The notes under the pieces: model-generated
The model's database searches: none
What the model saw: the letters and a program-made list of their open reading frames with translations, nothing else
Told to the model about the DNA's origin: nothing
Assembly (NCBI GenBank): GCA_019236675.1
Contig: JAFAIO010000144.1
Span: forward strand, 34 to 64,033
Source of the DNA: Verrucomicrobiota bacterium
GTDB taxonomy: Bacteria > Verrucomicrobiota > Verrucomicrobiia > Chthoniobacterales > JAFAMB01
DNA length: 64,000 bases
Reading direction: 5' to 3'
Made by a program: the position numbers and the translations under genes
In this document: positions 1 to 64,000 of the stretch, one piece after another
How positions within the stretch are numbered: position 1 is the stretch's first letter
Layout of the letters: each line of letters starts with the position of its first letter

Positions 1-678
1 GTCGACGTGGGTTGGGGTAGTCTCGGAGATCCCAGCGCTATAAATTGGGGTTCTGGCTGGGGCGGGGGTGTCGGCTCGAGCGTAGTAGACTTTCAGATCG
101 GCTTCGTTGGCGCGGGAAATCCAGATGTCCAAGACATGAAATCAGGGCAAGCTGGGCAATCGGATTCCACACAGGAATTGGATCCAGTAGTCGTAACGTC
201 TCCTCCCTGGCAGGAGCTCTGGAACTCGATCTCCTCGTGGTTCCATTCCCAGCAACTGGAGGCCCAGGCGGATCTGCCTAATGTTACTTCGGCCCTGCAA
301 ATCAGCATGAACATCGCGCAGCTCGCCACTGGCGCCGGCGAGGTCAGCGCTGTCCGTACAGTCGTAAAAACAGAGCAAGCGTTGGCATTAGGGCTAGAGT
401 CACACGGCCTCCAGGCCTTCGCCGAAGCGAAAGGTGCTAAGCTGGCGACCGGCGATAACTGGCAAGAAATCGTAAGGCAAGGGCTAGCTGATCCAAATAC
501 AACAGTGCACGTTAACTTGGACGGCGTGGACGTTTGGGGGGGAGTGTCTCGAGCGGCAGCAGGAATCGAGTATGGAGCGACAGACTGGGAGCTATTGCAG
601 ATCTATCAAAATCCGCAATATTGGGACACTATTCAATTCTGGCGTGGTGGAGTACAAGTGCCGAACCCGTTTCAATGA
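1..678 (+). CDS. C-terminal end of a larger protein that runs off the left edge. A Gly/Trp-rich linker is followed by a ~150-aa terminal domain of unknown family (candidate polymorphic-toxin C-terminus).
   Basis: The frame is open from nt 1 (track ORF 7..678). The stop TGA at 676-678 overlaps the next ATG (ATGA at 675-678). I recognised no family motif by eye. Confidence 0.5.
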   Translation, partial: VDVGWGSLGDPSAINWGSGWGGGVGSSVVDFQIGFVGAGNPDVQDMKSGQAGQSDSTQELDPVVVTSPPWQELWNSISSWFHSQQLEAQADLPNVTSALQISMNIAQLATGAGEVSAVRTVVKTEQALALGLESHGLQAFAEAKGAKLATGDNWQEIVRQGLADPNTTVHVNLDGVDVWGGVSRAAAGIEYGATDWELLQIYQNPQYWDTIQFWRGGVQVPNPFQ

Positions 679-1070
679 GTGCGATTTCACCTTTCTCAAG
701 TAGCCGTGACTTTCAGGTGTGGGAGTACCAAGTAAGCCACGGTCACTTGCTGATCCGCAGCCCAAAATCGCCAGGCACACTCGATGAGCCCAAACAAACT
801 ACGAACGTGGATCTGCACTTTTGGGGAGTCGATTATTTCGAGCTTCCTCGCATGTTGAGGGGCATAGAAATTGCAGCGCCAACGAGGGAGGAATTGGAAC
901 GAATCGAGGGTCTGTTAAAAGTCCCGTTTTTAAAGAAACAAGCGGTTGTGCTCTGCTCAAGCGACCGGCGTTTTGTTATTGTAGCGATCGGCTACACAGT
1001 AAAGGAAAATCAATGGGACATCTTTCAATCGCCAATTGAATTTCGCTCTCAGTTCCGACGTGAGCTTTGA
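675..1070 (+). CDS. Small (131 aa) cytoplasmic protein translationally coupled to the upstream C-terminal domain; candidate immunity partner.
   Basis: An in-frame ATG at 675 lies inside track ORF 534..1070 and overlaps the upstream stop in an ATGA arrangement. There is no signal peptide or TM segment. The portion from 534 to 674 would overlap the upstream gene by about 145 nt and is discounted. Confidence 0.45.
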   Translation: MSAISPFSSSRDFQVWEYQVSHGHLLIRSPKSPGTLDEPKQTTNVDLHFWGVDYFELPRMLRGIEIAAPTREELERIEGLLKVPFLKKQAVVLCSSDRRFVIVAIGYTVKENQWDIFQSPIEFRSQFRREL

Positions 1071-1271
1071 ACTCACATCAGCAAGGAAGGAGACGACCAC
1101 GGCGCACCTTTTAAAAGCACCTAATCCTAATCCCTACCTTTTGCTTCAATGGTGGAACTTTGGAGACAGTCAATAATATTGCCGAAGCTTCCCAAGAAAG
1201 ATCAACGCTAAGGTGACAGCCACGGCAGCGAATGTAACAACCGAAACGCTCTTAACAAACCGAGCCCATGA

Positions 1272-2672
1272 CCCTTCAGGATCTTAGCCCCCGGGGCTCA
1301 TCCGTTCATTGCGGGAAAGGATTCAGGGTCGGTGGCAGGGTTCGAGATCCTGAGGCGAATTTGCGAAGAGGAACCAAGAAGGCCTTCCGATTGCGCGCAG
1401 ACGCAAGACCGCTCCTTCTACAGGAAGTTGAGCGGGGATCTGGAAGCCGTCGTGTTGAAAGCGCTACAAAAGAAACCCGGCGATCGCTATAAAAGCGTCG
1501 AACATTTTATTGACGATGTTGAAAGTTTCCTGGAGCGTCGTCCGGTTTTAGCGCGGCGGCAAAGCTGGTGGTATCAAACACGTAGATTAGCCAGTCGTCA
1601 TCCAAGCGCTACGGTCTCGGTTTCGATAGCAGCAACTGTCGGGATTTTAGCTCTCGCCGGCATTCTAAGTTCGGATCGAGCGGCAAAACAGGAACGTGAC
1701 TATGCTTTTCGGCAACGCGAGCTCGCTGCATCTACGGCTAGAACAATGATCGACGAGACTGCTTCCTCGTTGGGGACCATGTCGGCACCTATTGAGCACC
1801 GGCTCGAATTGCTCAATCGGATTGTGGCGGTTTTCGATGAACTCGATTCGACTAGCCGCAGCGGTTCTGATCCGGCCAAGAGCGCTCTGGAGATACGAGC
1901 CGAAGCCCAAACTCAAACGATCCTCGCGAATGCTCTTGAGGAATTGGGTGATCTCCAAGCCGCCACGCAGCGCGCCCAGAGCGCGGAGGTCCTCACGAGA
2001 AACTTGGTGAAAATCGCGGTCACTGATCCAGATGACCAACTACTCCTGACAAAGGCGCTTCTGACCAGGTACGGTATTGCGTGGAAATTAGGAACCGCAA
2101 AAACGATGGATGCAACGTTAGCCGAGGCTATTGCGACATTGCGGGGACTGGAAAAGGGAGCCGATCTAACGCCAAATTCGCGCCATCAGCTAGAAATCCT
2201 TGTTTGTAACGCGCTAGCGCTTAAGGTCCGAGCTTATGATTCTCTGGTCGACCCGCAGGAATCATTGCGATTGCTTACGGAAGCTGTCAATTATGGTGAA
2301 CCGGCCTACCTGACCCACCGGCTTGAGCCGGAAGCCGTAGATTGCTACGCCGGCAGTCTTGAAACACTGGGAGCGTTCTACAAGAGTTGGGGTCGGATTG
2401 CTCTTATGCAGGAGACAGTTCGGAGGGCGTTAGCGATTCGCCGCAAAGCTGCAGATGAGGCTCCGGACGATATCGCGTTGCAGCGCCTCGCCGACGCCTA
2501 CCGTGTTGAACTCACCCTCGGTCCCTGGGCGTCGCGTCTATCCGCACGCAATAGGTGCAACCGTTTCGAGGCGTCGAAACCCGTGCGAGCTAATAGAGCG
2601 GAATGCAACGCCCCTCCGAATGGGTGGGAGAACACGCGTCCCCTTTTCACCTCTCATCACTCACCACTTTAA
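1272..2672 (+). pseudogene. Remnant of a TPR-type Ser/Thr kinase lacking both the catalytic domain and the C-terminal third; paralog of the gene at 29908..32811.
   Basis: The translation is collinear with the middle of the 967-aa kinase (GDRYKSVEHFIDDVESFLERRPV, TM segment, ERDYAFRQRELAAS, RALAIRRKAADEA). The frame opens only after a TGA at 1269-1271 at ...GAHPFIAG, downstream of where the kinase domain would be. Similarity ends at about 2515, where a repeat arm begins. Confidence 0.7.
2522..2665 (+). repeat. Solo arm of repeat family A (same family as the arms at 47884-48013 and 48293-48437).
   Basis: It shares GGGCGTCGCGTCTAT, GCGAGCTA, the 21-mer GCGGAATGCAACGCCCCTCCG (2598-2618) and a TTCACCTCTCA tail with the arm at 48293-48437. 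Confidence 0.7.
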
Positions 2673-4465
2673 AGAGTGCCAACCAGGGCGACTGGTGCCG
2701 AAAGCTGTGAGGGCAACGGCATCACGACTTGTTCGCGTAACGGGATAAAGCGAGATAGATCAAAGACCTGGTCATGAAGCCTTAGCAAGGTGCTTCTGTG
2801 ACCCACACTGATGACGGTGGGTTGCCATGACCCAGAACGGAGCAGGCTGTACAGGCGTGCCTCCCAGGGTTCGCCTAAGCCCGAGGTTGCTTCGTCAAGG
2901 AAGAGGAGCTTCGGTGCGGCCAGCAGCACTCGAGCAAAAGCCAATCGCTGCTGCTCCCCGATCGACAGTCGTTGGCTCCAGTCTTCGACAACATTTAACT
3001 CCTCAACTAACCCATCCAACCCAACATCTCTAAGTACGTTTTTGAGTCGATCGGCGGAAAAACCGGTTCTGTCAGGGTTAGGGTATAACAACGCATTGGT
3101 AAGCGTTCCAAGTGGCAGATACGGACGCTGGGGCACAAATAGAGCGTCTTCCTCACCCACATTAATTTCGCCGCGACCAAAGGGCCAGACTCCAGCGATT
3201 GCTCGCAGCAAGGTGCTTTTACCTGTTCCGCTTGGTCCGGTAATTAGCACCGCTTCGCCGCGGACCGGTGCGAATCTGATCCCGCGCAACAGGGGAGTCC
3301 CATCTGGTAAATCCAGATCTAAATTATCGACATCAACCACCCGGTCGCTGCGTCGAATTACGATCTGCCGCCGGGCGAAGGCCGGCGTCTGCAGCCCAAG
3401 GAGTCGTTCCTGGAACGTAGTGAGCCGATCGGTGGCAGCTTGCCACGCGGCTATGTCGGGGTAGCGATTGATGATAAATGAAAGCGAGTTGTAAACGTAG
3501 GAAAAAGCACTGGCTACTTGCATCAAGCCGCCCCACCCAATCTGCTTTGCGAAATAGCGGGGCAAAATCACTAACAGCGGAAAAACCACCGCAACTTGTG
3601 CGTATCCTTGGGTTAACCAGTTAAGACGCATCTGCCTCCCCATAATCATTCGGAAATTGTTGCAGATGTTTTGTAACCGCTCCTGGCAAATGTCCTGCTC
3701 GACCGGTTCGCCACCGTAGGACGCAACGCTTTCGGCGTTCTCGCGCAACCGGGCCAAGCCGAATCGGAAATCGCCTTCCAGACGCTGGCCGGTTAGATTC
3801 AATTGCACGAGCGGACGGCCGATTTTCACTGTCAGCCAGGTGCCAACGCCCGCATAAAGTAAGGCTAGCCACACGAGGTAACCGGGGACGTGGACCGTGC
3901 CCAATTTACCTAGAGGAATATCCGCTTGCCCGGATAGCCCCCAGAGAATAACAAGAAAAGAACCCAGGGTAACCAAAGATGTTAGTAGACCCAGGGAAAG
4001 CGTCAAAACGTAGTTCGTAAATTGATTGATATCCTCAGCGATCCGTTGATCTGGATTATCCACTCCGCTTGTCAGTTGCAATTGGTAGTACGCACGGTTA
4101 GAAAGCCAGGCGTTTATGTATCTTCGGGTCAGCCACCGCCTCCAGCGCAGCTGCAACAGCTGTTGTAAGTACACAGCGTACACCGACAACGTTATGCCAA
4201 GACTGCCTAAAATGAAGAAGATACCGAGCTGACCGAAGATTTGGTCGACGTCAAATGCCTGCAGCGCATTGTAGAAATTTCGGTTCCACGCATTGATTCC
4301 GACGCTAGTGCAAACCGTGCCTAGATTAATTAGGACAACGCCTAGAAGAAGACCCCAAGCGGACCATTTTTCTTCTGACATCCAATAAGGCCTGACAATG
4401 GACCACGCCTCGCGCGCAAAGGCTCGCTTAGTCATGGTCATTCTCATCTTTCTGAGCATTAACAT
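2669..4465 (-). CDS. ABC transporter with a fused permease and ATPase (YddA / ABCD-like, ABC_membrane_2 type).
   Basis: It has an N-terminal multi-TM region (NRNFYNALQ, RRWLT, DNPDQRIAEDI), Walker A GPSGTGKST, signature LSIGEQQRLAFARVLL and Walker B LLFLDEATSGL. The start is placed at the MLMLRKMRM cluster (ATG at 4465; alternatives down to 4435). The track start at 4699 is probably too long. Confidence 0.85.
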   Translation of the reverse strand: MLMLRKMRMTMTKRAFAREAWSIVRPYWMSEEKWSAWGLLLGVVLINLGTVCTSVGINAWNRNFYNALQAFDVDQIFGQLGIFFILGSLGITLSVYAVYLQQLLQLRWRRWLTRRYINAWLSNRAYYQLQLTSGVDNPDQRIAEDINQFTNYVLTLSLGLLTSLVTLGSFLVILWGLSGQADIPLGKLGTVHVPGYLVWLALLYAGVGTWLTVKIGRPLVQLNLTGQRLEGDFRFGLARLRENAESVASYGGEPVEQDICQERLQNICNNFRMIMGRQMRLNWLTQGYAQVAVVFPLLVILPRYFAKQIGWGGLMQVASAFSYVYNSLSFIINRYPDIAAWQAATDRLTTFQERLLGLQTPAFARRQIVIRRSDRVVDVDNLDLDLPDGTPLLRGIRFAPVRGEAVLITGPSGTGKSTLLRAIAGVWPFGRGEINVGEEDALFVPQRPYLPLGTLTNALLYPNPDRTGFSADRLKNVLRDVGLDGLVEELNVVEDWSQRLSIGEQQRLAFARVLLAAPKLLFLDEATSGLGEPWEARLYSLLRSGSWQPTVISVGHRSTLLRLHDQVFDLSRFIPLREQVVMPLPSQLSAPVALVGTL

Positions 4466-5103
4466 ATTGCGTGCCAAACCTTCGGATCCGCTGTTTTTCT
4501 CCGAATTCCGGGCGATTAAGCACACATGACGCGGGTAGATCGTCCGTTCGAAATCTCGTAAGCTCGATTTTCCGGCTCCGCCGAACGAGACACACTGATG
4601 CTTACCGGATACGACGGACCAGGTCGATTGTGCCGGAGTTGGGATCGTGGCTTTCCCGATCTTGGGAATTAAAAGGGTGCCGGAAAGCGAACGATGCAAC
4701 GGCAGCGCCGTGTCCCATTGCGGGCCCTCGGCTCGGCACGCATTCCGGCGCAGTCACATCTTTGTAAGGCGAAACGCCAAATCGTTGCAAAAATTCCGGG
4801 ATCTTTTGGGAGCCTTCGCCCTGCCAACATGGGGTCTCCGTTCAATTCAAACTATTTTCAAAATCTCATTGACGGTTACGATCTTGATTTCATATCAGTC
4901 TCGTCCGATCGCGTAGATACCCGCTCCCCCGCGGGGCCTTGTCGGCGCGGGATAACAAGGAAGTAAAAAAGGAAAATGCGTTCGGTTAATGCTGTCTATG
5001 GGTTCGGTCTGACGATCAATCCCTCGTTGGTCCTGCCGGATCCTCTCTGATGGTTCCGGTCCCAAGCTGGGACCCTAATTTCTCATCCGCGGTAAAAGTG
5101 TAC

Positions 5104-5117
5104 CGCGAATATTCGCG
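5104..5117. promoter_or_regulatory. Perfect 14-bp palindrome CGCGAATATTCGCG about 115 nt upstream of the first S53 gene; possible operator.
   Basis: The palindrome was read directly from the sequence. I found no second copy in the window. Confidence 0.25.
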
Positions 5118-5229
5118 CGTGGCTGAGGATTATCCTCACATCACTCCCGCTGTTTTTGCCTGTGTGAGCCGGCCTCCCCCGATTTGCACTTTCCCTCCAT
5201 TGGCTCTGAAAGTTCTTCACTAAACTACT

Positions 5230-7314
5230 ATGCAATATCTCCGTTGTCGCGTGAGTAGGTTCTTGCCAACTCGCGCTAGTCGCTATGTCTCAAATTGGCA
5301 GGCGCTCAAGACCTTCGTCTTTGGGCTAATGCTTGTACCCTTAATCGCGCCTGGCCATGCGTTCGGCCAAGCGAAAACCGTCGAACTGTCACCGCTTCTA
5401 GCGAAATCGAGTTTGCTCGGTGCGGTTGATCAGAATCAACAAATCAGTATCGTTCTGACTCTTCCTTTGTCGAACCCTCAGGGTGCCGCTGAGTTTGTAC
5501 AACACGTTTCAAAGCCGGGAGACCCACTTTTTCACCAGTACCTTACACCGCAAGAGTTCGCAGCCAGGTACGGCGCGAACGCCGCAGATTACGCTGCCCT
5601 TAAACAGTGGGCGGCCAATAATGGGCTTGCGATCGTGCATGAGTCTCTGGCTCGTACCTCACTAACGGTGCGTGGCTCAACGGCTCAATTGCAAACGCTG
5701 TTTAAGACCGAGCTCAATCGTTATCGTTCACCGGACGGCAAACAATTCTACTCTGCGGCCATAAGGCCGACCGTACCGGACGAGATCAGCTCACGCGTGA
5801 GCTGCGTGATCGGCCTGACCAACAGCGCCCATTATGCTTCTTTAGCCAAACCGTACAAGGTTCTGGGAGAAGACGCTGCTGTTCCGGCGGCCAGCCCCGA
5901 TATCGGCGGCACCGGCCCCGGCGGAAGCTACAGCGCTTCGGATCTAAGAACCTGTTATCAGATCCCGAACTTCGGCAATCTCGTTCCTGAAACCGTGGCC
6001 GTCTTTGAACAGGGTGGCTTCTATCAGTCGGATGTGGACAAGTACCTCAAAGCCATGAAGCTGACGCACCCGCCGGTGACCTTCGTCTCGGTTGATGGAT
6101 ACAACGGCGCCGTCGACAACAACGATGTTGAGCTCGAGGCGGTCCTGGATATCGACATGATCATTGGGATCAATCCCAAGGTGCAAGAGGTATTGGTGTA
6201 TGAAGATGGCAACGATCCGTTTGGCGTTGCGATAATCGATGCCCTAGATCAGGTCGCTACCGACAACAAAGCCCAAACCCTCAGCATTTCTTATGGGATC
6301 GACGAGGTTCAACAAGGTGACGCTCAGATCGCAGCCGAAGGTCAGGCTCTAACCCAGTTACAAACAGAGGGAATAACCGTCTTGGTCAGCGCGGGCGATA
6401 ACGGAGCCTACGGCCGAACCGGGGGATTCTCTAACCCAGCTCAATTAAACGCTCCCGATCCCGGATCGCAACCGCTGGTAACCTGCGTCGGTGGTACCAC
6501 GCTGACCACCGGACCGGGCGAAGTCTACAATGGTGAAGAGGTATGGAACCGTTTAGCGCTTGGTTTCGGCGCCACCGGCGGCGGTGTTAGTTCGTACTGG
6601 CCAATCCCAAGTTGGCAATTGCCTTCGTATGTAACCGGCAACGGCGGATCATCCACTTATCGTAGTGTGCCGGACGTTGGCGCCGTGGGCGATCCATTGA
6701 CCGGGGTGGGCATCTATTCCTCGCCCAATGGCGGTTGGGTGCAGATCGGCGGTACTAGCGTTTCGGCCCCGATTTGGGGTGGTTATATCAGTGTCTTGAA
6801 CGCCGGTATGCAATACCTGTTAGGCCAGAAGATCGGGTTCTTCAATCCGACATTGTACAGCATCGGCTTCAATGATCCGGCCAATTACCTATTTCCGGTT
6901 CCGGATGGGTCAAACGGGAACGCCGCCCTTTATGGAGGCACCCCTGGATATAACGCCGGTTTTGGTTACACCAATTGTACCGGCTCGGGCACAATTTTCG
7001 GCGGCGGTTTCACCACCCAAGTGATACTCGCCTCCACCACGGGTGGGAAAGCTCCTTCCGGTTTTGTGTTCTTTCCATTGAAAGTAACCAAAACGTCGGT
7101 CGAACTCCACTGGACAGAGTCAGACCTGGCCACCGGGTACATCATCGAGCTGATAACTCCGACTTCTCCTTTCAACACGTCGGCTGCCTATGTCACTAAG
7201 AAAACCAGGTTAACCATCACCGGACTCACGCCCGGAACCCCTCACTATCTCTATGCTTACGCCGTAAATGCAGGCGGCCACACAGAAGAGTTTACCGACT
7301 TCGTTACTAAGTAG
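5230..7314 (+). CDS. Secreted S53 (sedolisin/kumamolisin-type) serine-carboxyl peptidase with a prodomain and a C-terminal FN3-like domain.
   Basis: It has a signal peptide and a pro-kumamolisin-like N-region (PLFHQYLTPQEFAARYG). The E-x3-D motif lies in VELEAVLDID (nt 6127-6156), followed by SAGDNG. The GGTSVSAPIW catalytic Ser codon is at 6757-6759. An FN3-like tail follows. Confidence 0.9.
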   Translation: MQYLRCRVSRFLPTRASRYVSNWQALKTFVFGLMLVPLIAPGHAFGQAKTVELSPLLAKSSLLGAVDQNQQISIVLTLPLSNPQGAAEFVQHVSKPGDPLFHQYLTPQEFAARYGANAADYAALKQWAANNGLAIVHESLARTSLTVRGSTAQLQTLFKTELNRYRSPDGKQFYSAAIRPTVPDEISSRVSCVIGLTNSAHYASLAKPYKVLGEDAAVPAASPDIGGTGPGGSYSASDLRTCYQIPNFGNLVPETVAVFEQGGFYQSDVDKYLKAMKLTHPPVTFVSVDGYNGAVDNNDVELEAVLDIDMIIGINPKVQEVLVYEDGNDPFGVAIIDALDQVATDNKAQTLSISYGIDEVQQGDAQIAAEGQALTQLQTEGITVLVSAGDNGAYGRTGGFSNPAQLNAPDPGSQPLVTCVGGTTLTTGPGEVYNGEEVWNRLALGFGATGGGVSSYWPIPSWQLPSYVTGNGGSSTYRSVPDVGAVGDPLTGVGIYSSPNGGWVQIGGTSVSAPIWGGYISVLNAGMQYLLGQKIGFFNPTLYSIGFNDPANYLFPVPDGSNGNAALYGGTPGYNAGFGYTNCTGSGTIFGGGFTTQVILASTTGGKAPSGFVFFPLKVTKTSVELHWTESDLATGYIIELITPTSPFNTSAAYVTKKTRLTITGLTPGTPHYLYAYAVNAGGHTEEFTDFVTK

Positions 7315-7366
7315 TCTTTGAAGGGCCTTCTATCCCAATTATTAATTGAACTAATTTCTGATTAAT

Positions 7367-9550
7367 ATGCACTCTCGATCTTATTCAACCGGTGCTCTGC
7401 GACCGGCACCCCTTTGTCGTCGCGCCAGCAGTTGGCGGCCTCTCGTCGCAGGGGCACTTGGCTTTATACTCGCCGTGTGGATCACTCCCGGCCTGGTATG
7501 CGGACAGGCAGCGACCGTCGAGCTTTCCCCGTTGGTAGCAAAATCCACCTTTGTTAGTTCCGTTGACCGAAACCAGCAAATCAGCGTGGCACTCACATTA
7601 CCGCTGTCGGATGCAAACGGCGCCGCCGCGTTTGTGCAGCACGTTTCCCAGCGCGGAGACCCGCTGTTTCATAAGTACCTGACACCTCAGGAGTTTGCCA
7701 ACCGGTTTGGAGCGAACCAGTTCGATTATGCCGCTTTGAAACAATGGGCGGCTGCCAACGGTCTAACCATTTCGCAAGAGTCCATTGCCCGAACCGTTTT
7801 AACGGTTCGCGGCACCGCGGCTCAATTCGAGTCGATTTTTAACACGCAGATCAACAACTATCGATCAGCGGCCGGCGACGAATTCTATTCCGCTGCCGTC
7901 AAACCAACTATCCCGAATGCGATTGCCGGTAAAGTTTCAGCGGTGATCGGTTTGACCGGAGGCAAGACGCGCACCCCGCATGTCAAAGTGGGAAAGGTAT
8001 TTGGCGAAAACCCGGCTCAAACTACTGCCCACAATACCGCCGACTACGGCGGGACTGGCCCAGGCGGCGCCTACTCTCCCTCGGACTTGCGAACGATCTA
8101 TTCGATTCCGACCTTCGGTAACCTTGACAACCAGACGGTGGTCGCCGTGTTCGAGCAAGGCGGCTTTTTCAAATCCGATGTCGAGAAATACCTCAATAAG
8201 ATGAACCTACCCCATCCACCCGTCACCGTTGTAGGCGTGGATGGCTATGACGGCACTGTCGACAGCTATCAGATTGAGCTCGAGTGCGTGATCGATATCG
8301 ATATGGTGATCGCAATTAATCCGAACGTGCAAGAGGTGTTGGTTTATGAAGATGGTATCGACACCTTCCAGGTCGCCTTGCTCGATGCTCTGAATCAGGT
8401 CGCCACAGATAACAAAGCGCAGGTCTTGAGCATCTCTTACGGTCAGGACGAGGGCAATCAAGGTAACGATGCGATGAACGCCGAGAATGGCATTCTCGTT
8501 CAATTAGCGTCTCAAGGGATCACGGTGACGGCAAGCTCCGGAGATCAGGGCGCTTATGGAGATGGTTATAACTACCCTTACAACGTCTCTGATCCCGCTT
8601 CCCAGCCCTACGTTACCGGAGTTGGTGGCACGACCTTGTTTACCGGCAAAGGCCAATTGTACGTCGGTGAGACGGTTTGGAACAGTTCGGATGTTTCAGT
8701 GGCAGCATCTGGAGGCGGCATCAGTTCTTTTTGGCCCTTTCCTAGCTTCCAGGGTGAGATGGACCCTTACTTCATCACCTACCTGGGAGGTTCTTTAACC
8801 TACCGCAATGTTCCCGATGTCGCCGCCGTGGCCGACCCAAACACGGGCGTGGCGGTTTACTCCAAGTACAATGGCGGCTGGCTGTCAGCCGGTGGTACAA
8901 GTGTCTCTTCGCCAATCTGGGCGAGTTACCTGAGCATCGTCAACGTAGGCATGAGGTACTCCGGGTTAGGTAACATTGGTTTCTTCAACCCTATCCTTTA
9001 CAATGTAGGTTACTGGGAGAACCCATTCGTTGTGGTTGGGGCTAAAACCGCCAGTAACAGCTCGATCGCAACGGACGGTTACGGCAAACCTGGTAATTTT
9101 TTGTATCCGATTACCTCCGGGACAAACGGCGACATTACCAGGTACCCCGGCTATCCCGGGTTCAGCGCAGGCGGCACTTTTTTTCAACCTCTTTACTGCA
9201 ATGCTACCGGTAACGGCTCTATCATCGGCGGCCTGTTTGCGACGCAGATTCTGATCTCAGGAACTCAGAGTGGAACCCAAACGGGCAATATCACTAATTT
9301 CACAGTGACCCCGGGTAGTACCACAGCAAAAATCAAATGGTCGCCAGTTAGCGCTGCCTTAGCCTACGTCGTTACCGTCGGTCATAATGGCCTGAGTTTT
9401 AGTGTCATTGATGCCTATCTTACCAAGGACACCTCTATAGAGGTCAAAGGTCTCATTCCTAACGACCCCTCCTATTCGGCAACACTCTGGGCCTTTAATG
9501 CCAGCGGCTTTTCCAACACCTACCCGATCTACTTTACAACCAAGAAATGA
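7367..9550 (+). CDS. Secreted S53 sedolisin-type peptidase, tandem paralog, with an FN3-like tail.
   Basis: The motif set matches the upstream gene: IELECVIDIDM, SSGDQG and GGTSVSSPIW. It starts 52 nt after the upstream S53 gene. Confidence 0.9.
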   Translation: MHSRSYSTGALRPAPLCRRASSWRPLVAGALGFILAVWITPGLVCGQAATVELSPLVAKSTFVSSVDRNQQISVALTLPLSDANGAAAFVQHVSQRGDPLFHKYLTPQEFANRFGANQFDYAALKQWAAANGLTISQESIARTVLTVRGTAAQFESIFNTQINNYRSAAGDEFYSAAVKPTIPNAIAGKVSAVIGLTGGKTRTPHVKVGKVFGENPAQTTAHNTADYGGTGPGGAYSPSDLRTIYSIPTFGNLDNQTVVAVFEQGGFFKSDVEKYLNKMNLPHPPVTVVGVDGYDGTVDSYQIELECVIDIDMVIAINPNVQEVLVYEDGIDTFQVALLDALNQVATDNKAQVLSISYGQDEGNQGNDAMNAENGILVQLASQGITVTASSGDQGAYGDGYNYPYNVSDPASQPYVTGVGGTTLFTGKGQLYVGETVWNSSDVSVAASGGGISSFWPFPSFQGEMDPYFITYLGGSLTYRNVPDVAAVADPNTGVAVYSKYNGGWLSAGGTSVSSPIWASYLSIVNVGMRYSGLGNIGFFNPILYNVGYWENPFVVVGAKTASNSSIATDGYGKPGNFLYPITSGTNGDITRYPGYPGFSAGGTFFQPLYCNATGNGSIIGGLFATQILISGTQSGTQTGNITNFTVTPGSTTAKIKWSPVSAALAYVVTVGHNGLSFSVIDAYLTKDTSIEVKGLIPNDPSYSATLWAFNASGFSNTYPIYFTTKK

Positions 9551-9609
9551 TGCTGCACGGCTAGCTAATAGACTTAGAGCACCGCCGTTGCGGTAACTGT
9601 ACGCGATCA

Positions 9610-9638
9610 GGTAGCCAGGCATTTCATACCTGGCTACC
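9610..9638. terminator. Stem-loop between convergent genes; possible bidirectional terminator.
   Basis: The stem is GGTAGCCAGG (9610-9619) paired with CCTGGCTACC (9629-9638), with a 9-nt loop. There is no clear U-tract. Confidence 0.4.
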
Positions 9639-9668
9639 ATCTCCGAATTAACTGTTAACTCTCAGCAG

Positions 9669-10135
9669 TTATCTGTGGGTCGACGAAGGTTCAATAGCGA
9701 TCGTATCTCCGTCGGTGGTGACATTCTCCTGCGACGTCGACTTTAAGTTTCCGGCGTTTTTCGCCAGTTGCCGCATATTTTGAATCATCTGTGTTAGTTC
9801 CGGCCCCTGCTTAACGTAGGCATCGCCCAACTCAGCCGTCCAAGCCAGATTCTGGCTCATTTGTGCGTACCGCCGGAAACTCGGTGATGGCTCTGACGCC
9901 AGGATCCCATGGCTGCTTGTCTACCTCTTTGGCCAGTACATCGCCGGTTAGCCCCTGATGTTGCTGCATCCATTGATTGGCCTCCATCACTTCCGATGGG
10001 TAGGTAGCGGCCGCCAGGATCTGTCCAATCAGCGGATCGGGATAGAGCGCGATCGGGGCCACAAGTTCACGCAATTGTGCCGGACTCAGCTGCACGGCTT
10101 GCGGCGCTCGGCTGCGAAGCGGGTGTGGCAGTCGT
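9669..10135 (-). pseudogene. DUF3300-family gene remnant that is frameshifted and truncated.
   Basis: ORF 9832..10095 (LVAPIALYPDPLIGQILAAATYPSEVMEANQW...FPAV) and ORF 9669..9860 (MSQNLAWTAELGDAY...) are consecutive parts of one DUF3300-like sequence in two frames, with the shift near 9875-9885. There is no signal peptide upstream, and the frame opens only at about 10135. The C-terminus ends early. Confidence 0.6.
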
Positions 10136-10755
10136 CAGACAAACGATTACGGCATTTGAGACAAGAAACGGCCGTTCTCGAGGATTCGGGTGCATTTAAC
10201 TCACCAGACGATGAACACTGTGAATTCTGCTGCCAAAGAAGCGCAGCCAGAACCAAGACCCCGCCGAGTTAGGTACTGGCTGCTCTCATCCGTGGCGCTT
10301 CTGTCTTTTCTAGCGGGTTACTGCCTGGTAAAGTTCAGCGCCGAACCAACCCTAGATCCTGGCCAAGTAAGTTTAGCCGGCGAAAGTGTATCAAATCAAA
10401 GCACGCTTTCTTTTGATCAAGCCGTCCGGGCACTCAGTTTTCGACATTAGCAGGCACGTCACTCGCCCAGCACTGGGATCATTAAAGAGGGGTCACTATC
10501 ATCAATCACCTGGCCTATTCGTTCGGATATGACGATTCATGCTTGCAATCCAGTTTTATCACGGTTGACGCGATCCCTCCGGTCGTTGGCACATCGCCAC
10601 GTGGCCATGCGTTCGCTGACGTTATCTCACCGCAGAAATTCGGCTCCCGCTGCACACGTTCAACGAATTTTGCGTTTTTGGCGCCTGGCCCGCACCGCTA
10701 ACGCCAAGCGTTGCGGGCTCGGCTCTTTCGCGGCTATTTTCCATTGGAGTGGAAA

Positions 10756-11553
10756 ATGTCTGACCAAGTTTTATCGAGAAACAATTCAACCATTGCGATC
10801 ATTACCGGCGGTACCCAAGGTTTGGGGCTCGCCATCGCCAAGAGACTCGCGCAAGAAGGCGCGCCTGGAATCGTGATCACCGGGCGAAATCGTGACAGAG
10901 GAGAGAGCGCCGCTAAAGAAGTGCAGGCACTCGGTACAGAGTGTTTGTTCGTCTCAACGGACGTATCCGGCGTAGACGACTGCCATCGATTGATGGACGC
11001 CGCTCTCAAGAAGTTCGGTAGCCTCAACGGCTTGGTCAATTCCGCGGCGGCAACCGATCGCGGATCTTTGCTGGATACAACTCTTGAAATCTGGGACCGG
11101 CACTTCAACACTAACGTGCGCGGCCCATTTCTTTTGATGCAACGCCTGGCCGCCCACTTAGTTGAGACTGGTAAACCGGGAAGTATCGTGAACATCCTTT
11201 CGATGGCCGCCCATTGCGGCCAATCCTATTTGACGCCGTATTCAGCATCAAAAGGAGCGCTCGCGACCTTAACCAAGAACGTCGCGAATGCGCTTGCGGC
11301 CAAACGCATCCGCTGTAACGGCATCATGGTTGGCTGGATGGATACTCCGGGCGAAACTGCGACCCAGCAAAAATTCCATGGCGCCACTGATGACTGGCTG
11401 GCAAAAGCCGAAGCAACTCAGCGCATGGGCCAACTGGTTAAACCGGACCAGCTTGCAGGTCTCGTAACCTATATGCTCAGCCCGCAATCCGGCGTAATGA
11501 CTGGCGCTCTAGTGGACTACGATCAGAACGTCTCCGGCGCCTACCCGGAATGA
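10756..11553 (+). CDS. Short-chain dehydrogenase/reductase (SDR).
   Basis: It has the TGGTQGLGLAIAKRLA cofactor motif and the YSASKGA catalytic motif. The ATG at 10756 is preceded by GGAG. The track start at 10711 is probably too long. Confidence 0.85.
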   Translation: MSDQVLSRNNSTIAIITGGTQGLGLAIAKRLAQEGAPGIVITGRNRDRGESAAKEVQALGTECLFVSTDVSGVDDCHRLMDAALKKFGSLNGLVNSAAATDRGSLLDTTLEIWDRHFNTNVRGPFLLMQRLAAHLVETGKPGSIVNILSMAAHCGQSYLTPYSASKGALATLTKNVANALAAKRIRCNGIMVGWMDTPGETATQQKFHGATDDWLAKAEATQRMGQLVKPDQLAGLVTYMLSPQSGVMTGALVDYDQNVSGAYPE

Positions 11554-11664
11554 GTTCACCGTTCGCGGTTAGGGGTTGATCGTCCTCGTCCTCGTCGTCG
11601 TCCTCGAGAGGTTCTACTAGGAGTGGGGTGGAGTCGATTTTGCGGACAGTTCTCAGGCAGAGAT

Positions 11665-11744
11665 TTGTCCCGGAGGGACCAAGTGATAGTACAGTCCCGA
11701 AAGCTTTCGGGGCTGGCTACTATCATTCCGTCCCTCCGGGACAA
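11665..11744. terminator. Long imperfect hairpin between convergent genes (terminator or REP-like).
   Basis: The outer arms are TTGTCCCGGAGGGAC (11665-11679) and GTCCCTCCGGGACAA (11730-11744). The inner arms are GATAGTA..CCCGAAAG / CTTTCGGG..TACTATC. Confidence 0.45.
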
Positions 11745-11782
11745 CAGCTCGCGCGAACTCTTACCCAGCGAACTTCACGCGA

Positions 11783-13225
11783 CTACGGAACCCTGAATAT
11801 GTACACGGCGCCTTGGTTGCAGATGTCTGCATCCGGCGCATAAGCACCGGTCACGACGGTTTCTCCGGAAATGCCCGCACTGATCCCGAGCTGGAGCGCG
11901 CTTTCTGCGTTAGGATCGTACGCAATCCAATTCCAGTGCGAGGTATCGTGCCAGCCAGTACTTGGCTCTTTGTAGACAAAAAGCTCGCCGCCGTACCACG
12001 CGCCATTCGGGGGAGTAGCACCGTTTGCGCCAACCGCGATTTTATCCCCCTGAATCGCCACTCCAATTCCTACCGCGGGCGTACCATCTAAGACCTCGGC
12101 GGTAGCGGCAGTTAATTTGGCGGTCTGGGTGCCAGATTCCCAATGACTGCCCTTGCGATGAAACACATAGGCCGCTCCGTAATATTGGCCATTCACCAGC
12201 GCATAGGGACAACCGGCAACCAGGGTATCACCGCTGATACCCATACTATATCCCAAGTAACCTCCGTCAGGGTCTGACGGCTGCAGGGTCGCCGTCGGCT
12301 TATCGGTTGTCACCCAGCCTCCGGCCGGCTTTTCATAAATTTGAACCACACCAGAGTTCGGTCCACCGGTACCAACCGTAGCCAGAGGAGCAGCCACCGC
12401 GATCGTGTCGCCGCTAATGCCAATCTGGAACCCGAGGCTGTCTCCGGATCCTCCGTCGGTCAAAATTGCAACCGGCATAATATCACCGGTCCAACCTTGC
12501 TTCGGCTTTATGTAGATGGCGACGGCGCCGGCACTACCGATACCGGTGAAGGCGGTATCTACGCATTCAGCGGCGATCGTATCGCCATAGATGGCTATCC
12601 CTCCTTCACCCCCGAGCTGGAACCTAGCGCTAGGTGACTGCAGGCGAGCGCTTTCTGTCGTGGATTTCCAGCCGCTAGCCGGTTTGACGTAGACATACAT
12701 CTCCCGGGTATACGACCCATTGCCCATGTCGTACGCACACCCCAGAACGATGGTGTCGCCACTGATGCCAACCGCAAACCCCAAAGTTGGCCAGATCTGG
12801 GTTGAGGCATCGGAAGCAGACAGCTCGGCCACGGGTATCGGCAGGTGTGTGCCCCAGCCTTCCTTCGGTTCGACATAGACATAGCCCGCACCAACGTACA
12901 GTTGCCCGTTGACAGTGCGGTTTGGTTCGCCAGCAACAATCGTGTTGCCGTAAATGGCTAAACCATACCCAAAGTTTTGGTTAACTGCGGGCTCACTGTT
13001 CGGAGAGGTTAATATCTTCTCCTCGATTGCCCGACCGCTAGTCGATGGATAAATAGAGCCAAAAGTATTGACCTGCGTTCCGGCCGTAGCAGATCCGTCC
13101 GCAAATAGGGTACTGGGTGCTAATAGCAGAGAGACGGAGAGCAGTCTCCCGAGAAAAGCAATTTGTGGGCGCCGTCCCAGAACAGCGCTGTTGCTAACGC
13201 ATGATAGGAAAAACCGAGCCGCCAT
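11783..13225 (-). CDS. Secreted FG-GAP-type repeat protein (predicted 7-bladed beta-propeller).
   Basis: It has a signal peptide and seven repeats of the form G(Y/F)x(L/V/I)(A/G)I(S/Y)GDT(I/L)V.G, plus GAAYVF and GAVYIF strands. Confidence 0.8.
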   Translation of the reverse strand: MAARFFLSCVSNSAVLGRRPQIAFLGRLLSVSLLLAPSTLFADGSATAGTQVNTFGSIYPSTSGRAIEEKILTSPNSEPAVNQNFGYGLAIYGNTIVAGEPNRTVNGQLYVGAGYVYVEPKEGWGTHLPIPVAELSASDASTQIWPTLGFAVGISGDTIVLGCAYDMGNGSYTREMYVYVKPASGWKSTTESARLQSPSARFQLGGEGGIAIYGDTIAAECVDTAFTGIGSAGAVAIYIKPKQGWTGDIMPVAILTDGGSGDSLGFQIGISGDTIAVAAPLATVGTGGPNSGVVQIYEKPAGGWVTTDKPTATLQPSDPDGGYLGYSMGISGDTLVAGCPYALVNGQYYGAAYVFHRKGSHWESGTQTAKLTAATAEVLDGTPAVGIGVAIQGDKIAVGANGATPPNGAWYGGELFVYKEPSTGWHDTSHWNWIAYDPNAESALQLGISAGISGETVVTGAYAPDADICNQGAVYIFRVP

Positions 13226-13237
13226 ATCTATATTGTA

Positions 13238-13266
13238 CGGAAATAAAATTGAAAGTTGCGCGATTT
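13238..13266. promoter_or_regulatory. Conserved 29-nt block shared with 46796-46824 in the other sigma-divergent intergenic region.
   Basis: CGGAAATAAAATTGAAAGTTGCGCGATTT versus CGGAAAAAAATTTGAAAGTTGTGCAATTT gives 25 of 29 identical positions without gaps (my count). Confidence 0.35.
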
Positions 13267-13446
13267 AGCATCACTCGCCCGAAGCTCGTGACGGAATGCA
13301 CATGGCGGATCGCGAATGGCAAAGATTGCGCGCACTGAAATCTGGCCGCGTTCTTTTGCTATCTGCTATTCGGTAGCGAGCTTCAGGCCAGCCACCGCCA
13401 GCTTTGCCTTGATCCTCCGCCCCCCTGGGTTTTACTAAGGTTCGGC

Positions 13447-14193
13447 ATGGAAGGCTGGCTAAGCTCAAGCGCAGGGGGACAGCTCCGATTCGAGACCACG
13501 CATTGGAGCGTAGTCTGCGCTGCCGGCGGAGAAGGCGAGCAGCGCCGAGACGCGCTCGAAGACCTCTATCATCGCTACTGCTACCCGGTTTATTCCTTTA
13601 TTCGCCGGCGAGGCCACAACCGCCAGGATGCCCAGGACTTAACCCATGACTTTTTCATTTATCTCCTGGAAAAAGACGGGTTTAATCGGGCCGCGGCTGG
13701 CCAAGGCAAGTTTCGTACTTTTCTTCTTAGAGCATTAGAATTTTTTCTCAGCCATGCGGGCGAGCGCGCTCGCACTCAGAAACGAGGTGGCCGCACCAAA
13801 TTGGTGTTTCTCGACGACGAAGCCGCTGAAGGCGCTTATCAGCTAATTGATCCCGGTCTGACCGCCGAACAGCTATTTGATGCCCAATGGGCAATGATGT
13901 TGATCGAAAGCACATTCGCTCGCTTGAAACTGGAGATGGAACAGGCTGGGAGACGAGAGCTCTACGATCAGCTATCCGGATTTTTGCTGGGGGGCGAAGA
14001 GACCTCGTATGTTGAAGTAGCTCAACGAATCGGTCTTACCGTCGCAGCGACTAAAGCCGCGATTTATCGCTTGAGAGTTCGGTATCGCGAAATTTTGCGA
14101 GCCGAAGTCGCGCGAACCGTAGCCAGTTCCACAGATTTCGATGCCGAGATTCGCGCCCTCCAGGCCTCCCTCTTAAACGGCTCACAGGGCTAA
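13447..14193 (+). CDS. ECF-type sigma-70 family factor (sigma1), of the STK-linked class.
   Basis: It has region-2-like (DAQDLTHDFFIYLLEK) and region-4-like (YVEVAQRIGLTVAATKAAIYRLRVRYREILR) segments and the N-terminal leader MEGWLSSSAGGQLRFETTHWS. A kinase gene follows 110-116 nt downstream. Confidence 0.85.
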   Translation: MEGWLSSSAGGQLRFETTHWSVVCAAGGEGEQRRDALEDLYHRYCYPVYSFIRRRGHNRQDAQDLTHDFFIYLLEKDGFNRAAAGQGKFRTFLLRALEFFLSHAGERARTQKRGGRTKLVFLDDEAAEGAYQLIDPGLTAEQLFDAQWAMMLIESTFARLKLEMEQAGRRELYDQLSGFLLGGEETSYVEVAQRIGLTVAATKAAIYRLRVRYREILRAEVARTVASSTDFDAEIRALQASLLNGSQG

Positions 14194-14309
14194 GTACCGT
14201 TGCAACAACTTGAAGGTAGGCCGACTCCCGTCTTGCCAACCTCGGCCTTTTCCGATAAAACCCGCTCAGTTCGGGCGTTTTCGTTGGTGGAAATCAGGGA
14301 TTCTTGGCC

Positions 14310-17102
14310 ATGATTGTGCTTCCCGATCAAACTCGATGCCGGCGTTGTCACGGGACGATTAATCCTAAGCAGTCATACCATGGATACTGCCTTCCCTGCT
14401 TGTTGAACCCTGCGCTCGAATCTGAGCATTTGGCCGAGACGGAACAGACTAGCCGGTTTGAACCGTACGAAATCTTGAAGCATGCCGATGGTTCCCTTGT
14501 CGAGCTAGGTCGAGGATCAATGGGCGTAACCTACCGTGCGCTCGACACCAACCTGCAGCTGCCCGTGGCACTGAAGGTTATCGACTTTAAGGTGGCCGGT
14601 GAAGAAATAAACTGGGAACGTTTTCTACGGGAAGCCCGGGCGGCCGCCAGATTACGCCATCCGCATGTGGTCAATGTCCTCTACTATGGTCTGGCTAGTG
14701 ACGGCCAATGCTATTACGCAATGGAGTTGGTCGAGGGCGAAACGCTGGCCGAACGCGTTCGACGCAGCGGCCCTCTGCCAGTAGCAGACGCTTTAGAAAT
14801 CATCGCTCAGGTCGCAAGCGCACTAATGGCAGCCGAAAAACAGGGATTGGTGCATCGAGATTTAAAACCGGCGAATCTCATGTTGTTAAACGGGCCTGGC
14901 ATCAACGTCAAAGTGATCGATTTTGGACTCGCTAAGATCGTCGGCACTTCAGAACCATCCGATCGGATCACCCATCACGGTTTTATCGGCACCCCGGCTT
15001 TCGCCAGTCCCGAACAATTTTCAGGCAAAGAAACCGACCAGCGTTCGGACTATTTCTCCTTAGGTAGCACCCTGTTTTATTTGCTAACCAGTACGCCGCC
15101 GTTCAAAACCGATCGGGTCGCTGAGCTCGCGGGCCAGATGAACAATCGGGCCCGGCTGGTTGCCCGGCTCAAAGCCGCACGGATGCCGGTCCCGCTCCGG
15201 ACCTTGGTGCTTTCCCTTCTCAGCGCGGCTCCTGAGGACCGCCCGCAGAATGGACAAGCTCTGCTCGAAGCCATCACCAGAGCACGCCAAGGAACCAGAA
15301 GAACCAAACGGATCGCGGCCAAAACCTATTGGGCTGTCGCTACCGCGTTTGGACTGATTTTAGCAGCAACGATGTTCTGGTTTCAGCGTGGAATGGTCAC
15401 AAACAATAACTCCACCAGATCCATCGCGGTTCTGCCGTTCGATAATCTTAGTCCGACCCAAGACGACTCTTATTTCGCCGACGGAATCCAGGACGATATT
15501 CTGACCAACCTGGCAAAGATTGCTGATCTTCAAGTGATTAGCAGGAGCAGTGTTCGGGTTTACCGAGACTCCAATCGCCCCTCTCCGCGAGAGATCGGTC
15601 AAGCGCTGCACGTGCATTACCTTCTCAATGGCAGCATCCGGCGTGAAGGCAACAGGATCCGGTTAATAACCCAGCTCGAGGAAGCCCAAACCGGACGCGA
15701 GCTTTGGGCGGAACGTTATGACGGGGACTTAACCGATGTTTTCGCCATTCAAGCAGAATTGGCCGAGGCGATTTCGCAGGAACTACGCGTCAAGCTCTCC
15801 GTCGCCGAAAGAAATTCCATTGGCGACATCCCAACCCGTGATCTCGCCGCCTATGAGCTCTATCTGCATGCTAAAGAGCTGGTCGAGAATTACGATCATG
15901 ATACTCAAAGTCCGGAATCGCTCTTCAGCGTTGTCCGTCTTCTGGATGACGCGGTGCATCGTGACCCAAGTTTTGCGTTGGCCTGGTCTACTCTCGCAAG
16001 AGCTCATGACGATCTTTATTGGTACAATGGAGACCATACCGACGCCAGGCGGACCTCGGCGGAGACGGCTCTCCAGACTGCTCTGCGGCTTCGACCTGAT
16101 CTTGGTGAAATTCATCTTGGGCAAGCCCATCACCTTTTGGTCATTACCAACGATTATCCTGCAATTCGCCGCGAACTCGATATTGCCCGGCGCACGTTAC
16201 CAAATTCTGCCCAGCTCTACGGCTTGTTAGGAACTATCGCTTCGCGCCAAGGAGACTGGCTCGAAGCCATGCAGGATTACGAACGGGCTTCAACTCTGGA
16301 TCCCAGAAATATCCGCCTGATTGTCGCGCGAAACGGTATCTATGATTTTCATCGCCAATACGACCAAGTCCGCCTTTCGTTTTCTGATGCTGCCAGGCTG
16401 GGGGCCTCGGCTGAATCCATCGATTTCAAAAAGGCCTTAGTGAAGTGGCAAGAGAAAGGTGACACCTCGACACTTCATGCGCTTCTGGATGAACCAACCG
16501 GGCCGCTCCGAGCAGTCGGACTCGACACGCTCGTTAAAATCAATTGCGCCGTCGCCGACCGCGATTTTACTGCCGCGGAAAGAATTCTGGCGGCGGATCA
16601 CCAGCCGGCGTTTGAAGCTGAGACTAGAAAATTGGTGAGCCGCGATTTCGTCCTCGGCTGGGTCAAAAAGTCTGCCGGCGATGAGACGGCCGCCAAAGCC
16701 GCTTTCGAGAATTCGCGCCCATCGCAGCTCGCCTACGTCCAACAATGGCCGAATGAACCAAATCCTTTGATGTTATTGGCACTCAACGATGCAGCACTTG
16801 GGCGGACGGAAGACGCTTTGAAGGAAGGGCGCCACGCAATCGCGCTGCGACCGATCTCACAAGATGCATGCGACGGTCCTGTGTTGGCAGCCGATTTAGC
16901 ACAGCTTTACTTGTGGTGCGGCGAACGCGAGCTCGCAATCAAACAACTCGAGTCTTTGGAGCAAGTACCGCGTGCCCTAACGTACGGTGATCTAATGATG
17001 CCGGACTGGGATCCATTGCGCAACGACCCCCGATTCCAGAGGGTTGTATCTCAACTGAAGCCGATCCCGATCGTTAACCGGTCGGAGCCGGTGAAGAAAT
17101 GA
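14310..17102 (+). CDS. Transmembrane Ser/Thr protein kinase (STK1) with an N-terminal Zn-ribbon-like motif and a periplasmic sensor plus TPR-like region.
   Basis: It has a CxxC-x13-CxxC motif, kinase motifs HRDLKPANLML, DFGLAK and GTPAFASPEQ, and one TM segment. A SIAVLPFDNLSP...DGIQDDILTNLAK module and a helical-repeat C-terminus follow. The start is the ATG at 14310 (a TTG at 14304 is also possible). Confidence 0.9.
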   Translation: MIVLPDQTRCRRCHGTINPKQSYHGYCLPCLLNPALESEHLAETEQTSRFEPYEILKHADGSLVELGRGSMGVTYRALDTNLQLPVALKVIDFKVAGEEINWERFLREARAAARLRHPHVVNVLYYGLASDGQCYYAMELVEGETLAERVRRSGPLPVADALEIIAQVASALMAAEKQGLVHRDLKPANLMLLNGPGINVKVIDFGLAKIVGTSEPSDRITHHGFIGTPAFASPEQFSGKETDQRSDYFSLGSTLFYLLTSTPPFKTDRVAELAGQMNNRARLVARLKAARMPVPLRTLVLSLLSAAPEDRPQNGQALLEAITRARQGTRRTKRIAAKTYWAVATAFGLILAATMFWFQRGMVTNNNSTRSIAVLPFDNLSPTQDDSYFADGIQDDILTNLAKIADLQVISRSSVRVYRDSNRPSPREIGQALHVHYLLNGSIRREGNRIRLITQLEEAQTGRELWAERYDGDLTDVFAIQAELAEAISQELRVKLSVAERNSIGDIPTRDLAAYELYLHAKELVENYDHDTQSPESLFSVVRLLDDAVHRDPSFALAWSTLARAHDDLYWYNGDHTDARRTSAETALQTALRLRPDLGEIHLGQAHHLLVITNDYPAIRRELDIARRTLPNSAQLYGLLGTIASRQGDWLEAMQDYERASTLDPRNIRLIVARNGIYDFHRQYDQVRLSFSDAARLGASAESIDFKKALVKWQEKGDTSTLHALLDEPTGPLRAVGLDTLVKINCAVADRDFTAAERILAADHQPAFEAETRKLVSRDFVLGWVKKSAGDETAAKAAFENSRPSQLAYVQQWPNEPNPLMLLALNDAALGRTEDALKEGRHAIALRPISQDACDGPVLAADLAQLYLWCGERELAIKQLESLEQVPRALTYGDLMMPDWDPLRNDPRFQRVVSQLKPIPIVNRSEPVKK

Positions 17103-17204
17103 GTCGGAGAGGCCGCGCCGCGAGACTGATGTTGGCAACAGGTCTGCCGGCATTAGCCGTCCTTGTATTGCAATCTGGCGCTGATCGTAATACGCTACGA
17201 TGTC

Positions 17205-17444
17205 GTGAAAACGCTTGTGGTGCGAATTGATAACGATCTGAACGCCGAATTGACGAGACTGGCTAACCGACGGGGTTGGACAAAATCTGCTTTCGTTCGC
17301 GAAATGATTCGGCTGTCTCTCTCTTCGCAAACAGCGGCTAAAGGTTCCGCTTACGAAGTCATGCTGGGGGGCGTCGGCTCTATCCGAACTGGGCTCAAAG
17401 ATTTAGGGTCAAATCCGAAACATCTCGAAGGCTTTGGCCACTAG
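17205..17444 (+). CDS. vapB: Ribbon-helix-helix antitoxin (VapB/CopG-like).
   Basis: The sequence KTLVVRIDNDLNAELTRLANRRGWTKSAFVREMIR is RHH-like. The likely start is the GTG at 17205. The stop TAG overlaps the GTG start of the PIN gene by 1 nt. Confidence 0.7.
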   Translation: MKTLVVRIDNDLNAELTRLANRRGWTKSAFVREMIRLSLSSQTAAKGSAYEVMLGGVGSIRTGLKDLGSNPKHLEGFGH

Positions 17445-17863
17445 TGACTCGCGTGATCCTGGATACAGGTCCACTGGTGGCCTTACTAGATGAGAACGAG
17501 TCGTCGCATTCGTGGGCGGCCGAACAGCTCAAAACAATACAGATTCCCTTGATTACGTGCGAAGCAGTGATCGCCGAGGCTTGCTTCCTTTTGCGCTCTT
17601 TTCCCGCGGGAATAGCAAACATCGGCAACTGGATCGAGCGAGAATTCATCGAGCCGCGCTTTGATCTCGCCAGAGAAGCAGAGGCCACTTTCGCTCTCCT
17701 CAAGAAATTTTCCGATGTGCCAATGTCCTTCGCTGACGCGTGTCTGGTCCGCTTATCAACGCAGCATCCGGAACACAAAGTCTTCACCTTAGACAAAGAC
17801 TTTCTCATCTACCGAACAAGTCCGCGCCAACGAATCCCGGTTCTGATGCCTGGGGTTGAGTAA
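17444..17863 (+). CDS. vapC: PIN-domain toxin (VapC-like ribonuclease).
   Basis: VILDTGPLVALLD, a conserved acidic residue in CEAVIAEA, and FADACLV and FTLDKDF together match the PIN acidic quartet pattern. Confidence 0.85.
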   Translation: MTRVILDTGPLVALLDENESSHSWAAEQLKTIQIPLITCEAVIAEACFLLRSFPAGIANIGNWIEREFIEPRFDLAREAEATFALLKKFSDVPMSFADACLVRLSTQHPEHKVFTLDKDFLIYRTSPRQRIPVLMPGVE

Positions 17864-18029
17864 CTCGCCGAAGCCGCCCGTTTTTGCGTTTCCTAGGAAC
17901 CAGGCGATCGCCGGGATCACACGGGATCGCCGGTTTGTCCGATGAAGCCTCCGGGAGTCTCAGACGACAGGGCGAAGTCGGAGAACGACCAATCACCCAT
18001 TCGACGCGCCAGAGGCTTGCTCAGGGCGG

Positions 18030-18078
18030 CCTTTCACCTTTCACCTTTCACCTTTCACCTTTCACCTTTCACCTTTCA
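18030..18078. repeat. Heptanucleotide tandem array (CCTTTCA) x7.
   Basis: I counted seven perfect copies directly. Confidence 0.95.
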
Positions 18079-18113
18079 CTGCTCACTGCTCACTGCTCAC
18101 TGCTCACTGCTCA
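18079..18113. repeat. Heptanucleotide tandem array (CTGCTCA) x5 plus a partial copy; it contains the stop codon of the giant gene.
   Basis: I counted five perfect copies directly. The minus-strand TGA at 18104-18106 lies in the fourth unit. Confidence 0.95.
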
Positions 18114-21100
18114 CTGCCCCCTTCCTCCCCTCCATACCCCAGCACCTCGACCGTTATCAGCGACGGCGCGACTTCCTGCTCGGTTGCACTTGTCTGTTGT
18201 CTGGCCACTTCCTGCGCGACGCTGCTATTCGCTCCAGCACTATTGCTCGCGGCGATAGCGGCACTGACATTTGGCCCCACGATCGTCGGGAGGCCGACTG
18301 CGTGCCCTTGAACTTGAATGTTCTGCACATGCAAGATTTCCAGAGCCGCAAGTGTTAGATTGCCGGAAACTCGGATACCCGCTTCGCCGGCATCGATGAT
18401 CCCATTGGGTGCGAACAGATCCACGTTCCCCGGCGGCACCCCGGTCACGCCGACCAAGGTTGCGATCCCAGCGCCGGTTTGGGGTGTGGCGGGGATCTCC
18501 GTCATATTGACCCAGAGGTCATAGAGCGTATTGGGAGAACGCGTTACAATTGAGGTCTGTTTACCCTTTCCTGCATTAATGTCTCCGTGGCTCGACCAGA
18601 TCAAAATATCGCCACCCAATTCGGTGAATATGCGTGATTGCGCCACGACGACGCTCTGGTCAGCAACGATATTGATGTTTCCACCTTCCATAGTGATTAA
18701 CCCGGGTTCCGCCGTATCGGTCTGACCTGTCAAGTTTGGAACATCACTTTCGACGCCGAGGACCACTCCACCTCCCGGGACCATAAGGTTGATGTCACCG
18801 CCTTGTTCGGTCCGGATACGCGCATCATGGTAAAGCGTCAGCGACCCACTATAAGCCGTGGTTGGGACACCAGCTGCTACCGAACTACCAGGAAACAGGG
18901 TCTCGATGGCTTTATAACCCCGACTATAACCGACTTTCGTGGCAGCATACGATTCGCCGCCGGCTTTAATCTCATCGAAGTAAATTTCTGAAATGAGTGG
19001 CCATTGTTTAGCAGTCGATAATTGTTCGAAATCAGCTAACGCTTCGACTGAGGTCAGCGTCGAACCCTCGAGCTGATTCATGTAAGCCACGAGCCGAGGT
19101 AGATAATTCTTCTGGACCGACCCTGCGTTCGCCGGATTCAAATAGGTGTTAATAAACCCGGTGATATCCGCTCCGTTCAAGCCAACACCGACCGATATGT
19201 CGATGTTCGCACCGCCCGGGAGTAAGTAGTATGGATTGTCCGTGTTACCGACGCTTTCGATACCGATACCCTGGGTATTGTATTCGCCCGGCTCGGAGAC
19301 GATATTGCGTCCAGCCTGCACCACCAAAGTTCCCGGCCCCTCAACCCGGATATTGAAAACGTCAGTGCCTAAAATTCCGCCGGGTTGTGCGCTTGTGATA
19401 TCTCGTCCCGCTTCTACCAGCGAAGAATCGTTGGGACTCGTGTTTTCGATGTTAAACACCGGCTGAACAATATCTAGACCTGCCCTAATCAACACGCGTT
19501 CTGGCGTTGCCAGCGCCACACTGTTCAGGCTCCCCTCTACCGCATAAACAACCACGGTATGCGGATCATTAGACAGAACCAGATTGGATGGTGGCCCTAC
19601 AAACACATTACCGGCCGGTCCGACCGGTCCAATATATTCGTAAGCATCTAAAATCGTTCCCGGATAGTCGTAACCCGACGGGGCGGCAATCATGCCCAGA
19701 TCAGGAATACCGCTCGGTTGGAGGTAAACCCCATTTGACTCAATGCTCATATCCGCAGCCGTCATACTGACACCGAAGCCCCGGACATCTTGCTGCGCCA
19801 GAATACTCAGGCGGGCGGTTGGTGCAGGCAACGCAACGAGATAATCGCGGAAAGAGAGATCTCCCATGATCGAGCCGTTCGCGGCGACAAATGAAAGGAT
19901 GGGCGGTGCGAAACTACCTAGCACCGTTACGTCGCCACCTGCGGCGAATTCACTGAAAGAGCTGTTGGCAGTCATGCTGCCAAAAAACCCATAAGGTACC
20001 GGCGCATTGGCCGGATCCGTAAGGCCTGGGTTTAGTCCTTCCAAACCCCAGTACTGGGTCCAGCCACCTTCTTGCTCTGCTATGCCATCATTGTTCTGGC
20101 GGAGTGTACGCGTTGGGTCACCAATCAGCCCATAAATATTTTGTTGCGAATAAACGGTAAATTGGGAGTCGCTGATCATAAAATTGACGCGCTCCTGGAC
20201 CCCTTGGCTGTCTACGGCCGTACCCATATCTGCTGCTTCAATCAACGCGGTGCCTTTTCCGACGTAAAGATTGGCATCGTTCAGCGAGCCGCCGACGCTC
20301 AGATTGAGGTTACCACCGCCGGTGATAACTACCTGGTTGTTGCTACCGACTCGCCCCGTGGTTGGCAGGCTCACGTCTACGTTCGTCATGTTACCGCCAA
20401 CGCTGACGTTAACATTGCCGCCGCCGAGCGCACCTAGTCCCAAGAACCCCGCCACCGTTGGCGCGATGTCCGCACCTATGCTGTTTGCATAAGCCATGTC
20501 CTGGTAATAAGTACCGAAATTGATGAACCAGGTGGGACTGGCTTGGTTTGGTTCGGTCCAAAGCCAATAGGGATCGAGCTCGCTTCCGGCATAACCGCCG
20601 AGATTAGTCGATTGGCTGACCAAGCTGCCTTCGACCTTCACGGTTAGATTGCCGCCTCCGGTCGGATAACTTGGGTATAAAGCCGTCGGGTACGTATTGT
20701 CCCAGGGAACGCCGGGCGATTGATAGCCTAGGTAAGAATTGTTTCCGACCACCGACGAAATATATTGGCGGACCGGCATAGTAAATCCGGCGACCGCAGC
20801 CGACGGCTGGCCTGCGGTATAAATCCCGAATTCTGTCTGGATATCAATGTTGTCTGCGGCCGCCAGCTCTAGGTCGCCTGTTCCGGTGCGAACGACGCTT
20901 GGGATTTCTAAAGCGGCGCCAAGAGGCGAGGAACCGTTGCTATCGACCAGGTAGGGAGCATTGAAAATGACGGAACCCGGCTCGGGATCATTCGTGGAGG
21001 CGGCGGGCACGTTAATCGCCGCTATCAAACCGAGCGGGTCCGCAGCCTTTAAATCAGCGCCTCCAATCAAACGCAGGCTCCACGACGGACCACCCGCCAG

Positions 21101-24100
21101 GGGTGCAATGGCGAAGATCGGGCCGTCCGGAGAAACAACCGGCGCGCTAAATCCGTCGCTGAGGCTGCCGTTGATAATCAGATTGTCAGCCGCCCGTAGA
21201 GTTAGGACGCCCGGCGCTCCGTTAAACCGTAGACCTCCCAGATCGATGCCGTCGTTGTAAATGTAACTCGTACCAGCGTACGGATTGCCAGTGCTATTCG
21301 AAGGGTTAGTCAGAAGGGTCAAATTCCCGTTGCTGCGCAGTTCGATTCCCGGCAACAACTGATACGCAGGATTGCTCGCCAAACTACCCAGGCTGGCGTT
21401 GATTGCGCTGGCGTTGGCCATGAAATTGTTAGCATCAACCACCGCCTGGCTCGTTGTCGTCAGATTCTGATCCACATACGGATTGCTGGTTACATCATAG
21501 ACCGCTACCCCTTCCACGATCAGTTTGTCCGCTCCGGCGACAGTCACTCCCTGATTAGAAATGGCGACGCCAGTGTCATTGATTCGGGGTGCTCGCAACC
21601 AGACTTCATTGCCATTCGGCCCTGTCCCCGAAACGTCGATGATCGAGCCGCCGGCTAAAGTCAACGTCCCACTGCTCTTCCCATCCAGACCAAGAAACAC
21701 GATGCCGCCGGCTCCCTCCGTACTCGTGGCGGAAGCATCCAGAATTGCGGTACTTGCCAGCGTCAGATTGACCCCGGCGGTCAGACGGATGGTGCCGCCA
21801 CTCGGACCGCTGGCGTTGATTGTACCGTAAACCAAGACGCTACCGGTTGAGGCGGAAAGCTCGACATCTTGCGCAGTGATATTTCCGACCGAGATATCGC
21901 CGGTTGCCAATGTAAGCGATTGTTCACCGGTAAAAGTAGTAACGGCGCCAAGCAAACTGGAGGCATCACCGGAGTTTAGGTTCAAGATTACTTTGCCTCC
22001 GGTATACCCTTGCGGTGCAGTACCAAGAAAACTACCGCCTAGCTCTGCTGCCCCGTTCGGAGCGATTACCGTAAAAGTTCCTGCGTCACCGCCAGTATCG
22101 GAGTCTGCAACATCCAGATGCGAAACCGTGGTCGAAGAGAGCGAGCTGCCGCTGACATTGACAACGGCGCCCGGCGCGACAACCACGTTGCCATTGGTGG
22201 TTTGCAACGTGAGCGAACCGGCCGGCGCAATCCGAACCACATCAAAAAACGGGGTTATCTCACCGGCTACACTGATGTCCGCACCGCTGCCTAAGGCAAT
22301 ACCGTTCTGGGCCGTGAAGGTAATCGCTCCGGAGGGTAAAACGATCTTAGTATTCTCAACCATCGTCTGTGCATTTACGTTGAGTGTCGCTCCGCCTACG
22401 GCGACCGAAGTCACAGTGGTAACCGTCCCAGACGGGAGAAAGCTCACGGCGCCGCTGGCTATCAGTTGCGTGACCGCTCCAGCGGCATCATTCAGGTTTA
22501 ATCGAGAATTCACTGAAGTCACTAGCGGTGTTTGGATGGTCAGATTACCAAACACGTCGAAAGTCCCCGGGATGATCTCACCGTTGTAGTAAGTTGTACC
22601 GCCTACGGTCTCCCCGGCGTATGCGGTTGCTACCGCTTTACTGCTGGTGACGTCACCGGTCGCGACTAGCATGACGTTGCTAAATCCATTGAACGTCATA
22701 ATGCCTCCGCCTCCCAGGACAACTTCGGTCGCATCAATCGTAAATTGCCCCTGCCCCACGCCTGTACCGCTGGTGGCAAGCGTCGTACCTGTGCCTACCA
22801 ACGTTACTTTCCCTGCCGTAATGGTGACATTATCGCTAGCTCCACCAAACCCGTTGATGGTCGGTGTCTCCAAGGTCAGCTGGGACAGCAACGGCAACCC
22901 GGTGGCACTGTTAACAATGCCCAGACTGGCTGAGCCGTACACATCGATCTCTTGAGTCGCATTCAGGATGAGGTTGCCGGTCGGGACAACCCCATGACTC
23001 GGATCGCCTTGAGACAACGCCGCCAGCAGACTATTCGTTAATATCAAACCAGTGCTAGCCCCGGAACCAAAAGCAATGATCGGAGTCTGGACCGTGACGG
23101 TCTGACCGCCAAACCGCGCGTTAGGATCGATGCTGATATTTTGCGCACCCAAAAATAGCGTGCTGCCTGCGTAAATGCTGGCTCCCGGGTCGACAGTTAG
23201 GGAGGCACTCCCTTCGGTCTGATTAACCGGAAGCGGATTACCTGCTGCATCCAGTACCGCATCCGATACGAGAAGAAATGCACCCGGACTGGTGAGGGTT
23301 ATCGAGCCCAAGCTCGCTCCGGAAATTGGATCGAGTGGGAACTGCGCGGCGATGGGCGCATATCCAGTTGAATCGATTCGTGCGTTTGCCGCCACCGTAA
23401 TCCCTCCGGTAGCTGTTAACATGATCTCAGGCCCGCGTAACACCGCATTCGCATCAACAATAATCGTTTGAGCGGACGGAGTGATATCCACCGAGCTGTT
23501 GGTCGAATCGAAGTTCCGAACGCCGCCAAGTAGCAAGCTCTGTACGCCAAGTGCGTCTAGTTGACTGGCCTGAATGCCGACATAACCAGGCTGCGCGGTG
23601 TCGCCCGGACCCAGGATATCGAGGTTCCCCACCACGATATCAGCTTGCCCGCCTCGCGCTCCGGGTGCATACGAAAAGTTGGTAGCCCCTTGGAAAACAA
23701 AATTGCCGGTGTTAGTCGTGATATCGACTATAAGATGGCCGGCATCCCGCGCCAGATATGGCGTGACTGTGCTAGTAGAAGTTGCCAGCGCAGGAAAGAA
23801 ACTGTCACCCGTCGCTTGTGTGTACTCTGAATACTCTCTGAGGACGGATCCAGGCGACACCAGAAAGACCGACGGCAACGAGTCTTGTACGTCGGTGTTA
23901 GCTACCATCCGATAGCCGATCACTTGATAGGAACCGTCCGCCAACTCGAGATTAGTCAATCCGGCGGTTGTAGTCTGACCAGCTTCAACGCTCAGTTTGT
24001 AGGCTCCAGGCAACAATGCATAATGTCCAGGTAAAAGGGTGTAATCGCCGGCTAGCAATCCCGGAATAGCAGTCAAATAGACTTGATCCCCAACGGTAAG

Positions 24101-27100
24101 GTTGACCGGAGGAGCACCGCCCGCTGCCGGATTGCTACTCTGCATTACCGGGTCGATAGGAGCGTAGTGGTTACCCAGGCTCGGCAGAATGGCGAAGGTC
24201 TCCGTACCGTCCAACGTGTCGGTCGACCCGCCGGATCCACTGATGAACTGCGTTGCATAGATGTCGCCGCCGCCGGATTCATCGATCATCGCCGCCGGCT
24301 TACCACCGCTCGCCCCGGAGATGGTGACGTTTTGGCCGTAGAAGGCGATTAACTTCTGCGGTGGCGCAAATAGGGTGACGCCGTTATAGTTCCATTGATT
24401 AGCACCGAAGGTGGCGCCGTAAGGAATCAGAGTACCATCCGCCGATACCGACGTGATACTGCCGGGCAACAGGTTAATATTTGTTGCTTGGGTGCCGCTA
24501 CTGTTGGAGTTGCCAAATGTGATTTGGCCAAGCGGAGCCAATATAACTCCGCCTTGGTTAATCGTCGGTGCGACAATCTGCACGGCCCCGGCCGCGGACA
24601 GCGGTACATAGGGAGTTACCCCTGTTCTGGCGAAGGTGATAACGCTATTCATTCCGCTGGCCAGAATCTCAAATAGCGTATTGGCGCTAGTAGTGCTGGC
24701 GTTGGATTGCGGCTCACTCGTAACCGGATAAACCTCTGTCGCGGTGAAGTTGAGGTCTCCCAGCGTGGTTAGAAGGCTGGGACCGGCTAGAGCAGCGTTC
24801 ATTGGGACCAAGCGAATGTCACCGGTACTATTGAACGAGACCGTTTTAAAGCCGGCCAGGGAAACCGGATTCGTGGTGAGTGTGCCATTCTGGGAGGTGG
24901 TTGAATTGTACACGCCATTATAGAGGTACTGGTAAGTCGCTCCGCTGCGCAGGAGCCCTTCGATGTCGATCAGGTCAGCGTTGATATTCAGCACCGCGGT
25001 GCCTGCTACTGGCGTGGAGGTAGCGCTCGGTGGCGTAAAAGCGTCAAACCCAATACCGCCGATATACTCCGTAGTCCCCCCTCGTTGACCACCGCCGATA
25101 TTAACATACGGCGCGCTAAGGGTTACCACCGCGCCGTTGAGCGGAGCTACTACAGCGCCGTCACTAATTACGTCCGTCCCCACTTCGGACAAGGCAATAA
25201 CTGTGCCGTCGCCGATGTTGCGCGCGTTAATTCTTAAGCTCTGGGACAAGCTGAAGTTGACGTTACCGTTGAAAATGACCGCATCGACAGCGCCCAGCGA
25301 CGCGCCGCTAAATCCGCTGTTCATTATTTGATCAGCGCCGATGAAGAGTTCGCCCGCATAGGAGCTGGGGATAGCCTGACCAACCTGCAATCCGGTCGAC
25401 AGCATCGGATCGTTCTGGCTAATAACCAGGAGAAAAACCGGCTGCTCAAAGGTAGGATTGCTGGCGTTGCTGGTATAATCTCCAGCAACCTGATCAACGA
25501 TGAAATTACCTCCGGCGGATCTCGGCCCGCCACCCGCCGCCTTCATAGTGGCGTCGAACCACAGCCCCATCGATGCGGTCACGGCGATCGTGCCACCGTT
25601 ACTCGACACGCTGAGCGGATTTATTAGTTTCCCACTTAGATTCGGCTGAAGATATTGATAAAGTGTTCCGTTGGCTCCGGACACATCGATTAGCGCGCCG
25701 GCCTTTGCCACAACTGTTCCCAGCGGTATATCCACGGCCGGTTGATCTTCCGGATATGGATAATACGGTTCCAGATCCTGGTTAATATTAACTGTACCGC
25801 CATCCAGCAGAACATTTGTCACGCTCCCATTCGGGCCGGCAAATGACTGGATCAAGCCCGGGGCAAGCAATCTGGCATCGGAACCGATCCAGAGAGTCTG
25901 TTCGGCCGACGGGAATGGGGCATCGAACGGCTGTCCTGCAAACCCGGCACCGCCCACTGAAACAACTGGCCCGGATGATCCTGTGAGATCCAAGTCGATG
26001 GTGCCGGCCGGAGCGTAAATAGTTCCGTCAATGGTTAGTTGATGCCGCGCGTGTAACGCAATGGTCGCCTGTGGATCAGCATTAATGATCGCGCCATGGC
26101 CAAAGACGAGATCACCCACGAACGCGTCGGTTGCGCTCAACAGCAGGTTCACTGGGCCCGGGAGTTCGTAAGCAGGCGCTCGGCCGATTGGGGCGATGTT
26201 GGCCGGATCAGAGCCGCTAGGGGAGAAAACCGTGCCTCCATTCGGCACAAAATTGATAGCATGGAGCTCCAGGTCTGTGCCATTCGCGATAGTGACACCC
26301 TGGTAGCTATAAAGCGAATATTGACTGAAGCCGGTCGTCGTAAAGAAGCTTGGGCTGAGCAGAAGCGGCGTGGTTACAGAGGAAGGCGTGCCGCCTGTTT
26401 GGGTCATACCACCACCCTGGCTCGTGCTCCCTACTCCAGCTTGGCCGGATAATGGGGGAAGGGAACCACCGATTTGAATACCGGGGGTCACGATAGTCAG
26501 TTGCCCGCCCGCAGTGAAACCGAAGGAGCGTACGATACCATCTAAATACACCTGGGTCGGATAAGTCTCGGGGACGGTTGAACCTTGAGTCGGATCGGAT
26601 GAGCTAGTCTGGAGCGCATAGTCGTCCGCGAGAAGGGTGATATTGCCACCCGTGCCCACCGAGAGACCGTTGCTATTGGCCTTGATTTTGCCATTAATCT
26701 GAACCCAGCCGCCACTAGAAGCGTCAATCACCGCTCCGGTATCGATCCGCACATCATCATAGCTCTCGATCGTTACGTTCCCACCGTTGTAAAGCGTCGG
26801 GATCACTGCGCCTCGATCCACGAAATCGTTTACCCATAGACCACGCGTATCAATCACGCTGCCGGGCTCGAGGACGATGTCGTATGTCGGCGGGGTTAGT
26901 CGGGGTGCGGCATTGTTAGCATACAATGAAACTGAGCCAGCCGGAGCTATGAGGCTCCCGCTGATTGTGATCGCCGGCGTGGTAGTTGTGACTCCGGCTA
27001 CAGTAGTTGTGAGTCCGCCCGTGGCATTGATAGTGATTGATCCTCCCGGGGCCACTTGCACGCTGGCATTTCCAGTGACCTGAAAGGCGCCGGTTGAAAT

Positions 27101-29635
27101 CGAAATGCTGCCATAGCCAGCCTCGTCGAGTAAAGTAGCAGACAGATATAAGGTTTTCTGCCAATCATCCGGCAATGGTGAAGTATCGGAAGCAAAAGCA
27201 GGCGGTGCAACTACCGGTGCGATCACGACTTGGGTCGGGTTCACGGAACCGCCGATAGTTAGCGACCCTGCAGCTGGCAGCGTCGTAGCGGTACGCTGGA
27301 AGGGCCCGCTAACGGCGGAAGCATTGACTGTGGCATCAAGCTCCGAGTAGGTCGACTCAATGGTTAGGCTGCCCGCCGGTTTCCCTTCTACATACGCGCC
27401 TTCGTAGATTTGGTTCGGCAACATCGGGTTCGCATACGATTCGTTTACTCCCCACCGTGGATGGCTCACACCAAAATGATCTCCGATTGAAACATAAGTG
27501 AGGTCGGCGGGAGCGTTATTAACCGTGTAAAGATGTCCGTCAGCACCCAGCAACCACGTTACCGGAACGTACCCAGCTTGATGGTACAACCAGCCGCCCT
27601 CAATATCGATCGACGATTGCGGTCGCAAAATGGTGTCGCCACCCGCGTCAACCGCGATCGAGCCGCCGGTCGTGAGGCGTTGATCGATGGGCCGCTCGGT
27701 TAAACCGAGCCAGCCGGACACCTCGAGTAATCCGCCCGCCGTATATACTTGCTGGCCGGGCACCACCGTATTTAATCCATTGATGTTGACCCACACGTTT
27801 TGGCTTTCGAGGACGCCGTTTCGCTGGAGCGGCGAATCGCGCAACTCGTTGGCCCGCACATTCACTTGAACCGCGTCATCTTGCGCCGGAACCAACACAT
27901 CCCCAAGCCCGGAAACGTCGATTAAAGCGCCGTTATCCACCCAAACCCGGGAAGTATCCAGCGGACTAGTCGGATTCAAACTGCCGGGATTGTCATCGAC
28001 ATAGAGGTTCGTCCCGAGGCTGGAAACCTCGAGCGCAACGTGGCCGGAAGGTGCGAAAATCGTTGCGTTCGATAGCACATTGATCGTCTGGGCCTCTATA
28101 GAGACGATGGATTGCGGCTGAGTTTGCGTGTCCATCGCCATCGCCCCATTTTCCTCGGGCAAGACGGCGGTGATGCTGCCACTCGCCAAGGTCACGGTGC
28201 CGGTTTGGGTTGCAGAGAGGACGTAACCGGTACCTTGGTTATTAGCCACGATGGTCAGCCCGGCGCTCACCAATGTGCCGTTGTAGATCGGGCCGCCGCT
28301 GCCCGCAAATAGCGTGATCGAGCCGGCTTGATCAACCGACGTCGTTGCCGCTAATACCCCGGATTGACGAACGTTCATACCGGTCATCGTGATGTTGCCG
28401 GTTGACGCCTCGACGAGACCGTTGTTGGTCACTGTCCCGCCGTTGTCCATCAATACGGTTACGCCGCGGATGTTTGGGTTGGTACTGGGGGTTAAGTAAA
28501 CGTCGCTGGGAAACGTGTAGGCTTGAGGACTTGACCGGGGTGGCGACAGCCAGTGGTAGGACGAGACGCCGGGCACTCCACTCGAGCCAGCCGGCAGCAC
28601 GACGACGCTTGGTTGACCGGTGGCAGCCAGCACCGTTTGGCCATCCGGCGTGATGATCGAACCGTCATTCTCAACGTCGCTACCAAAAAGATAAATGCTT
28701 CCACCTCCTGTTTTCACGGAGGCTGGTGGGGATGTCTGGATCACGGCGCCCGCCTTGACAACGATATCCCCTGTCGGCCCCGAGTTGTTGACAAAGGTCG
28801 GAGGATTGATGACCGCATAGAAGCCGGCGATTGTGTATGGCTCTTGATTGATTATTCCGGTCAAAAATTGCGCATCCGTGATTCCGACTGCCGACCCGAT
28901 AAACGAATGCGTGTTTACCTGGCTGGAACCACCGAAGATGATCCCATTTTGGTTAATGATGTACACACTCCCTTGAGCGACGATCGAGCCGAGGATTTGG
29001 CTGGGTAAAGCGGCTGGATCCAATACGCGGTTCAATGCGATCCAGGTGTTACCGGAATTGCCGCCGCCGCTCTGATTGAAATACGCGGTTGTATTCTTGC
29101 CGACGTTAAACGTTTGCCAGTTCAGGATCGCTTTCTGCGCGGTTTGCTGGATCGTCACCATGGTCCGCCCATTCGCAACGGATTGAACCGGCTCGCTCGC
29201 TCCTACCCAATCCGCGTTTTGACCGGTCGCGACCTGCAATCCGCCCGGGATCAATCCATTAGGAACTTCCGGCAACTGTTGCTGCGGATTCTGCGGATTG
29301 ACCCCCAGATTGTTAGCACCCGCTAATGCCAAGTTGCGCGCTGCCTTTTGCATTACCTGCACCGACTGGATGGCTTGGTTCGTTCGCGTCAAAATATCGT
29401 TGGCATTGGTCGGCAGCTGCGACAATGCTGCCTGGTTTCCGCCGTAATAGGCAGCCGCGCCCACTGAGGAACTACCAGACGGACCGTCGTGAAGAATGTT
29501 CCCTGTCCCTGCTATACAGGCCTCTGCTAAGAAAAGGGATAGCACTACTAACGAAGTTCGCCTGAAGCTCGCTTCGGAACACCAACTGGAGCGCTGCCTC
29601 GCTTGCGAGGCCGGAGGGGCCGCCACCCTGCTCAC
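18104..29635 (-). CDS. Giant TpsA/FhaB-family exoprotein (about 3,840 aa from the GTG at 29635; the track ORF of 3,914 aa starts at a TTG at 29848). It has a TPS secretion domain, a long beta-helical repeat body and a DUF3739-like C-terminus.
   Basis: TPS-domain motifs: QKAILNWQTFNVGKNTTAYFNQ, WIALNRVLD and VYIINQNGIIFG. The body has thousands of residues of Gly/Asn/Thr-rich beta-helix-like repeats. C-terminal motifs: HGDINAGKGKQT and IDAGEAGIRVSGNLTLAA. No in-frame ATG precedes the signal-like segment RRTSLVVLSLFLAEACIA; candidate GTG starts are at 29635, 29626 and 29545. Confidence 0.85.
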   Translation of the reverse strand: MSRVAAPPASQARQRSSWCSEASFRRTSLVVLSLFLAEACIAGTGNILHDGPSGSSSVGAAAYYGGNQAALSQLPTNANDILTRTNQAIQSVQVMQKAARNLALAGANNLGVNPQNPQQQLPEVPNGLIPGGLQVATGQNADWVGASEPVQSVANGRTMVTIQQTAQKAILNWQTFNVGKNTTAYFNQSGGGNSGNTWIALNRVLDPAALPSQILGSIVAQGSVYIINQNGIIFGGSSQVNTHSFIGSAVGITDAQFLTGIINQEPYTIAGFYAVINPPTFVNNSGPTGDIVVKAGAVIQTSPPASVKTGGGSIYLFGSDVENDGSIITPDGQTVLAATGQPSVVVLPAGSSGVPGVSSYHWLSPPRSSPQAYTFPSDVYLTPSTNPNIRGVTVLMDNGGTVTNNGLVEASTGNITMTGMNVRQSGVLAATTSVDQAGSITLFAGSGGPIYNGTLVSAGLTIVANNQGTGYVLSATQTGTVTLASGSITAVLPEENGAMAMDTQTQPQSIVSIEAQTINVLSNATIFAPSGHVALEVSSLGTNLYVDDNPGSLNPTSPLDTSRVWVDNGALIDVSGLGDVLVPAQDDAVQVNVRANELRDSPLQRNGVLESQNVWVNINGLNTVVPGQQVYTAGGLLEVSGWLGLTERPIDQRLTTGGSIAVDAGGDTILRPQSSIDIEGGWLYHQAGYVPVTWLLGADGHLYTVNNAPADLTYVSIGDHFGVSHPRWGVNESYANPMLPNQIYEGAYVEGKPAGSLTIESTYSELDATVNASAVSGPFQRTATTLPAAGSLTIGGSVNPTQVVIAPVVAPPAFASDTSPLPDDWQKTLYLSATLLDEAGYGSISISTGAFQVTGNASVQVAPGGSITINATGGLTTTVAGVTTTTPAITISGSLIAPAGSVSLYANNAAPRLTPPTYDIVLEPGSVIDTRGLWVNDFVDRGAVIPTLYNGGNVTIESYDDVRIDTGAVIDASSGGWVQINGKIKANSNGLSVGTGGNITLLADDYALQTSSSDPTQGSTVPETYPTQVYLDGIVRSFGFTAGGQLTIVTPGIQIGGSLPPLSGQAGVGSTSQGGGMTQTGGTPSSVTTPLLLSPSFFTTTGFSQYSLYSYQGVTIANGTDLELHAINFVPNGGTVFSPSGSDPANIAPIGRAPAYELPGPVNLLLSATDAFVGDLVFGHGAIINADPQATIALHARHQLTIDGTIYAPAGTIDLDLTGSSGPVVSVGGAGFAGQPFDAPFPSAEQTLWIGSDARLLAPGLIQSFAGPNGSVTNVLLDGGTVNINQDLEPYYPYPEDQPAVDIPLGTVVAKAGALIDVSGANGTLYQYLQPNLSGKLINPLSVSSNGGTIAVTASMGLWFDATMKAAGGGPRSAGGNFIVDQVAGDYTSNASNPTFEQPVFLLVISQNDPMLSTGLQVGQAIPSSYAGELFIGADQIMNSGFSGASLGAVDAVIFNGNVNFSLSQSLRINARNIGDGTVIALSEVGTDVISDGAVVAPLNGAVVTLSAPYVNIGGGQRGGTTEYIGGIGFDAFTPPSATSTPVAGTAVLNINADLIDIEGLLRSGATYQYLYNGVYNSTTSQNGTLTTNPVSLAGFKTVSFNSTGDIRLVPMNAALAGPSLLTTLGDLNFTATEVYPVTSEPQSNASTTSANTLFEILASGMNSVITFARTGVTPYVPLSAAGAVQIVAPTINQGGVILAPLGQITFGNSNSSGTQATNINLLPGSITSVSADGTLIPYGATFGANQWNYNGVTLFAPPQKLIAFYGQNVTISGASGGKPAAMIDESGGGDIYATQFISGSGGSTDTLDGTETFAILPSLGNHYAPIDPVMQSSNPAAGGAPPVNLTVGDQVYLTAIPGLLAGDYTLLPGHYALLPGAYKLSVEAGQTTTAGLTNLELADGSYQVIGYRMVANTDVQDSLPSVFLVSPGSVLREYSEYTQATGDSFFPALATSTSTVTPYLARDAGHLIVDITTNTGNFVFQGATNFSYAPGARGGQADIVVGNLDILGPGDTAQPGYVGIQASQLDALGVQSLLLGGVRNFDSTNSSVDITPSAQTIIVDANAVLRGPEIMLTATGGITVAANARIDSTGYAPIAAQFPLDPISGASLGSITLTSPGAFLLVSDAVLDAAGNPLPVNQTEGSASLTVDPGASIYAGSTLFLGAQNISIDPNARFGGQTVTVQTPIIAFGSGASTGLILTNSLLAALSQGDPSHGVVPTGNLILNATQEIDVYGSASLGIVNSATGLPLLSQLTLETPTINGFGGASDNVTITAGKVTLVGTGTTLATSGTGVGQGQFTIDATEVVLGGGGIMTFNGFSNVMLVATGDVTSSKAVATAYAGETVGGTTYYNGEIIPGTFDVFGNLTIQTPLVTSVNSRLNLNDAAGAVTQLIASGAVSFLPSGTVTTVTSVAVGGATLNVNAQTMVENTKIVLPSGAITFTAQNGIALGSGADISVAGEITPFFDVVRIAPAGSLTLQTTNGNVVVAPGAVVNVSGSSLSSTTVSHLDVADSDTGGDAGTFTVIAPNGAAELGGSFLGTAPQGYTGGKVILNLNSGDASSLLGAVTTFTGEQSLTLATGDISVGNITAQDVELSASTGSVLVYGTINASGPSGGTIRLTAGVNLTLASTAILDASATSTEGAGGIVFLGLDGKSSGTLTLAGGSIIDVSGTGPNGNEVWLRAPRINDTGVAISNQGVTVAGADKLIVEGVAVYDVTSNPYVDQNLTTTSQAVVDANNFMANASAINASLGSLASNPAYQLLPGIELRSNGNLTLLTNPSNSTGNPYAGTSYIYNDGIDLGGLRFNGAPGVLTLRAADNLIINGSLSDGFSAPVVSPDGPIFAIAPLAGGPSWSLRLIGGADLKAADPLGLIAAINVPAASTNDPEPGSVIFNAPYLVDSNGSSPLGAALEIPSVVRTGTGDLELAAADNIDIQTEFGIYTAGQPSAAVAGFTMPVRQYISSVVGNNSYLGYQSPGVPWDNTYPTALYPSYPTGGGNLTVKVEGSLVSQSTNLGGYAGSELDPYWLWTEPNQASPTWFINFGTYYQDMAYANSIGADIAPTVAGFLGLGALGGGNVNVSVGGNMTNVDVSLPTTGRVGSNNQVVITGGGNLNLSVGGSLNDANLYVGKGTALIEAADMGTAVDSQGVQERVNFMISDSQFTVYSQQNIYGLIGDPTRTLRQNNDGIAEQEGGWTQYWGLEGLNPGLTDPANAPVPYGFFGSMTANSSFSEFAAGGDVTVLGSFAPPILSFVAANGSIMGDLSFRDYLVALPAPTARLSILAQQDVRGFGVSMTAADMSIESNGVYLQPSGIPDLGMIAAPSGYDYPGTILDAYEYIGPVGPAGNVFVGPPSNLVLSNDPHTVVVYAVEGSLNSVALATPERVLIRAGLDIVQPVFNIENTSPNDSSLVEAGRDITSAQPGGILGTDVFNIRVEGPGTLVVQAGRNIVSEPGEYNTQGIGIESVGNTDNPYYLLPGGANIDISVGVGLNGADITGFINTYLNPANAGSVQKNYLPRLVAYMNQLEGSTLTSVEALADFEQLSTAKQWPLISEIYFDEIKAGGESYAATKVGYSRGYKAIETLFPGSSVAAGVPTTAYSGSLTLYHDARIRTEQGGDINLMVPGGGVVLGVESDVPNLTGQTDTAEPGLITMEGGNINIVADQSVVVAQSRIFTELGGDILIWSSHGDINAGKGKQTSIVTRSPNTLYDLWVNMTEIPATPQTGAGIATLVGVTGVPPGNVDLFAPNGIIDAGEAGIRVSGNLTLAALEILHVQNIQVQGHAVGLPTIVGPNVSAAIAASNSAGANSSVAQEVARQQTSATEQEVAPSLITVEVLGYGGEEGGSEQ

Positions 29636-29664
29636 CGTCGGCCTCGCAAGCGAGGCAGCGCTCC
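29588..29664. repeat. Repeat family B, compact copy: perfect 26-bp inverted repeat with a 25-nt loop.
   Basis: GGAGCGCTGCCTCGCTTGCGAGGCCG (29588-29613) is the exact reverse complement of 29639-29664. The flanking 2 bp also pair. Confidence 0.9.
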
Positions 29665-29857
29665 AGGACTGCACTTGGTGAGCGGAGTACCCCCCATCTT
29701 TAGTAGAGAACGCGAGTTCTAGTTTTCTATGGTTACAATCTCGCGAAGTCTCGGCTACCTGCTTCGAGCGTCGTAAAAAGTTCCCCACACCGCACTTAAT
29801 GCGGAATTCTTCTGCGAATGGGGCCAGAAATTTTCCGCCTCGGGGCAACCCTTGTTT

Positions 29858-29878
29858 TGCTATCTGCTATTTGCTATT
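29858..29878. repeat. Heptamer array TGCTATC-TGCTATT-TGCTATT.
   Basis: Read directly. A two-unit copy lies at 13357-13370 within a longer shared block. Confidence 0.8.
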
Positions 29879-29907
29879 CCGGGCGGGCCTCAGGCGAGCC
29901 CGAGCGG

Positions 29908-32811
29908 TTACTTCTCGCTCAACGAATCTGGCGTAAGTTGCTGCAAGTTATTCTCGGCCCTAGAAATTTCTCTCGCCAGGTCTCCACGCAACAAGATCGC
30001 TTTGCCATCTCGGGCGCGATACAAGACCTGAAGACCACGCTCGATGTATTTGCGCCCCTCTTCTTTCTCGCCCGTCTTTGCGAGCGAGTTTCCATAGCTG
30101 GCCAGCACTTCCCCATACAACGCGCTCTCTGGCGGGAAATCTCTAACTCGAATGTTCTGCTCCGCTAATTCCAAAGCCTGCTTGAACCAGCGACACGCTT
30201 CTTTGGAGTCCGCGGTTGCTTCCGCTACCTCTCCTTGGCCCGCGTAGAAACCGGCAAGTAGGAAGCGCTGGTCTGGTGAGTCCACATTTTGCCTGGCGAC
30301 TTCTTCTGTGAGTGGGGCTAAAACTCGCGAGTTAATTTGTTTAGCGTTCTCGAAATCCCCGGATCTTGTGTAGCACTCCATCAGGTCGAGTCCGACCATC
30401 CCGAGCCACTCCTTGGCCCAGTGAGGAGGTCTAGGCTGGTGGTTTACCTTTTCGGCCAAATCAACTGCTTCCCTCAGTAATCTGGCCGCTTCCTGATATT
30501 GGCCCTGGTCGATCAATAAAAGACCGTAGTTGTTTAGACCCACTATCAAGTCTTGCTCGAAATAGGCATTATTCGGATCGACGGTGCACAACCTCCGAAG
30601 GACCGCTATCGCCTGATCAGCGAGATCCGATTTCTCGTGGGTCGGATCGAGGCAGAACAGCAAACAGCCCCAACGCCCAATCGCTCGTTCTGAACGAAAT
30701 TTGAGAGCGGCATTATCGGCGGCGTGCTCAGCGGCATCACGGCGAATAGCCAGCGCTGTTCGAATAGGCGCCTGAAACGCGGCAGCATCTCCGCGATCGA
30801 GCTGACGCACACCTAAAGCTTCCAAGCTGCTCGCGTAGGAATCGATGATATCGGGATCATCGGGCGCCAATTTGTACGCCCGTTGTCCGTAGGCTACGGC
30901 TTCATTCAAGAAGCGCAGCGTATCCTCTGCGTTCGCGGCCCGGCCAAGCATGTAGCCTTTCAGCGCAAGAGAATCGCAAAGGCTAGCCTGCAACAATGCT
31001 TGAGCGCTACTCGGCAACCCGCTGCTCGTCTCTAAGGAGCGCAGTCTGACAAATGCCTCGTCTAAAACTTTGAGTGATGCTGCCGACTCACCTGCTTTTC
31101 CAAAAGCCCGCGCCTCTTCATAAACTGCTTTCGCTAGTACCAGCTTGTCGCCAAGGTCCGTAGATAGCAGGCACAAAGTCCTGGCCTGGGCTTCCGCCTT
31201 TTCGGCTCGTTGAATGGCCGTGTGGCCGTCACCCATTTCTTCCAGAGCGCGCGCCAAAGTGATTTCGGTTTGCACCTTCGCTCGGATCTGTCCCGGACTG
31301 CGGGCTGGATCACCGTCGCCACGGCTAGTCGAATCGATTCGATCGAACACCTGGACCGCCTCCTTCAGCACTTCAAGCCGATGTTCCACCGGAGCAGCCA
31401 TTGTTTCCAATCGAGTGGATAGAACGCCGATCATGTTGCGGGCCGAAGAAGCCGCCAACTCACGCTGTTGCAGTGCGTAATCACGTTCCTTCCGAACTGC
31501 GCGATAGGAAGCCAATGTTATCCCGAGTGCAATCATTCCGGCTACAACTGTTATGGACGTGGCAATCGTTGCCGTCGGATGGCGCTGGATTAATCTCCGC
31601 ATTCGATAGCCCCAACTCTCCGGACGAGCGGCCACTGGGCGGCACTCCAGGAAATTCTGGAGGTCATCGACGAAATGCTCGACGCTCTTGTATCGGTCAG
31701 CCGGCTGTTTCTGCAGCGCCTTTGATATGATGGCTTCGAGATCAGTTCTTCGTGATTTGGGAATGCTGATACTTGTTTCTTCCGATCGTACCGGCAGCCG
31801 TTTAGGTTCACCTTTACAAATCCTTTCTAACAGTTCGAATCCACCGGCAGCCTCGTTTTCCGTAATTGGGCTGAACGGATGAGAACCGGCAACGAGCTCA
31901 AACAAAATGATCCCGAGCGAAAAAATGTCGGCGGCGGTGGTAATCTCCTCGCCATGAATCTGCTCAGGGCTGCTGTACCGAGGCGTTAATGGCCCGAGCC
32001 CGATCGTACGGTCCTGAGGGCCAGACTCTTGCTCAGACACGAGCGTTTTTGCGATCCCGAAGTCAATCAACCGCGGGGTGCCGTCGCTAGTAACAAGAAT
32101 ATTTGAAGGCTTAAGGTCCCGATGGACCACCAGGTTTTTGTGCGCATACGAAACCGCGGAACAGACCTTACAGAACAGTTCGAGAATCTGGTACAGATCG
32201 CGGCCCTTATTCCGACAGTAAGCCTTGATCGGTTCGCCGTCCACGTACTCGATGGCGAGGTAAGGCAATCCGTTCTCCAGGGCGCCTCCTTCTAAGAAAC
32301 GAGCAATGAAAGGATGGTTCAACCGCGCCAGAATCCGGCGTTCTCTCCGGAACCGGGAGATAAACAGTCGAGGATCGATCGGCTGGCGCATCACCTTGAT
32401 TGCTGCGCGTTGGATCGAGAGTCCATCGTTGTCGAAGGAGCGTTCAGCTAGATAGACGGTGCCCATTCCGCCCCGAGAAATCTCACGTAGAACGCGCCAA
32501 GAGTCGATCAGGGTTCCCGGTTGAAGAGTCTCTGGCGGTGCCAGTTGGTCATCTGATTCTTCGCTCTCGTCGAGAAGCCCAAGCTCGGATTGCAAAGCAG
32601 GAGTTTCTAGAAATTGGTCCTCCGAATTGGCATACCTTAGTAATGAAAGGAGCTCCTCCGCTAACTCAGGGTTCTGAGCGCGCCTTTCATTTATCCAGGT
32701 GACGCGCTCACTCGGGTGCATCTCGACTGCTTCCGCGAACAAGCTCCTTAACTCCACGGATTCAAATGAGAGTCCACTCTGCGGGTAACCGTCTGAAAGA
32801 TGGCTGCGCAT
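29908..32811 (-). CDS. Transmembrane Ser/Thr protein kinase (STK3) with a long TPR-like extracytoplasmic or C-terminal region.
   Basis: It has kinase motifs HRDLKPSNILV, DFGIAK and SPEQ, and one TM segment (ATIATSITVVAGMIALGITLASY). Helical repeats extend to the C-terminus. It starts 17 nt after the sigma3 stop. Confidence 0.9.
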   Translation of the reverse strand: MRSHLSDGYPQSGLSFESVELRSLFAEAVEMHPSERVTWINERRAQNPELAEELLSLLRYANSEDQFLETPALQSELGLLDESEESDDQLAPPETLQPGTLIDSWRVLREISRGGMGTVYLAERSFDNDGLSIQRAAIKVMRQPIDPRLFISRFRRERRILARLNHPFIARFLEGGALENGLPYLAIEYVDGEPIKAYCRNKGRDLYQILELFCKVCSAVSYAHKNLVVHRDLKPSNILVTSDGTPRLIDFGIAKTLVSEQESGPQDRTIGLGPLTPRYSSPEQIHGEEITTAADIFSLGIILFELVAGSHPFSPITENEAAGGFELLERICKGEPKRLPVRSEETSISIPKSRRTDLEAIISKALQKQPADRYKSVEHFVDDLQNFLECRPVAARPESWGYRMRRLIQRHPTATIATSITVVAGMIALGITLASYRAVRKERDYALQQRELAASSARNMIGVLSTRLETMAAPVEHRLEVLKEAVQVFDRIDSTSRGDGDPARSPGQIRAKVQTEITLARALEEMGDGHTAIQRAEKAEAQARTLCLLSTDLGDKLVLAKAVYEEARAFGKAGESAASLKVLDEAFVRLRSLETSSGLPSSAQALLQASLCDSLALKGYMLGRAANAEDTLRFLNEAVAYGQRAYKLAPDDPDIIDSYASSLEALGVRQLDRGDAAAFQAPIRTALAIRRDAAEHAADNAALKFRSERAIGRWGCLLFCLDPTHEKSDLADQAIAVLRRLCTVDPNNAYFEQDLIVGLNNYGLLLIDQGQYQEAARLLREAVDLAEKVNHQPRPPHWAKEWLGMVGLDLMECYTRSGDFENAKQINSRVLAPLTEEVARQNVDSPDQRFLLAGFYAGQGEVAEATADSKEACRWFKQALELAEQNIRVRDFPPESALYGEVLASYGNSLAKTGEKEEGRKYIERGLQVLYRARDGKAILLRGDLAREISRAENNLQQLTPDSLSEK

Positions 32812-32828
32812 TTCAGAATCCTATGTCT

Positions 32829-33464
32829 CTACTGCGTCAGATTCAGTCGCCGCTTAAGCCAGGCCTTGGCGAACTGCCAATCTCGTTTAACCGTCCGGGC
32901 AGATACGCCGAGAATCTGTGCGGTTTCTTCGACGGTCATTCCGACAAAAAAACGAAGCTCAACCAGGCGACTCAAATCGTCGCCATGGTGAGCCAATTCC
33001 TTGAGTGCCGAGTCCAGTTCTACAAGGTCGACCGACTGGCTATTTGGCTCGGCCAAATCAACAAGGCCGGATTCAAACGAAATCTTCGTCGCGTTACCGC
33101 CACGTTTCCAGGCATTTCGGTTGCGTGCGCGATCCACAAGTATTTGGCGCATCAACCGGCTCGCGACCGCAAAAAAATGCGAACGATTGTTCCAATCGAT
33201 ATTCTGGGCACCGACAATCCTGAGATAGGCCTCGTGAACAAGCTCTGTCGGCTGTAACGACTTGGCGGCCCAATCCTTACCTAGGGCATCGTCAGCGAGC
33301 TGTCGAAGCTGGTCGTAAATTCGCTCGGTCAGACTTTCCAGAGCCGAAGCGTCGCCTTCTCTCCAGCGCCCGAGGAGCTCTGTGATCTCGGTGTGAGTTT
33401 CGTTGGATGAGGGTGGCTGTTTATCAGACAGACTCCGACGCGATCCGTGCAGACAGGCTTGCAT
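32829..33464 (-). CDS. ECF sigma factor (sigma3) resembling the TIGR02999-type family.
   Basis: Diagnostic segments are ITELLGRWREGDASALESL, WNNRSHFFAVASRLMRQILVDRARNRNAWKRGG and MTVEETAQILGVSARTVKRDWQFAKAWL. Confidence 0.85.
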   Translation of the reverse strand: MQACLHGSRRSLSDKQPPSSNETHTEITELLGRWREGDASALESLTERIYDQLRQLADDALGKDWAAKSLQPTELVHEAYLRIVGAQNIDWNNRSHFFAVASRLMRQILVDRARNRNAWKRGGNATKISFESGLVDLAEPNSQSVDLVELDSALKELAHHGDDLSRLVELRFFVGMTVEETAQILGVSARTVKRDWQFAKAWLKRRLNLTQ

Positions 33465-33573
33465 AATGAGAAAGCCAGTTTCCTCGATTACCTTGAACCG
33501 AACGACCAGCCAGAAGCAGCCTTTATCAAATTGCAGACCGCAAGGTCAAGTGTCTGTGGTGCGAAAGACACCG

Positions 33574-33763
33574 GTGGAGCGTTGCCTTGCTTCCGCCTTC
33601 GCCAAGCCTACGGCGCGACAGGTCGCGAGGCCGATGCGGTAGGCACCCGTGGAGCGGTTGCCGCGCTTGCGAGGCCGATAAGCGGTCGGCAACCGTGGAG
33701 CGCTGCCGCGCTTGCGAGGCCGATAAGCGGTCGGCAACCGTGAAGCGCTGCCTCGCTTACGCC
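33574..33763. repeat. Tandem amplification (units of 45-46 bp) of the left arm of repeat family B.
   Basis: The units are at 33649-33694, 33695-33739 and a partial one at 33740-33763. A degenerate unit lies at 33574-33648. Confidence 0.8.
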
Positions 33764-33935
33764 CACGTACACGGGTAATCATAAGGGCCGGGAGGCTGTT
33801 TCCCCTTCGGCATCTTCAACCCGCCGCGCGGGTGCAATTCGGACTTGGCGCAATACTCCACACTACAATACTCCATTACTCCGCGTGGCCGGAATCGAGG
33901 ACCTATCCGCCGTAGCTTTCGCTTTATGCTCAAGG

Positions 33936-33961
33936 TCGGCCTCGCAAGCGAGGCAGCGCTC
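33936..33961. repeat. Right arm of repeat family B (CGGCCTCGCAAGCGAGGCAGCGCTCC).
   Basis: It is identical to 29639-29664. Confidence 0.85.
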
Positions 33962-34010
33962 CACAGAAGGCTGAGGCCGACCCGAACCAGGCAACCGCCG
34001 GCCCGCCGGG

Positions 34011-36104
34011 TTACCGTTGGGTCGTGAGAATCAACGGGACGGACTCCGTTGCACCCGGCGGATTAACGGAATAAACCCGGATATAGTACGACGTACCCGG
34101 CAATAGACCGGTCAGCTCAACATGAGTTCCAGCGGAACAATAGTGGGTGAAATTAAAGGCGTTACTCATATCGTCCGCTTCGACCACATACCCGGTCGCA
34201 TTCTTGGCTGCGGTCCAACTAACGCGAGCGGTTGTCTTGCCAGCAGTCCCGTGAACCCCGGTTACCGGGTCGGGTGTCCGTCCGTTGTGAGGATGGAACA
34301 ATAGGAGATTGTGCACCAGATCTTCACCCCACATCGATCCCCACCCCGTGCAATTGTCATAGCCACCACCGGCGGTGTATCCGGGTATACCATAGAGATT
34401 AACGTTCCCGTTAGTGCCATCCGTGATATCGTCATAGCCGTCGGTTTCTAAAGCCTGATAATAAAGAAGCGGATTAACGAACCCGACCCGGCCCAGCCCG
34501 ATCGTGCGCCAGGCCGAGTCAACGATACTGATATAGCTGGCCCAAATCGGCGAAGAAGCGCTTGTCCCACCGACTTGCTGCCAGCCACCGTTCAATGCCG
34601 AATAAACCGAAACACCGGTTACGGGACTCGCGACTGCCGCCACATCCGGCATGTTTCGCATGGTGGAAGATCCGCCATTAAACGAGGCAACGGAGACCAG
34701 TTGACCTTGCGAATCAGTAAAGAGTTGCCAAGACGGAATCGCCCAGTAAGCACTCACTCCGCCGCCGGTCGCTCCGGCGCCGGCGCCGAGCAAGTTCCAA
34801 ACGTCTTCGAGCTCGTAAACCGAGTCCGGTCCAGTGTAAAGGCTCGTGCCGCCGACAGAGGTTACATAAGGCTGTGCACCAGGATCGGAAACATTGAGAC
34901 CTGAACCGGTGCGACCGTACGCACCCTGATCGCCGGCACTCACGAAAACAGCTTGTCCCTGGGCGGCGAGCTGCTTCAGCACCTTACCTTCAGCCGCCAT
35001 CTGCGTATTGCCCATCATTACCTCATCTGCTCCGTACGAAATACTAATGACCTGGGCCGCGTCGTCATTGGCCATCGCCACCAGCGAATCCAGCAAGGCC
35101 ACCGGGAACGAATCTTGGCCGTCCTCGTACACGATCACTTTTTTAACCTTCGGATTGATACCGATGATCATGTCAATGTCCAAAACGGCCTCGAGCTCAA
35201 CCCCCGGATCGTCAATGCCGCCGCCATATCCGTTTACGTTACGGTCTTCGACCGGAACCGCCGGAAGATGGTTCTGAGCCTCATATTTGGCCACGTCCGT
35301 CGGATCGAAACCACCTTGTTCAAAAACCGCTACCGTCTCTATCCCGCTCTGGCTTAACTCCAGGGGAACGTTATAAGCAATCCGCAAATCTTTTGCATCA
35401 TAGGCGCCTCCAGGTCCATTACCCCCGGCAGTATCGCTGCGAACACCCGGTAACAACCGATCTAACTCCTGGTTCTGGCCCCGCTTATACACCTGTACCA
35501 ATGGAGCAGACTGGATGTAATTGGAAAAACCGACGATCCCAGTGATGCGTCCTTGCAATTCACTGGGAACGCTCGGCTTTACCCTCGGAGAATAAAAAAT
35601 TCTGCCGTCCGCTGCTTGATAGTTATTAATTTCAACACCAAAAAGCTTTTCCAACTGCCCGATTGAACCTCGCACTGTTAACGTCGTTCGCGCAATGTTC
35701 CGTTCCTGGCTCAACAGTCCGTTAGTTTTTGCCCAGTTTTCCACGGCTGAATAATTCGTCACGCTTGGCCCGAACTTCGCACCGTATTCCTCGGGAGTAA
35801 GGTACCTCCCATATAATGGATCGTTTGGCGTCGATACTCGCTGGACAAATTCATCTGCGCCGTTTTCGTCCGAAAGCGGCAGCAGGAGGATAATATTAAT
35901 TAACTTATCCGTTTCCGTGTGCGAGACCAGTTTGGACGTGGAAAGAGCGGCTGGGAGATCAATCGTTATCTCGTTCGCGTCGTTCGTGGCTGCCAACGCG
36001 AGTTTGGATGAGCTCACTAAGAGAGCTCCGGACACGCAGCAATAAAACGTCATTGCTGTAAAACAGGCGGACACACGCCAGCTGCTGAAGGGGTAATTGC
36101 GCAT
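34011..36104 (-). CDS. Secreted S53 sedolisin-type peptidase with an FN3-like tail; third gene of a three-peptidase operon.
   Basis: Motifs are VELEAVLDIDMIIG, SAGDQG and GGTSASSPIW, with a pro-kumamolisin-like prodomain. It starts 12 nt after the upstream gene. Confidence 0.9.
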   Translation of the reverse strand: MRNYPFSSWRVSACFTAMTFYCCVSGALLVSSSKLALAATNDANEITIDLPAALSTSKLVSHTETDKLINIILLLPLSDENGADEFVQRVSTPNDPLYGRYLTPEEYGAKFGPSVTNYSAVENWAKTNGLLSQERNIARTTLTVRGSIGQLEKLFGVEINNYQAADGRIFYSPRVKPSVPSELQGRITGIVGFSNYIQSAPLVQVYKRGQNQELDRLLPGVRSDTAGGNGPGGAYDAKDLRIAYNVPLELSQSGIETVAVFEQGGFDPTDVAKYEAQNHLPAVPVEDRNVNGYGGGIDDPGVELEAVLDIDMIIGINPKVKKVIVYEDGQDSFPVALLDSLVAMANDDAAQVISISYGADEVMMGNTQMAAEGKVLKQLAAQGQAVFVSAGDQGAYGRTGSGLNVSDPGAQPYVTSVGGTSLYTGPDSVYELEDVWNLLGAGAGATGGGVSAYWAIPSWQLFTDSQGQLVSVASFNGGSSTMRNMPDVAAVASPVTGVSVYSALNGGWQQVGGTSASSPIWASYISIVDSAWRTIGLGRVGFVNPLLYYQALETDGYDDITDGTNGNVNLYGIPGYTAGGGYDNCTGWGSMWGEDLVHNLLLFHPHNGRTPDPVTGVHGTAGKTTARVSWTAAKNATGYVVEADDMSNAFNFTHYCSAGTHVELTGLLPGTSYYIRVYSVNPPGATESVPLILTTQR

Positions 36105-36116
36105 ATTCTCTTGTTG

Positions 36117-38912
36117 CTATTTCAGCGGCGCTTCGACCGCTTTTTGTGCGTTGATGAATCCGTATCCATCTAGCGGAGTCCAACCCGACCCGATTTGGTT
36201 GGTGAAAGTGCCGGAAAAGGAGGTGCCGTCATCGAATACGCCAAAAAATGTCGCGCCGGGGCCAACCAACGTGCCACTCGGGATCAAGATTCCTTGCCCG
36301 AATAGATCAGCGGCGCCGCCTCCTGAACTATCGCCGCCACCGGTTCCCGTTTGCGACGCAAAATAGGAAGAGTGTTGTTCCAGGTGTCCTATACCAAAGC
36401 GAAGAGTCGCTTTCTGGTTCAATTTGCCCGGTGCAAACGCGAGATTGAGTTGATAGAATTCACCGGTAATTGAGGGTGCAGGCGCCTGCTCACCATAGCT
36501 GGCTTTTACATCCGAAGTGCTAATTCCCTGCGATGTGCTGGAAATCGTGAAGGGATAACCTCCTAACGTTGTCGGAGCCGTGAAAACCTCGCCTGGGTAG
36601 CCTTGATAGATGTTGCCTCCCGTCGGGTCGGCCCCCTGGAGATTGATTGATAGGGAAGAGATCGATCCGCGTCCGGACATTCGGACGGTGAATTGGTTTG
36701 GATTGATCTCGCCAATATCCGAGTAATCGGCTGCGGCTTGAATCGTCACCGTCCTCCCGCCAGCTGCCGCCCGACCGAAAGCATAGTAAGGGGTCAGGGA
36801 ATGCGGAAAGGTGCTCCGTTCTAACACGCTGGTCATTTGCTCCGGGGTAACAGATCCGGATCCACCATGCGCCTGCAATACCAGCGCAGCTATGGCCGCG
36901 GCATGGGGCGTTGCCGCGCTGGTACCGAAGAAGTTCGGGAAACTGCTGGCGTCCTGCGTTGTTGTGCTACCGAAAAACGTGGTATACGCGCCGTCCATGC
37001 CGGCAAAGTTTGGTCGCATACGGACTTCTGGCTTGCTCAACCGATTATTGTCTGTATCGAAGTAGATCGTGGTCGGGCCAGGCGACGTGTATGGTTCCGG
37101 AGCAAAAGGACGAAAAGCGCTGTAGGCCGCGACTCCATTTGCGCCGGCTGCACAGTTATGACCGAAACTGGCAGGACTCAGGTAGGAACCATAATTAAGG
37201 ACCTCAAACCCGAGTGCCAGATACCGTATGCGGTCTGCGGGGTGGGCTACCGTCGGAATGGTCGAGCGGGCAATGACCAGCTGAAAATTAAACGGATATT
37301 CGAACGCTTGAAGCAGAATTGGTTGTTTGGTGGCAAAAGCGTCCTCGGAGATTGCGGTCAAGAACGTTCCGTTTACGTCAAAAAGAAGCAGGTTGAAGTT
37401 GCTTGTGATCTCCGGTGCTGGACTAACGTTTACCTGGTTGATTTTGACGTAGAACGCACCGACCAACTGCGTGTCAGCAGTCACCACCACGGAATATTTG
37501 CCCGCCGCCGGTAAGGCCACTTCCGTCGGCGTTTGATTACTGTAAGCTGACACCAAGACAGTACCCTGAGGATCGAGTATCGCGACTACGACGTCAGTCC
37601 CACCCGATACCGTCGGCCCAGCCTCGAGCCTTACTAAGGTATTGGCGGACGCCATCTCCAGGTTAAAGGTGACGCTCGAGGACGCTGACGTCAATTCTCC
37701 CGTTTTGTTTAGCAGGAGTTTGCCAATCGACTGTTTGGTGTAGGCGTACGGATCGTTCCATTGAAAATCGATTGCGTTTGCTCCAAACACGTCGCCCGGA
37801 GCACATTGTTGGGCGATATCCTGGCCTCCATCCGTGCGAAAATTATGAAATCCGCCAGCGTATAGGCTGGGGTCGACCCCGTTTAGATTAATGTTAGTTC
37901 CCTTTAGCGCCGCCTGCGGATTTGCCGGATCGAAGCGCACCAGCTTGAACTCTGCGTCATAGGCCTGTACCCCGGGAACATTACCTGCCGCAGAAAAATA
38001 GGCGACTCCTTTTGAAGCGACGTAATCGACGGCTTGGCCTATGGGTCCGTCTTGGAACATCGGTTCTGCATAGTAGTAGACGTCGTCACAAATTACGTCG
38101 GCTCCAAACACATCCTTAAGTGCCCTGATGTTGTTTGCAAAATCGATGTACCCGTTAAACGCAGTGGCGAATCCCAGTTGAGCCTTTGGCGTCAGGTCTT
38201 CAACGATTTGGAGCATGGCTCGGCCTTCATCGGCTCCCTGCGAGTAATCTTCGATGACGACGACCGGAGTCGTGTTACCAAATGGATTACCAGGACCCGG
38301 CAGGTCGCCGGTTTGAATATCCGCCGTGGCGTCCGGTTGTGAACCGGATAAACCATAGGCATCGAAACTGTCCGATAACGCTCCTACCTTTGTACCGGTC
38401 CCATCGTATTTACCAGCTATTTCATTCACTCGGTGCTGAACGAAGCCTTGAGTCGTTACTGCCCCAATATTCGCCACTGGCTTCCAAACCAGGGAGACAG
38501 AGGTAACCCCCGGTATCTGGGCGATTTGCGCAGCGGTGTTTGGGGTAACGTACGCTTCGATCGTACCCGCTTGGAAAGCGCGATCTTCGGCAATAATCGT
38601 AGCGTCAGATTGAGACGCCACCGCTCCTCGAACCTCAGCAATTGTCTTTGTCCCGTCTAAATGAATATCTACCATTATCCGTCCCTGAGTATCCTTCAGG
38701 GCTCGCTTTAAAATCCTCTGTCCTTGAGTCGGCGTTCTAATTAGGCTCCGCTGGAAAGCAGGCGATACCTGACTGTCTTTGACCACATCGTACAAGCCGC
38801 AGCCCAGGTTATTGGGAATCGAATCGCCATGCGCACTCGCATAGGAGAACAGCGCAAGAACTAACACTGATGAATACGTGAGACCGTGTCGCCGAGCAGT
38901 CACTGTAAACAT
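36117..38912 (-). CDS. Secreted S8-like subtilase homolog lacking the canonical His (paralog A).
   Basis: It has the Asp motif KVGALSDSFD, the AAGN oxyanion motif (YFSAAGN) and the Ser motif GTSAATPHAAAIAAL. There is no His between the Asp and AAGN motifs. The start is placed at the ATG at 38912 (signal peptide MFTVTARRHGLTY...), with an alternative ATG at 38972. Confidence 0.8.
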   Translation of the reverse strand: MFTVTARRHGLTYSSVLVLALFSYASAHGDSIPNNLGCGLYDVVKDSQVSPAFQRSLIRTPTQGQRILKRALKDTQGRIMVDIHLDGTKTIAEVRGAVASQSDATIIAEDRAFQAGTIEAYVTPNTAAQIAQIPGVTSVSLVWKPVANIGAVTTQGFVQHRVNEIAGKYDGTGTKVGALSDSFDAYGLSGSQPDATADIQTGDLPGPGNPFGNTTPVVVIEDYSQGADEGRAMLQIVEDLTPKAQLGFATAFNGYIDFANNIRALKDVFGADVICDDVYYYAEPMFQDGPIGQAVDYVASKGVAYFSAAGNVPGVQAYDAEFKLVRFDPANPQAALKGTNINLNGVDPSLYAGGFHNFRTDGGQDIAQQCAPGDVFGANAIDFQWNDPYAYTKQSIGKLLLNKTGELTSASSSVTFNLEMASANTLVRLEAGPTVSGGTDVVVAILDPQGTVLVSAYSNQTPTEVALPAAGKYSVVVTADTQLVGAFYVKINQVNVSPAPEITSNFNLLLFDVNGTFLTAISEDAFATKQPILLQAFEYPFNFQLVIARSTIPTVAHPADRIRYLALGFEVLNYGSYLSPASFGHNCAAGANGVAAYSAFRPFAPEPYTSPGPTTIYFDTDNNRLSKPEVRMRPNFAGMDGAYTTFFGSTTTQDASSFPNFFGTSAATPHAAAIAALVLQAHGGSGSVTPEQMTSVLERSTFPHSLTPYYAFGRAAAGGRTVTIQAAADYSDIGEINPNQFTVRMSGRGSISSLSINLQGADPTGGNIYQGYPGEVFTAPTTLGGYPFTISSTSQGISTSDVKASYGEQAPAPSITGEFYQLNLAFAPGKLNQKATLRFGIGHLEQHSSYFASQTGTGGGDSSGGGAADLFGQGILIPSGTLVGPGATFFGVFDDGTSFSGTFTNQIGSGWTPLDGYGFINAQKAVEAPLK

Positions 38913-38981
38913 TGCTTTTACCTTTCGATACAGAACTTGTGTCATCTGCGGTTTGTTTTGGGCTTGATACATGGCCGTTCC

Positions 38982-41828
38982 CTATTTGCTGAGCGGTAAG
39001 CCCACGGCTTCCTGCGCGTTGATGAAGCCGTAGCCATCGAGCGGCGTCCAACCGGCGCCAATTGCGTCTGTAAATACGCCGCTGAACTGGGTTCCGTCCT
39101 CTAGTGTCCCGCTAAATGTCGCGCCCGGTCCAATGATTTGGCCACCCGGCAATGAAACCCCTTCGCCCATTAGATTCGCCGTGCCTCCGCCAGAGCTGTC
39201 GCCGCCGCCAGTTCCAGTCGCGGAAGCGTAGTACGACGAATGCTGCTCATGCCGGGCCACGCCAAACTGCAGGACAGCGCCGTTGCCCAGTTTACCTCGG
39301 GCAACCTTTAGGTTCAGTTGATAGTACTCATGTGGTACCGAAGGAGGCCCCGCCTGTCCCGAAAACGACGCCGTTACATCCGAAGCGCCGATACCAACTG
39401 AGTCCGGTGAAACTGTGAACGGGTAACCAAGATAGTTATTGCTATAACTCGCCTGCTCCGGGAAGAAGATTTCGCCAGGGTAACGGTTATAGATATTGCC
39501 GCCGGTCGGATTAGCGCCTGTGAGGTTGATGGTGAGACTGGAGATTGCGCCCGTACCGGACAATTGAACTGTAAATTGGTCCGGATTGAATTGCGCAAAA
39601 TAAGAATTGTCCGACTTCACCTGAACTAAGACCTTGCTTCCACCGGCAACCGCCGTACCGGAGGCGTAGTAGGGAGTTAGAGAATGCGGGAACGTGCTTC
39701 GCTGCAAAACGTCGCGCATCTGATCCGGGGTTACAGAACCCGAGCCGCCGTGTGCTTGGATGACCAGACCGGCAATGGCCGCTGCGTGAGGAGCGGCAGC
39801 GCTCGTGCCGAAAAAGTTAGGAAAGGCACTAGCGTCTTGAGTGGTCGTGCCACCGAAGAAAGTGGTGAATGCGCCGTCCATGCCGGCGAAGTTCGGTCTT
39901 TGTCTCACCTGCGGACTCGCTAGTTTGTGCCCGTTAACATCAAAATAGATTGTAGCAGGACCAGGTGAACAATACGCCTCGGGAATGAAAGGTCGGAAGG
40001 CGCTATACGCCGCAATGCCGTTGGCGCCTTGAGCCACGCAATGGCCGTAAGTCGTCGGTGTTAAGTACGAATTGTAATTAAGCGAATAACTACTGTAGAG
40101 AAATCGGTATCGTATTTGATCAGCAGGGTGAGCCGCTTTTGGTATATTTGACCGGGCGATAACCAATTGCCCTATCCCCATATCAGGCGTTGATCCCAGT
40201 AAAATTGGCTGTTTCGTTGCTAACGCGTCCCCGGACACTGCGCCCTGGTAGGTTCCATACGGGTCGAAAAATAGGATGTTAAAGTTACTGGTTATCTGTG
40301 GCGCTGGAGTGACGAGCTCTTCATTAACCTTGACGTAGAAATTGCCAAAATTGTTTTGGAACGCGGTTACAACAATCGTGTACTTACCGCCTAGTTGCAG
40401 CGGCAAAACCGTCGGAAACAATTCAAACGGGTTCGCTATCGCGCTAAATATTTCGTTCCCATCCGGATCTATCAGACTTAGCTGTACGGCGAAGGGAATG
40501 GGCGGTGGGACGTTGGTTTCTCCGGCGTCTATTCTAACCAAAGTGTTAGCCGGGACCGTGAAGGAGTAGACCAGACGGGAGGTCGGATTGGTTATGTCCC
40601 CTGTCACATCCAACACGGTCCTTCCTAGGGAGTCGGTAACGAATGCATACGGGTCATTCCACTGCAGAACAATCGCGTCGGTGCTCACTTCGCATTTCTG
40701 AGCGATGTCTTGGCCGCCATCAGTGCGGAAATTGTGAAAACCGCCCGCGTAAAGACTCGGATCCACTCCGGTCAGGTTTATATTCGTTCCCTTTAGCGCC
40801 GCTTGCGGGTTGGCCGGATCAAACGGCACAGGTCTAAAAGTGGAAACATAACTTTGGATCGCTGGTGCGTTTCCTGCCGCGGAGAAGTAGGAAACTCCCT
40901 TAGAGGCTACATAATCGACCGCTTGCGCCAGGATACCATCCTGAAACATCGGTTCATCGAAATAGATGATATCGTCGCAGATTACATCCGCTCCGAAAGT
41001 ATCCTTCAGCGCTCGGATATTGTTAGCAAAATCCACTTCACCAACGATTCCTGTGGCAAAACCAAGTTGGGCATTGGGCGCCAGGTCCTCGACAATCTGT
41101 AACATCGCCCGTCCTTCGTCCGTAAAAGTTCCGGCGTCACCGTTGTACAAAGAATCTTCCAAGACGGTGACAGGAGTTATATTGCCGTACGGATTACCGG
41201 GTCCCGGGAGATCGCCTGTGGCGATATCTGCGGCTGCGTCCGGCAAAACACCATTGGCTCCAAATGAGTCGTAACTGTCCGAGAGAGCAGCTATCTTGAT
41301 CCCGGTGCCGTCATATTTGCCGGCAATCTGATCGACTCGATGTTGAACGAATCCCTGGGTCGTCACCGCACCGATTTGGGTCTGCGGTTTCCATACCAGA
41401 GATATAGAAGCAATTCCCGGCTGGGTCGCCAGCCGGACTGCTGCAGAAGGGGTGACATAAGCCTCGATTGTGCCGGCCTGGAAGGACCGATCGACGGCGA
41501 CGACTGCCGCCTCCGGTTCGGCGGCCACCAACTTGTGGATGGTCCCGATCGATTTACTCCCGTCCAAGTGAATATCCACCATGATCCGGCCCTGTTTATC
41601 CTTGACCGCAAACTTGAGAACTCTTTGGCCTGGTGTCGGTTTCCTGATCAGACTGTGCTGAGATGAAGCCGGCGACTGGCTATCTACGATGACGTCATAT
41701 AAACCGTTAGCGAGATTCCTGGGGACCGGGTCAGCACTCAGGATTCCAAACGAAATCCCGGCCAGCATCAGAACGAGTAAGGCTGCCGGCGCGGCACAGC
41801 GCCTCACTTCAAGGGTCAAAGTTTGCAT
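38982..41828 (-). CDS. Secreted S8-like subtilase homolog lacking the canonical His (paralog B).
   Basis: It is collinear with paralog A: IAALSDSYD, DEGRAMLQIVEDLAP, YFSAAGN and GTSAAAPHAAAIAGL. It has a signal peptide. Its stop is 9 nt before the alternative start of paralog A. Confidence 0.8.
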   Translation of the reverse strand: MQTLTLEVRRCAAPAALLVLMLAGISFGILSADPVPRNLANGLYDVIVDSQSPASSQHSLIRKPTPGQRVLKFAVKDKQGRIMVDIHLDGSKSIGTIHKLVAAEPEAAVVAVDRSFQAGTIEAYVTPSAAVRLATQPGIASISLVWKPQTQIGAVTTQGFVQHRVDQIAGKYDGTGIKIAALSDSYDSFGANGVLPDAAADIATGDLPGPGNPYGNITPVTVLEDSLYNGDAGTFTDEGRAMLQIVEDLAPNAQLGFATGIVGEVDFANNIRALKDTFGADVICDDIIYFDEPMFQDGILAQAVDYVASKGVSYFSAAGNAPAIQSYVSTFRPVPFDPANPQAALKGTNINLTGVDPSLYAGGFHNFRTDGGQDIAQKCEVSTDAIVLQWNDPYAFVTDSLGRTVLDVTGDITNPTSRLVYSFTVPANTLVRIDAGETNVPPPIPFAVQLSLIDPDGNEIFSAIANPFELFPTVLPLQLGGKYTIVVTAFQNNFGNFYVKVNEELVTPAPQITSNFNILFFDPYGTYQGAVSGDALATKQPILLGSTPDMGIGQLVIARSNIPKAAHPADQIRYRFLYSSYSLNYNSYLTPTTYGHCVAQGANGIAAYSAFRPFIPEAYCSPGPATIYFDVNGHKLASPQVRQRPNFAGMDGAFTTFFGGTTTQDASAFPNFFGTSAAAPHAAAIAGLVIQAHGGSGSVTPDQMRDVLQRSTFPHSLTPYYASGTAVAGGSKVLVQVKSDNSYFAQFNPDQFTVQLSGTGAISSLTINLTGANPTGGNIYNRYPGEIFFPEQASYSNNYLGYPFTVSPDSVGIGASDVTASFSGQAGPPSVPHEYYQLNLKVARGKLGNGAVLQFGVARHEQHSSYYASATGTGGGDSSGGGTANLMGEGVSLPGGQIIGPGATFSGTLEDGTQFSGVFTDAIGAGWTPLDGYGFINAQEAVGLPLSK

Positions 41829-42134
41829 TTTGGGTTTGCGGCGAAAAAGGGGTTTTCACTTTCGTGGATCAAACCTGAGGTCGCCCCGCCGGTGTGCATC
41901 AGCCTCTCAAGGTGCGCATCCCTCCGCCAGACGAGGTTCACGGTTCCAGAAAAGGAAATGCGAATCCCGACGATTTTCGGGGCCAAAGAATTTTACGGAA
42001 GCGAAAATTTCCAGCCGTCGGATGCGTTACAAGCCGAACCTCGCGGATCCCGCAGCAGCACTTACGGCAAAAAAGAGCCTTGCCTTTCTATACAGATCTT
42101 CGCCATTAAGCGAACTCCTTGAACCCCTCCTTCC

Positions 42135-42686
42135 ATGCACTGGCTAAATGAACCGCCGGTTTGGCAAACGGAAAATGACCGGCTTCGCGTCGTTACCGGT
42201 CCAAACACCGACTTCTGGCGAGTCACCCACTACGGTTTCATCCGCGATAACGGCCATTTCTATTACGAAGAAAAGACCGGTGATTTTACCATCGAGGCAA
42301 AAATCGAGGCGAAATACGAGGCTTTATACGATCAGGCCGGGGTCATGATCAGATTGAACGCGGCGAATTGGATTAAAGCGGGAGTCGAGTACACCGACGG
42401 CTCCCCTCATTTCTCAGCGGTGGTGACGCGCGACTTTTCCGATTGGTCCGTGCTGCCGGCGCCCTCGGCCGGGGCGGTCTGGTTTCGGCTCACCAAGCTT
42501 AGCAGCGCGATTCGGATACAGTACTCCATCGATGGAGTGTCATTTCGCATGCTGCGGCTCGCCTATTTCCCTGACGCCGGTTCGACTCAAGTTGGTCTAA
42601 TGTGCTGTTCGCCGGAACGGGAGGGATTCGAAGCGGAGTTCACCTACTCCATCGGCGAGCCCATTGTGACCGCGCTCCACGCATAG
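42135..42686 (+). CDS. DUF1349-family (concanavalin-like fold) protein.
   Basis: The segments WLNEPPVW, TDFWRVTHYGFIRDNGHFYY and YDQAGVMIRL match my recollection of DUF1349. Confidence 0.65.
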   Translation: MHWLNEPPVWQTENDRLRVVTGPNTDFWRVTHYGFIRDNGHFYYEEKTGDFTIEAKIEAKYEALYDQAGVMIRLNAANWIKAGVEYTDGSPHFSAVVTRDFSDWSVLPAPSAGAVWFRLTKLSSAIRIQYSIDGVSFRMLRLAYFPDAGSTQVGLMCCSPEREGFEAEFTYSIGEPIVTALHA

Positions 42687-42845
42687 ACACTCCTTCACCA
42701 CAGAAGAATTTTTTACAGAAGGTAACGAAGGGATGGTTTGACGAGTGCGGTGAGGCCAGCGCCAGGGGAACATTTCACCTGCAAAAAGACGTTCCGTAGA
42801 AACAACGTCTATATTGCCGTCCAGCGAAAGAGCCCAAGCAGCTCC

Positions 42846-42874
42846 GTAGGAGCGACATCTTTATAGCGCGGGGC
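42846..42874. repeat. Solo copy of the arm of repeat family C (see 57280-57516).
   Basis: GTAGGAGCGACATCTTTATAGCGCGGGGC versus GTAGCGGCGACATATTTGTAGCCCAGGGC. Confidence 0.5.
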
Positions 42875-42913
42875 TACGATTAACAACCTGCTTTGCCGCG
42901 TCCCTCACAGATT

Positions 42914-43102
42914 TCAAACGTTATCGTGTATAGTCTCCAAAATGGCGGGATTATTCCCGACAAATAGCAAAATTTTTTCCTGATCAGATGTCGGAATAAA
43001 TCTTCTCCTCATCCAGTAAGCATAGGTACGCCGAGACACACTGATGGCTGGCCTCCAAACTGTCGGAATAGCATCGGCGTTATCCAAAAGACTAACTGAC
43101 AT
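42914..43102 (-). CDS. Possible small HTH protein (excisionase/MerR-like HTH_17); uncertain.
   Basis: AISVSRRTYAYWMRRRFIP resembles the LGVSRRTLYRWIRRGxxP helix-turn-helix pattern. Its ATG abuts the divergent ATG at 43103. Confidence 0.3.
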   Translation of the reverse strand: MSVSLLDNADAIPTVWRPAISVSRRTYAYWMRRRFIPTSDQEKILLFVGNNPAILETIHDNV

Positions 43103-44338
43103 ATGAAAGAAGAGAATTTATCCGGCCATAACCCCACGCCTATAAAACCAGCCTCCAACTACCTTGAAATCAAAGATTCAAATGCGGCGAGCCCCGTGCG
43201 TCGACGCTCTTTTATCAAGGGCCTCGGCATTGTTGGCGCCACCCTGCTACCAGGCAGCGCTCTGCTTAAAGCGCAGGCAATAAACTCATCCAACAAACTT
43301 AGCCAAGGTGATGCTGACCTGCTTCGGTTCGCAGCCTGGGTCGAACTAGTAGAGAGCGACCTCTGGACCCAATACAATGAACTCGGCGGAGCGACCGCGC
43401 CCAACGACGGTCCGCCTAACGTAGGAAATCCTCCTTACAAAGCGGCGTTGCAAAATCTCGACGGAGACATGCCGCAGTACATCACCGACAATAATGATGA
43501 TGAATTAAGTCACGCTGCCTTCCTAAATGCCTATTTACAGGCTCACGGCGAAAAAGCGATTGATCTTAAACAGTTTCATAAGCTGCCAGGAAGTACGGCA
43601 ACGGGTGTTGACAAAACAAAAGTCGGTAAACGCCTAACAAATCTCCTAAGCTTAAACGTCGACCTTGGTTGGTATACCCGATACCGGAGCGGACAAAATC
43701 CGGACTTAGGAGCCGTCCTCAACGGGCCGTTTAAAATTTTGAACCAACCTGCGATCCCATTGAGTGATACCGATACGCCTCCTACCGTCGTCGTGCCCAC
43801 ACCACCGATCCCAGCAGGCTCTCCGGCCCTGCGCATTCAAGCCATCGCCAACACCGCTGGATTTCACTTCGCGTTCATTGAGCAAGGAGGTACCAGCCTT
43901 TATCCAACCCTCGCCTTAAAAGCCTCCAGCGAGGAAGTCCTGCGAATCTTGTTGAGCATCGGCGGCGTGGAGATTGATCACTTCTCACTCTGGCACGACA
44001 AAGCCGGTAACGCCGTGTCGCAACCATTGGCAGGAGTGACCGACCCTGAGACTAATTTAAATTTTCCGGATCTAAATGACCCCGCTACGTTAGCTCGGCT
44101 GCATTTGCAGCTGGAGCTCACGCAAACTAACAAGATTCAGCCCGAGCCTTGCGCCTTCATTGAAGCGACAGGCTTGCCTGCCTGCTCGGTGATACGCCCC
44201 ACTTCCACCCAGCTCGGAGGCGCCGTGGCTACAGTGAACTCCTTCATGGCCGACGGCCTTTTCGACGGCCAAAAAGACGCTTTCTTCGATCAGGCCATGC
44301 AGTTGGCGACCGCCGCAGACAACGTTCAGCGCCGCTAA
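43103..44338 (+). CDS. Tat-exported ferritin-like domain protein.
   Basis: It has a twin-arginine motif (RRRSFIKGLGIVGATLL) and a ferritin-like helix (DADLLRFAAWVELVESDLWTQY). An alternative in-frame GTG start at 43196 would give MRRRSF.... Confidence 0.6.
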   Translation: MKEENLSGHNPTPIKPASNYLEIKDSNAASPVRRRSFIKGLGIVGATLLPGSALLKAQAINSSNKLSQGDADLLRFAAWVELVESDLWTQYNELGGATAPNDGPPNVGNPPYKAALQNLDGDMPQYITDNNDDELSHAAFLNAYLQAHGEKAIDLKQFHKLPGSTATGVDKTKVGKRLTNLLSLNVDLGWYTRYRSGQNPDLGAVLNGPFKILNQPAIPLSDTDTPPTVVVPTPPIPAGSPALRIQAIANTAGFHFAFIEQGGTSLYPTLALKASSEEVLRILLSIGGVEIDHFSLWHDKAGNAVSQPLAGVTDPETNLNFPDLNDPATLARLHLQLELTQTNKIQPEPCAFIEATGLPACSVIRPTSTQLGGAVATVNSFMADGLFDGQKDAFFDQAMQLATAADNVQRR

Positions 44339-44441
44339 GAAACTACCCTACTTACGAGTGCGAACGCCAGAAACGAGACTGAGAAAGTTTCGGAACTGGC
44401 GCCAGCTCTCCAAGGGAACAGAAAACTTTCCCCGTTAGAGT

Positions 44442-44476
44442 GGGACAACCGCGTGTCGTCTTCGCGCGGTTGTCCC
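44442..44476. terminator. GC-rich hairpin between convergent genes.
   Basis: The stem is GGGACAACCGCG (44442-44453) paired with CGCGGTTGTCCC (44465-44476), with an 11-nt loop. Confidence 0.45.
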
Positions 44477-44554
44477 CAATGGACGTGTACACAGCAAACT
44501 ACCAGTTTACCGGGCCGCTTCGCAACAGCCGTGTCACTTTTGAAACCGGCAGAG

Positions 44555-46720
44555 CTAGGGTTTTGTCGAGAAAGTGTCAGCACCCTCGGAGAAACTATTC
44601 GGACTAATTGCCCAAACAATCAGCGAATAACTATTGGTGCCCGGGATCAGGCCAGTCAGCTTAATCTTTGTTTGTTTTGTCAGATAAGCCTTTGTCGGAG
44701 GATAGACGAAACCGACGTTGAGATCTGCGAGCTGCACAATGTAACCCGAGGCTCCGCTCACCGCCTCCCACGTGGCGACAGCCGAGGTGGACGTGGCAGT
44801 GACATTCAAATTGGTAATCCCGCCAGGCCCGGTTGTTGAGCTGATGTCGGTGACCAGTAGCTGCGGGAAGAAGTTTGCTCCCCACAACGAACCGTTACCG
44901 GTACAGTTATCATAGCCATAGCCCGCGCTAAAGCCGGGATTCCCAAACGATAAACCCGGTGGAAGCCCATTGGAGCCTTCGATAATATCAAACAATTGGT
45001 TCGCCGCGAATCCTTGGCCGCCGTTGAACGGAGCGCCGACCGCATACAGAAGTGAGTTAAGATAACCCACATTCTTGAAGCCAAGGTATTGGAAACCTGC
45101 ATTCAAAATGCTGATGTAGCCAGCCCAGATTGGAGCTGACACACTCGTTCCGCCCACCGTCACCCAACCACCGTAGGGTTTAGCGTAGACCGCAACCCCG
45201 GTGAACAGATCGCCGACCGCCGCGACGTCCGGGACATTCCGAAACGTGGACGATCCGCCGTTGCTGGTCATGTATCCCGAAACGGGTTCGTACTGTTGAT
45301 AGAACGGAAGCGGCCAATACGAGCTAATACCACCGCCGGTCGCACCGGCATTGGAAGCCAATTCGTTCCACACTAGTTCACCCGAATAGTTAGAGTTCCC
45401 GTCTGTAAACAGCGTGGTGCCACCAACCGCCGTCACGAACGGTTGGGATGAGGGATCTGAAACATTGTAGGGGTACGCAGATCCGTCGCCATAAGCCCCT
45501 TTGTCACCCGCGCTTGCCAGTACCGTGATTCCTTCGCCGGTGAGCTGGGCCAAAGCAGTATTTTCGGCTTCCATCGCCGCGGTGCCTTGCAAACCCTCGT
45601 CTTGTCCATAGGAAATACTCAGGACCGATGCTTTGTTATCATCGGCGACCTGCATCATGGCATCGACCAAAGCAGTCTGGAACGGGTCAATCGAGTCCTC
45701 ATACGACAGTATTTGCGACACACTCGGATTGATTCCGGCGATCATATCGATATCGAGCGCCGCCTCGAGTTCAATCTGTGGCACGTTCGTAACGACCGTT
45801 GTGGGCGAACCGTTAACGCCAATCTGGGTGACTTTCCGCGCCCCCAAATTGTTCGCTTTGAAATATTTCTCCACGTCCGAGACATAAACTCCACCCTGCT
45901 CGAAGACAGCGACGACGGTCTCCTTTTGTAGACTGCCGAAGCCGGGAATCGAATACGCGGTTCGCAAATTCGCCGCATCATAGGCTCCACCAGGACCAGT
46001 TCCGTGAGAGCTGTCCGCCTTGACCACATTTAACTCCGGCGATTCGCCGAGTTGCTTGCCTGCGATCACCATAGGAACGTATTGTCTGCTGCCCGTGAGC
46101 CCGAGAACGCCGCTCACTTTCGAAGCAATCGCGCTCGGCACCGTCGGTTTCACACTGGCGGAATAGAACTCCGCACCATCCTGAGCTCGATACCGGCTGA
46201 TCTGAGTGTTAAACACGTTCTGAAACTGTGCCACCGTGCCGCGCACCGCCAATATCGTCCGCGCCACTGACTCCTGTGTCACTCTCAGCCCGTTGGCTAC
46301 CGCCCATGCTTTCAGTGCCGCATAATCAGCTGCATTCGCGCCGTACCTGGTCGCGAATTCTTGTGGCGTGATGTATCGATGAAACAGCACGTCCCTAGGA
46401 GTCGAAACTCGGCGGGCAAACTCTGCTGCACCTTGCGGATCCGACAATGGCAAGCACAGGGTCACCCCAATCTCTTGATTCGCATCCGCAGCCGCTAGAT
46501 AAGCAGATTTGGTAATCAAGGGAGAAACCTCGATAGTGGTAGGCGCCGCAAGCAACGCACTTGGAGCTAGCAGAGCCAATGCGTAACCCAATGTCGTTGC
46601 GATCCGGAGTAAGCGCCGGTTAGCCGTACCTCGATTCCAATCGATTGCCTTGATCAAATCGAGAAGCGCCCAACCCGACTTGTTTGGCCTGCGGGCCCTC
46701 GTTTTAAGTAGACTTTGCAT
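44555..46720 (-). CDS. Secreted S53 sedolisin-type peptidase with an FN3-like tail (fourth paralog).
   Basis: Motifs are IELEAALDIDMIAG, SAGDKG and GGTSVSAPIW. The start is placed at the ATG at 46720 (MQSLLKTRARR...). The track extension to 46972 runs through repeat DNA. Confidence 0.9.
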   Translation of the reverse strand: MQSLLKTRARRPNKSGWALLDLIKAIDWNRGTANRRLLRIATTLGYALALLAPSALLAAPTTIEVSPLITKSAYLAAADANQEIGVTLCLPLSDPQGAAEFARRVSTPRDVLFHRYITPQEFATRYGANAADYAALKAWAVANGLRVTQESVARTILAVRGTVAQFQNVFNTQISRYRAQDGAEFYSASVKPTVPSAIASKVSGVLGLTGSRQYVPMVIAGKQLGESPELNVVKADSSHGTGPGGAYDAANLRTAYSIPGFGSLQKETVVAVFEQGGVYVSDVEKYFKANNLGARKVTQIGVNGSPTTVVTNVPQIELEAALDIDMIAGINPSVSQILSYEDSIDPFQTALVDAMMQVADDNKASVLSISYGQDEGLQGTAAMEAENTALAQLTGEGITVLASAGDKGAYGDGSAYPYNVSDPSSQPFVTAVGGTTLFTDGNSNYSGELVWNELASNAGATGGGISSYWPLPFYQQYEPVSGYMTSNGGSSTFRNVPDVAAVGDLFTGVAVYAKPYGGWVTVGGTSVSAPIWAGYISILNAGFQYLGFKNVGYLNSLLYAVGAPFNGGQGFAANQLFDIIEGSNGLPPGLSFGNPGFSAGYGYDNCTGNGSLWGANFFPQLLVTDISSTTGPGGITNLNVTATSTSAVATWEAVSGASGYIVQLADLNVGFVYPPTKAYLTKQTKIKLTGLIPGTNSYSLIVWAISPNSFSEGADTFSTKP

Positions 46721-46795
46721 AATGTGTTTTTCTTCTTCAGCTTCTGGTGCGCCAGCCGTCGAAGGGAAACGCCGCGCTCCATAGAGTCCTATTCC

Positions 46796-46824
46796 CGGAA
46801 AAAAATTTGAAAGTTGTGCAATTT
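46796..46824. promoter_or_regulatory. Second copy of the conserved 29-nt block (see 13238-13266).
   Basis: 25 of 29 positions are identical. It lies in the divergent S53 / sigma2 intergenic region. Confidence 0.35.
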
Positions 46825-46878
46825 TTTTCGGAAACCGCAAAAAAACCGGTAAAAAGTGAGAAGCCTGCGACATCCCGT

Positions 46879-47075
46879 GGAGCGCTGCTCGCTTGCGAGA
46901 CCGAAGGGGTGGCCACCCAAACCGATGCGCTGAATTCGGTGTGACAGCTTTAACCGTTGTAGACGCCTGCAAGGTTTTTAGGCATTGCGTTCGGAGGGAC
47001 GCGACGCCTCATCCAACTATGGGCAGAAGCGAGCCAACGCTCCGACCGTATCGGCCTCGCAAGCGAGGCAGCGCT
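46879..47075. repeat. Repeat family B, expanded copy (arms about 145 nt apart).
   Basis: The left arm is GGAGCGCTGCTCGCTTGCGAGACCG (46879-46903) and the right arm is CGGCCTCGCAAGCGAGGCAGCGCT (47052-47075). Confidence 0.75.
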
Positions 47076-47085
47076 TAACGGTTCA

Positions 47086-47124
47086 CCTTTCACTTTTCAC
47101 CTCTCGCCCCCTCTCACTTCTCAC
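47086..47124. repeat. Degenerate heptamer array (CCTTTCA / CTTTTCA / CCTCTCG ...).
   Basis: Read directly. It is related to the array at 18030-18078. Confidence 0.6.
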
Positions 47125-47140
47125 GTATGTTCCGGGCGGC

Positions 47141-47881
47141 ATGACTGGTTGGCTAAGTTCAAGCGCGGGTGGGCATCTCGCATTCGAGACCACCCAATGG
47201 AGCTTGGTCTCTGCGGCCAACGACGACGAACAACGGCGGACCGCTCTCGAGGGCCTGTACCGGAGCTATTCCAGCCCCGTGTACGCGTTTATCCGACGCC
47301 ACGGATACAGTCGGCAGGACGCTCAAGATCTTACCCACGATTTCTTTATTCATCTCGTAGAAAAAAAGGCGTTAAGCCGAGCCGATCCGCATCGAGGAAA
47401 ATTCAGGAAATTTCTGCTGGGGTCGCTCCAGTTCTTCCTGCAACACGCTGCCGAGCGAGCCCGTACAGAGAAACGCGGCGGCCAAGCCAAAATTATCTTT
47501 CTGGATGACGAAACCGCTGAAGCCGGCTACCAGCTCGCTGACCCGGGTCAGACCGCCGAACAGATCTTCGACGCCCGCTGGGTCGCCGCGCTAATTGAAG
47601 GTGCGCTTAACCGTTTGGAAGCTGAGATGGAGCACAGCGGTAAAAAAAAGCTGTTTGAGCAAATCTGCGGTTTTCTCCTAGAAGATGAAGAAAGCTCGTA
47701 CGTTGAGGTGGCTCAACGCACGGGTCTCACCCTCAGTGCAGTCAAAGCGGCTATTTATCGGTTACGGGGGCGTTATCGTGAACTTTTGCGCGAGGAGGTC
47801 GCTCGCACCGTGATGAGTTCCACCGACTTCGACGACGAAATCCGCGCTTTTCGCGCCTCGCTGGCGAGGCGTCAGAAGTGA
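47141..47881 (+). CDS. ECF-type sigma factor (sigma2), paralog of sigma1.
   Basis: It begins MTGWLSSSAGGHLAFETTQWS and is collinear with sigma1 over its full length. The ATG at 47141 is used; the track extension to 46985 runs through repeats. Confidence 0.85.
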   Translation: MTGWLSSSAGGHLAFETTQWSLVSAANDDEQRRTALEGLYRSYSSPVYAFIRRHGYSRQDAQDLTHDFFIHLVEKKALSRADPHRGKFRKFLLGSLQFFLQHAAERARTEKRGGQAKIIFLDDETAEAGYQLADPGQTAEQIFDARWVAALIEGALNRLEAEMEHSGKKKLFEQICGFLLEDEESSYVEVAQRTGLTLSAVKAAIYRLRGRYRELLREEVARTVMSSTDFDDEIRAFRASLARRQK

Positions 47882-47883
47882 TT

Positions 47884-48437
47884 GGTGAGAGGTGAGATCG
47901 CACCACCACCCAGATCGGAGGGGCGTTGCATTCCGCGTCCGCTGCTCGCACGCGTGTCGACGCCTGCAATCGTCTACAGGTAACCGGCTTGAACAGACGC
48001 GACGCCCCGGGGACCATGGTGGGAGATGCTCCCGGACGGCCCTATGCCTGAACCGGAGCGGTCGTCGATCCTGTTCGGACGGTGCTGTTAGGCCGGAAAC
48101 CACGCCGAGCCGTGATCCAGCGCTTGGCCACGGCTCCGACTTCGCCGCCGATGGTTGGAGCTAGATGGCGGGCTAGGAAGGCTACGTCTGACAAATCGGC
48201 GCGCCTTTAGGCGTATCGACATCATTCGGCAAAAGGCACCAGGAGCTTCGTTCCAAATGTAAGGACGTTCAGCAGCCTCGCCCCACCAACGTTCCCCGGG
48301 GCGTCGCGTCTATTCGAATCTGTTATCTGTAACGGGTTTCCGGCGTCGATACGGTTGCGAGCTATCAAGCGGAATGCAACGCCCCTCCGTTCTGGATTAG
48401 GCAGCGCACAATCCTCCAATCACGCCTCACCTCTCAC
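47884..48437. mobile_element. MITE-like non-coding element (about 554 bp) with long imperfect terminal inverted repeats (repeat family A), inserted in the sigma2-STK2 spacer.
   Basis: Three complementary cores pair the two arms. GGTGAGAGGTGAG (47884-47896) matches CTCACCTCTCAC (48426-48437). A 21-mer at 47916-47936 matches 48369-48389. A 19-mer at 47995-48013 matches 48293-48311. There is no credible ORF inside. Confidence 0.6.
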
Positions 48438-48479
48438 ATTTACATTGCCACTCCAACATTTTCCGCTAACCCTGGAACC

Positions 48480-51290
48480 GTGAAAGGGCAGGAAGTGGAC
48501 CTTTTGGTGCGAGAAAGGATTTGTAGGGGCTGTCAAAAGAGCATTAGTCCCAACGCTTCCTTTTATGGTTATTGCCTCGATTGCCTGTTAATGCCGCTTT
48601 TCGACTTCGCAGATCTCAATGAGGAAAACACGGAGAAGCAATTCGAGCCCTACCAAATCTTAACGCATCCAGACGGTTCTTTTGTCGAACTAGGCCGAGG
48701 ATCAATGGGGATCACCTATCAAGCCATCGATACCACTTTGGAATTCCCGGTGGCGCTCAAAGTTATCGATTTCAAGGCAGCCGGCGTGGAGTCCAATCGG
48801 GAACGATTTCTGCGGGAAGCGCGCGCTGCCGCTAAACTGCGGCATCCGAATGTCGCTAGCGTCTTTTACTATGGTGTCCGGCCATACGGCCCCTGCTTCT
48901 ATGCGATGGAGTTAGTGGAAGGTGAGACGTTGGCCCAACGAGTGGAACGAACCGGTCCATTATCCACCCGGGACGCGTTGGAAGTGATCGCTCAGGTAGC
49001 CAAGGCATTGGAAGCAGCGGAAAAGCACGCGTTGGTGCATCGAGATTTAAAACCGGCCAATCTGATGCTGCTCCATGGCCCAGAGATCCATGTCAAAGTC
49101 ATCGATTTTGGACTCGCCAAAATGGTCGGGCATCAGGAACCAAAGGATCGGATTACCTACAATGGATTTATAGGGACGCCGGCATTCGCCAGTCCCGAAC
49201 AATTCTCCGGTGCGGAGATCGATCAACGGTCCGATTATTTTTCTTTAGGCGGCACCTTATTCTATTTGCTAACCGGCAAGCAACCATTCAAAGCCGATGA
49301 AATTGCTCAATTGGTTAAAGGGACACCCTTGGTAGGGACGAGCTGGAGCTCGTCTCTACCAAAGGTGATTCCTTTGCCGGTCCGGAAATTGGCAGCAGCG
49401 CTCTTAAGCCCCGATCCGAAGGATCGGCCCCAGAATGGGCCGGCCCTCGTTGAAGCCATCACCAAATGCCAGCTCGCAATCGAAGGAAGTCAAAAGCGGA
49501 TCGGAAAAAACGTGCTCTTAGCGATTGCTGCAGTTCTGCTCGGGGTAGCGATAGTGTTCCTTTGTCAAAGCGGTATCCTTACAAAAGATAGGGCCGCGAA
49601 ATCAATCGCCATTCTCCCTTTCGACAACCTGAGTCCAATAAAGGACGACTCCTACTTCGTTGACGGGGTTCAGGACGATATTCTTACTAACGTGGCGAAG
49701 GTCGCCGATCTGCAGGTGATCAGCCGCCGGAGTGTCCAAGCTTATCGGAACCTGGCTAACCGGCCGCCTCCCCGAGAAATCGGTGAAGCGCTCCACGTGC
49801 GTTATCTTTTAGATGGTAGCATCCAGCGAGAAAATAACCGGATACGCGTTACGGCCCGGCTGGAAGAGGCTCAGACCGGGCGAGAGCTTTGGGCGGAACA
49901 ATACGACGGCCAATTAACGGATATTTTCACGATTCAAACTGAACTCGCCGAAGCGGTCTCGCAGGAACTGAGGGCTAAGCTTTCGACAGCCGAAAAAAGC
50001 TCTCTTGGCGAGATACCAACGCGGGATTTTAGCGCCTACGAGCTCTATCTTCATGCCAAAGAGTTGCTGGCCAATTATGATGAGCAGACTCAGAGCACTG
50101 AATCGTTCTCTAGCGCAGCGCGGCTGCTTGAGGAGGCGGTCAACCGGGATCCTGGCTTTGCCCTTGCCTGGGCTCTGCTGGCACGAGCTCATGACGGTCT
50201 TTATTGGAGTAATGCAGACCATACCGAAAGCCGGCGCAGTTCCGCCGAAGCGGCCCTGCATCAAGCGTTAACCTTACGGCCGGATCTCGGCGAAGTTCAT
50301 CTCGAGGCTGGTAACCATCTACTGGTTACCACCCGCGATTATCCAGCAATCCGCCGCGAACTCGAGATCGCTCGTCGCACCTTACCAAATTCTGCTCACC
50401 TGTTTGGCCTATTAGCCACGGTTGCCTCACGGCAAGGCCAGTGGCTCGACGCTTTGCAAGACTACCAAAGAGCAGGAACACTCGACCCTAAAAATGTGCG
50501 TTGGACTATCGATATCTCAGGTATCTACGATTTCCATCGACAGTACGAAGAGGTTCATCGTGGGTTTGTTGAAATCGCTGGAGCGGGAGCCAGTAACCAG
50601 TCGACCGACTACAAAAAGGCTGTGCTAACCTGGCAAGAAAAAGGGGATACCTCAGGATTTCATGCCTTGCTCGATGAACCTAACGGTCCGCTTCGGGGGA
50701 TGGGACGAGCGACGTTATTAAAGATCACTGCCGCAATGGCGGACCGGAATTTTGACAAAGCCGACCAGACCCTGGCTACGGATCCCAAGCAGGAGTTTGA
50801 TCTTGGCGATCGAAGATTTGTCTGCCGAGATTTCTTGCTCGGTTGGATCAAAAAGGTCGGAGGCGACACCGCCGCAGCGAAGACTGCATTCGAGAATGCG
50901 CGCCCGGTCCAGGTCGCCTATCTACAGAAGTGGCCGGATGACCCAAACCCCCTGATGATGTTGGCGCTCACGGATGCGGCGCTGGGGAGGACGGCGGACG
51001 CTCTGAACGAGGGAGGCAAAGCTGTTGCCATGATGCCGATCTCGAAAGATGCGATTGACGGACCGGTTTTAGCAACGGAATTGGCGCAAGTCTACGTATG
51101 GGCGGGTCAAAACGAATTGGCAATCCAACAGCTCGAGACGTTAAAACAGATCCCCCGAGCGCTAGTGTATGGTGATTTCGCCAAACTACCGGACTGGGAT
51201 TCGTTGCGAAATGAGCCCCGTTTTCAGAAGCTTCTATCCGAGCTCAAACCAATTCCGATCGCTAATCGAACTGCCATCGCGACAAAGTGA
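48480..51290 (+). CDS. Transmembrane Ser/Thr kinase (STK2), paralog of STK1.
   Basis: The architecture matches STK1: CxxC-x13-CxxC, HRDLKPANLML, DFGLAK, a TM segment, SIAILPFDNLSP... and a helical-repeat C-terminus. It starts at a GTG. Confidence 0.9.
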   Translation: MKGQEVDLLVRERICRGCQKSISPNASFYGYCLDCLLMPLFDFADLNEENTEKQFEPYQILTHPDGSFVELGRGSMGITYQAIDTTLEFPVALKVIDFKAAGVESNRERFLREARAAAKLRHPNVASVFYYGVRPYGPCFYAMELVEGETLAQRVERTGPLSTRDALEVIAQVAKALEAAEKHALVHRDLKPANLMLLHGPEIHVKVIDFGLAKMVGHQEPKDRITYNGFIGTPAFASPEQFSGAEIDQRSDYFSLGGTLFYLLTGKQPFKADEIAQLVKGTPLVGTSWSSSLPKVIPLPVRKLAAALLSPDPKDRPQNGPALVEAITKCQLAIEGSQKRIGKNVLLAIAAVLLGVAIVFLCQSGILTKDRAAKSIAILPFDNLSPIKDDSYFVDGVQDDILTNVAKVADLQVISRRSVQAYRNLANRPPPREIGEALHVRYLLDGSIQRENNRIRVTARLEEAQTGRELWAEQYDGQLTDIFTIQTELAEAVSQELRAKLSTAEKSSLGEIPTRDFSAYELYLHAKELLANYDEQTQSTESFSSAARLLEEAVNRDPGFALAWALLARAHDGLYWSNADHTESRRSSAEAALHQALTLRPDLGEVHLEAGNHLLVTTRDYPAIRRELEIARRTLPNSAHLFGLLATVASRQGQWLDALQDYQRAGTLDPKNVRWTIDISGIYDFHRQYEEVHRGFVEIAGAGASNQSTDYKKAVLTWQEKGDTSGFHALLDEPNGPLRGMGRATLLKITAAMADRNFDKADQTLATDPKQEFDLGDRRFVCRDFLLGWIKKVGGDTAAAKTAFENARPVQVAYLQKWPDDPNPLMMLALTDAALGRTADALNEGGKAVAMMPISKDAIDGPVLATELAQVYVWAGQNELAIQQLETLKQIPRALVYGDFAKLPDWDSLRNEPRFQKLLSELKPIPIANRTAIATK

Positions 51291-51404
51291 ATACACCGAT
51301 TCTATATAGAGGGTAGCAAAGCTAACCAAGGAAGAGTCCCGCCAATCCGAAGCCAATCACATCGAAAGCGACGAAAAAGCAAACGAGGCATTTCCGGTAC
51401 GCCA

Positions 51405-51992
51405 CTAGTTAGACCTTTCAGGCCCACGCACTGGCGTAACTATGCGCATCTGAATATCGATGTCGTCGCTGATGCCGCTGGTTGCCTCGATCACGGGATT
51501 CCATCTCAGATCGAATGCGCTTCGGTGCAAATGAGTGCTAACCGTCCAGACCAGAGTGTCAGTACCACTCTTGGCCGGAGACTGCAGTTCGACCCGAATC
51601 ACCACTGGCATTGTCTTGCCATGCATAGTTAGGTCGCCATGGACATTAGCAACTCGTTCCCCCGTCAAATGCACAGATGTACTCCTGAAAGCGATGGTTG
51701 GATATTTCTCCGCGTCGAAAAAATCCGGCGCCAACAAGTGATGATCCCGAGCCGCAATCCCTGTGTCGATACTCTTAACAGAAATCGTCGCTTCAACGTG
51801 CGATTGCTCCCACTGCGCCGAATTAAAAGTGACCGTTCCGGAAAAGTCCGTGAATTTTCCAGTTACTACTGAAACATATTGCCGGACTCGAAAGCTCACC
51901 TGCGAATGAGCGGCATCCAGAGTGTATTGCTCCGCCGCGAGGCCGGCAGTATTTAAAGTTAGCCACAGTAGTACCGTTGCAAGTTTGCTCAT
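51405..51992 (-). CDS. YceI-family periplasmic polyisoprenoid-binding-like protein.
   Basis: It has a signal peptide and the segments YTLDAAHSQVSFRVRQ..VTGKF and HGDLTMHGKT. Confidence 0.8.
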   Translation of the reverse strand: MSKLATVLLWLTLNTAGLAAEQYTLDAAHSQVSFRVRQYVSVVTGKFTDFSGTVTFNSAQWEQSHVEATISVKSIDTGIAARDHHLLAPDFFDAEKYPTIAFRSTSVHLTGERVANVHGDLTMHGKTMPVVIRVELQSPAKSGTDTLVWTVSTHLHRSAFDLRWNPVIEATSGISDDIDIQMRIVTPVRGPERSN

Positions 51993-52081
51993 AAGCGTAA
52001 GCTCTCCAAATACGATGTGTTTTGCTCCGGACCGGTTGAGCGAGGTGTGGCTCTCCCTGGACCCGCCAGATTACAAAACCA

Positions 52082-52147
52082 CGAATGGACGCGAATTTAA
52101 ACGAATGATTCTCTCTTATTCGCGTTCATTCGTGTCCATTCGCGGTT
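52082..52147. repeat. REP-like palindromic element (family D) overlapping the 3' end of the hydrolase gene.
   Basis: CGAATGGACGCGAAT ... ATTCGCGTTCATTCGTGTCCATTCGCGGTT. The same motifs occur at 58748-58905. Confidence 0.6.
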
Positions 52148-52949
52148 GCGTTTTGGATTCCCCTAAGAGCAAGAATCCCAGCACCGCATTCATAAAAGCA
52201 TCGGGCGCTTCCAAGTTGGACAAATGTACGACCGACAAAACAACGAGCTTTGCCCCCGGCACAGTCGCCGCAATCAATTCGCTGTGGCTGGGAAGAGTCA
52301 CCGTATCGTGCTGGCCGGCAATCACGAGCGTAGGAGCAGAGATCAGCGCGATGGTTCGGCGCATGTCCATATCCCGGACTGCCGCGTATGAACCCGCAAA
52401 ACCTTGGGGATCGGTAGCCAGTAGCACCGCGCGAATCTTCGCGATCATCGGCCCACCCGCTTCAAGAAGCTGAGACGGAAACCAATTCCGCAGAAACATG
52501 TCTGCGGTTGCCTGGCGATCCGCTCTCAGGGCGGATGCGATACGTTCTTCCCATTGATCCGCTGGTCCAAGGTATGCCGACGTATTGGCTAAGATCAACC
52601 GGTCGATCCTTTCCGGAGCATGCATCCCCAGCCATTGGCCGACCATACCCCCCAACGATAGGCCGAGGAAGTGGACCCGACTCAGTCTCAGCGCATCGAG
52701 TAGCTCAATCACATCACGCCCCAGCCGGTCCACTGAGTAGGGGGCAGCGGGCACGTCCGAACTACCGTGTCCTCGGCTATCATACCGCAGCACGCGGAAG
52801 TGTTTACCCAATGCCTCAATTTGCGGATCCCACATCGTAAGATCGGTGCCGATAGAATTCGACAGGAGAAGAACGGGATTGTCTGCCCGTCCATCAAATC
52901 GGTAGGCCAGACGGCAACCATCACTGGTCGTAATAGCGAATTCGTTCAT
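52116..52949 (-). CDS. Alpha/beta hydrolase, 3-oxoadipate enol-lactonase-like.
   Basis: It has the nucleophile elbow GLSLGG and an N-terminal pattern (LAYRFDGRADNPVLLLSNSIGTDLTMWDPQ) typical of PcaD-like enzymes. Confidence 0.75.
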   Translation of the reverse strand: MNEFAITTSDGCRLAYRFDGRADNPVLLLSNSIGTDLTMWDPQIEALGKHFRVLRYDSRGHGSSDVPAAPYSVDRLGRDVIELLDALRLSRVHFLGLSLGGMVGQWLGMHAPERIDRLILANTSAYLGPADQWEERIASALRADRQATADMFLRNWFPSQLLEAGGPMIAKIRAVLLATDPQGFAGSYAAVRDMDMRRTIALISAPTLVIAGQHDTVTLPSHSELIAATVPGAKLVVLSVVHLSNLEAPDAFMNAVLGFLLLGESKTQPRMDTNERE

Positions 52950-53023
52950 AGTTAGAAACGAATTCGTCGAAACTAATCATAAATTCTAATCGAAAGAATT
53001 GAACTCGGTGATAGACATGGTTT

Positions 53024-53959
53024 ATGGAAGCAAGCGACCTAGAACTCCGGCATATCCGCTATTTTGTGGCCACCTCTGAAGCCCTGAGTTTTACTCGAGC
53101 CGCCAGGCAACTGAATGTGTCTCAACCGGCGCTTTCTCATTCGATTTTTCAGTTAGAGGAACGGTTAGGAAATAAGCTCTTCGAACGATCGGTCAAAGGG
53201 ATCCGTCTTACGCCGGCCGGTAAGGTCTTCGAAAAAACCGCTCAGCGAGTGCTTCGCGAAATCAGCGCCGGTGCTCAATTGATAGCCGAATCATCCGGTC
53301 AGATCGCTGGCGAGATCCGACTTGGCTTTGTGAATTCGGTCAATATTTTTTGGCTGCCGATGATGATCGGACGGTTTCTCCAAAAGTATCCGGCGGTCAA
53401 ATTTTCGGTCGAGAGCATCGACATAAGCGAGCTCGAGAGCAGACTTCTTGACGAGAAATTAGACCTAGGCATCGGCTTTTTGGAACGTAAGCGGCAATCG
53501 CTAAAGACTCTCGAACTGTTTGTAGAGAATCTGGTGGTGATCGCTAGCGCAAAGCTGCCGACAAAAAAATTCCGGTCCATGAGTCTGCAAGAGGTAACAA
53601 GTTTTCCACTCGTCCTATTGCGTAGCGGTTTTTGCACCAGAGAAATAATCGATACCGGATTGGACGGCAGAGATTCTCAGCCGAAGATCTTGGCGGAATT
53701 TGACTCGATCGACGCCATCGTATCCTGCGTGCAGGAAGTCGCCGCGATTTCTGTTCTACCCGAACACGCCTGCCGCTGGGAGGCCTACCCCGGAATAAGA
53801 ATAATTCCTCTGAAGGGAGATTGCTGGAAGCGGGCGGTCGGCTTGATCATCCCTCAATTAGCAGCTCCACTCCCGACAGTCTCTTGTTTTGTAGATTTCC
53901 TCAGAAATTCCACTAACACGGCTGCAAAAAACGCCGGATTTTCTTCGGCGATCCAGTGA
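53024..53959 (+). CDS. LysR-family transcriptional regulator.
   Basis: It has an N-terminal wHTH (LRHIRYFVATSEALSFTRAARQLNVSQPALSHSIFQLEERLG). It is divergent from the hydrolase gene. Confidence 0.85.
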   Translation: MEASDLELRHIRYFVATSEALSFTRAARQLNVSQPALSHSIFQLEERLGNKLFERSVKGIRLTPAGKVFEKTAQRVLREISAGAQLIAESSGQIAGEIRLGFVNSVNIFWLPMMIGRFLQKYPAVKFSVESIDISELESRLLDEKLDLGIGFLERKRQSLKTLELFVENLVVIASAKLPTKKFRSMSLQEVTSFPLVLLRSGFCTREIIDTGLDGRDSQPKILAEFDSIDAIVSCVQEVAAISVLPEHACRWEAYPGIRIIPLKGDCWKRAVGLIIPQLAAPLPTVSCFVDFLRNSTNTAAKNAGFSSAIQ

Positions 53960-54774
53960 GCCGTATCCGGAATGCGCACACCGGTAACGTCATTAGCCAC
54001 CTCGCGCATCATCTCCTCTACGCCGCGTCCGGTGTTGCTGATTGATCCGTAGACTGCCAACACCGGCACAGTGAGTTTTCCATTTTGCTTCAGTGCTTCG
54101 CGATTATCGGCAATGTCACGATCGAACGCTCGATAAACCTCGAACCCGGCTCTCATCGCTCCCGGCAAACTATAAGCCGAAACATACACGTCGATGCCCT
54201 CGGCCGTCACCGCCGACGGATCGAAGGTGCGCGCGTTAATGAAAGCCTGGATATACTCCCGCTCACGACCCGCTACTAACATCTCCGGGATATCGCGGGC
54301 GCCATGGAAGGCAAAATGCCAAATCCGCGGATCAGAACGCAGCCGGTCAAATACGGCTGTTCCCGGCAACGGCGCATCCATGACCACCAGATGAGAGACC
54401 TCATCCCGGTAGGTTTGAGTGTACGCATAGGCGACCATCAAACCCAGATCATGTCCCACCATGACCACCGGACCTTCCAGCCGCAGATGTTCCCTTAAAA
54501 GCGCACGGATATCTTTTGCCATCGTCCTTTTGTCGTAGCCATCCAATGGCCGCGACGAATTCCCGGCCCCGCGATAATCCGGAGCGACCACCTGGTAACC
54601 CGGCTCCACCAACAATGGAATCACATGGCGCCACTCCCACCAGGTCTGCGGAAATCCGTGGAGAAGCACAATCGTACGTTCGGCTCGGCCCGCGGTGACA
54701 TAATGAATTCGTAAGCCAGGCTCCAACTCAGCCGTCGCGTGCTTGATCAGGACTTTATTATCTGCCTTAGACAT
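53854..54774 (-). CDS. Alpha/beta hydrolase, epoxide-hydrolase/haloacetate-dehalogenase-like.
   Basis: It has HGFPQTWWEWRHV and the Asp nucleophile elbow GHDLG. Confidence 0.8.
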   Translation of the reverse strand: MSKADNKVLIKHATAELEPGLRIHYVTAGRAERTIVLLHGFPQTWWEWRHVIPLLVEPGYQVVAPDYRGAGNSSRPLDGYDKRTMAKDIRALLREHLRLEGPVVMVGHDLGLMVAYAYTQTYRDEVSHLVVMDAPLPGTAVFDRLRSDPRIWHFAFHGARDIPEMLVAGREREYIQAFINARTFDPSAVTAEGIDVYVSAYSLPGAMRAGFEVYRAFDRDIADNREALKQNGKLTVPVLAVYGSISNTGRGVEEMMREVANDVTGVRIPDTAHWIAEENPAFFAAVLVEFLRKSTKQETVGSGAAN

Positions 54775-54855
54775 ATTTGTTTTGTCTCCATCCTGATGTA
54801 CGAGTTTGTTTAGTACAAATGACTAATTCTTCACCTATAACTTTAGAGTAGCTAC

Positions 54856-55791
54856 ATGTTGAGTTTCGATCGTCTCCGTACCTTGCATGCAGTCGCCGTT
54901 CACGGTTCGGTCAACGCAGCCGCATCTGTTCTCCATGTGACTAACTCTGCGGTTTCTCAGCAGATTGCTAAACTAGAAGAGGAATTAGGAGAGCCGTTGC
55001 TGGAAAGAAACGGTCGTGGCGTAAAGCTGACTGACTCGGCTGCACTTCTAGTCGCGCACACGGAAAGGGTGTTAGCGCTGATGGAACGTGCAGAAGCAGA
55101 GTTCGATGCTCAAAGAGATGCCGTCATTGGCGAGATTACCGTAGCAGTGTTCTCCACGGGCATGCGAGGGCTGGCGCCAAAAGCCCTGCGTCTGCTAACA
55201 ACAGCCCATCCGAAGCTCGGTATAATTCTAAAAGAGCGAGAGCCGCAAACCGCTCTTTCCTGGCTGATCCGAGGACAGGTCGATCTCGTGGTGGCTACCG
55301 ATTGGGAAAACGCGCCCTTGCCTCTGGTTGAAGGTTTGTCGCGTCAACCGCTGCTGGATGATATAGCGGATATCGCAGTGCCGGCTAACCATCGGCTTGC
55401 TTCTCGAAAGGTCGTTGACCTAGATGATCTCGCGCAGGAAAAATGGGTTAGTTGGCACGACGGATCAATCTGCCATGATTGGCTCGTGCATACCCTTCGT
55501 TCGCGCGGCCACGAACTGCTGGTTAGTCACATGGCCGCCGAGCATGCCACCCAACTTGCGTTGGTCGCCGCCGGTCTCGGTATCTGCGTTATCCCTCGTC
55601 TAGGCCGTGATCCTTTGCCGCAACACGTCAAAATCATCGGCGTACGCCCGGCACTAGTGCGCCATGTGTATGCGCTTTGGCGCGAAGAAAGCACACGCCG
55701 CCGGGCCATCGCCGCCGCAGTAGAAGCCTTCCAGACGGCAGCCGATGCTGCTCGCAAGGAAGGAGGAAAACGATGCGCCACCCTGTCTTAG
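54856..55791 (+). CDS. LysR-family transcriptional regulator.
   Basis: LRTLHAVAVHGSVNAAASVLHVTNSAVSQQIAKLEEELG. It is divergent from the hydrolase gene. Confidence 0.85.
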   Translation: MLSFDRLRTLHAVAVHGSVNAAASVLHVTNSAVSQQIAKLEEELGEPLLERNGRGVKLTDSAALLVAHTERVLALMERAEAEFDAQRDAVIGEITVAVFSTGMRGLAPKALRLLTTAHPKLGIILKEREPQTALSWLIRGQVDLVVATDWENAPLPLVEGLSRQPLLDDIADIAVPANHRLASRKVVDLDDLAQEKWVSWHDGSICHDWLVHTLRSRGHELLVSHMAAEHATQLALVAAGLGICVIPRLGRDPLPQHVKIIGVRPALVRHVYALWREESTRRRAIAAAVEAFQTAADAARKEGGKRCATLS

Positions 55792-55836
55792 GCACGGCCT
55801 AGTTTCCACCACGACAGCGTGGCGCCGAAATAAGCC

Positions 55837-55885
55837 TTCCTAGCTCCTGGATTCTGGCTCCTGACTCCTTTTCCCTGAACTCCTC
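55837..55885. repeat. Degenerate heptamer array (CTCCTGG / ATTCTGG / CTCCTGA / CTCCTTT ...), family E.
   Basis: Read directly. It shares ...CTGAACTCCT with 61471-61522. Confidence 0.6.
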
Positions 55886-55893
55886 AGCCCGGC

Positions 55894-56640
55894 TCAGCGC
55901 AGACCGCCGGACGCAATAATTTGCTCGCCTGTCAGCCACTGAGCATCGTCAGAGGCCAAAAAGACCGCGATGGGTGCAATGTCCCAGGCCTGTCCGATTC
56001 TGCCCAAGGGCGTTTGCGCAACCAACGCTTTCTCAAAGTCGGTACCAATAAAGCCGCCGGCATGGGTGCCCTCAGTCTCAACCATTCCGGGATTGATGCT
56101 ATTGACCCGGATTTTCTTAGGACCGAGCTCGCGGGCTAACACTCCGGTGATGGCATCCAGGGCGCCTTTTGTGCCGGTGTAGACGGCCGAGGTTGGCGGG
56201 GTCACTCGACTGGCAGCGGAACCAATATTGATGATGCTACCTCCCTCGCCCAGATGCTTGATGGCGGCTTGAGTCGTCAGAAGCACTCCCAGGACGTTGG
56301 TGTTGAAGATCCGATGGAAGTGTTCCTCGGTGATTGCTTCGATCGGCTGGAATTCGTAAACTCCGGAATTGTTAACCAGGATATCGAGGCGTCCGTAGTT
56401 TTTGACGGCCGCGTGGATGATGCCTTGCGCCTCCGCCGCTTTAGATACGTCGCCTTGTACCGCGACGGCGGTACCGCCGTTTTTTTTGATGGCGGCGACG
56501 ACTTCATCCGCGCCTGCCTTGCTGGAGGCGTAGTTGACGACGACAGAAGCGCCTTCTGCAGCCAAGGCTTTAGCGATACCAGCGCCGATGCCTTTGGAAG
56601 CACCGGTAACAACTGCGACTTTGCCTGTTAACTTACTCAT
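55894..56640 (-). CDS. Short-chain dehydrogenase/reductase (SDR).
   Basis: It has TGASKGIGAGIAKALA and YTGTKGA. The start is the ATG at 56640 (MSKLTGKVAVV). Confidence 0.85.
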   Translation of the reverse strand: MSKLTGKVAVVTGASKGIGAGIAKALAAEGASVVVNYASSKAGADEVVAAIKKNGGTAVAVQGDVSKAAEAQGIIHAAVKNYGRLDILVNNSGVYEFQPIEAITEEHFHRIFNTNVLGVLLTTQAAIKHLGEGGSIINIGSAASRVTPPTSAVYTGTKGALDAITGVLARELGPKKIRVNSINPGMVETEGTHAGGFIGTDFEKALVAQTPLGRIGQAWDIAPIAVFLASDDAQWLTGEQIIASGGLR

Positions 56641-56763
56641 AGGTTTTTGTTTTAGAAGGTTTGAACGAACTTGTTTTAGTTCCTTAGTTCGGAATCTTTG
56701 AACTCTGGTTCCAATAGTATGAACTATTGAACAAGCTGTCAACTCGTTCTATGTTCCCTCGGT

Positions 56764-57138
56764 ATGAGACCTCTGTTTCATCCCCCCATCGAAGACGTTA
56801 CCGTCGAAGGGATCCTGCATGCCCTTTCCGATCCGGTGCGGGTTGCGATTTTCGCCGATCTTGCGACTTCGAGCTGTGCCTATAACTGCTCCAATTTCCT
56901 CAACATCACTGAAAAGAAGATCCCAAAATCCACCCTCTCTCATCACTTCAAAGCTTTGCGCGAAGCCGGCTTGATCCGGGCAGAACGGCGCGGTGTCGAG
57001 ATGCATAACACTTCTCGATGCCAGGAAATCGAAACCCGTTTCCCCGGATTAATTGATGCCATCATCAATGCCCATAAGGTGCAAATCGAGAGCGCCCAGC
57101 GCGCGGGCAAGAAAAGAGCGGCTCGTAAAGGGAAGTAG
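56764..57138 (+). CDS. ArsR/SmtB-type winged-helix regulator.
   Basis: It has LSDPVRVAIFADL and STLSHHFKALREAGLI. It is divergent from the SDR gene. Confidence 0.7.
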   Translation: MRPLFHPPIEDVTVEGILHALSDPVRVAIFADLATSSCAYNCSNFLNITEKKIPKSTLSHHFKALREAGLIRAERRGVEMHNTSRCQEIETRFPGLIDAIINAHKVQIESAQRAGKKRAARKGK

Positions 57139-57279
57139 GCGAGACAAACGGTTAGGGCCGGTTAAGCGCCTGCAAGGCGAACCATCAGATCTCTGATGTA
57201 CTTCCATCAGTTTGATAAAACTCGACAGCGGACTTCGCTGGTCCCATGGCTCGCCCTTTGTAGCGGAGCGACTAGCCGC

Positions 57280-57516
57280 GTAGCGGCGACATATTTGTAG
57301 CCCAGGGCGAGTCTGCGAGCCCTCGCTAAATTGTAAAAAACGTTCAGCGCTGAAGGCGCCCAGGAAGGACGAGCGCCGAACAAAACGACTGCGAATCAGG
57401 GGCACCGTTACCTGCCACGCCGCAAATTTCTGTCGCGCCTACAGCGCTAAACCCCGCTTTTAACGCATACCCAGGGCTCGCAAGTTCGCCCTAGGCTACA
57501 AATATGTCACCGCTGC
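57280..57516. repeat. Repeat family C: inverted arms of about 47 bp flanking a spacer of about 143 bp.
   Basis: GTAGCGGCGACATATTTGTAGCCCAGGGCGAGTCTGCGAGCCCTCGC (57280-57326) matches the reverse complement of 57470-57516 at roughly 40 of 47 positions (my count). Confidence 0.75.
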
Positions 57517-57637
57517 GCGGCAAAGACCCATACCTCTTCCGGGACGACTGAACCTTATCGATCAAACCAATGCGCTTCCTATTCTGAGCATATTCTATCA
57601 ATTACATCATTTTATCTGACCATTTGACATCAATTTC

Positions 57638-57667
57638 ATCTGCGGTTATCTGCGTACATCTGCGGTT
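57638..57667. repeat. Three 10-nt units ATCTGCGGTT / ATCTGCGTAC / ATCTGCGGTT just upstream of the LacI gene (family D motif).
   Basis: Read directly. Confidence 0.7.
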
Positions 57668-57675
57668 AAGATCGT

Positions 57676-58743
57676 ATGTTTGACGAATTTTCCGGAAATC
57701 CTCCAGCATTGGTGAAGCGCCGGGTGACGGTGCGCCAGATCGCCGAGAAAGCCCGCCTGAGCGTGGCCACCGTCGATCGCGTAATCAACGGGCGCACAAC
57801 CGTGCGTCGCGGGACCGCGTTGCGGGTGCAATCGGCTGCCCAAGCGCTTGGCTATCAGTTCACCGTGCCAATCAGGGTCCGGACGGAGGAGGCTCCCGAG
57901 GCAATAAAGTGCGTCTTTCTGCTCCAGAGAAGAGCCTCTTCTTTTTATCAGCACCTCGCTCAAGAGCTGGAGCAAGCCGGTCAACGGGACCCGCTGCCAG
58001 GCGTCCAGGTAGCCATCGAGCATATGGACGACTATTTAGAGCCGGCCAAGGTGGCGGACACATTGCGCACGTTGGGAGAACAGGTACACGCAGTGGCCGT
58101 GGTGGCGACGGAAAGCAACCCGGTCTCCGATGCGATCGACTTTCTTGCGGAACGACAGATCCCAGTGGTAGCCCTGCTCTCTGACCTCTCATCGCCAAGG
58201 CTGGCAGGCTATGCGGGGATCAATAACCGAATGGCCGGCCGGACTGCTGCGTGGGCGATCGCTCGTTGCGCTGATCGACCCGGCAGGCTTGGCGTGTTAA
58301 TCGGTAGCCACGGCTATATCGGCCAAGAAGAACGTGAGATCGGCTTTCGCAGTTATTTCCGCGAAAAAGGAATCGAATTCACAGTGCTCGAACCGGCGGT
58401 CTGCTTGGATGATCCGGAGATCGCTTATAACCAGACACTCGAACTTCTACAGACAACCGGCGACTTGGTTGGAATCTATAATGTTGGCGGCGGGGCCGGC
58501 GGCGTTCTTCGGGCAATCGAGGAAATCAAACCCTCACGAAAACTCGCTTACGTGTGTCACGAGTTAACACCGGTTACTCGAGCCGGTCTCAGCGCGGGCA
58601 CCATCGACCTGGTGTTGGCGCACGATGTACCGGGGTTGGCTCGTTCCACTTTGAAGATGCTTGCTGACCTAAAAAAGACGCCTTCCGCCAGAAAACAATC
58701 CGTGGTCGTTCCCTTCAACATCTACACCAGTGAGAACATTTGA
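57676..58743 (+). CDS. LacI-family transcriptional regulator.
   Basis: It has the HTH VTVRQIAEKARLSVATVDRVINGR and a periplasmic-binding-protein-like core. Confidence 0.85.
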   Translation: MFDEFSGNPPALVKRRVTVRQIAEKARLSVATVDRVINGRTTVRRGTALRVQSAAQALGYQFTVPIRVRTEEAPEAIKCVFLLQRRASSFYQHLAQELEQAGQRDPLPGVQVAIEHMDDYLEPAKVADTLRTLGEQVHAVAVVATESNPVSDAIDFLAERQIPVVALLSDLSSPRLAGYAGINNRMAGRTAAWAIARCADRPGRLGVLIGSHGYIGQEEREIGFRSYFREKGIEFTVLEPAVCLDDPEIAYNQTLELLQTTGDLVGIYNVGGGAGGVLRAIEEIKPSRKLAYVCHELTPVTRAGLSAGTIDLVLAHDVPGLARSTLKMLADLKKTPSARKQSVVVPFNIYTSENI

Positions 58744-58747
58744 CCGG

Positions 58748-58905
58748 GAATGGACGCGAAGAAAACAACAAATCCAACCGCAGATTAACACAGATGCACG
58801 CAGATAGATTTCACGGAGCTGGCTCACCGATTTTGCCATGCCTAATCTGCGTAGATCTGTGTTCGTCTGCGGTTCGCCTTTCCTCGTGTTCCTTAGCGTC
58901 CATTC
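58748..58905. repeat. Nested palindromic REP-like element (family D).
   Basis: The outer arms are GAATGGACGC (58748-58757) and GCGTCCATTC (58896-58905). The inner arms are 58776-58805 (AACCGCAGATTAACACAGATGCACGCAGAT) and 58845-58874 (ATCTGCGTAGATCTGTGTTCGTCTGCGGTT). Confidence 0.75.
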
Positions 58906-58982
58906 GTGTGCATTCGCGGTTACTTTTGCGTTCTTTGCGTTCTTTTGCGGCTATTCCGAATTAATTCCGACGCCTACACCCT

Positions 58983-61265
58983 ATGAGCTCCGAAGCCACA
59001 GCGGTTTTACTGCCTCCGACGAAGTTGGACTACAGTCTGACGGGAGAGAATTCCACTAAAGCCATCGAGCGGGGACTGGCTGAGGCCGACTGGTATCAAT
59101 CCCCGGTTCCGCGCCCTTTAATGCGCCGGCTCTTGGAACGGCGAGATGGTCCCGGCATCCGAGACACCGTTATCTGGTTCGGATTGATTATCGGGTTCGG
59201 TTACTTGACCTGTCGCCTTTGGCCATCTTGGTGGGCCGTTCTTCCTTATCTGATCTACGCAGTTCTTTACGCTTCCACCTCCGATTCGCGCTGGCATGAA
59301 TGCGGACACGGCACGGCGTTTAAGACGGATTGGATGAACAATCTGCTCTACGAGATCGCTTCTTTTATGGTGATGCGCGAATCAACCGTGTGGCGTTGGA
59401 GCCATACCCGGCATCATAGCGACACCATTATCGTTGGCCGTGACCCGGAAATCGCCGTACCTCGACCGGCTGACATCCCACGCGTCATCGGCAGCTTCTT
59501 TAACCTGGGAGTCTATCCCGTCTATTTTCGCCGGATCATCCTGCACAGTGTCGGCAAGACGGCGGCCGACGAGAAGATGTTTATCCCCGAGAGCGAATTT
59601 CCGAAGATCTACACCCGCGCCCGGATTTACGTTGCGATTTACGCAAGCACGATCTTTCTGGCGATCTATACCAGAAGCATTCTTCCGCTTCTGTTAGTCG
59701 GGTTCACTAACCTTTTCGGCACCTGGTTGATGGTCGTTTATGGGCTGACCCAACATGCCGGGCTGGCGGAGAACGTTCTCGACCACCGGCTTAACTGCCG
59801 GACGGTTTACATGAACTTTATCCACCGTTTCCTCTACTGGAATATGAACTATCATGTGGAACACCACATGTTCCCGTTGGTCCCTTATCATGCGGTTCCC
59901 AGGCTGCACGAGGCGGTGAAAGAGGACATGCCAAAGCCTTACCCCGGCCTGTTAGCAACCTACAGGGAGATCATTCCTGCGCTCCTTCGTCAGGCCAAGG
60001 ACGCGGCTTACCATGTAAAGCGCGTCTTGCCTGAACCGAAACCGCGGCTGAATGAAGGCGCTTACCTATCGGAAGCGAGGCCGGACCCTGCAGGTTGGTT
60101 AGAAGTCGGTCCTGCCGCTGACCTGGCGCCGGCAGAAGTGATCCGATTCGAGAACCGGCAGAAGACCTATGCCATTGTCCGGGATGAACATGGCAAACTC
60201 TACGCCATGGACGGTATCTGCACTCACGGCAACACCCACTTGGCAGACGGCCTGGTAAAAGGGAACATCATTGAATGTCCAAAGCATAACGGCCGCTTTA
60301 ATCTGGAGGACGGTTCTCCTGCGCGTGCCCCCATCTGTCGCGGTATCGCCACCTATCCTGTGCAAGAACGCGATGGCCGCCTGTTCTTAAACGTTACTCG
60401 GCCCGGCGGCGCCGGTGCGCGAGCACAAAAAACTCTGCAGCTGCGCGTGGTTAGCAACCGCAGCGTTGCTACCTTTATTAAAGAGCTTGTGCTTGAACCT
60501 ATCGACAGCTCAGAGCCAGTGGAATTTACGCCCGGCGATTATATTCAGCTTGATATCCCCTCTTACGAAAATATCCGGTTTCGTGAATTCGATATCCCGG
60601 AGCCCTATGCGGCGGTTTGGGAGCGTCAGCATGTATTTGACTTGGTTGCTCGCAACGCGGAGACAGGCCGGCGCAACAATTACTCGTTAGCGAGCAACCG
60701 GCAGACCGAACGAACATTACGGTTCAATGTTCGTATCGCCACTCCACCGCCAGGCCAAGATTGTCCGCCGGGCGTCGGGTCAGCATACGTCTTCAATCTC
60801 AAGCCGGGCGACACCCTTACGGCGATTGGTCCGTTCGGCGATTTCCACATCAAACCTACTTTACGAGAAATGGTCTACATCGGCCGGGGATCCGGTATGG
60901 CGCCTTTACGTGCCCATATTTCGCATCTGTTTGAAACCGAGCATACCCATCGCAAAGTCAGTTTTTGGTATGGGGCCCGTTCGGGACAGGAAATCTTTTA
61001 CCAAGATTATTTTCGACAAATCGAGGCCGCGCACGCGAACTTCAAGTTCCATCTAGCACTGTCGACCCCGCTTCCAGAAGACAATTGGACAGGGTTAACC
61101 GGTGTTATTCACGAAGTTGTCTTACAACATTATCTTCGCGATCATCCCGACCCCGCTTCAGTCGAATATTATCTTTGCGGGCCGCCGATGATGATTAAAG
61201 GGGTCAAGAAAATGCTGGCTGAGCTTGGCGTTCCTCCGACTCAAATCGCCTTTGATGAGTTTTGA
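58983..61265 (+). CDS. Three-module fusion: a membrane fatty-acid-desaturase/AlkB-like di-iron domain, a Rieske [2Fe-2S] domain and an NqrF-like FAD/NAD(P)H reductase domain.
   Basis: The His boxes are HECGH, HTRHH and HVEHH, with N-terminal TM helices. The Rieske motifs are CTHGNTHL and CPKHNGRF. The reductase motifs are RNNYSLAS, GRGSGMAPLRAHI, WYGARS and YYLCGPPMM. Confidence 0.85.
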   Translation: MSSEATAVLLPPTKLDYSLTGENSTKAIERGLAEADWYQSPVPRPLMRRLLERRDGPGIRDTVIWFGLIIGFGYLTCRLWPSWWAVLPYLIYAVLYASTSDSRWHECGHGTAFKTDWMNNLLYEIASFMVMRESTVWRWSHTRHHSDTIIVGRDPEIAVPRPADIPRVIGSFFNLGVYPVYFRRIILHSVGKTAADEKMFIPESEFPKIYTRARIYVAIYASTIFLAIYTRSILPLLLVGFTNLFGTWLMVVYGLTQHAGLAENVLDHRLNCRTVYMNFIHRFLYWNMNYHVEHHMFPLVPYHAVPRLHEAVKEDMPKPYPGLLATYREIIPALLRQAKDAAYHVKRVLPEPKPRLNEGAYLSEARPDPAGWLEVGPAADLAPAEVIRFENRQKTYAIVRDEHGKLYAMDGICTHGNTHLADGLVKGNIIECPKHNGRFNLEDGSPARAPICRGIATYPVQERDGRLFLNVTRPGGAGARAQKTLQLRVVSNRSVATFIKELVLEPIDSSEPVEFTPGDYIQLDIPSYENIRFREFDIPEPYAAVWERQHVFDLVARNAETGRRNNYSLASNRQTERTLRFNVRIATPPPGQDCPPGVGSAYVFNLKPGDTLTAIGPFGDFHIKPTLREMVYIGRGSGMAPLRAHISHLFETEHTHRKVSFWYGARSGQEIFYQDYFRQIEAAHANFKFHLALSTPLPEDNWTGLTGVIHEVVLQHYLRDHPDPASVEYYLCGPPMMIKGVKKMLAELGVPPTQIAFDEF

Positions 61266-61388
61266 CGCAGACGTGACGCGCCGGTGTATGAGCGTCTAAG
61301 CGGGGGAAACGTTATCAGCGCTGCTGCCGGATGGGACTTATGGGACCAATAGGACTTATGTGCCAGGCAGTTTGAATAGCATTCTCTA

Positions 61389-61424
61389 CCGATTACTGAC
61401 GCACTGATTACTGATTACTGATTA
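61389..61424. repeat. Heptamer array: (CTGATTA) x3 perfect copies preceded by two degenerate units.
   Basis: Read directly. The perfect copies are at 61404-61424. Confidence 0.85.
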
Positions 61425-61470
61425 CTTTCGAAAGGACGCCCGACCAAAGTTAGGCACGGCGACCCAGCAC

Positions 61471-61522
61471 CTCCTAGCTCCTAGCTCCCGGCTCCTAGCT
61501 CCTCTTCTTGAACTCCTTTCTC
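61471..61522. repeat. Heptamer array (CTCCTAG x3 plus variants) with a TTCTTGAACTCCTT core; left inverted repeat of family E.
   Basis: Read directly. The 14-nt core at 61505-61518 is the exact reverse complement of 62058-62071. Confidence 0.8.
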
Positions 61523-61545
61523 CTTTCCGCTAGCCTCGGTGCCCA

Positions 61546-62058
61546 ATGCGCCGCCTCTTTAGCCTTGTGCTTGTTCTTTGCGGCTTTTGGTCACAGGGAT
61601 TATTCGGAGCTGACCAAACGCATGTTTCAATTGTAGATTATTTTGTCCTCTTGCCGCCGGATACTTTCGAAGGCGCATCACCGTCCTCATGGTTGACCTT
61701 CCTTAAACAGCCGGGCTCAGGCTCCATTGATACTGCTAATGGCTACATGAGCTGTACCGGTGATGGAGCACAGCCGGAGTTCGAGGTTGCGCTATTTCGA
61801 TTCAGCGATGGGCGTCCCCTGCTCGCCATGTCGACCGGTGAGCTTGAAGCCAGGGATTCGATGTTTCTCGTTTTCTACGAACTCGGGAAAGACAACCGGA
61901 TGCACCAAGCTTCCCGTGAAATCTTCCCGATCCGCGACGGCGATGATCGGCAATTTATCCTTCCGAAAAAGGGCCGGACAATAACCGTTAAGAATGCCAA
62001 GACCGCAAAGGTGTTGTCCCAATTTGAATGGAACGGCTCCACATTTCAGCACCAATGA
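61546..62058 (+). CDS. Small secreted protein of unknown function.
   Basis: It has a signal peptide (MRRLFSLVLVLCGFWSQGLFGADQ). I recognised no family. Confidence 0.55.
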   Translation: MRRLFSLVLVLCGFWSQGLFGADQTHVSIVDYFVLLPPDTFEGASPSSWLTFLKQPGSGSIDTANGYMSCTGDGAQPEFEVALFRFSDGRPLLAMSTGELEARDSMFLVFYELGKDNRMHQASREIFPIRDGDDRQFILPKKGRTITVKNAKTAKVLSQFEWNGSTFQHQ

Positions 62059-62100
62059 AGGAGTTCAAGAATAGGAGTCGGGAGTCAGAAGCCAGGAGAG
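62053..62100. repeat. Right inverted repeat of family E (AGGAGTC-type heptamers).
   Basis: AAGGAGTTCAAGAA (62058-62071) is followed by TAGGAGTC GGGAGTC AGAAGCC AGGAGAG. Confidence 0.8.
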
Positions 62101-62185
62101 ACCGAGTGAGGCGAAGCGCGGGGAGGAAAGCCGCATGGGCTGTAAAGTAATCAGTATTTCACGGTCGGTTGACGACTAAGAGAGA

Positions 62186-63331
62186 ATGCTAACGAAGCCG
62201 TCCCGCCAGTCTATGAAAAACGCGCTTCTGATACATCTATTTTATTGCCTTTTATTATTCTGTGTCCAGGCAGCATCAGCGGTGCCGACCGCGGAGCTAC
62301 CCCCGATTGGGCATAAGCTAACGGTTGGAGTATATCCCGCTGAACCTTTCAATATCCGGCGAGCGGACGGATCATGGACCGGTATCAGTGTTGATCTTTG
62401 GCGAGAGATTGCCTCCGATCTCAAAGTCGATTTTGAGTTTAGGGAGATCCCGGTTGCGGACCGGTTCACCGCCTTGATGACCGGTTGGATCGACGTTTGT
62501 ATCGGCCCGATAACGGTAACAGCGGAACGCGAAGAGCAGATTGATTTTACCCATCGTTTCTTCACCTCGGGGCTGCGTGTCGCGATGCGGACAAAGGATG
62601 CTGCTCCTAATTCGAATTTAGTTCTCCCCTTGCTAAAAGAATTGCTCTCTGGGCATGTGCTAAAAATCGTCCTTTCCATTCTGGGTATTCTGCTGGCAGC
62701 GTCACTCCTGATTTGGGTTTCTGAGCGACGCAAGAACGCGGCTCACTTTGGAGGGAATGGTAAACGATTCGCGGGCATCGGCTCCGCCGTTTGGTGGTCG
62801 GCTGTTACCATGACGGGTGTTGGATATGGTGACCTTTATCCGCGGACTTTGCTTGGGCGGATCATAGCGATAGGGTGGATGTTCGTCAGTTTAGTAATGA
62901 TCGCCATATTCACGGCAACGATGGCTTCCTTGCTGACGGCCGAGAAATTGGGCGGCCCGAAACCGATCCAGACTCCGGAAGATCTCCGCAGTTTGAGCAT
63001 CGGAACGGCGCCAGACACAACCGCTGAGCAATACGCCAAAATGAATCATCTCAAGTTCAAGAGCATGCCCGCTGAACAGCTTTTACCGGCGCTTAAGAGC
63101 GGCAAAATCGATGCCGTCATCAACGATGCACCCATCCTCTACTATCTCATCCACGCCGAATATGAGAACACACTCGTCGTCCTACCGATTCATTTAGACG
63201 AAGAACTGTATGGCTTCGGGGTTAAGGAAGGAAGCCCGCTGCGCGAATACATCAATCGATCTTTGCTCGAACGACTCGTCCGACCAGAGTGGCATGAGGT
63301 TCTTCGGGGCTACTTGGGCGACTACGAATAA
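62186..63331 (+). CDS. GluR0-like ligand-gated K+ channel: a periplasmic amino-acid-binding (SBP type 3) domain split by a two-TM pore module.
   Basis: The S1 lobe (LTVGVYPAEPF...IDVCIGPITVTAEREEQIDFTHRF) is followed by TM1 and a pore helix. The selectivity filter is TMTGVGYGD (nt 62813-62833). TM2 and the S2 lobe (KIDAVINDAPILYY) follow. An alternative start is the ATG at 62213. Confidence 0.8.
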   Translation: MLTKPSRQSMKNALLIHLFYCLLLFCVQAASAVPTAELPPIGHKLTVGVYPAEPFNIRRADGSWTGISVDLWREIASDLKVDFEFREIPVADRFTALMTGWIDVCIGPITVTAEREEQIDFTHRFFTSGLRVAMRTKDAAPNSNLVLPLLKELLSGHVLKIVLSILGILLAASLLIWVSERRKNAAHFGGNGKRFAGIGSAVWWSAVTMTGVGYGDLYPRTLLGRIIAIGWMFVSLVMIAIFTATMASLLTAEKLGGPKPIQTPEDLRSLSIGTAPDTTAEQYAKMNHLKFKSMPAEQLLPALKSGKIDAVINDAPILYYLIHAEYENTLVVLPIHLDEELYGFGVKEGSPLREYINRSLLERLVRPEWHEVLRGYLGDYE

Positions 63332-63540
63332 CCTCCCGGAAAACCGCGGATTTTTTAATAGCAAGATCACACGGACCGCATGCCAGAATTCTAAACAAGA
63401 ACTAAGGGAGGAAACAGAGATCTCCGTGCCTCCTGTTTAACGCCCGTCTTTGTCTTAATTCTTTGCGCCTTTGCGTCCTTGCGTGAGAAATTTTGTCTTT
63501 GGTTGCGGCCATGCTGCTCTGCGGCATTCCTGTGGAAACA

Positions 63541-64000
63541 TTACTGCGTCCTGCCTTTGGGACTCTTTCTTGCAACCAATACTATTAATTCCTGGGACTC
63601 GTCGGTCTCGTTGCGAGGCCGTTTCGGAAACATTTTCCGTTCAATCTCAAAACGGTGTTCCTCTAAAAATGAATATAGCTGACGATTGTCTTTCAGACCT
63701 AGATCGGAAAATAAAGAGTGGTTTCCTCGATACGGTAGATTGAGAACAATAATCCTACCGTTCGGTTTAAGGTAAACCGCAGACCGGTACAGCACTCTGC
63801 GAAAGTCCACGTAGTTCAGCGTGTCCGAGATCAGAATCGTATCCGCCTGTCGGAGCTCTGCGTCTTTTCTGGGATCGATCCCCAGGAATCCGCAGACCCT
63901 GAGCAGAGCCTTTTGGAAACTCAGCCGCCCGACTTGTCCGACCTTCTCTACGTCCAAACGGAGCCTTAGCTCGTCAACCGCCCCACCGTTATCGGCAGCG
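63541..64000 (-). CDS. Partial CDS running off the right edge; possibly a class I SAM-dependent methyltransferase-like protein.
   Basis: The frame is open to nt 64000. ADTILISDTLNYV and LKPNGRIIVLN weakly resemble methyltransferase motifs. Confidence 0.35.
   Translation of the reverse strand, partial: AADNGGAVDELRLRLDVEKVGQVGRLSFQKALLRVCGFLGIDPRKDAELRQADTILISDTLNYVDFRRVLYRSAVYLKPNGRIIVLNLPYRGNHSLFSDLGLKDNRQLYSFLEEHRFEIERKMFPKRPRNETDESQELIVLVARKSPKGRTQ

Follow-up and report, generated by a model that had tools for sequence, protein, structure and literature searches.

Two neighbouring genes of a Verrucomicrobiota bacterium, here called P1 and P2, encode paralogous proteins that are probably secreted, zymogen-type Ser-Glu-Asp peptidases of clan SB, with an oxyanion-hole Asn of the S8 type and an acidic Asp contributed by a beta-strand. 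Both lie in the 64,000-nucleotide stretch of contig JAFAIO010000144.1 that was analysed as a whole (hereafter the window). In the mechanism that we propose (P1 numbering), the proteins would be made as secreted zymogens that carry a signal peptide followed by a subtilisin-like propeptide. The nucleophile would be Ser676, where helix F begins, and Glu238 of D-E-G-R, which opens helix C, would act as the general base in place of His64 of subtilisin, in a sedolisin-like manner. Asn320 would form the oxyanion hole as it does in S8 enzymes. The partner of the Glu238 carboxylate would most likely be Asp285-Asp286 at the end of strand beta3, that is, neither the residue four positions further along the helix, as in S53, nor a strict equivalent of Asp32, as in S8.

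Locus and predicted architecture

P1, P2 and a gene of family S53 (sedolisin) follow one another in the same direction (Table 1), with gaps of 9 nt (GGCCGTTCC) and 12 nt; the open reading frames agree in their coordinates with the three minus-strand genes and the spacing described in the initial annotation. The three genes may be co-transcribed. A scan for promoters and terminators gave no signal beyond shuffled expectation. An alternative start of P2 is the ATG at 38912, and a purine-rich stretch lies 5' of both candidate starts. P1 and P2 are 62% identical. The product of the third gene is a canonical sedolisin, with a Pro-kumamolisin activation domain (Pro-kuma_activ, 6e-28 in Pfam), a catalytic domain with E305, D309, the oxyanion residue D392 and S515 (motifs ELEAVLD, SAGDQG and GGTSAS) and an fn3 domain. 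Four S53 paralogs occur in the window.

Table 1. Genes, domains and residues of the locus (positions in the window)
Feature	Position	Strand	Basis or location
P1, 948 aa	38982-41828	-	ORF; PF00082 match at Ser region only
P1 propeptide-like beta-alpha-beta-beta-alpha-beta domain, residues 33-160	41349-41732	-	Secondary structure of the model; propeptide-bearing top fold matches
P1 S183-D184 (ALSDS), end of strand beta1	41277-41282	-	Alignments
P1 E238 (GAA) in D-E-G-R, proposed general base	41115-41117	-	First residue of helix 238-249
P1 E247 (VEDL Glu), non-catalytic	41088-41090	-	Hypervariable column, near C-terminal end of helix C
P1 D285-D286, proposed acid partner(s)	40971-40976	-	At or just past the end of strand beta3 (282-285)
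P1 N320 (AAGN), oxyanion-hole Asn, counterpart of Asn155	40869-40871	-	hhalign to S8 profile
P1 PPC/jellyroll-like beta-sandwich, residues 398-507	40308-40637	-	Weak PF04151; HMMER match to Tk-SP jellyroll
P1 H596 (YGH), sole near-invariant His	40041-40043	-	Loop before strand 602-608
P1 S676 (AGC) in GTSAAAPH, nucleophile (proposed), counterpart of Ser221	39801-39803	-	HMMER and hhalign
P2, 951 aa, paralog of P1	36117-38972	-	ORF; AF2 model; Foldseek
P2 E249, equivalent of P1 E238	38226-38228	-	Helix 249-260 starts there in the P2 model
P2 D296-D297, equivalents of P1 D285-D286	38082-38087	-	
P2 N331, equivalent of P1 N320	37980-37982	-	
P2 S685, equivalent of P1 S676	36918-36920	-	
S53 (sedolisin) gene, 697 aa	34011-36104	-	Pfam and motif positions

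P1 is laid out as a signal peptide, a propeptide-like domain, a subtilase-fold catalytic domain with a large beta insertion, and C-terminal beta domains. The insertion, a PPC/jellyroll-like beta-sandwich, separates the oxyanion Asn from the catalytic Ser in the sequence; 68 of 99 family representatives lack it. Two independent AlphaFold (AF2) models, one each for P1 (pLDDT 82.7, pTM 0.80) and P2 (pLDDT 83.2, pTM 0.85), have the subtilase fold with its secondary-structure elements in canonical order. The elements predicted for P1 are beta1 (178-183), a helix (238-249), a strand (254-259), a helix (264-278), a strand (282-285), a helix (299-309), a strand (313-316) followed by AAGN, and a helix (675-692); the P2 model has the same topology, and its helix C (249-260) begins exactly with E249. 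Confidence is low in both models for the loop directly before the catalytic Ser. Foldseek placed ProN-Tk-SP, CspC and KP-43 at the top for P1, and returned ProN-Tk-SP, CspA/B/C, KP-43, pro-subtilisin E, furin/Kex2 and pro-kumamolisin with probability 1.00 for both models.

Conservation of the active site across the family

P1 and P2 are ordinary members of a large bacterial family, which NCBI annotates as 'S8 family serine peptidase' and which comprises 4,776 clusters (E <= 1e-30, clustered at 50% identity). It occurs in soil and freshwater bacteria, and was counted in at least 564 species genomes from at least five phyla. Sequence searches of the PDB matched the Ser region only (~1e-5), and the family is without a solved structure; NCBIfam returned no specific model, only mycosin matches below threshold, and none of the papers searched describes the P1/P2 family or the Gloeobacter protein Glr3160. 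Across 79 related loci no conserved neighbour was found besides the family gene itself; the second-largest neighbour cluster in this comparison consists of antisense ORFs within the family gene. At just one of the 79 loci is there an S53 gene within 7 kb; the S53 link is local to this genome.

Residues were compared over 236 alignment rows, made up of 56 close relatives, 81 genomic homologs and 99 representatives. Profile-profile alignments of the family, whole or trimmed to the catalytic domain, with S8 and S53 cover the Asn/Ser half only and not the Asp/His half, which was compared by MAFFT combined alignments and model topology. In the Asn/Ser half, N320 corresponds to Asn155 and S676 to Ser221 of subtilisin. 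N320 is invariant in all three sets, and S676, which aligns with solved subtilases and stands at the N-terminus of helix 675-692, is conserved in 56/56, 81/81 and 98/99 sequences, the lone exception being a fragment-like sequence of 603 aa. The retention of both residues favours active enzymes, and P1 and P2 are probably catalytically active; the suggestion in the initial annotation that they may be non-catalytic binding proteins is disfavoured by the strictly conserved Ser and oxyanion Asn.

The Asp/His half departs from the subtilase pattern. The motifs ALSDS (181 in P1, 198 in P2), AAGN (317/328) and GTSAA (674/683) were found as the initial annotation described them, together with DEGRAM (237/248) and VEDL (246/257), and the stretch from the Asp motif to AAGN likewise proved free of His in both proteins: P1 has His at 163 and next at 365 (none across 164-364), P2 at 180 and next at 376 (none across 181-375). 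In neither protein does the N-terminus of helix C carry the catalytic His (HGTH); the helix begins instead with E238 or E249. This absence is not a matter of chance, since it is common to every homolog examined. E238 is invariant (56/56, 81/81, 99/99) and aligns in the MAFFT combined alignment with the catalytic Glu of S53, the spacing from this Glu to a conserved Pro being 13 in both. It is directly followed by an invariant Gly, as His64 is by Gly65 in S8, and the pair E238-G239 is never substituted. D286 is also invariant in all three sets, and D285 is present in 56/56, 81/81 and 98/99 sequences; D286 aligns with Ser125 of subtilisin and Ser128 of kumamolisin. Alignments and models together thus point to E238 as the putative base and to D286 or D285 as the putative acid. 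Judged from the aligned sequences, the exchange of His for Glu is a trait of the whole family and not peculiar to this operon.

Further polar residues that are invariant or nearly so are S183, R240 and H596. H596 is conserved in 56/56, 80/81 and 98/99 sequences, and its loop belongs by topology to the region of the S1-pocket loop. P0152 and an L068 paralog have lost H596 and D184 and kept E238, the Asp pair, N320 and S676. Among other candidates for catalytic roles, H163, H365 and H715 were rejected as a catalytic His, being present in only 36/99, 85/99 and 48/99 of the divergent members, and D237, D248 and H247 are all variable in the 81 homologs and the 99 representatives. Position 242, four residues after E238, is Met in 93, Leu in five and Ile in one of the 99 representatives.

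Alternative readings of the active site

The initial annotation had placed the Glu that replaces His in VEDL, and this assignment did not hold. In the P1 model it is E238, not the VEDL Glu (E247), that forms the first residue of helix C, and the homolog alignment fixed neither His nor Glu at the VEDL column, E238 being the invariant Glu. Column 247 reads H47/E6/T2/A1 in the 56 close relatives, H51/Y22/A5/E2/F1 in the 81 genomic homologs and H75/Y17/E2/F2/A2/T1 in the 99 representatives, and because it varies in this way the VEDL Glu is not catalytic; in P1 and P2 it is a neutral substitution. The related remark that similar subtilases carry HD.AP.A at this position was correct, the family consensus being LQIVHDxAPKA. 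That P1 and P2 recently swapped a catalytic His at VEDL for Glu and became acid-active partners of the S53 enzyme of the operon would fit a column that is mostly His (IVHD) in relatives, with Glu in both paralogs and in a small number of close relatives; we nevertheless regard it as exceedingly improbable. Homologs that are otherwise intact have Tyr, Ala, Thr or Phe there, and the column lies nine residues into helix C, only three to four before the AP motif of the next strand, while the place required of a catalytic His is the helix N-terminus. The supposed match between a Glu triad and the neighbouring sedolisin also fails, as the whole family has the Glu and a sedolisin gene is close by at a single locus of the 79. 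What stands of the earlier reading is an S8 scaffold with Glu for His, supported by the subtilase fold and the invariant E238; the VEDL residue and an operon-specific switch fall away.

The remaining alternatives concern the residues around E238. A D-E-S triad, i.e. an S8 site with Glu for His in which the beta1 Asp of ALSDS (D184) serves as acid, draws on the position of D184 just past strand beta1, like Asp32, and on an Asp in 85-100% of sequences at this column. ALSDS had been taken for the subtilase Asp motif, and its SDS is indeed present, but D184 gives way to Asn or Ser in ~9-15% of divergent homologs (D69/N12 in the 81 homologs; D90/N7/S2 in the 99 representatives), in sequences that are otherwise intact. 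Moreover, in ungapped HMMER and MAFFT alignments the residue that falls on the Asp32 column is the invariant S183 rather than D184, and conservation is stricter at D285 and D286; we consider this triad unlikely. Still less probable, in our estimate, is a cryptic Ser/His enzyme in which H596 of YGH folds into the active site as base and E238 is an acid or has a structural role. H596 is the only near-invariant His and lies inside the catalytic domain, just N-terminal of strand beta5, but topology assigns it to the loop of subtilisin residues 166-171 (floor of the S1 pocket) rather than to the base position, two full-length lineages that retain E238, the Asp pair, N320 and S676 have Ile or Gln there, and the canonical place of the base is taken by the unsubstituted E238-G239. 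If P1 and P2 were instead pseudoproteases or binding proteins built on the subtilase fold, comparable to CspC and CspA of Clostridioides difficile, this would account for the missing canonical His; these two Csp proteins rank with the best fold matches and have a retained propeptide and a jellyroll insertion in common with P1 and P2. Against this equally improbable option stands the retention of Ser, oxyanion Asn, GTS...P, E238 and D285/D286 over ~4,800 clusters and five phyla, a pattern that marks a functional active site under purifying selection. The Ser-Glu-Asp arrangement with E238 as base and the beta3 Asp pair as acid is the reading that we favour.

Relation to subtilisins and sedolisins

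S8 subtilases in MEROPS (e.g. subtilisin BPN', Tk-SP, KP-43 and CspB) use an Asp-His-Ser triad. P1 and P2 resemble them in fold, in the order of strands and helices, in the N-terminal propeptide, in GTSxAxPH at the N-terminus of helix F, in the oxyanion Asn of AAGN and in the Gly after the base, and share a jellyroll/PPC-type insertion or appendage with CspB and Tk-SP; Pfam PF00082 also recognises them, but its match is confined to the Ser-side half. Unlike S8 enzymes, they have Glu and not His at the N-terminus of helix C, an invariant Ser that ungapped alignments place on the Asp32 column, with an adjacent Asp that is not strictly conserved, and 13 residues from helix C to the AP motif versus 22 in subtilisin. 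The S53 sedolisins (e.g. kumamolisin) have a Ser-Glu-Asp triad and an oxyanion Asp. With these P1 and P2 share the clan SB fold, the propeptide-bearing zymogen and, as presumed general base, a Glu that opens helix C at the same distance from Pro, whereas the residue at Glu+4 is Met instead of the catalytic Asp, the oxyanion residue is an S8-type Asn instead of the protonated Asp of the SGD motif, and the Ser motif is GTSAAAPH versus GGTSxxxP. No Pfam match to Pro-kuma_activ (PF09286) was found in P1 or P2, in contrast to the neighbouring sedolisin, and their fold-search E-values are weaker for S53 (~1e-5) than for S8 (~1e-11). From the Csp pseudoproteases, whose catalytic residues are degenerate, the family differs by Ser, Asn, Glu and Asp that are invariant or nearly so.

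A subset of subtilases ('E-D-S') that is sedolisin-like, with the conserved Asp on a beta-strand and not on the Glu helix, was reportedly recognised by Siezen, Renckens and Boekhorst in 2007, in work said to have been computational only (homology modelling). By topology and conservation, E238 and D285/D286 at the end of beta3 resemble that subset, and the Glu trait of the P1/P2 family was probably already predicted from sequence at that time. Papers that cite the study of prokaryotic subtilases (Proteins 67:681, PMID 17348030) bear out its title and, in part, its nomenclature of the types D-H-S, ED-S and E-H-S. We give little credence to the further-reaching view that the family represents a third catalytic type of clan SB, Ser-Glu-Asp with a beta3 Asp and an S8-type Asn oxyanion hole, which would place it between subtilisins and sedolisins as an evolutionary intermediate, perhaps with activity close to neutral pH and perhaps distinct from the 2007 subset.

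For this window the meaning is modest, P1 and P2 being two ordinary representatives of their family. Reviews describe two catalytic solutions within clan SB, Ser-His-Asp with an oxyanion Asn (S8) and Ser-Glu-Asp with an oxyanion Asp (S53) (PMC11593635; PMC6278154). The P1/P2 family mixes both, combining the Glu of sedolisins with the Asn and Ser motif of subtilisins and with a putative acid from a third place. A structure together with a pH-activity profile would test Glu as a base without the oxyanion Asp of acid pH, and would show how S8 and S53 diverged.

The three-gene group and its surroundings

The three minus-strand ORFs described in the initial annotation, two of which encode subtilase-like paralogs (P1 and P2), are all present, and the ALSDS, DEGRAM, VEDL, AAGN and GTSAA motifs lie in both paralogs where it had placed them. 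The genes are separated by gaps of 9 nt (P1/P2) and 12 nt (P2/S53 gene), and a scan for terminator signals found none; the short gaps and the missing signals are compatible with an operon. P1, which is identical to a protein from a "Verrucomicrobia bacterium" MAG, shares 62% identity with P2. A purine-rich stretch precedes both candidate starts of P2, the shorter form having a signal peptide closer to typical. With a Pro-kumamolisin activation domain (Pfam, 6e-28), a C-terminal fn3 domain and the motifs E305/D309 (ELEAVLD), D392 (SAGDQG) and S515 (GGTSAS), the third gene encodes a canonical sedolisin.

Features of the window
Feature	Position	Strand	Description
P1	38982-41828	-	ORF, 948 aa
P2	36117-38972	-	ORF, 951 aa; alternative start at 38912
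S53 gene (third gene)	34011-36104	-	ORF, 697 aa
S53 paralog	5230-7314	+	
S53 paralog	7367-9550	+	
S53 paralog	44555-46972	-	
Sigma factor/kinase pair 1	32829-33464/29908-32811	-	
Sigma factor/kinase pair 2	13447-14193/14304-17102	+	
Sigma factor/kinase pair 3	46985-47881/48480-51290	+	
Exoprotein ORF	18104-29848	-	3914 aa; TPS secretion domain, DUF3739
DUF1349 protein	42135-42686	+	
Ferritin-like protein	43103-44338	+	Tat-like N-terminus (RRSFIKGLG)
P1 S183	41280-41282	-	Ser at subtilisin Asp32 column
P1 R240	41109-41111	-	two residues past proposed Glu base
P1 positions 247-248	41085-41090	-	co-varying pair
P1 loop, residues 652-671	39816-39875	-	pLDDT <50, directly before Ser motif
P2 loop, residues 662-679		-	pLDDT <50, directly before Ser motif

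Four S53 paralogs (43-52% identical), each with the activation and fn3 domains, represent an unusual density of sedolisins for 64 kb. All three pairs of genes for an ECF-type sigma factor and a TPR-bearing Ser/Thr kinase adjoin secreted-peptidase genes, which suggests modules regulating peptidase expression. The longest tabulated ORF probably encodes a filamentous-haemagglutinin-like two-partner-secretion exoprotein, and the ferritin-like and DUF1349 genes both lie between the P1/P2/S53 group and the next S53 gene.

Fold and the position of subtilisin His64

The Pfam match of P1 and P2 to PF00082 is confined to the Ser-motif region, and a specific model for them was not found in NCBIfam. Single-sequence and profile searches of PDB sequences likewise gave subtilase matches at the Ser motif only (~1e-5) and no solved structure of any relative. 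AlphaFold models built from 56-sequence alignments (P1: pLDDT 82.7, pTM 0.80; P2: pLDDT 83.2, pTM 0.85) were assigned a subtilase fold by Foldseek with probability 1.00; top matches were ProN-Tk-SP, CspA/CspB/CspC, KP-43, pro-subtilisin E and furin/Kex2, and pro-kumamolisin was matched at ~1e-5. For P1 the predicted architecture comprises a signal peptide, a propeptide-like beta-alpha-beta-beta-alpha-beta domain (~residues 33-160), the catalytic domain, in which a beta insertion of ~260 residues separates the oxyanion Asn from the Ser, and C-terminal beta domains (721-948). The insertion includes a PPC/jellyroll-like sandwich (398-507), and the subtilase domain of CspB is likewise interrupted by a jellyroll (PMC3567191). 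This sandwich is absent in 68 of 99 cluster representatives (P0148-P0267 in A3, the alignment of 99 family sequences), which are ~750-850 aa long, so the same E/DD/N/S set is found in at least two architectures within the family. The low-pLDDT loop before the Ser motif, which carries a conserved FPNFFGTS sequence, may be a mobile active-site flap.

In both models the secondary-structure elements follow the canonical subtilase order: beta1 (P1 178-183/P2 195-200), helix C (238-249/249-260), a strand and helix D, beta3 (282-285/293-296), helix E, beta4 followed by AAGN, and helix F, starting at T675-S676/T684-S685. Alignment with a classical subtilase profile (hhalign) equates N320 with Asn155 and S676 with Ser221. 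Subtilisin has its catalytic His at the start of helix C, with Gly as the next residue; in both models helix C opens with the Glu of D-E-G-R (E238 in P1), and the Gly after it is invariant. In a joint alignment, the four S53 paralogs have their catalytic Glu in the column of E238 and their catalytic Asp in that of Met242. The spacing from the Glu to a conserved Pro is 13 residues in both the P1/P2 family and S53; in subtilisin, His64 to Pro86 is 22. The initial annotation was thus right that Glu replaces His and mistaken in its choice of the VEDL Glu (E247), which lies nine residues further on, at the C-terminal end of helix C.

Conservation and the proposed active site

Conservation of P1 positions among 56 database homologs (42-80% identity), 81 genomic sequences (P1, P2 and 79 ORFs of species genomes, 33-46% identity) and 99 representatives (P1, P2 and 97 representatives of 50%-identity clusters)
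Position	Homologs	Genomic	Representatives
E238, D286, N320, S183, G674	invariant	invariant	invariant
S676	56/56	81/81	98/99
D285	56/56	81/81	98/99
R240	56/56	81/81	97/99
D184	56/56	D69/N12	D90/N7/S2
247	H47/E6/T2/A1	H51/Y22/A5/E2/F1	H75/Y17/E2/F2/A2/T1
H596	56/56	80/81	98/99

Column 238 is Glu, never His, in all three sets, and the sole exception at S676 is a 603-aa fragment-like sequence. The stretch reported as free of His is real, since P1 has His at 163 and next at 365, and P2 at 180 and next at 376. The statement in the initial annotation that related subtilases carry HD.AP.A at the VEDL position was correct, His predominating at column 247; this His is excluded as catalytic by the variability of the column. 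H163, H365 and H715 are lost from some of the divergent members. H596, the sole near-invariant His of the family, is missing in two full-length sequences (representative P0152 and an L068 paralog), which also lack D184 and, despite the loss of H596, retain DEGR, DD, Asn and GTSAAAP.

From alignment, conservation and model topology we infer an active site in which Ser676 would be the nucleophile, Glu238 the general base, as in sedolisins, and Asn320 the oxyanion hole, as in S8. The acid or orienting partner would most likely come from the end of beta3, as Asp286 or Asp285; in the alignment D286 shares its column with subtilisin Ser125 and kumamolisin Ser128, neighbours of the catalytic base (PMC11593635). 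D184, the Asp motif of the initial annotation, is a weaker alternative for this role, constant among the closer homologs and replaced by Asn or Ser in some members of the broader sets. That P1 and P2 are pseudoenzymes is disfavoured, as the conservation pattern speaks against it.

Positions 247-248, where helix C ends, co-vary as His-Asp or Tyr-Lys, the latter often with G319A, and seem to mark a structural subfamily. Neither S8 nor S53 has a residue with a role corresponding to that of R240 or S183.

Distribution and relation to known families

The family comprises 4,776 clusters at 50% identity (E <= 1e-30) and is encoded by at least 564 of 185,579 species genomes scanned; hosts include Verrucomicrobiota (Chthoniobacterales, Opitutaceae), Gammaproteobacteria (Steroidobacteraceae, Dokdonella, Burkholderiales), Gloeobacter-type cyanobacteria (Glr3160), Acidobacteriota and Actinomycetota. 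Tandem family paralogs occur at ~8 of 79 loci, across which no other conserved neighbours were found. The Glu had been tied to the S53 enzyme of the operon; this does not hold, an S53 gene lying within 7 kb at 1/79 loci (a weak match), so that the linkage is a trait of this genome. The replacement of His by Glu is old and common to the whole family.

Two catalytic solutions, S8 and S53, have been described in clan SB (PMC11593635, PMC6278154), and the nomenclature of Siezen et al. (2007), as far as citing papers confirm it, comprises D-H-S, ED-S and E-H-S. The E238 + D285/D286 pattern fits a subset that the abstract of that survey reportedly presents as "resembling sedolisins", with a conserved Asp on a beta-strand instead of the Glu helix. 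Glr3160 was probably seen in the survey, because the Gloeobacter genome sequence predates it. P1 and P2 are ordinary members of a kind known from sequence, and they mainly point to a large family with a predicted hybrid active site.

Follow-up and report, generated by a model that had tools for sequence, protein, structure and literature searches.

A probable REPIN-like doublet of long REP-type units between sigma2 and the kinase gene STK2 in a Chthoniobacterales genome

The segment at positions 47878–48437 of the 64-kb window (the whole stretch of DNA analysed here), between the sigma factor gene sigma2 and the Ser/Thr kinase gene STK2, is probably a REPIN-like doublet mobilized in trans by a REP-associated tyrosine transposase (RAYT). 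It is best described as two inverted REP-type units of ~105 nt, whose 5′ ends face a 272-nt centre and whose heptamer tails point outward. The features of this region, together with related features elsewhere in the window, are as follows.

2518–2624, + strand: solo REP-type unit (nhmmer E = 2e-26)
46927–47009, − strand: degenerate fourth unit in the peptidase–sigma2 intergenic region (nhmmer E = 3.4e-10)
47053–47069, + strand: compact REP hairpin GGCCTCGCAAGCGAGGC of a second family (seven copies in the window vs 0 expected)
47083–47127, + strand: heptamer array in TCAC orientation, stopping 13 nt 5′ of the sigma2 ATG
47141–47881, + strand: sigma2, an ECF-type sigma factor of 246 aa (Pfam Sigma70_r2/r4_2)
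47878–47898, − strand: left heptamer tail, GTGATTG GTGAGAG GTGAGAT, the reverse complement of (NNNTCAC)3
47908–48018, − strand: left REP-type unit (nhmmer E = 2.1e-25; unit alignments)
48019–48290, no strand: doublet centre of 272 nt (RNA and single-stranded DNA folds), without coding signal
48291–48397, + strand: right REP-type unit (nhmmer E = 9.4e-26; unit alignment)
48417–48437, + strand: right heptamer tail, CAATCAC GCCTCAC CTCTCAC
48438–48479, + strand: rest of the ancestral short spacer, including the motif ATTTTCCGCTAACCC (48458–48472)
48480–51290, + strand: STK2, a Ser/Thr kinase with TPR repeats (Pfam Pkinase; tblastn against orthologs)

The start of sigma2 was set by alignment with sigma1, and the exact sigma2 protein is found on four contigs. 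The start of STK2 is either 48480 or 48495, and a conserved Cys-rich N-terminus is lost in the public gene call, which begins at 48591. The motif ATTTTCCGCTAACCC lies 5′ of every STK start examined (STK1 of the window, L064, L065, L066, and L068). The likeness of 48458–48472 to the sigma1–STK1 spacer, claimed in the original prediction, is real, and the motif is also kept in four orthologous loci. The two spacers measure 110 nt for sigma1–STK1 (given earlier as 110–116 nt) and, as claimed, 598 nt for sigma2–STK2, counted from the stop at 47881 to the earliest possible STK2 start at 48480.

A 554-bp hairpin had been proposed at 47884–48437. The hairpin is real, but its left end lies at 47878 rather than 47884, and the first heptamer, which begins there, includes the last codons of sigma2 with the TGA stop (47879–47881). 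The inverted arms are 79% complementary over 70 nt (47944–48013 with 48293–48362) and 96% complementary over 27 nt (47910–47936 with 48369–48395), and the tips of the element (47885–47896 with 48426–48437) are 100% complementary over 12 nt. Among the exact complementary cores described earlier, only the 13-mer fails exact pairing, which the 12-, 19-, and 21-mers show; the remaining sequence features listed with them, including the pairing that continues inward, are all present. The 21-mer occurs three times in the window (expected 0.00). Folded as RNA, 47884–48437 reaches −301 kcal/mol, against −215 ± 6.6 kcal/mol for shuffled sequences (z = −13); folded as single-stranded DNA, 47878–48437 reaches −157 against −106 kcal/mol (z = −10).

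Read on the − strand, the left unit consists of block 1, GGGGCGTCGCGTCT, block 2, GGCGTCGAC, and block 3, GCGGAATGCAACGCCCC, followed by TCCG. An inner inverted repeat of the doublet centre pairs GGTGGGAG...GCTCC (~48009–48035) with AGCAGCCTCGCCCCACC (48271–48287), and a hairpin is formed there by GCCGAGCCGTG...CACGGCTCCGAC. The centre has modules in common with the doublet centre of L021 and with L064:7400–7515. A blastx search of doublet centres for RAYT remnants returned only chance-level matches.

Orthologous loci support the proposed insertion into an ancestral short spacer. In L068 and L069, the orthologous spacer measures ~85–115 nt and lacks the repeat, and across the orthologs we find an empty spacer or other occupants rather than one long spacer shared by all. 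Where the window has the doublet, L064 contains an IS110-like element, L065 an unrelated foldback, and L066 another palindrome. The IS110-like element has subterminal repeats of its own and no unit inside, and is a secondary insertion. At its left boundary, the doublet replaces the last codons of sigma2 and supplies the stop codon, as comparison of the C-termini derives both the sigma2 C-terminus and the stop from the heptamer array. In L064 and L065, sigma2 likewise terminates in an array of this type, which the empty site L068 lacks. When the window is set against L068, L064, and L065, no target-site duplication shows at boundaries that are themselves somewhat fuzzy, and a search for a fixed array–unit junction found none.

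These comparisons bear on whether the element could be a cis-acting structured RNA (a leader, an attenuator, or a terminator) that arose in situ as a regulator of STK2 relative to sigma2. Its very stable fold and its position between two co-directional, functionally paired genes would suit such a role. Reverse-strand units, which for the left arm correspond to the sense strand of the upstream gene, also fold ~3.8 kcal/mol better than forward ones in 40 of 51 cases, an asymmetry that is uncontrolled for G+U content and so carries no weight here. However, the element is missing from L068/L069 and from the paralogous sigma1–STK1 pair, unrelated inserts take its place in L064, L065, and L066, and units elsewhere adjoin unrelated genes. 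RNAalifold on 59 units found none of nine consensus pairs to be compensatory (covariation term −0.04 kcal/mol), and the consensus fold consists of an invariant 9-bp foot stem alone. No conserved fold is seen in the unit interior, where hand-built internal hairpins failed across copies. Rfam gave no match for the whole window (gathering thresholds), nor for 47700–48600 or a 400-bp solo element described below (E-value thresholds), and neither a U-tract terminator (+ strand) nor a sigma-70 promoter is found in or beside the element. The structured RNA suggested originally is therefore a weak reading given the bare foot stem and the lack of an Rfam match, and we regard an RNA regulator evolved in place as extremely unlikely. 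Since the foot stem is invariant in sequence rather than compensated, it fits recognition by a sequence-specific protein.

The REP-type unit is self-contained, with a foot stem GGGGCGT...ACGCCCC conserved over 9–15 bp only, a tag reading TCCG / (C)GGAG, and a variable interior, and it usually bears a tail of 7-nt repeats, (NNNTCAC)n. The repeat is multi-copy, as had been expected, and not unique to the window: the 19-mer matches 59 loci, nearly all in four Chthoniobacterales/Verrucomicrobiota MAGs, with ~33 of them in one fragmented MAG. L005 and L038 (Xanthomonas, Bordetella) were rejected as members of the family, being chance 19-mer matches inside genes. A profile search for the unit over the 59 loci and the window gave 81 matches, placed between predicted ORFs, and four of the copies lie in the 64-kb window. 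The unit is a dispersed extragenic repeat, common in the sampled Chthoniobacterales genomes.

Units stand alone or pair up as inverted doublets whose 5′ ends face each other, and single ones are at least as frequent as paired ones. All 13 doublets have the order (−,+), with cores ~100–130 nt apart, and tandem pairs are seen only beside RAYTs. In 45 cases, the tail side adjoins a convergent gene at its 3′ end, typically tens of nucleotides away; in 24, it faces the start of a co-directional gene, mostly at greater distance. This placement is usual for REPs. The solo arm noticed earlier at 2522–2665 proved to be one such unit, at 2518–2624, and its degenerate TCAC tail (2644–2664) abuts the stop codon of a convergent ABC-transporter gene (2669–4699). 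The label of kinase remnant given to the ORF at 1332–2672 receives no support, as this ORF has no Pfam match and no significant BLASTP similarity to STK2. One MAG contains a solo subfamily of 400 bp that the doublet model leaves unexplained; its flanks differ, it has direct GGCAGCYGCCGGACTA repeats, and the 400-bp solo element shows no fold stability beyond that of shuffled sequence (z = 0.07 and 0.30 for the two strands). No excision or insertion is seen between close strains, L060–L063 being identical; the copy number and the presence or absence of the element between species suggest that it is mobile.

Only a RAYT gene is found enclosed by units. In five lineages, and in two genomic contexts, a 153-aa gene lies between inverted units, and the encoded proteins score 90–93 bits on NCBIfam NF047646 (REP-associated tyrosine transposase; cutoff 80) and 19–26 bits on the IS200 model, below its cutoff of 55. 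Their HUH and catalytic-Tyr motifs are invariant in the protein alignment. In L041, the order is unit(−) at 6434–6536, the RAYT gene, and unit(+) at 7093–7196, and the RAYT is intact in the orthologous locus L150. In L070/L072, L071, and L151/L152, a unit(−) is located ~36–42 nt before the RAYT start and a unit(+) 3–87 nt past its stop; the flanking inverted repeats in L070–L072 measure 99–147 nt. The RAYT locus is syntenic between lineages (L070/L071/L151 and L041/L150) at 80–85% DNA identity in fragmentary assemblies. Units are absent from all 77 other RAYT-relative loci and from L153/L154, and 37 of 58 have flanking inverted repeats of their own, of 21–147 nt. This RAYT clade shares ENA and JGI samples with contigs 99.97–100% identical to the window, the tie to the window's own genome being one of shared samples only. 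Within the window, tblastn with RAYTs gave nothing below E = 0.09, in agreement with the original prediction that no transposase is present and that the element is non-autonomous.

The association with RAYTs also bears on the proposal of a MITE with terminal inverted repeats of 130–145 bp, which is not supported in that form: the arms are independent REP-type units that occur solo or flanking a RAYT gene. In a classical MITE, an internally deleted DDE-type IS, the arms would serve as terminal inverted repeats to which a transposase binds in trans, and insertion would leave a target-site duplication. Long inverted arms, exactly complementary tips, the lack of coding capacity, and the many copies are all compatible with this, as is the IS110-like element that lies between the same heptamer arrays in L064. 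Against it, solo arms are no rarer than paired ones, the conserved blocks lie internally, and the tips are generic heptamer repeats also found without units. Further, no target-site duplication is visible against the empty site, no DDE transposase with matching ends was seen, the sole gene bounded by units is a RAYT, and the element of L064 holds no unit. No transposase recurs beside the 59 loci, where all-against-all clustering of ORFs near units recovered only ABC transporters, dehydrogenases, and similar genes. A classical MITE is consequently improbable. Because units occur solo and flanking a RAYT, with neither a target-site duplication nor a matching DDE transposase, the repeat family, although presented at first as new, falls in a known class, REP/REPIN–RAYT or 'TIRtron', and is not a new kind.

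Two further identities were rejected. An IS200/IS605 omega-RNA or an IS110 bridge RNA is not indicated, as no TnpB, IscB, or IS110 gene lies beside units. In an integron attC site, paired R″/R′ core sites (RYYYAAC...GTTRRRY) bound one hairpin at the 3′ end of arrayed cassette genes; on inspection, the unit has GTTGAAC on one side only, and units are dispersed by housekeeping genes rather than in cassette arrays.

Beside RAYT relatives of 55–58% identity, the flanking repeat is a compact hairpin, GGGCGTCGC-AA-GCGACGCNCCC+TCCG, whose foot and tag are those of the unit; its right half after GGGCGTCGC-AA is also given as GCGACGC(R)CCC+TCCG. This sister-clade hairpin is ~26 nt long, suggesting that a short REP can grow with foot and tag retained. 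Their retention from the compact hairpin to the long unit marks the part that the transposase probably reads. In other RAYT clades, the hairpins are GGGAGCCGC...GCGGCTCCCC+TCCA and GGGGCGAGC...GCTCGCCCC+TCCA. The compact hairpin GGCCTCGCAAGCGAGGC of the window also flanks a RAYT relative, in L086.

A different role for the unit would be that of a small transcription module, in which a mobile promoter TTGAAC-N17/18-CGTC, which we take to be an ECF-type consensus and which overlaps block 1, drives a short RNA ending in the C-rich TCAC tail. The motif is properly spaced in many units, including the solo unit of the window, and ECF-type sigma factors are encoded in the window. Yet neither arm of the element contains it and several other units lack it, most units aim into the 3′ end of a convergent gene, and the transcript would miss the 5′ half of the sole conserved stem. 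We give this alternative almost no weight.

The heptamer tails require separate consideration. In the left tail, TGA occurs at 47879, 47886, and 47893, so that the GTGANNN repeats present this stop codon once in each of the three reading frames. Arrays of this kind also occur without units and may therefore form a separate repeat class outside the mobile unit. The conserved entity could even be the pair of inverted arrays, acting as a landing pad or 'bookend' at gene boundaries, with the units, the foldback of L065, and the IS of L064 as interchangeable cargo. Arrays do bracket different interiors at one orthologous site, array pairs with interiors of just 37–150 nt exist, and an ORF stop codon falls inside 24 of 73 arrays, compared with 2.2% of random windows. 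They also stand before sigma2 start codons, those of L064 and L065 being placed like the array at 47083–47127. In contrast, the RAYT-flanking units of L041 and the 400-bp subfamily lack arrays, and the distance from array to unit varies; moreover, bookends are compatible with the RAYT model for the units themselves. As a replacement for that model, interchangeable cargo between conserved arrays is distinctly improbable.

The broader notion that paired arrays of the form (GTGANNN)n...(NNNTCAC)n are a distinct new feature of these Verrucomicrobiota genomes, set exactly at ORF ends and starts as TGA caps and preferred landing pads, is speculative and in our view unlikely. If true, TGA in three frames would cap incoming reading frames, and RAYT-driven giant REPs, other foldbacks, and IS110-type elements would accumulate and turn over at these sites. 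Repeated TCAC/TTAC could then serve as the tetranucleotide target of an HUH enzyme, TTAC being the target tetranucleotide of IS608. Intergenic regions would be organized as a target-plus-passenger system that tolerates insertion in the 3′ ends of genes.

For the REPIN-like doublet that we favour, a RAYT encoded elsewhere in the genome would recognize the imperfect hairpin foot (GGGGCGT/ACGCCCC) as single-stranded DNA, and would also read the adjacent unpaired tag, which on the other strand is CGGAG, one base off the classical GTAG. By cutting and rejoining at foot and tag, it could copy or move doublets in trans, the route suggested for REPINs, and solo units would then be decayed or half elements. 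Some effect of the element on sigma2–kinase co-expression, such as an uncoupling, is a plausible prediction. Co-transcribed with sigma2, the doublet would form a long imperfect hairpin starting at the stop codon, which, like REP/BIME elements, might shield the upstream message from 3′ exonucleases. It might also lower read-through and break translational coupling into STK2, which would retain its conserved proximal motif TTTTCCGCTAACCC.

If correct, this assignment would extend REP/RAYT biology to soil Verrucomicrobiota and to repeat units with three to four times the length of a textbook REP. The long sigma2–STK2 spacer would be selfish or domesticated DNA that rewrites the end of a sigma-factor gene, and not a dedicated regulatory leader. 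For annotation, units and heptamer arrays create false ORF extensions and misplaced starts, as in the ORFs at 46985–47881 and 1332–2672 and the STK2 start at 48591.

REP/REPIN–RAYT systems were reportedly treated by Nunvar in 2010 and by Ton-Hoang in 2012. They have also been described by Bertels & Rainey (2011; PMC3116915, PMC3337134). The repeat described here resembles them in being an imperfect hairpin, extragenic and present in many copies, whose stem adjoins an unpaired conserved tag, in its placement just 3′ of genes, and in the prevalence of inverted doublets as the commonest paired form next to many singlets. A small HUH/Y1 transposase gene likewise lies between inverted repeats and here passes the curated RAYT model, and the synteny of its locus between related species may reflect the vertical inheritance described for RAYTs. 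Canonical REPs measure 20–40 bp (PMC3733652), in contrast to ~105 nt for the unit and 330–560 bp for the doublets. Where REPs have a short loop, the stem here spans a variable interior of ~80 nt; the tag is (C)GGAG/TCCG and not GTAG (or CGTC), units usually have heptamer-repeat tails, and the host belongs to Verrucomicrobiota (Chthoniobacterales), not to the usual Gammaproteobacteria. To our knowledge, REPINs are several-fold shorter than these doublets. No paper on Chthoniobacter repeats turned up in a literature search.

In TIRtrons (TIRYTs), RAYT-like tyrosine transposase genes lie between long inverted repeats instead of short GTAG REPs, and some of these repeats form moderately abundant families, as dimers or clusters (Di Nocera, De Gregorio & Rocco 2013; PMC3733652). 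A tyrosine transposase between long inverted repeats that form a repeat family, as in L070–L072, is a shared trait. However, the foot GGGGCGTC does not fit the TIR motif GGGGWSAS, no Chthoniobacter is listed among the TIRtrons (PMC3733652), and the proteins pass the NCBIfam RAYT equivalog. Like the Correia/NEMIS, ERIC, and RUP MITEs, which are co-transcribed and can alter the stability or expression of the neighbouring message (PMC3733652), the doublet is non-coding, forms hairpins, and is inserted beside coding regions. Unlike in MITEs, neither 15–30-bp terminal inverted repeats matching a DDE IS nor target-site duplications are found.

Other tandem heptamer repeats include the STRR heptamers of Cyanobacteria. 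The tails, and only these, also resemble the TAACTGA repeats of Beggiatoaceae, Cyanobacteria, and Bacteroidetes (MacGregor 2015; PMC4679880) as intergenic 7-nt arrays of variable copy number that contain stop codons and lie only a few nucleotides from start codons. They differ in having NNNTCAC / GTGANNN as the unit, with some TTACTGN, in that a third of the arrays contain the stop codon of the adjacent ORF, and in being commonly paired in inverted orientation around REP-type elements.

A hairpin with long inverted arms occupies positions 47878-48437, between sigma2, which encodes an ECF-type sigma factor (true start 47141), and STK2, which encodes a Ser/Thr kinase with TPR repeats. The arms with exact cores described in the original prediction are real: its 21-mer, 19-mer, and 12-mer are exactly complementary in the window sequence, where three arm pairs are found.

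Inverted arm pairs of the element
47944-48013 with 48293-48362: 70 nt, 79% complementary
47910-47936 with 48369-48395: 27 nt, 96% complementary
47885-47896 with 48426-48437 (tips): 12 nt, 100% complementary

Folded as RNA, the element reaches -301 kcal/mol, compared with -215 ± 6.6 kcal/mol in shuffled sequences (z = -13), and as single-stranded DNA -157 versus -106 kcal/mol (z = -10), consistent with the hairpin originally proposed. The contrast in spacer length also holds, with 110 nt between sigma1 and STK1 and 598 nt between sigma2 and STK2. The 21-mer is not unique, being present in three copies in the window against 0.00 expected.

We searched for sigma2 orthologs and fetched their contigs, all of which show the synteny peptidase, sigma, kinase. 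No unit of the repeat family described below is found in these loci. Some spacers contain or adjoin heptamer arrays, which are tandem 7-nt repeats (NNNTCAC)n or, in reverse complement, (GTGANNN)n.

Sigma2-kinase spacers at orthologous loci
L064 (sigma identity 89%): IS110-like element inside heptamer arrays
L065 (sigma identity 87%): unrelated ~290-bp foldback within the same kind of heptamer arrays
L066 (sigma identity 81%): a different palindromic repeat
L068/L069 (sigma identity 79%): ~85-115-nt spacer, repeat-free, with the proximal motif of the window

Orthologous loci do not share the spacer, being empty or holding other occupants, which supports the earlier claim of an insertion. With the 21-mer repeated and the spacer not shared, neither of the two refuting conditions set in the original prediction holds. 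The element is an insertion, at a site that comparison of these loci identifies as a hot spot. The sigma protein ends in ASLARRQK in the window, ASLAKRER in L064, and ASVGGRRGR in L065, and in all three the TGA stop lies within the first GTGA heptamers, while in the repeat-free sigma2 orthologs and in sigma1 the C-terminus reads ASLL-x4-6 and the stop codons are different. The TGA inside the heptamers and the altered C-termini therefore indicate that the element took the place of sigma2's last few codons and provides its stop codon. TGA occurs in all three frames within the three heptamers at 47878-47898.

The L064 insertion (5746-7561, ~1.6 kb) lies between inverted heptamer arrays at the sigma2-STK2 site and carries an IS110-like ORF (weak PF01548 match, frameshifted) with its own 15-nt subterminal inverted repeats. 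The L065 foldback (5759-6028) has 80-nt arms, 98% complementary, bounded by GTGATTG/CAATCAC arrays, and one arm with its array is copied just upstream of the sigma gene (4900-4985).

STK2 retains ATTTTCCGCTAACCC (48458-48472), which precedes each of the STK starts that were examined. The motif, TTTTCCGCTAAC(C)C with variants TTTTCCGATAAAACCC, TTTCTCGCTAACTC, and TTTTTCGCTAGAC, lies 8-40 nt upstream of each start and may serve sigma-STK pairs as an internal promoter or as a signal for translation.

Occurrences of the STK proximal motif
48458-48472: window, before STK2
14245-14262: window
L064, L065, L066, L068: upstream of the kinase

In the public annotation, STK2 begins at 48591 (899 aa). A conserved Cys-rich N-terminus (RICRGCQKSISPNASFYGYCLDCLL) is encoded upstream of this position and aligns with the orthologs and STK1. 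STK2 probably begins at 48480 or 48495.

Each arm is a copy of one self-contained unit, in which an alignment of three arms shows conserved blocks alternating with variable stretches.

Layout of the unit
Block 1: GGGGCGTCGCGTCT, then ~30 variable nt
Block 2: GGCGTCGAC, then ~25 variable nt
Block 3: GCGGAATGCAACGCCCC, then TCCG, then ~12-30 variable nt
Tail: (NNNTCAC)n 7-nt repeats, usually present

A scan with the 19-mer CGGAATGCAACGCCCCTCC, covering one genome per species, yielded 59 loci, nearly all from four Verrucomicrobiota/Chthoniobacterales MAGs; L005 and L038 were dismissed as obvious chance matches. The unit profile detects 81 copies across these loci and the window. A fourth, degenerate unit, missed in the original prediction, lies in the peptidase-sigma2 intergenic region (46927-47009, minus strand; nhmmer E = 3.4e-10), so that sigma2 is bracketed on both sides by repeat elements. 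Units are solo or form inverted doublets, always (-,+), in which the two 5' ends face each other and the tails point outward; their cores are usually separated by 100-130 nt, a distance that rises to 272 nt in the window's doublet and to 294 nt in its relative in L021. In 45 cases the tail side lies against the 3' end of a convergent gene, mostly no more than tens of nt away, and in 24 it faces the start of a co-directional gene, mostly at greater distance. This placement, mostly by convergent gene 3' ends, is the usual one for REPs.

A 400-bp solo subfamily devoid of heptamers has ~15-18 copies in MAG DASUWQ01 (e.g. L029:4842-5249), 84-95% identical, in which the unit is extended by 210 nt on its 5' side and by 100 nt on its 3' side. 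It is bounded on both sides by direct GGCAGCYGCCGGACTA, adjoining REP-like palindromes. L016 and L017 share an identical stretch that carries a unit, itself interrupted by a small REP-like hairpin; one is binned as Acidobacteriota and the other as Verrucomicrobiae (samples MFD03346 and MFD00731), a conflict most likely due to mis-binning. A TTGAAC-N17/18-CGTC motif, which we take to resemble ECF-sigma promoters, overlaps block 1 at 2510-2540 and in many units in L003-L056, and is absent from both arms of the 47878-48437 element. The ORF at 1332-2672 (plus strand) runs through the solo unit of the window; previously read as a kinase remnant, it has no Pfam match and no significant similarity to STK2, and it is probably extended spuriously in its 3' part by reading through the repeat.

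The decisive link for the unit family is its association with REP-associated tyrosine transposases (RAYTs). The 556-nt centre of the L041 doublet encodes, with one frameshift, a 153-aa protein scoring 84 bits on NCBIfam NF047646, 'REP-associated tyrosine transposase' (cutoff 80). Its intact homologs keep the HUH (PEHIHLF) and Tyr (KWxYVxxNPVRHGLV) motifs and score 90-93 bits on the RAYT model versus 19-26 on the IS200 model (cutoff 55). When 80 loci of RAYT relatives were fetched from metagenomes and searched with the unit profile, matches were found in three, exclusively those with RAYTs of this clade (78-81% identity). Each has a unit(-) just upstream of the RAYT, a unit(+) right after its stop, and a second unit(+). 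The arrangement is repeated in L150, an L041 ortholog with an intact RAYT gene, and the unit-RAYT-unit layout in L151 and L152; L153 and L154, from a clade at 59%, have no unit. Unit-flanked RAYTs occur in two genomic contexts and five lineages, with syntenic flanks at 80-85% DNA identity. L151 shares an ENA sample with the window-like contig L060, and the RAYT loci L152 and L070 share a JGI sample with L062, another such contig; L060 and L062 are 99.97% identical to the window.

Among the 58 RAYT relatives with enough flanking DNA, 37 are flanked by inverted repeats of 21-147 nt. In the clade at 55-58% identity, the repeat is the compact hairpin GGGCGTCGC-AA-GCGACGC(R)CCC, with TCCG after it. 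It shares the foot and the tag of the unit (foot stem GGGGCGT...ACGCCCC, tag TCCG in the unit), and the loop is 2 nt versus ~80 nt. Two further sister clades have GGGAGCCGC...GCGGCTCCCC+TCCA and GGGGCGAGC...GCTCGCCCC+TCCA. On this sequence homology of foot and tag to compact REPs, we regard the unit as an expanded REP.

The window also holds another family of compact REP-like hairpins, GGCCTCGCAAGCGAGGC, with seven matches versus 0 expected; in L086 the same hairpin lies on the flanks of a RAYT relative (51% identity).

Copies of GGCCTCGCAAGCGAGGC in the window
29596-29612, minus strand
29640-29656, plus strand
33660
33705
33938
47053-47069

The Rfam search gave no match, and the consensus fold of 59 units retained the block 1/block 3 pairing alone (9 pairs), with no compensatory changes among these pairs and a covariation term of -0.04 kcal/mol. 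The sole variation in the foot stem is G-U to A-U in nine copies, with an adjacent C/A mismatch becoming C-G in some (by eye). Folding of the 400-bp solo form is no more stable than that of shuffled sequence. These results argue against a regulatory RNA. A DDE-type MITE is disfavored by the lack of a recurrent transposase beside the units, whose adjoining ORFs are ordinary genes, and of any visible target-site duplication. Of the original 'MITE-like new family', the insertion and the multi-copy repeat are borne out and the MITE label is not; the label should become 'REPIN-like doublet of giant REP units associated with a Chthoniobacterales RAYT clade'.

Heptamer arrays occur more widely than the units and often form inverted pairs around 37-150-nt interiors. 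Of the 73 arrays in the fetched loci taken together, 24 include the position at which an ORF of at least 120 aa stops (TGA in 20), against 2.2% in a random-window control. Arrays also end no more than 13 nt before sigma2 start codons.

Heptamer arrays in the window
18034-18114, plus strand: 12 units, overlapping the stop codon of a 3914-aa ORF (18104-29848, minus strand)
47083-47127
47878-47898
48417-48437
61408-61425: TTACTGA x3 at 61408

The arrays, which resemble cyanobacterial STRRs, may belong to the mobile unit, serve as its target, or be a feature of their own.

The doublet has the geometry of the RAYT locus minus the gene, and no RAYT remnant is found in the doublet centre. A RAYT encoded elsewhere probably recognizes the foot and tag on single-stranded DNA and copies doublets in trans. 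The element would be co-transcribed with sigma2, its hairpin beginning at the stop codon, and should stabilize the upstream message, lower read-through, and break translational coupling. These effects are predicted by analogy with REP/BIME elements. Neither a U-tract terminator nor a sigma-70 promoter is present.

No paper describing this unit family was found in an incomplete coverage of the literature. The heptamer arrays are similar to intergenic TAACTGA heptamers (PMC4679880). Read on the other strand, the tag is (C)GGAG and lies directly 5' of the stem; it differs by one base from the GTAG of classical REPs (PMC3733652). RAYT-like genes with long flanking inverted repeats, the repeats forming moderately abundant families, have been named 'TIRtrons' (PMC3733652), and these are the closest published description of the unit-RAYT system.

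Follow-up and report, generated by a model that had tools for sequence, protein, structure and literature searches.

The stretch of DNA that we analysed (hereafter the window) is 64,000 nucleotides long and comes from a Verrucomicrobiota bacterium. Near its end, the gene of a LacI-family regulator is followed by a single open reading frame (ORF) of 760 amino acids. In this ORF, an oxygenase domain of the membrane, a Rieske domain and a reductase module are joined. The features of the locus are as follows.

57676..58743, + strand: LacI-family regulator, LacI HTH and Peripla_BP_4 sugar-binding domain (Pfam, E=1.1e-28)
58983..61265, + strand: fused oxygenase gene, single ORF from ATG to TGA, stop codon included, 760 aa
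58983..60062, + strand: conserved N-terminal cytosolic segment and four-helix MocD-type / FA_desaturase catalytic domain, residues 1-360 (PF00487, fold, homology)
59295..59309, + strand: His box 1, HECGH (H105, H109); H105 kept in 67/68 and H109 in 65/67 aligned sequences
59403..59417, + strand: His box 2, HTRHH (H141, H144, H145), kept in at least 65/70 aligned sequences
59748..59762, + strand: TQHAG, where the fourth membrane helix ends, with H258 (alignment conservation)
59853..59867, + strand: His box 3, HVEHH (H291, H294, H295), kept in at least 68/71 aligned sequences
60096..60392, + strand: Rieske-type [2Fe-2S] ferredoxin domain, residues 372-470 (PF00355; ligands C413, H415, C432, H435)
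60432..61262, + strand: NqrF-type FAD/NADH reductase, residues 484-760 (RNNYS, GSGMAP and CGPP motifs; C-terminal Phe)

Inspection of the ORF revealed no internal stops, and its GC content of 0.54-0.55 is even along the whole length. A preliminary description of this DNA, made from the letters alone, had read the protein as a membrane di-iron domain joined to a Rieske domain and a FAD/NADH reductase of the NqrF type. All of the motifs listed there were found at their places. The His boxes HECGH, HTRHH and HVEHH occupy residues 105-109, 141-145 and 291-295, and the Rieske motifs CTHGNTHL and CPKHNGRF occupy residues 413-420 and 432-439. The reductase motifs are ATFIKELVLEP (496-506), RNNYS (564-568), NVRIATPPP (582-590), GRGSGMAPLRAHI (634-646), WYGARS (662-667) and YYLCGPPMM (729-737). 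Four Pfam domains were matched in the protein, all far beyond chance: FA_desaturase (PF00487; residues 81-321, E=4.5e-34), Rieske (PF00355; residues 372-459, E=3.8e-17), FAD_binding_6 (residues 549-622, E=1.7e-4) and NAD_binding_1 (residues 633-743, E=2.3e-16). The AlphaFold2 model of the protein has a mean pLDDT of 89.9 and a pTM of 0.67. The three-module reading is backed by profile, sequence and fold evidence: in the 760-aa protein, a single chain joins a membrane di-iron oxygenase to the two proteins that would supply it with electrons. An exact look-up of the window protein in the contig index returned no entry.

The preliminary description had named, as something that would refute its reading, a sequencing or assembly error that masks a stop or a frameshift between separate genes. 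Unfused three-gene versions do exist in rhizobia, which speaks for such an error. However, the search for phyletic spread that the description proposed found full-length relatives, 60-93% identical, in at least 593 species genomes of seven phyla (Verrucomicrobiota, Acidobacteriota, Bacteroidota and four more). The same protein is encoded in hundreds of independent assemblies. The relatives are 749-793 aa long with matching linkers, and the best 120 database clusters are all of about 760 aa with 73-93% identity. The gene of the closest relative is 87% identical in DNA over its whole length, with no indels that break the frame. The reductase type differs from the rhizobial one, and therefore the fusion is not a read-through of a mocDEF operon. 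The independent genomes and the uniform clusters refute an assembly artefact, to which we give practically no weight; the fusion is real and widespread. Among the matches listed from a 50%-clustered library there was only one full-length representative (760 aa, 65% identity), and the library also holds intermediate two-domain desaturase and Rieske proteins of 456-498 aa. The description had also named, as a second possible refutation, an architecture that is already common and characterised. It is indeed common, but no functional study of it was found in the full-text literature. Our search of that literature for MocD/E/F, SM_b20817-20, rhizopine and pinitol demethylation, sugar demethylases and desaturase-Rieske fusions returned no paper that treats the fusion, and for the SM_b20817-20 operon of rhizobia it returned no functional results either. 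A pinitol study (PMC9788770) does not involve this family.

In the membrane domain, PF00487 scores 118.8 bits against a gathering cut-off of 29.7, which places the domain above the superfamily threshold. The domain has the three His boxes of the superfamily (HX3-4H, HX2-3HH, HX2-3HH; eight His), and each His is kept in at least 93% of the aligned relatives. Across relatives, H258 and H268 are conserved together with the eight canonical His. Every sequence of alignments A4 and A5 has H258, as have 69 of the 71 sequences of A2, and we infer that it is a candidate ninth metal ligand. Membership in the FADS-like superfamily predicts a di-iron centre and O2 activation. The models contain long helices at residues 55-78, 83-109, 203-230 and 234-258, and hydropathy is maximal at residues 62-80 and 223-251. 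The helical membrane fold common to the solved FADS-like members was found here. Foldseek gave three significant structural matches, FtAlkB (8sbb, E=2.7e-4) and the desaturase-like subunits of 8xks and 8xqw. No NCBIfam desaturase model came anywhere near its cut-off on the 760-aa protein; the DesB (Delta(10) desaturase) model, whose cut-off is 500 bits, matched weakly with 31.9.

The oxygenase domain had earlier been labelled desaturase/AlkB-like. This label was refined: the topology is not that of AlkB, the gene context is not that of a lipid desaturase, and the domain falls, by sequence, into the MocD clade. AlkB alkane 1-monooxygenase was rejected as an identity, as the protein has four long membrane helices against six in AlkB, has no rubredoxin and does not match an alkB-type model, and the neighbours of its relatives are of the sugar type. 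A broader possibility is a hydrocarbon or aromatic-methyl hydroxylase similar to AlkB or XylM. The structural match to FtAlkB agrees with it, as do the existence of self-sufficient AlkB-ferredoxin-reductase fusions (PMC4021335) and the former annotation of MocD as a 'hydrocarbon oxygenase' likened to toluene and xylene systems (PMC5132102). However, the helix count, the missing rubredoxin and the missing alkB-type match speak against this as well, regulation is by LacI and AraC proteins of the sugar type, and neither alcohol or aldehyde dehydrogenase genes nor other alkane or aromatic pathway genes recur near the relatives in 79 loci. We consider a hydrocarbon substrate improbable.

The Rieske domain (about 100 residues) resembles the ferredoxin components 2qpz, 1vck, AndAb and HcaC; its sequence matches in the PDB are the dioxygenase ferredoxins 2qpz and 1vck. 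The ligands C413, H415, C432 and H435 are conserved across relatives. The best Rieske-type model is TIGR02377 (MocE family), at 93.7 bits, which is below the MocE family cut-off of 136.15; with a MocE-family ferredoxin from rhizobia, the domain shares 45% identity. Using Pfam and NCBIfam profiles, we matched no catalytic-domain family of Rieske oxygenases in the 760-aa protein. An alpha subunit of a Rieske non-haem iron oxygenase was rejected, as the Rieske domain is present without a mononuclear-iron catalytic domain.

The reductase module closely follows NqrF. It scores 341 bits on TIGR01941 (nqrF; cut-off 295), matches 7qu3 in the PDB (E=1.1e-85) and is 45-48% identical to the solved NqrF FAD domains; Foldseek superimposes it on NqrF with a TM-score of 0.97 and an rmsd of about 1.1 Å at 48% identity. 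The RxYS motif carries a one-residue insertion specific to the family, RNNYS here. Hundreds of relatives are labelled 'Na+-translocating NADH:quinone reductase subunit F' by the NCBI and JGI pipelines, since for the nqrF cut-off to be exceeded, the C-terminal third is enough. Taken at face value, the score and the names would make the 760-aa protein the NADH-oxidising subunit of the Na+-translocating NADH:quinone reductase. But the alignment is confined to the FAD/NADH half of the nqrF model (positions 129-403), the N-terminal TM helix and the plant-type 2Fe-2S domain with its 4 Cys have given way to a desaturase and Rieske region of about 480 residues, and flanking nqr genes are absent in the window and in 79 related loci. 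The domain content rules out a true NqrF, which has virtually no probability, and the pipeline name is wrong for the 760-aa relatives. Such mislabelling can inflate the inferred distribution of Na+-NQR in Verrucomicrobiota and Acidobacteriota.

As in NqrF of Vibrio cholerae and Pseudomonas aeruginosa (7qu3, 8ad4, 8a1t), an iron-sulfur domain lies directly N-terminal to the FAD/NADH domain. In NqrF it is a plant-type 2Fe-2S domain, whereas the fusion has a Rieske domain at the same place; this exchange, proposed in the preliminary description, agrees with the alignment of the nqrF model only from position 129 onward. NqrF belongs to an nqrABCDEF operon, which the fusion does not have. NqrF has the FAD motif RAYS and passes electrons to NqrD/E, whereas the fusion has RNNYS and its acceptor would be the di-iron oxygenase of the same chain.

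The closest relatives of the parts of the fusion are the unfused genes SM_b20818-20, named mocD-mocE-mocF in S. meliloti 1021. The preliminary description had recognised the fusion and missed this MocD/MocE/MocF precedent. The oxygenase domain is 55-57% identical, over 94-97% of its length, to genes of rhizobia that are annotated as 'fatty acid desaturase family protein' and include SM_b20818, a comparison with genes that carry the name mocD by homology. In the rhizobial operon, a LacI gene is accompanied by genes of a desaturase-like protein, a MocE-family Rieske ferredoxin and an FAD-dependent oxidoreductase. The rhizopine MocDEF model is genetic, and to our knowledge MocD-type chemistry has never been reconstituted. 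MocD/MocE/MocF are presented as a 'ferredoxin oxygenase complex' of rhizopine catabolism in R. leguminosarum and S. meliloti L5-30 (Bahar et al. 1998). The oxygenation that turns 3-O-MSI into SI is ascribed to MocD (PMC2593844; Bahar 1998 as cited in PMC5132102).

MocDEF and the fusion share the oxygenase clade, a homologous LacI and a carbohydrate or cyclitol context, probably also the type of Rieske ferredoxin, and both appear to follow the same logic from NAD(P)H through flavin and Rieske centre to a membrane di-iron site. The differences are also clear. MocDEF are separate proteins of rhizobia, whereas the fusion is one polypeptide of Verrucomicrobiota, Acidobacteriota and other phyla. The rhizobial operons encode a separate MocF-type 'FAD-dependent oxidoreductase' (about 408 aa, a gene of about 1.2 kb), whereas the fusion has an FNR/NqrF-type module (FAD_binding_6 and NAD_binding_1). 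Judged by sequence, the fusion retains MocD and apparently MocE, and swaps the MocF-type reductase for the NqrF-like module. The rhizopine cluster of MocDEF also includes mocA, mocB, mocC and mocR, whereas these genes are absent within 10 kb of the fusion in the window and are not recurrent in 79 related loci.

The LacI-type regulator noticed upstream in the preliminary description was confirmed by Pfam. Along its full length, it shares 42% identity (E=9e-86) with the LacI divergent from a rhizobial mocDEF-like operon. Because of this homology to the LacI that flanks the unfused operon, its place beside the oxygenase gene is not mere coincidence. In the metagenome locus L084, a LacI at the same position is 75% identical and the enzyme is 90% identical, and the SDR-ArsR-LacI-oxygenase synteny is common to both loci; we therefore rejected the idea that the LacI-oxygenase pairing is specific to the window. 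Using tblastn, we found the window LacI in none of 80 genome loci. Scans of the LacI-oxygenase intergenic region for promoters, terminators and inverted repeats gave nothing above background and no obvious operator. The regulator is likely the sensor and repressor of the oxygenase gene, and probably senses the substrate or product of the enzyme. In the window, the oxygenase gene is flanked by the LacI gene and an uncharacterised 170-aa ORF. No sugar partner gene other than LacI adjoins it, and the sugar context comes from relatives.

We surveyed the gene neighbourhoods of 79 related loci. A xylose-isomerase-like TIM barrel lies directly downstream in 23 loci of five phyla, a GalM-like aldose 1-epimerase (mutarotase) directly upstream in 17, a divergent AraC regulator in 15, a XylE-like sugar porter (552 bits on the XylE model) in 7 and an MtaA/CmuA-like protein within 8 kb in 6. 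These five are the only recurring partners: in a pooled Pfam census of the 61 remaining operonic neighbours, no family occurred in more than two loci. About half of the loci have no recurring neighbour. L084, the closest metagenomic relative with a LacI, has genes of a CUT2 sugar ABC transporter and GMC/gluconate-2-dehydrogenase downstream. Around one rhizobial homologue there are genes of a sugar ABC transporter, iolD, iolE and Gfo/Idh/MocA. After the mocDEF-like operon of rhizobia comes a PanB paralogue, and in P. syringae mocDEF adjoins an extra xylose isomerase gene (PMC5132102). The 299-aa TIM-barrel partner matches AsbF in the PDB (E=0.003) and has no similarity to the rhizobial 'TIM barrel protein' near mocDEF by BLASTP or hhalign; at most, the two may belong to the same broad superfamily. 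A hidden Rieske gene was looked for after the R. leguminosarum Vaf-108 homologue (locus L083), and none was found.

The operons of relatives hold the mutarotase, the TIM barrel, the sugar porter and AraC/LacI regulators, and because of this we think that the substrate is probably a carbohydrate or cyclitol derivative, small, imported and water-soluble, not a lipid or hydrocarbon. This narrows the substrate, left unknown in the preliminary description, to a sugar- or cyclitol-type compound. A lipid-modifying enzyme, that is, a desaturase or hydroxylase of fatty-acyl chains or membrane lipids with its own reductase chain, would suit the name of the Pfam family, the weak DesB match, the membrane-embedded active site and the many loci, the window included, without sugar genes in the operon. 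On the other hand, the nearest homologues are of the MocD type and stand under LacI regulators of the sugar type, the NCBIfam desaturase models are all far below cut-off, and among the partners that recur in the 79 loci there is no lipid-synthesis gene. We regard a lipid substrate as quite unlikely, if a little less so than a hydrocarbon.

Our best explanation, which is tentative, is that the protein is a membrane monooxygenase that belongs to the MocD clade, is driven by NADH, is self-sufficient and acts on a sugar or cyclitol, most likely by O-demethylation. The C-terminal NqrF-like module would take hydride from NADH to FAD. Single electrons would then pass from FAD to the Rieske [2Fe-2S] centre, and from there to the di-iron site that His residues of the four-helix membrane domain ligate at the cytoplasmic face. 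The di-iron site would activate O2 and hydroxylate a C-H bond. If an O-methyl group is hydroxylated, the result would be oxidative O-demethylation to a free sugar and formaldehyde. The complete NAD(P)H-to-di-iron chain in one polypeptide, already proposed in the preliminary description, is supported by the modules and the conserved ligands and is very probable, with the order of transfer deduced from them. O-demethylation itself is possible, by analogy with the MocDEF genetic model, in which 3-O-methyl-scyllo-inosamine would be converted to scyllo-inosamine. Several observations count against the best explanation: an active site embedded in the membrane is odd for a hydrophilic substrate, a mutarotase fits any free aldose and not methylated ones specifically, and the insertion in the FAD motif (RNNYS in place of RxYS) is unusual. 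The Rieske score below the MocE family cut-off, the sugar context taken from relatives and the loci that have no recurring neighbour weigh on the same side.

The same enzyme may carry out another oxidation of a sugar or cyclitol that releases no formaldehyde. Examples are hydroxylation of the C-methyl group of 6-deoxy sugars (of the type fucose/rhamnose to galactose/mannose), ring C-H hydroxylation and desaturation. The whole sugar context fits equally well here, and the GalM-like mutarotase and XylE-like porter suit unmethylated aldoses. Methyl hydroxylation and desaturation are known in the superfamily from AlkB, XylM and desaturases. However, in the MocD clade a genetic assignment exists for a single member, for which the model is O-demethylation, and neighbours similar to MtaA/CmuA and PanB point, if faintly, to the handling of C1 units. 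We therefore consider these other oxidations rather unlikely. MocD as the 3-O-MSI oxygenase, the MtaA/CmuA-like neighbours and the PanB paralogue may all be regarded as hints of C1 chemistry.

Membrane di-iron oxygenases are hard to study, as their electron partners are separate and often unidentified. The AlkB-rubredoxin fusion gave the AlkB field a target for cryo-EM and kinetics, and a natural chain of oxygenase, Rieske domain and NADH reductase is an attractive target of the same kind. Natural AlkB fusions include AlkB-rubredoxin of Actinobacteria and AlkB-AlkG of Fontimonas thermophila (PDB 8sbb), and ferredoxin-ferredoxin reductase-AlkB of Leptospira, Limnobacter and Polaromonas (Nie et al. 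2014, PMC4021335). Like the 760-aa protein, they join a membrane FADS-like di-iron hydroxylase to its electron donors, and the fusion with ferredoxin and reductase is likewise a complete single-protein chain. However, the latter has the reverse domain order, whereas the oxygenase of the MocD-type fusion is N-terminal. AlkB fusions use rubredoxin or a plant-type ferredoxin and not a Rieske centre, and they have six membrane helices and alkane genes, in contrast to four helices and, in relatives, sugar genes.

The only route of sugar demethylation that we know of at present is that of P450, for one algal sugar. The activity of the P450 6-O-methyl-D-galactose demethylase of marine Bacteroidota has been demonstrated (Reisky et al. 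2018; PMC6292453). If the fusion is a demethylase, the outcome would be the same, conversion of a sugar O-methyl group to formaldehyde through an NAD(P)H-ferredoxin chain. The P450 is a soluble haem enzyme with a separate ferredoxin and reductase and is unrelated to the fusion, whose demethylation is deduced, in contrast to that of the P450. It is conceivable, though doubtful, that the family is an unrecognised, widespread class of membrane-bound, di-iron, self-sufficient carbohydrate O-demethylases. In that case, sugars would be demethylated in nature by a second route besides that of P450, and the family would provide a natural model, in one chain, of how electrons reach membrane di-iron enzymes. 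With such an enzyme, Verrucomicrobiota, Acidobacteriota and marine Bacteroidota would strip methyl ethers off sugars or cyclitols derived from plants or algae, releasing formaldehyde. This would explain how abundant polysaccharide degraders of soil and fresh water handle methyl-ether sugars and cyclitols.

The gene at 58983..61265 (+) is a single 760-aa ORF running from ATG to TGA, with an even GC content of 0.54-0.55 along its length. The preliminary description read it as three modules, a membrane di-iron oxygenase, a Rieske ferredoxin and an NqrF-type reductase. The motifs listed there are all present at the expected positions, and Pfam domains together with structure matches uphold the three-module reading, which can be sharpened.

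Pfam domains of the fused oxygenase, from N- to C-terminus
FA_desaturase, residues 81-321, E=4.5e-34
Rieske, residues 372-459, E=3.8e-17
FAD_binding_6, residues 549-622, weak match
NAD_binding_1, residues 633-743, E=2.3e-16

AlphaFold2 gave a confident full-length model (mean pLDDT 89.9, pTM 0.67). In this model the N-terminal domain has four long helices (55-78, 83-109, 203-230 and 234-258), and the hydropathy maxima lie at 62-80 and 223-251. Modelled separately, the membrane domain reached a pLDDT of 85 and a pTM of 0.82. Only three significant structural matches to it were found in the PDB: the alkane hydroxylase FtAlkB and two desaturase-like chains from FtsHi motor complexes of plastids. 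Membership tests rejected the fused oxygenase both as an AlkB and as a Rieske oxygenase alpha subunit. The C-terminal module shares 45-48% identity with crystallised FAD/NADH domains of NqrF and fits onto them nearly perfectly, with a TM-score of 0.97 and an rmsd of about 1.1 Å. NqrF and other FNR-type reductases have an RxYS (RAYS) motif for FAD binding. Here the motif is RNNYS (window 60672-60686, residues 564-568), and the one-residue insertion is found in 40 of the 41 aligned fused sequences. Eight canonical His and four Rieske ligands are kept across fused, half-fused and unfused relatives, as are two additional His, H258 and H268. Judging by the module identities and by the working of homologous three-component systems, electrons would pass from NADH to FAD, then to the Rieske centre and finally to the di-iron site. 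The protein very probably holds a self-sufficient electron chain in one polypeptide.

A single ORF of this kind could also be an assembly-level fusion of separate genes, which the preliminary description named as a ground for refutation. Among 5.8 billion protein clusters searched, 3708 matched the fused oxygenase. The best 120 of these are all 749-793 aa long, with the same set of domains and 73-93% identity. When one genome per species was scanned, relatives turned up in at least 593 species, and the best 80 matches are full-length with 60-93% identity. These proteins exclude an assembly artefact, and the fusion is genuine.

Phyla of the best 80 genome matches
Verrucomicrobiota, 40
Acidobacteriota, 29
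Bacteroidota, 4, including the isolate Winogradskyella sediminis DSM 28134
Kiritimatiellota, 2, including the isolate B1221
Chloroflexota, 2
Planctomycetota, 1
Betaproteobacterium (Verminephrobacter), 1
Unclassified, 1

Of the matches listed from a library that was clustered at 50% identity, only one is a full-length representative (760 aa, 65% identity), so the fused family is tight. In a neighbour-joining tree, which is only rough, the Acidobacteriaceae and the Bacteroidota mostly form single clades nested among Verrucomicrobiota. Such nesting suggests that a few transfers of the fused gene took place between phyla. The locus in the nearest genome relative (L001) shows how the gene may move. 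Window 58973-61268 has 87% DNA homology to L001 3265-5560, from 10 bases 5' of the start codon to 3 bases past the stop, and beyond the gene the homology returns only at window 63564-64000. Since it is confined to the gene (within 10 bases at either end), it seems that the fused gene was exchanged or inserted alone, as one unit.

Source databases call these relatives "Na+-transporting NADH:ubiquinone oxidoreductase subunit F". The NCBI and JGI pipelines use the form "NADH:ubiquinone reductase (Na+-transporting) subunit F" for the protein relatives P0002, P0066, P0076, P0099, P0101 and many others. The nqrF model TIGR01941, whose cut-off is 295 bits, gives 341 bits, over model positions 129-403 only. 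The name is given because the C-terminal 277 residues suffice to pass this cut-off. We rejected the NqrF identity, as the protein lacks the N-terminal helix and the 2Fe-2S domain that NqrF has, and nqr genes are not nearby. The naming of the fused family as NqrF is a systematic misannotation.

Over its first 360 residues the protein shares 55-57% identity, at 94-97% coverage, with unfused genes labelled "fatty acid desaturase family", and this relationship to MocD is measured against rhizobial genes named mocD by homology. The unfused genes are carried by megaplasmids of Sinorhizobium and Rhizobium and by some plasmids of the Burkholderia group. In the rhizobial operon the desaturase-like gene is followed by a MocE-family Rieske ferredoxin, a FAD-dependent oxidoreductase and a PanB paralogue, with a divergent LacI regulator. 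In S. meliloti 1021, SM_b20817 is the LacI gene, SM_b20818 is mocD ("hydrocarbon oxygenase"), SM_b20819 is mocE and SM_b20820 is mocF (PMC11387232). The Rieske domain of the fused protein is 45% identical to the rhizobial ferredoxin and scores under the MocE-family cut-off. There are also proteins of 456-498 aa that join just the desaturase and Rieske domains. Their existence suggests a stepwise origin, in which three genes first gave a two-domain fusion and this in turn the three-domain protein. The last step would have recruited an NqrF-like reductase in place of the MocF-type oxidoreductase. Our search of the full-text literature found no functional study of the fused family or of SM_b20818-20. 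On the R. leguminosarum Vaf-108 plasmid (L083, 7897-10056), a MocD-like gene stands right behind a "sterol desaturase family" gene, which encodes another membrane di-iron enzyme. This pair is part of a catabolic cluster of inositol type that includes iolD and iolE, and no Rieske gene adjoins the MocD-like gene there.

The gene neighbourhoods were surveyed at 79 related loci. A 299-aa protein is encoded directly 3' of the oxygenase on the same strand at 23 loci from five phyla. Its family spans 282-332 aa (for example L049:4500-5399, L075:12286-13170 and L076:12296-13228). Ten of 21 members match PF01261 weakly (best E=3.5e-6) and most members match no Pfam family, the nearest PDB match is AsbF, and E132, H134, R135, D160, H163, H193 and E252 are invariant. 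By its sequence this partner is a divergent xylose-isomerase-like TIM barrel and a putative enzyme. A GalM-type aldose 1-epimerase (mutarotase) lies directly 5' of the oxygenase at 17 loci, often overlapping its start; a divergent AraC regulator is present at 15 and a sugar porter (552 bits on the XylE model) at seven. The typical order is AraC (divergent), mutarotase, oxygenase, TIM barrel, sugar porter, as in L027, L029, L033 and L075. At six loci an MtaA/CmuA-like protein with a URO-D fold, about 420 aa in length, is encoded no more than about 8 kb from the oxygenase. Beyond these five families, no further neighbour family recurs in more than two of the 79 loci, and about half of the loci have no recurring partner. 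The URO-D-fold gene is operonic with the oxygenase in some loci, such as L010 (L010:7602-8870) and L008; L033 is a further example.

Other contexts are similar. Downstream of the gene in the metagenome locus L084 there are CUT2 sugar ABC transporter and GMC/gluconate-2-dehydrogenase genes. The R. leguminosarum homologue lies among iolD, iolE, Gfo/Idh/MocA, sugar-phosphate isomerase and sugar ABC transporter genes. In P. syringae strains from woody hosts, mocDEF adjoins an extra xylose isomerase gene (PMC5132102). Together with the neighbours of the relatives, these contexts indicate that the substrate is probably of carbohydrate type, a small soluble sugar or cyclitol derivative.

According to Bahar 1998, as cited in later papers, MocDEF is needed for the catabolism of rhizopine (3-O-methyl-scyllo-inosamine), which is a genetic assignment. 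The system is modelled as converting rhizopine to scyllo-inosamine (Bahar 1998, as cited; PMC2593844). Because this genetic assignment is the only one of function in the clade, our preferred chemistry, though a tentative choice, is O-demethylation, in which an O-methyl group is hydroxylated and formaldehyde is lost. Weak hints in its favour come from the MtaA-like and PanB-like neighbours. The best matches of the URO-D-fold protein are MtaA/CmuA methylcobamide methyltransferases, all weak. The PanB (ketopantoate hydroxymethyltransferase) paralogues, the last genes of the unfused mocDEF-like operons (L081:11858-12658 and L082:11671-12486), score under family cut-offs and may be linked to methylene-tetrahydrofolate or formaldehyde handling. 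Under O-demethylation, a methyl-ether aldose would be taken up, the mutarotase would equilibrate its anomers, the oxygenase would demethylate it and the TIM-barrel enzyme would isomerise the product. If the fused oxygenase is a sugar demethylase, it would represent a second route beside the P450 system that demethylates 6-O-methyl-galactose (PMC6292453).

Fusions with redox partners are a recurring theme, so the fused oxygenase is not astonishing to a specialist. Its predicted working mode is similar to that of MocDEF and to that of the self-sufficient fusions built on AlkB in Leptospira, Limnobacter and Polaromonas (PMC4021335). It differs from every one of these in domain order, the Rieske carrier, the borrowed NqrF-type reductase and the sugar context. 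The family is widespread, uncharacterised, systematically misannotated and experimentally approachable.

The only recognised partner adjoining the fused gene in the window is the LacI gene.

Other genes of the window
57676..58743 (+), LacI regulator
61546-62058 (+), 170-aa ORF directly 3' of the oxygenase, hydrophobic N-terminus, no Pfam match
62186-63331 (+), 381-aa protein with a solute-binding domain (SBP_bac_3, Lig_chan-Glu_bd) and a two-helix potassium-channel pore (Lig_chan, Ion_trans_2)
18104-29848 (-), giant 3914-aa ORF
29908-32811 and 34011-41828 (-), four ORFs of 697-967 aa

The LacI protein is 42% identical to the rhizobial LacI over its full length (E=9e-86). As the enzymes are also related, the regulator-enzyme pair recurs in two very distant lineages. 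A LacI of the window type was found at none of the 80 genome loci. In L084 the enzyme is 90% and the LacI 75% identical to those of the window, and the upstream gene order is the same: SDR, ArsR, LacI, then oxygenase. The 381-aa protein looks like a prokaryotic GluR0-type ligand-gated channel. Its gene and the 170-aa ORF are both missing from L001, and both are probably unrelated to the oxygenase. The four ORFs of 697-967 aa come after the giant ORF on the same strand.
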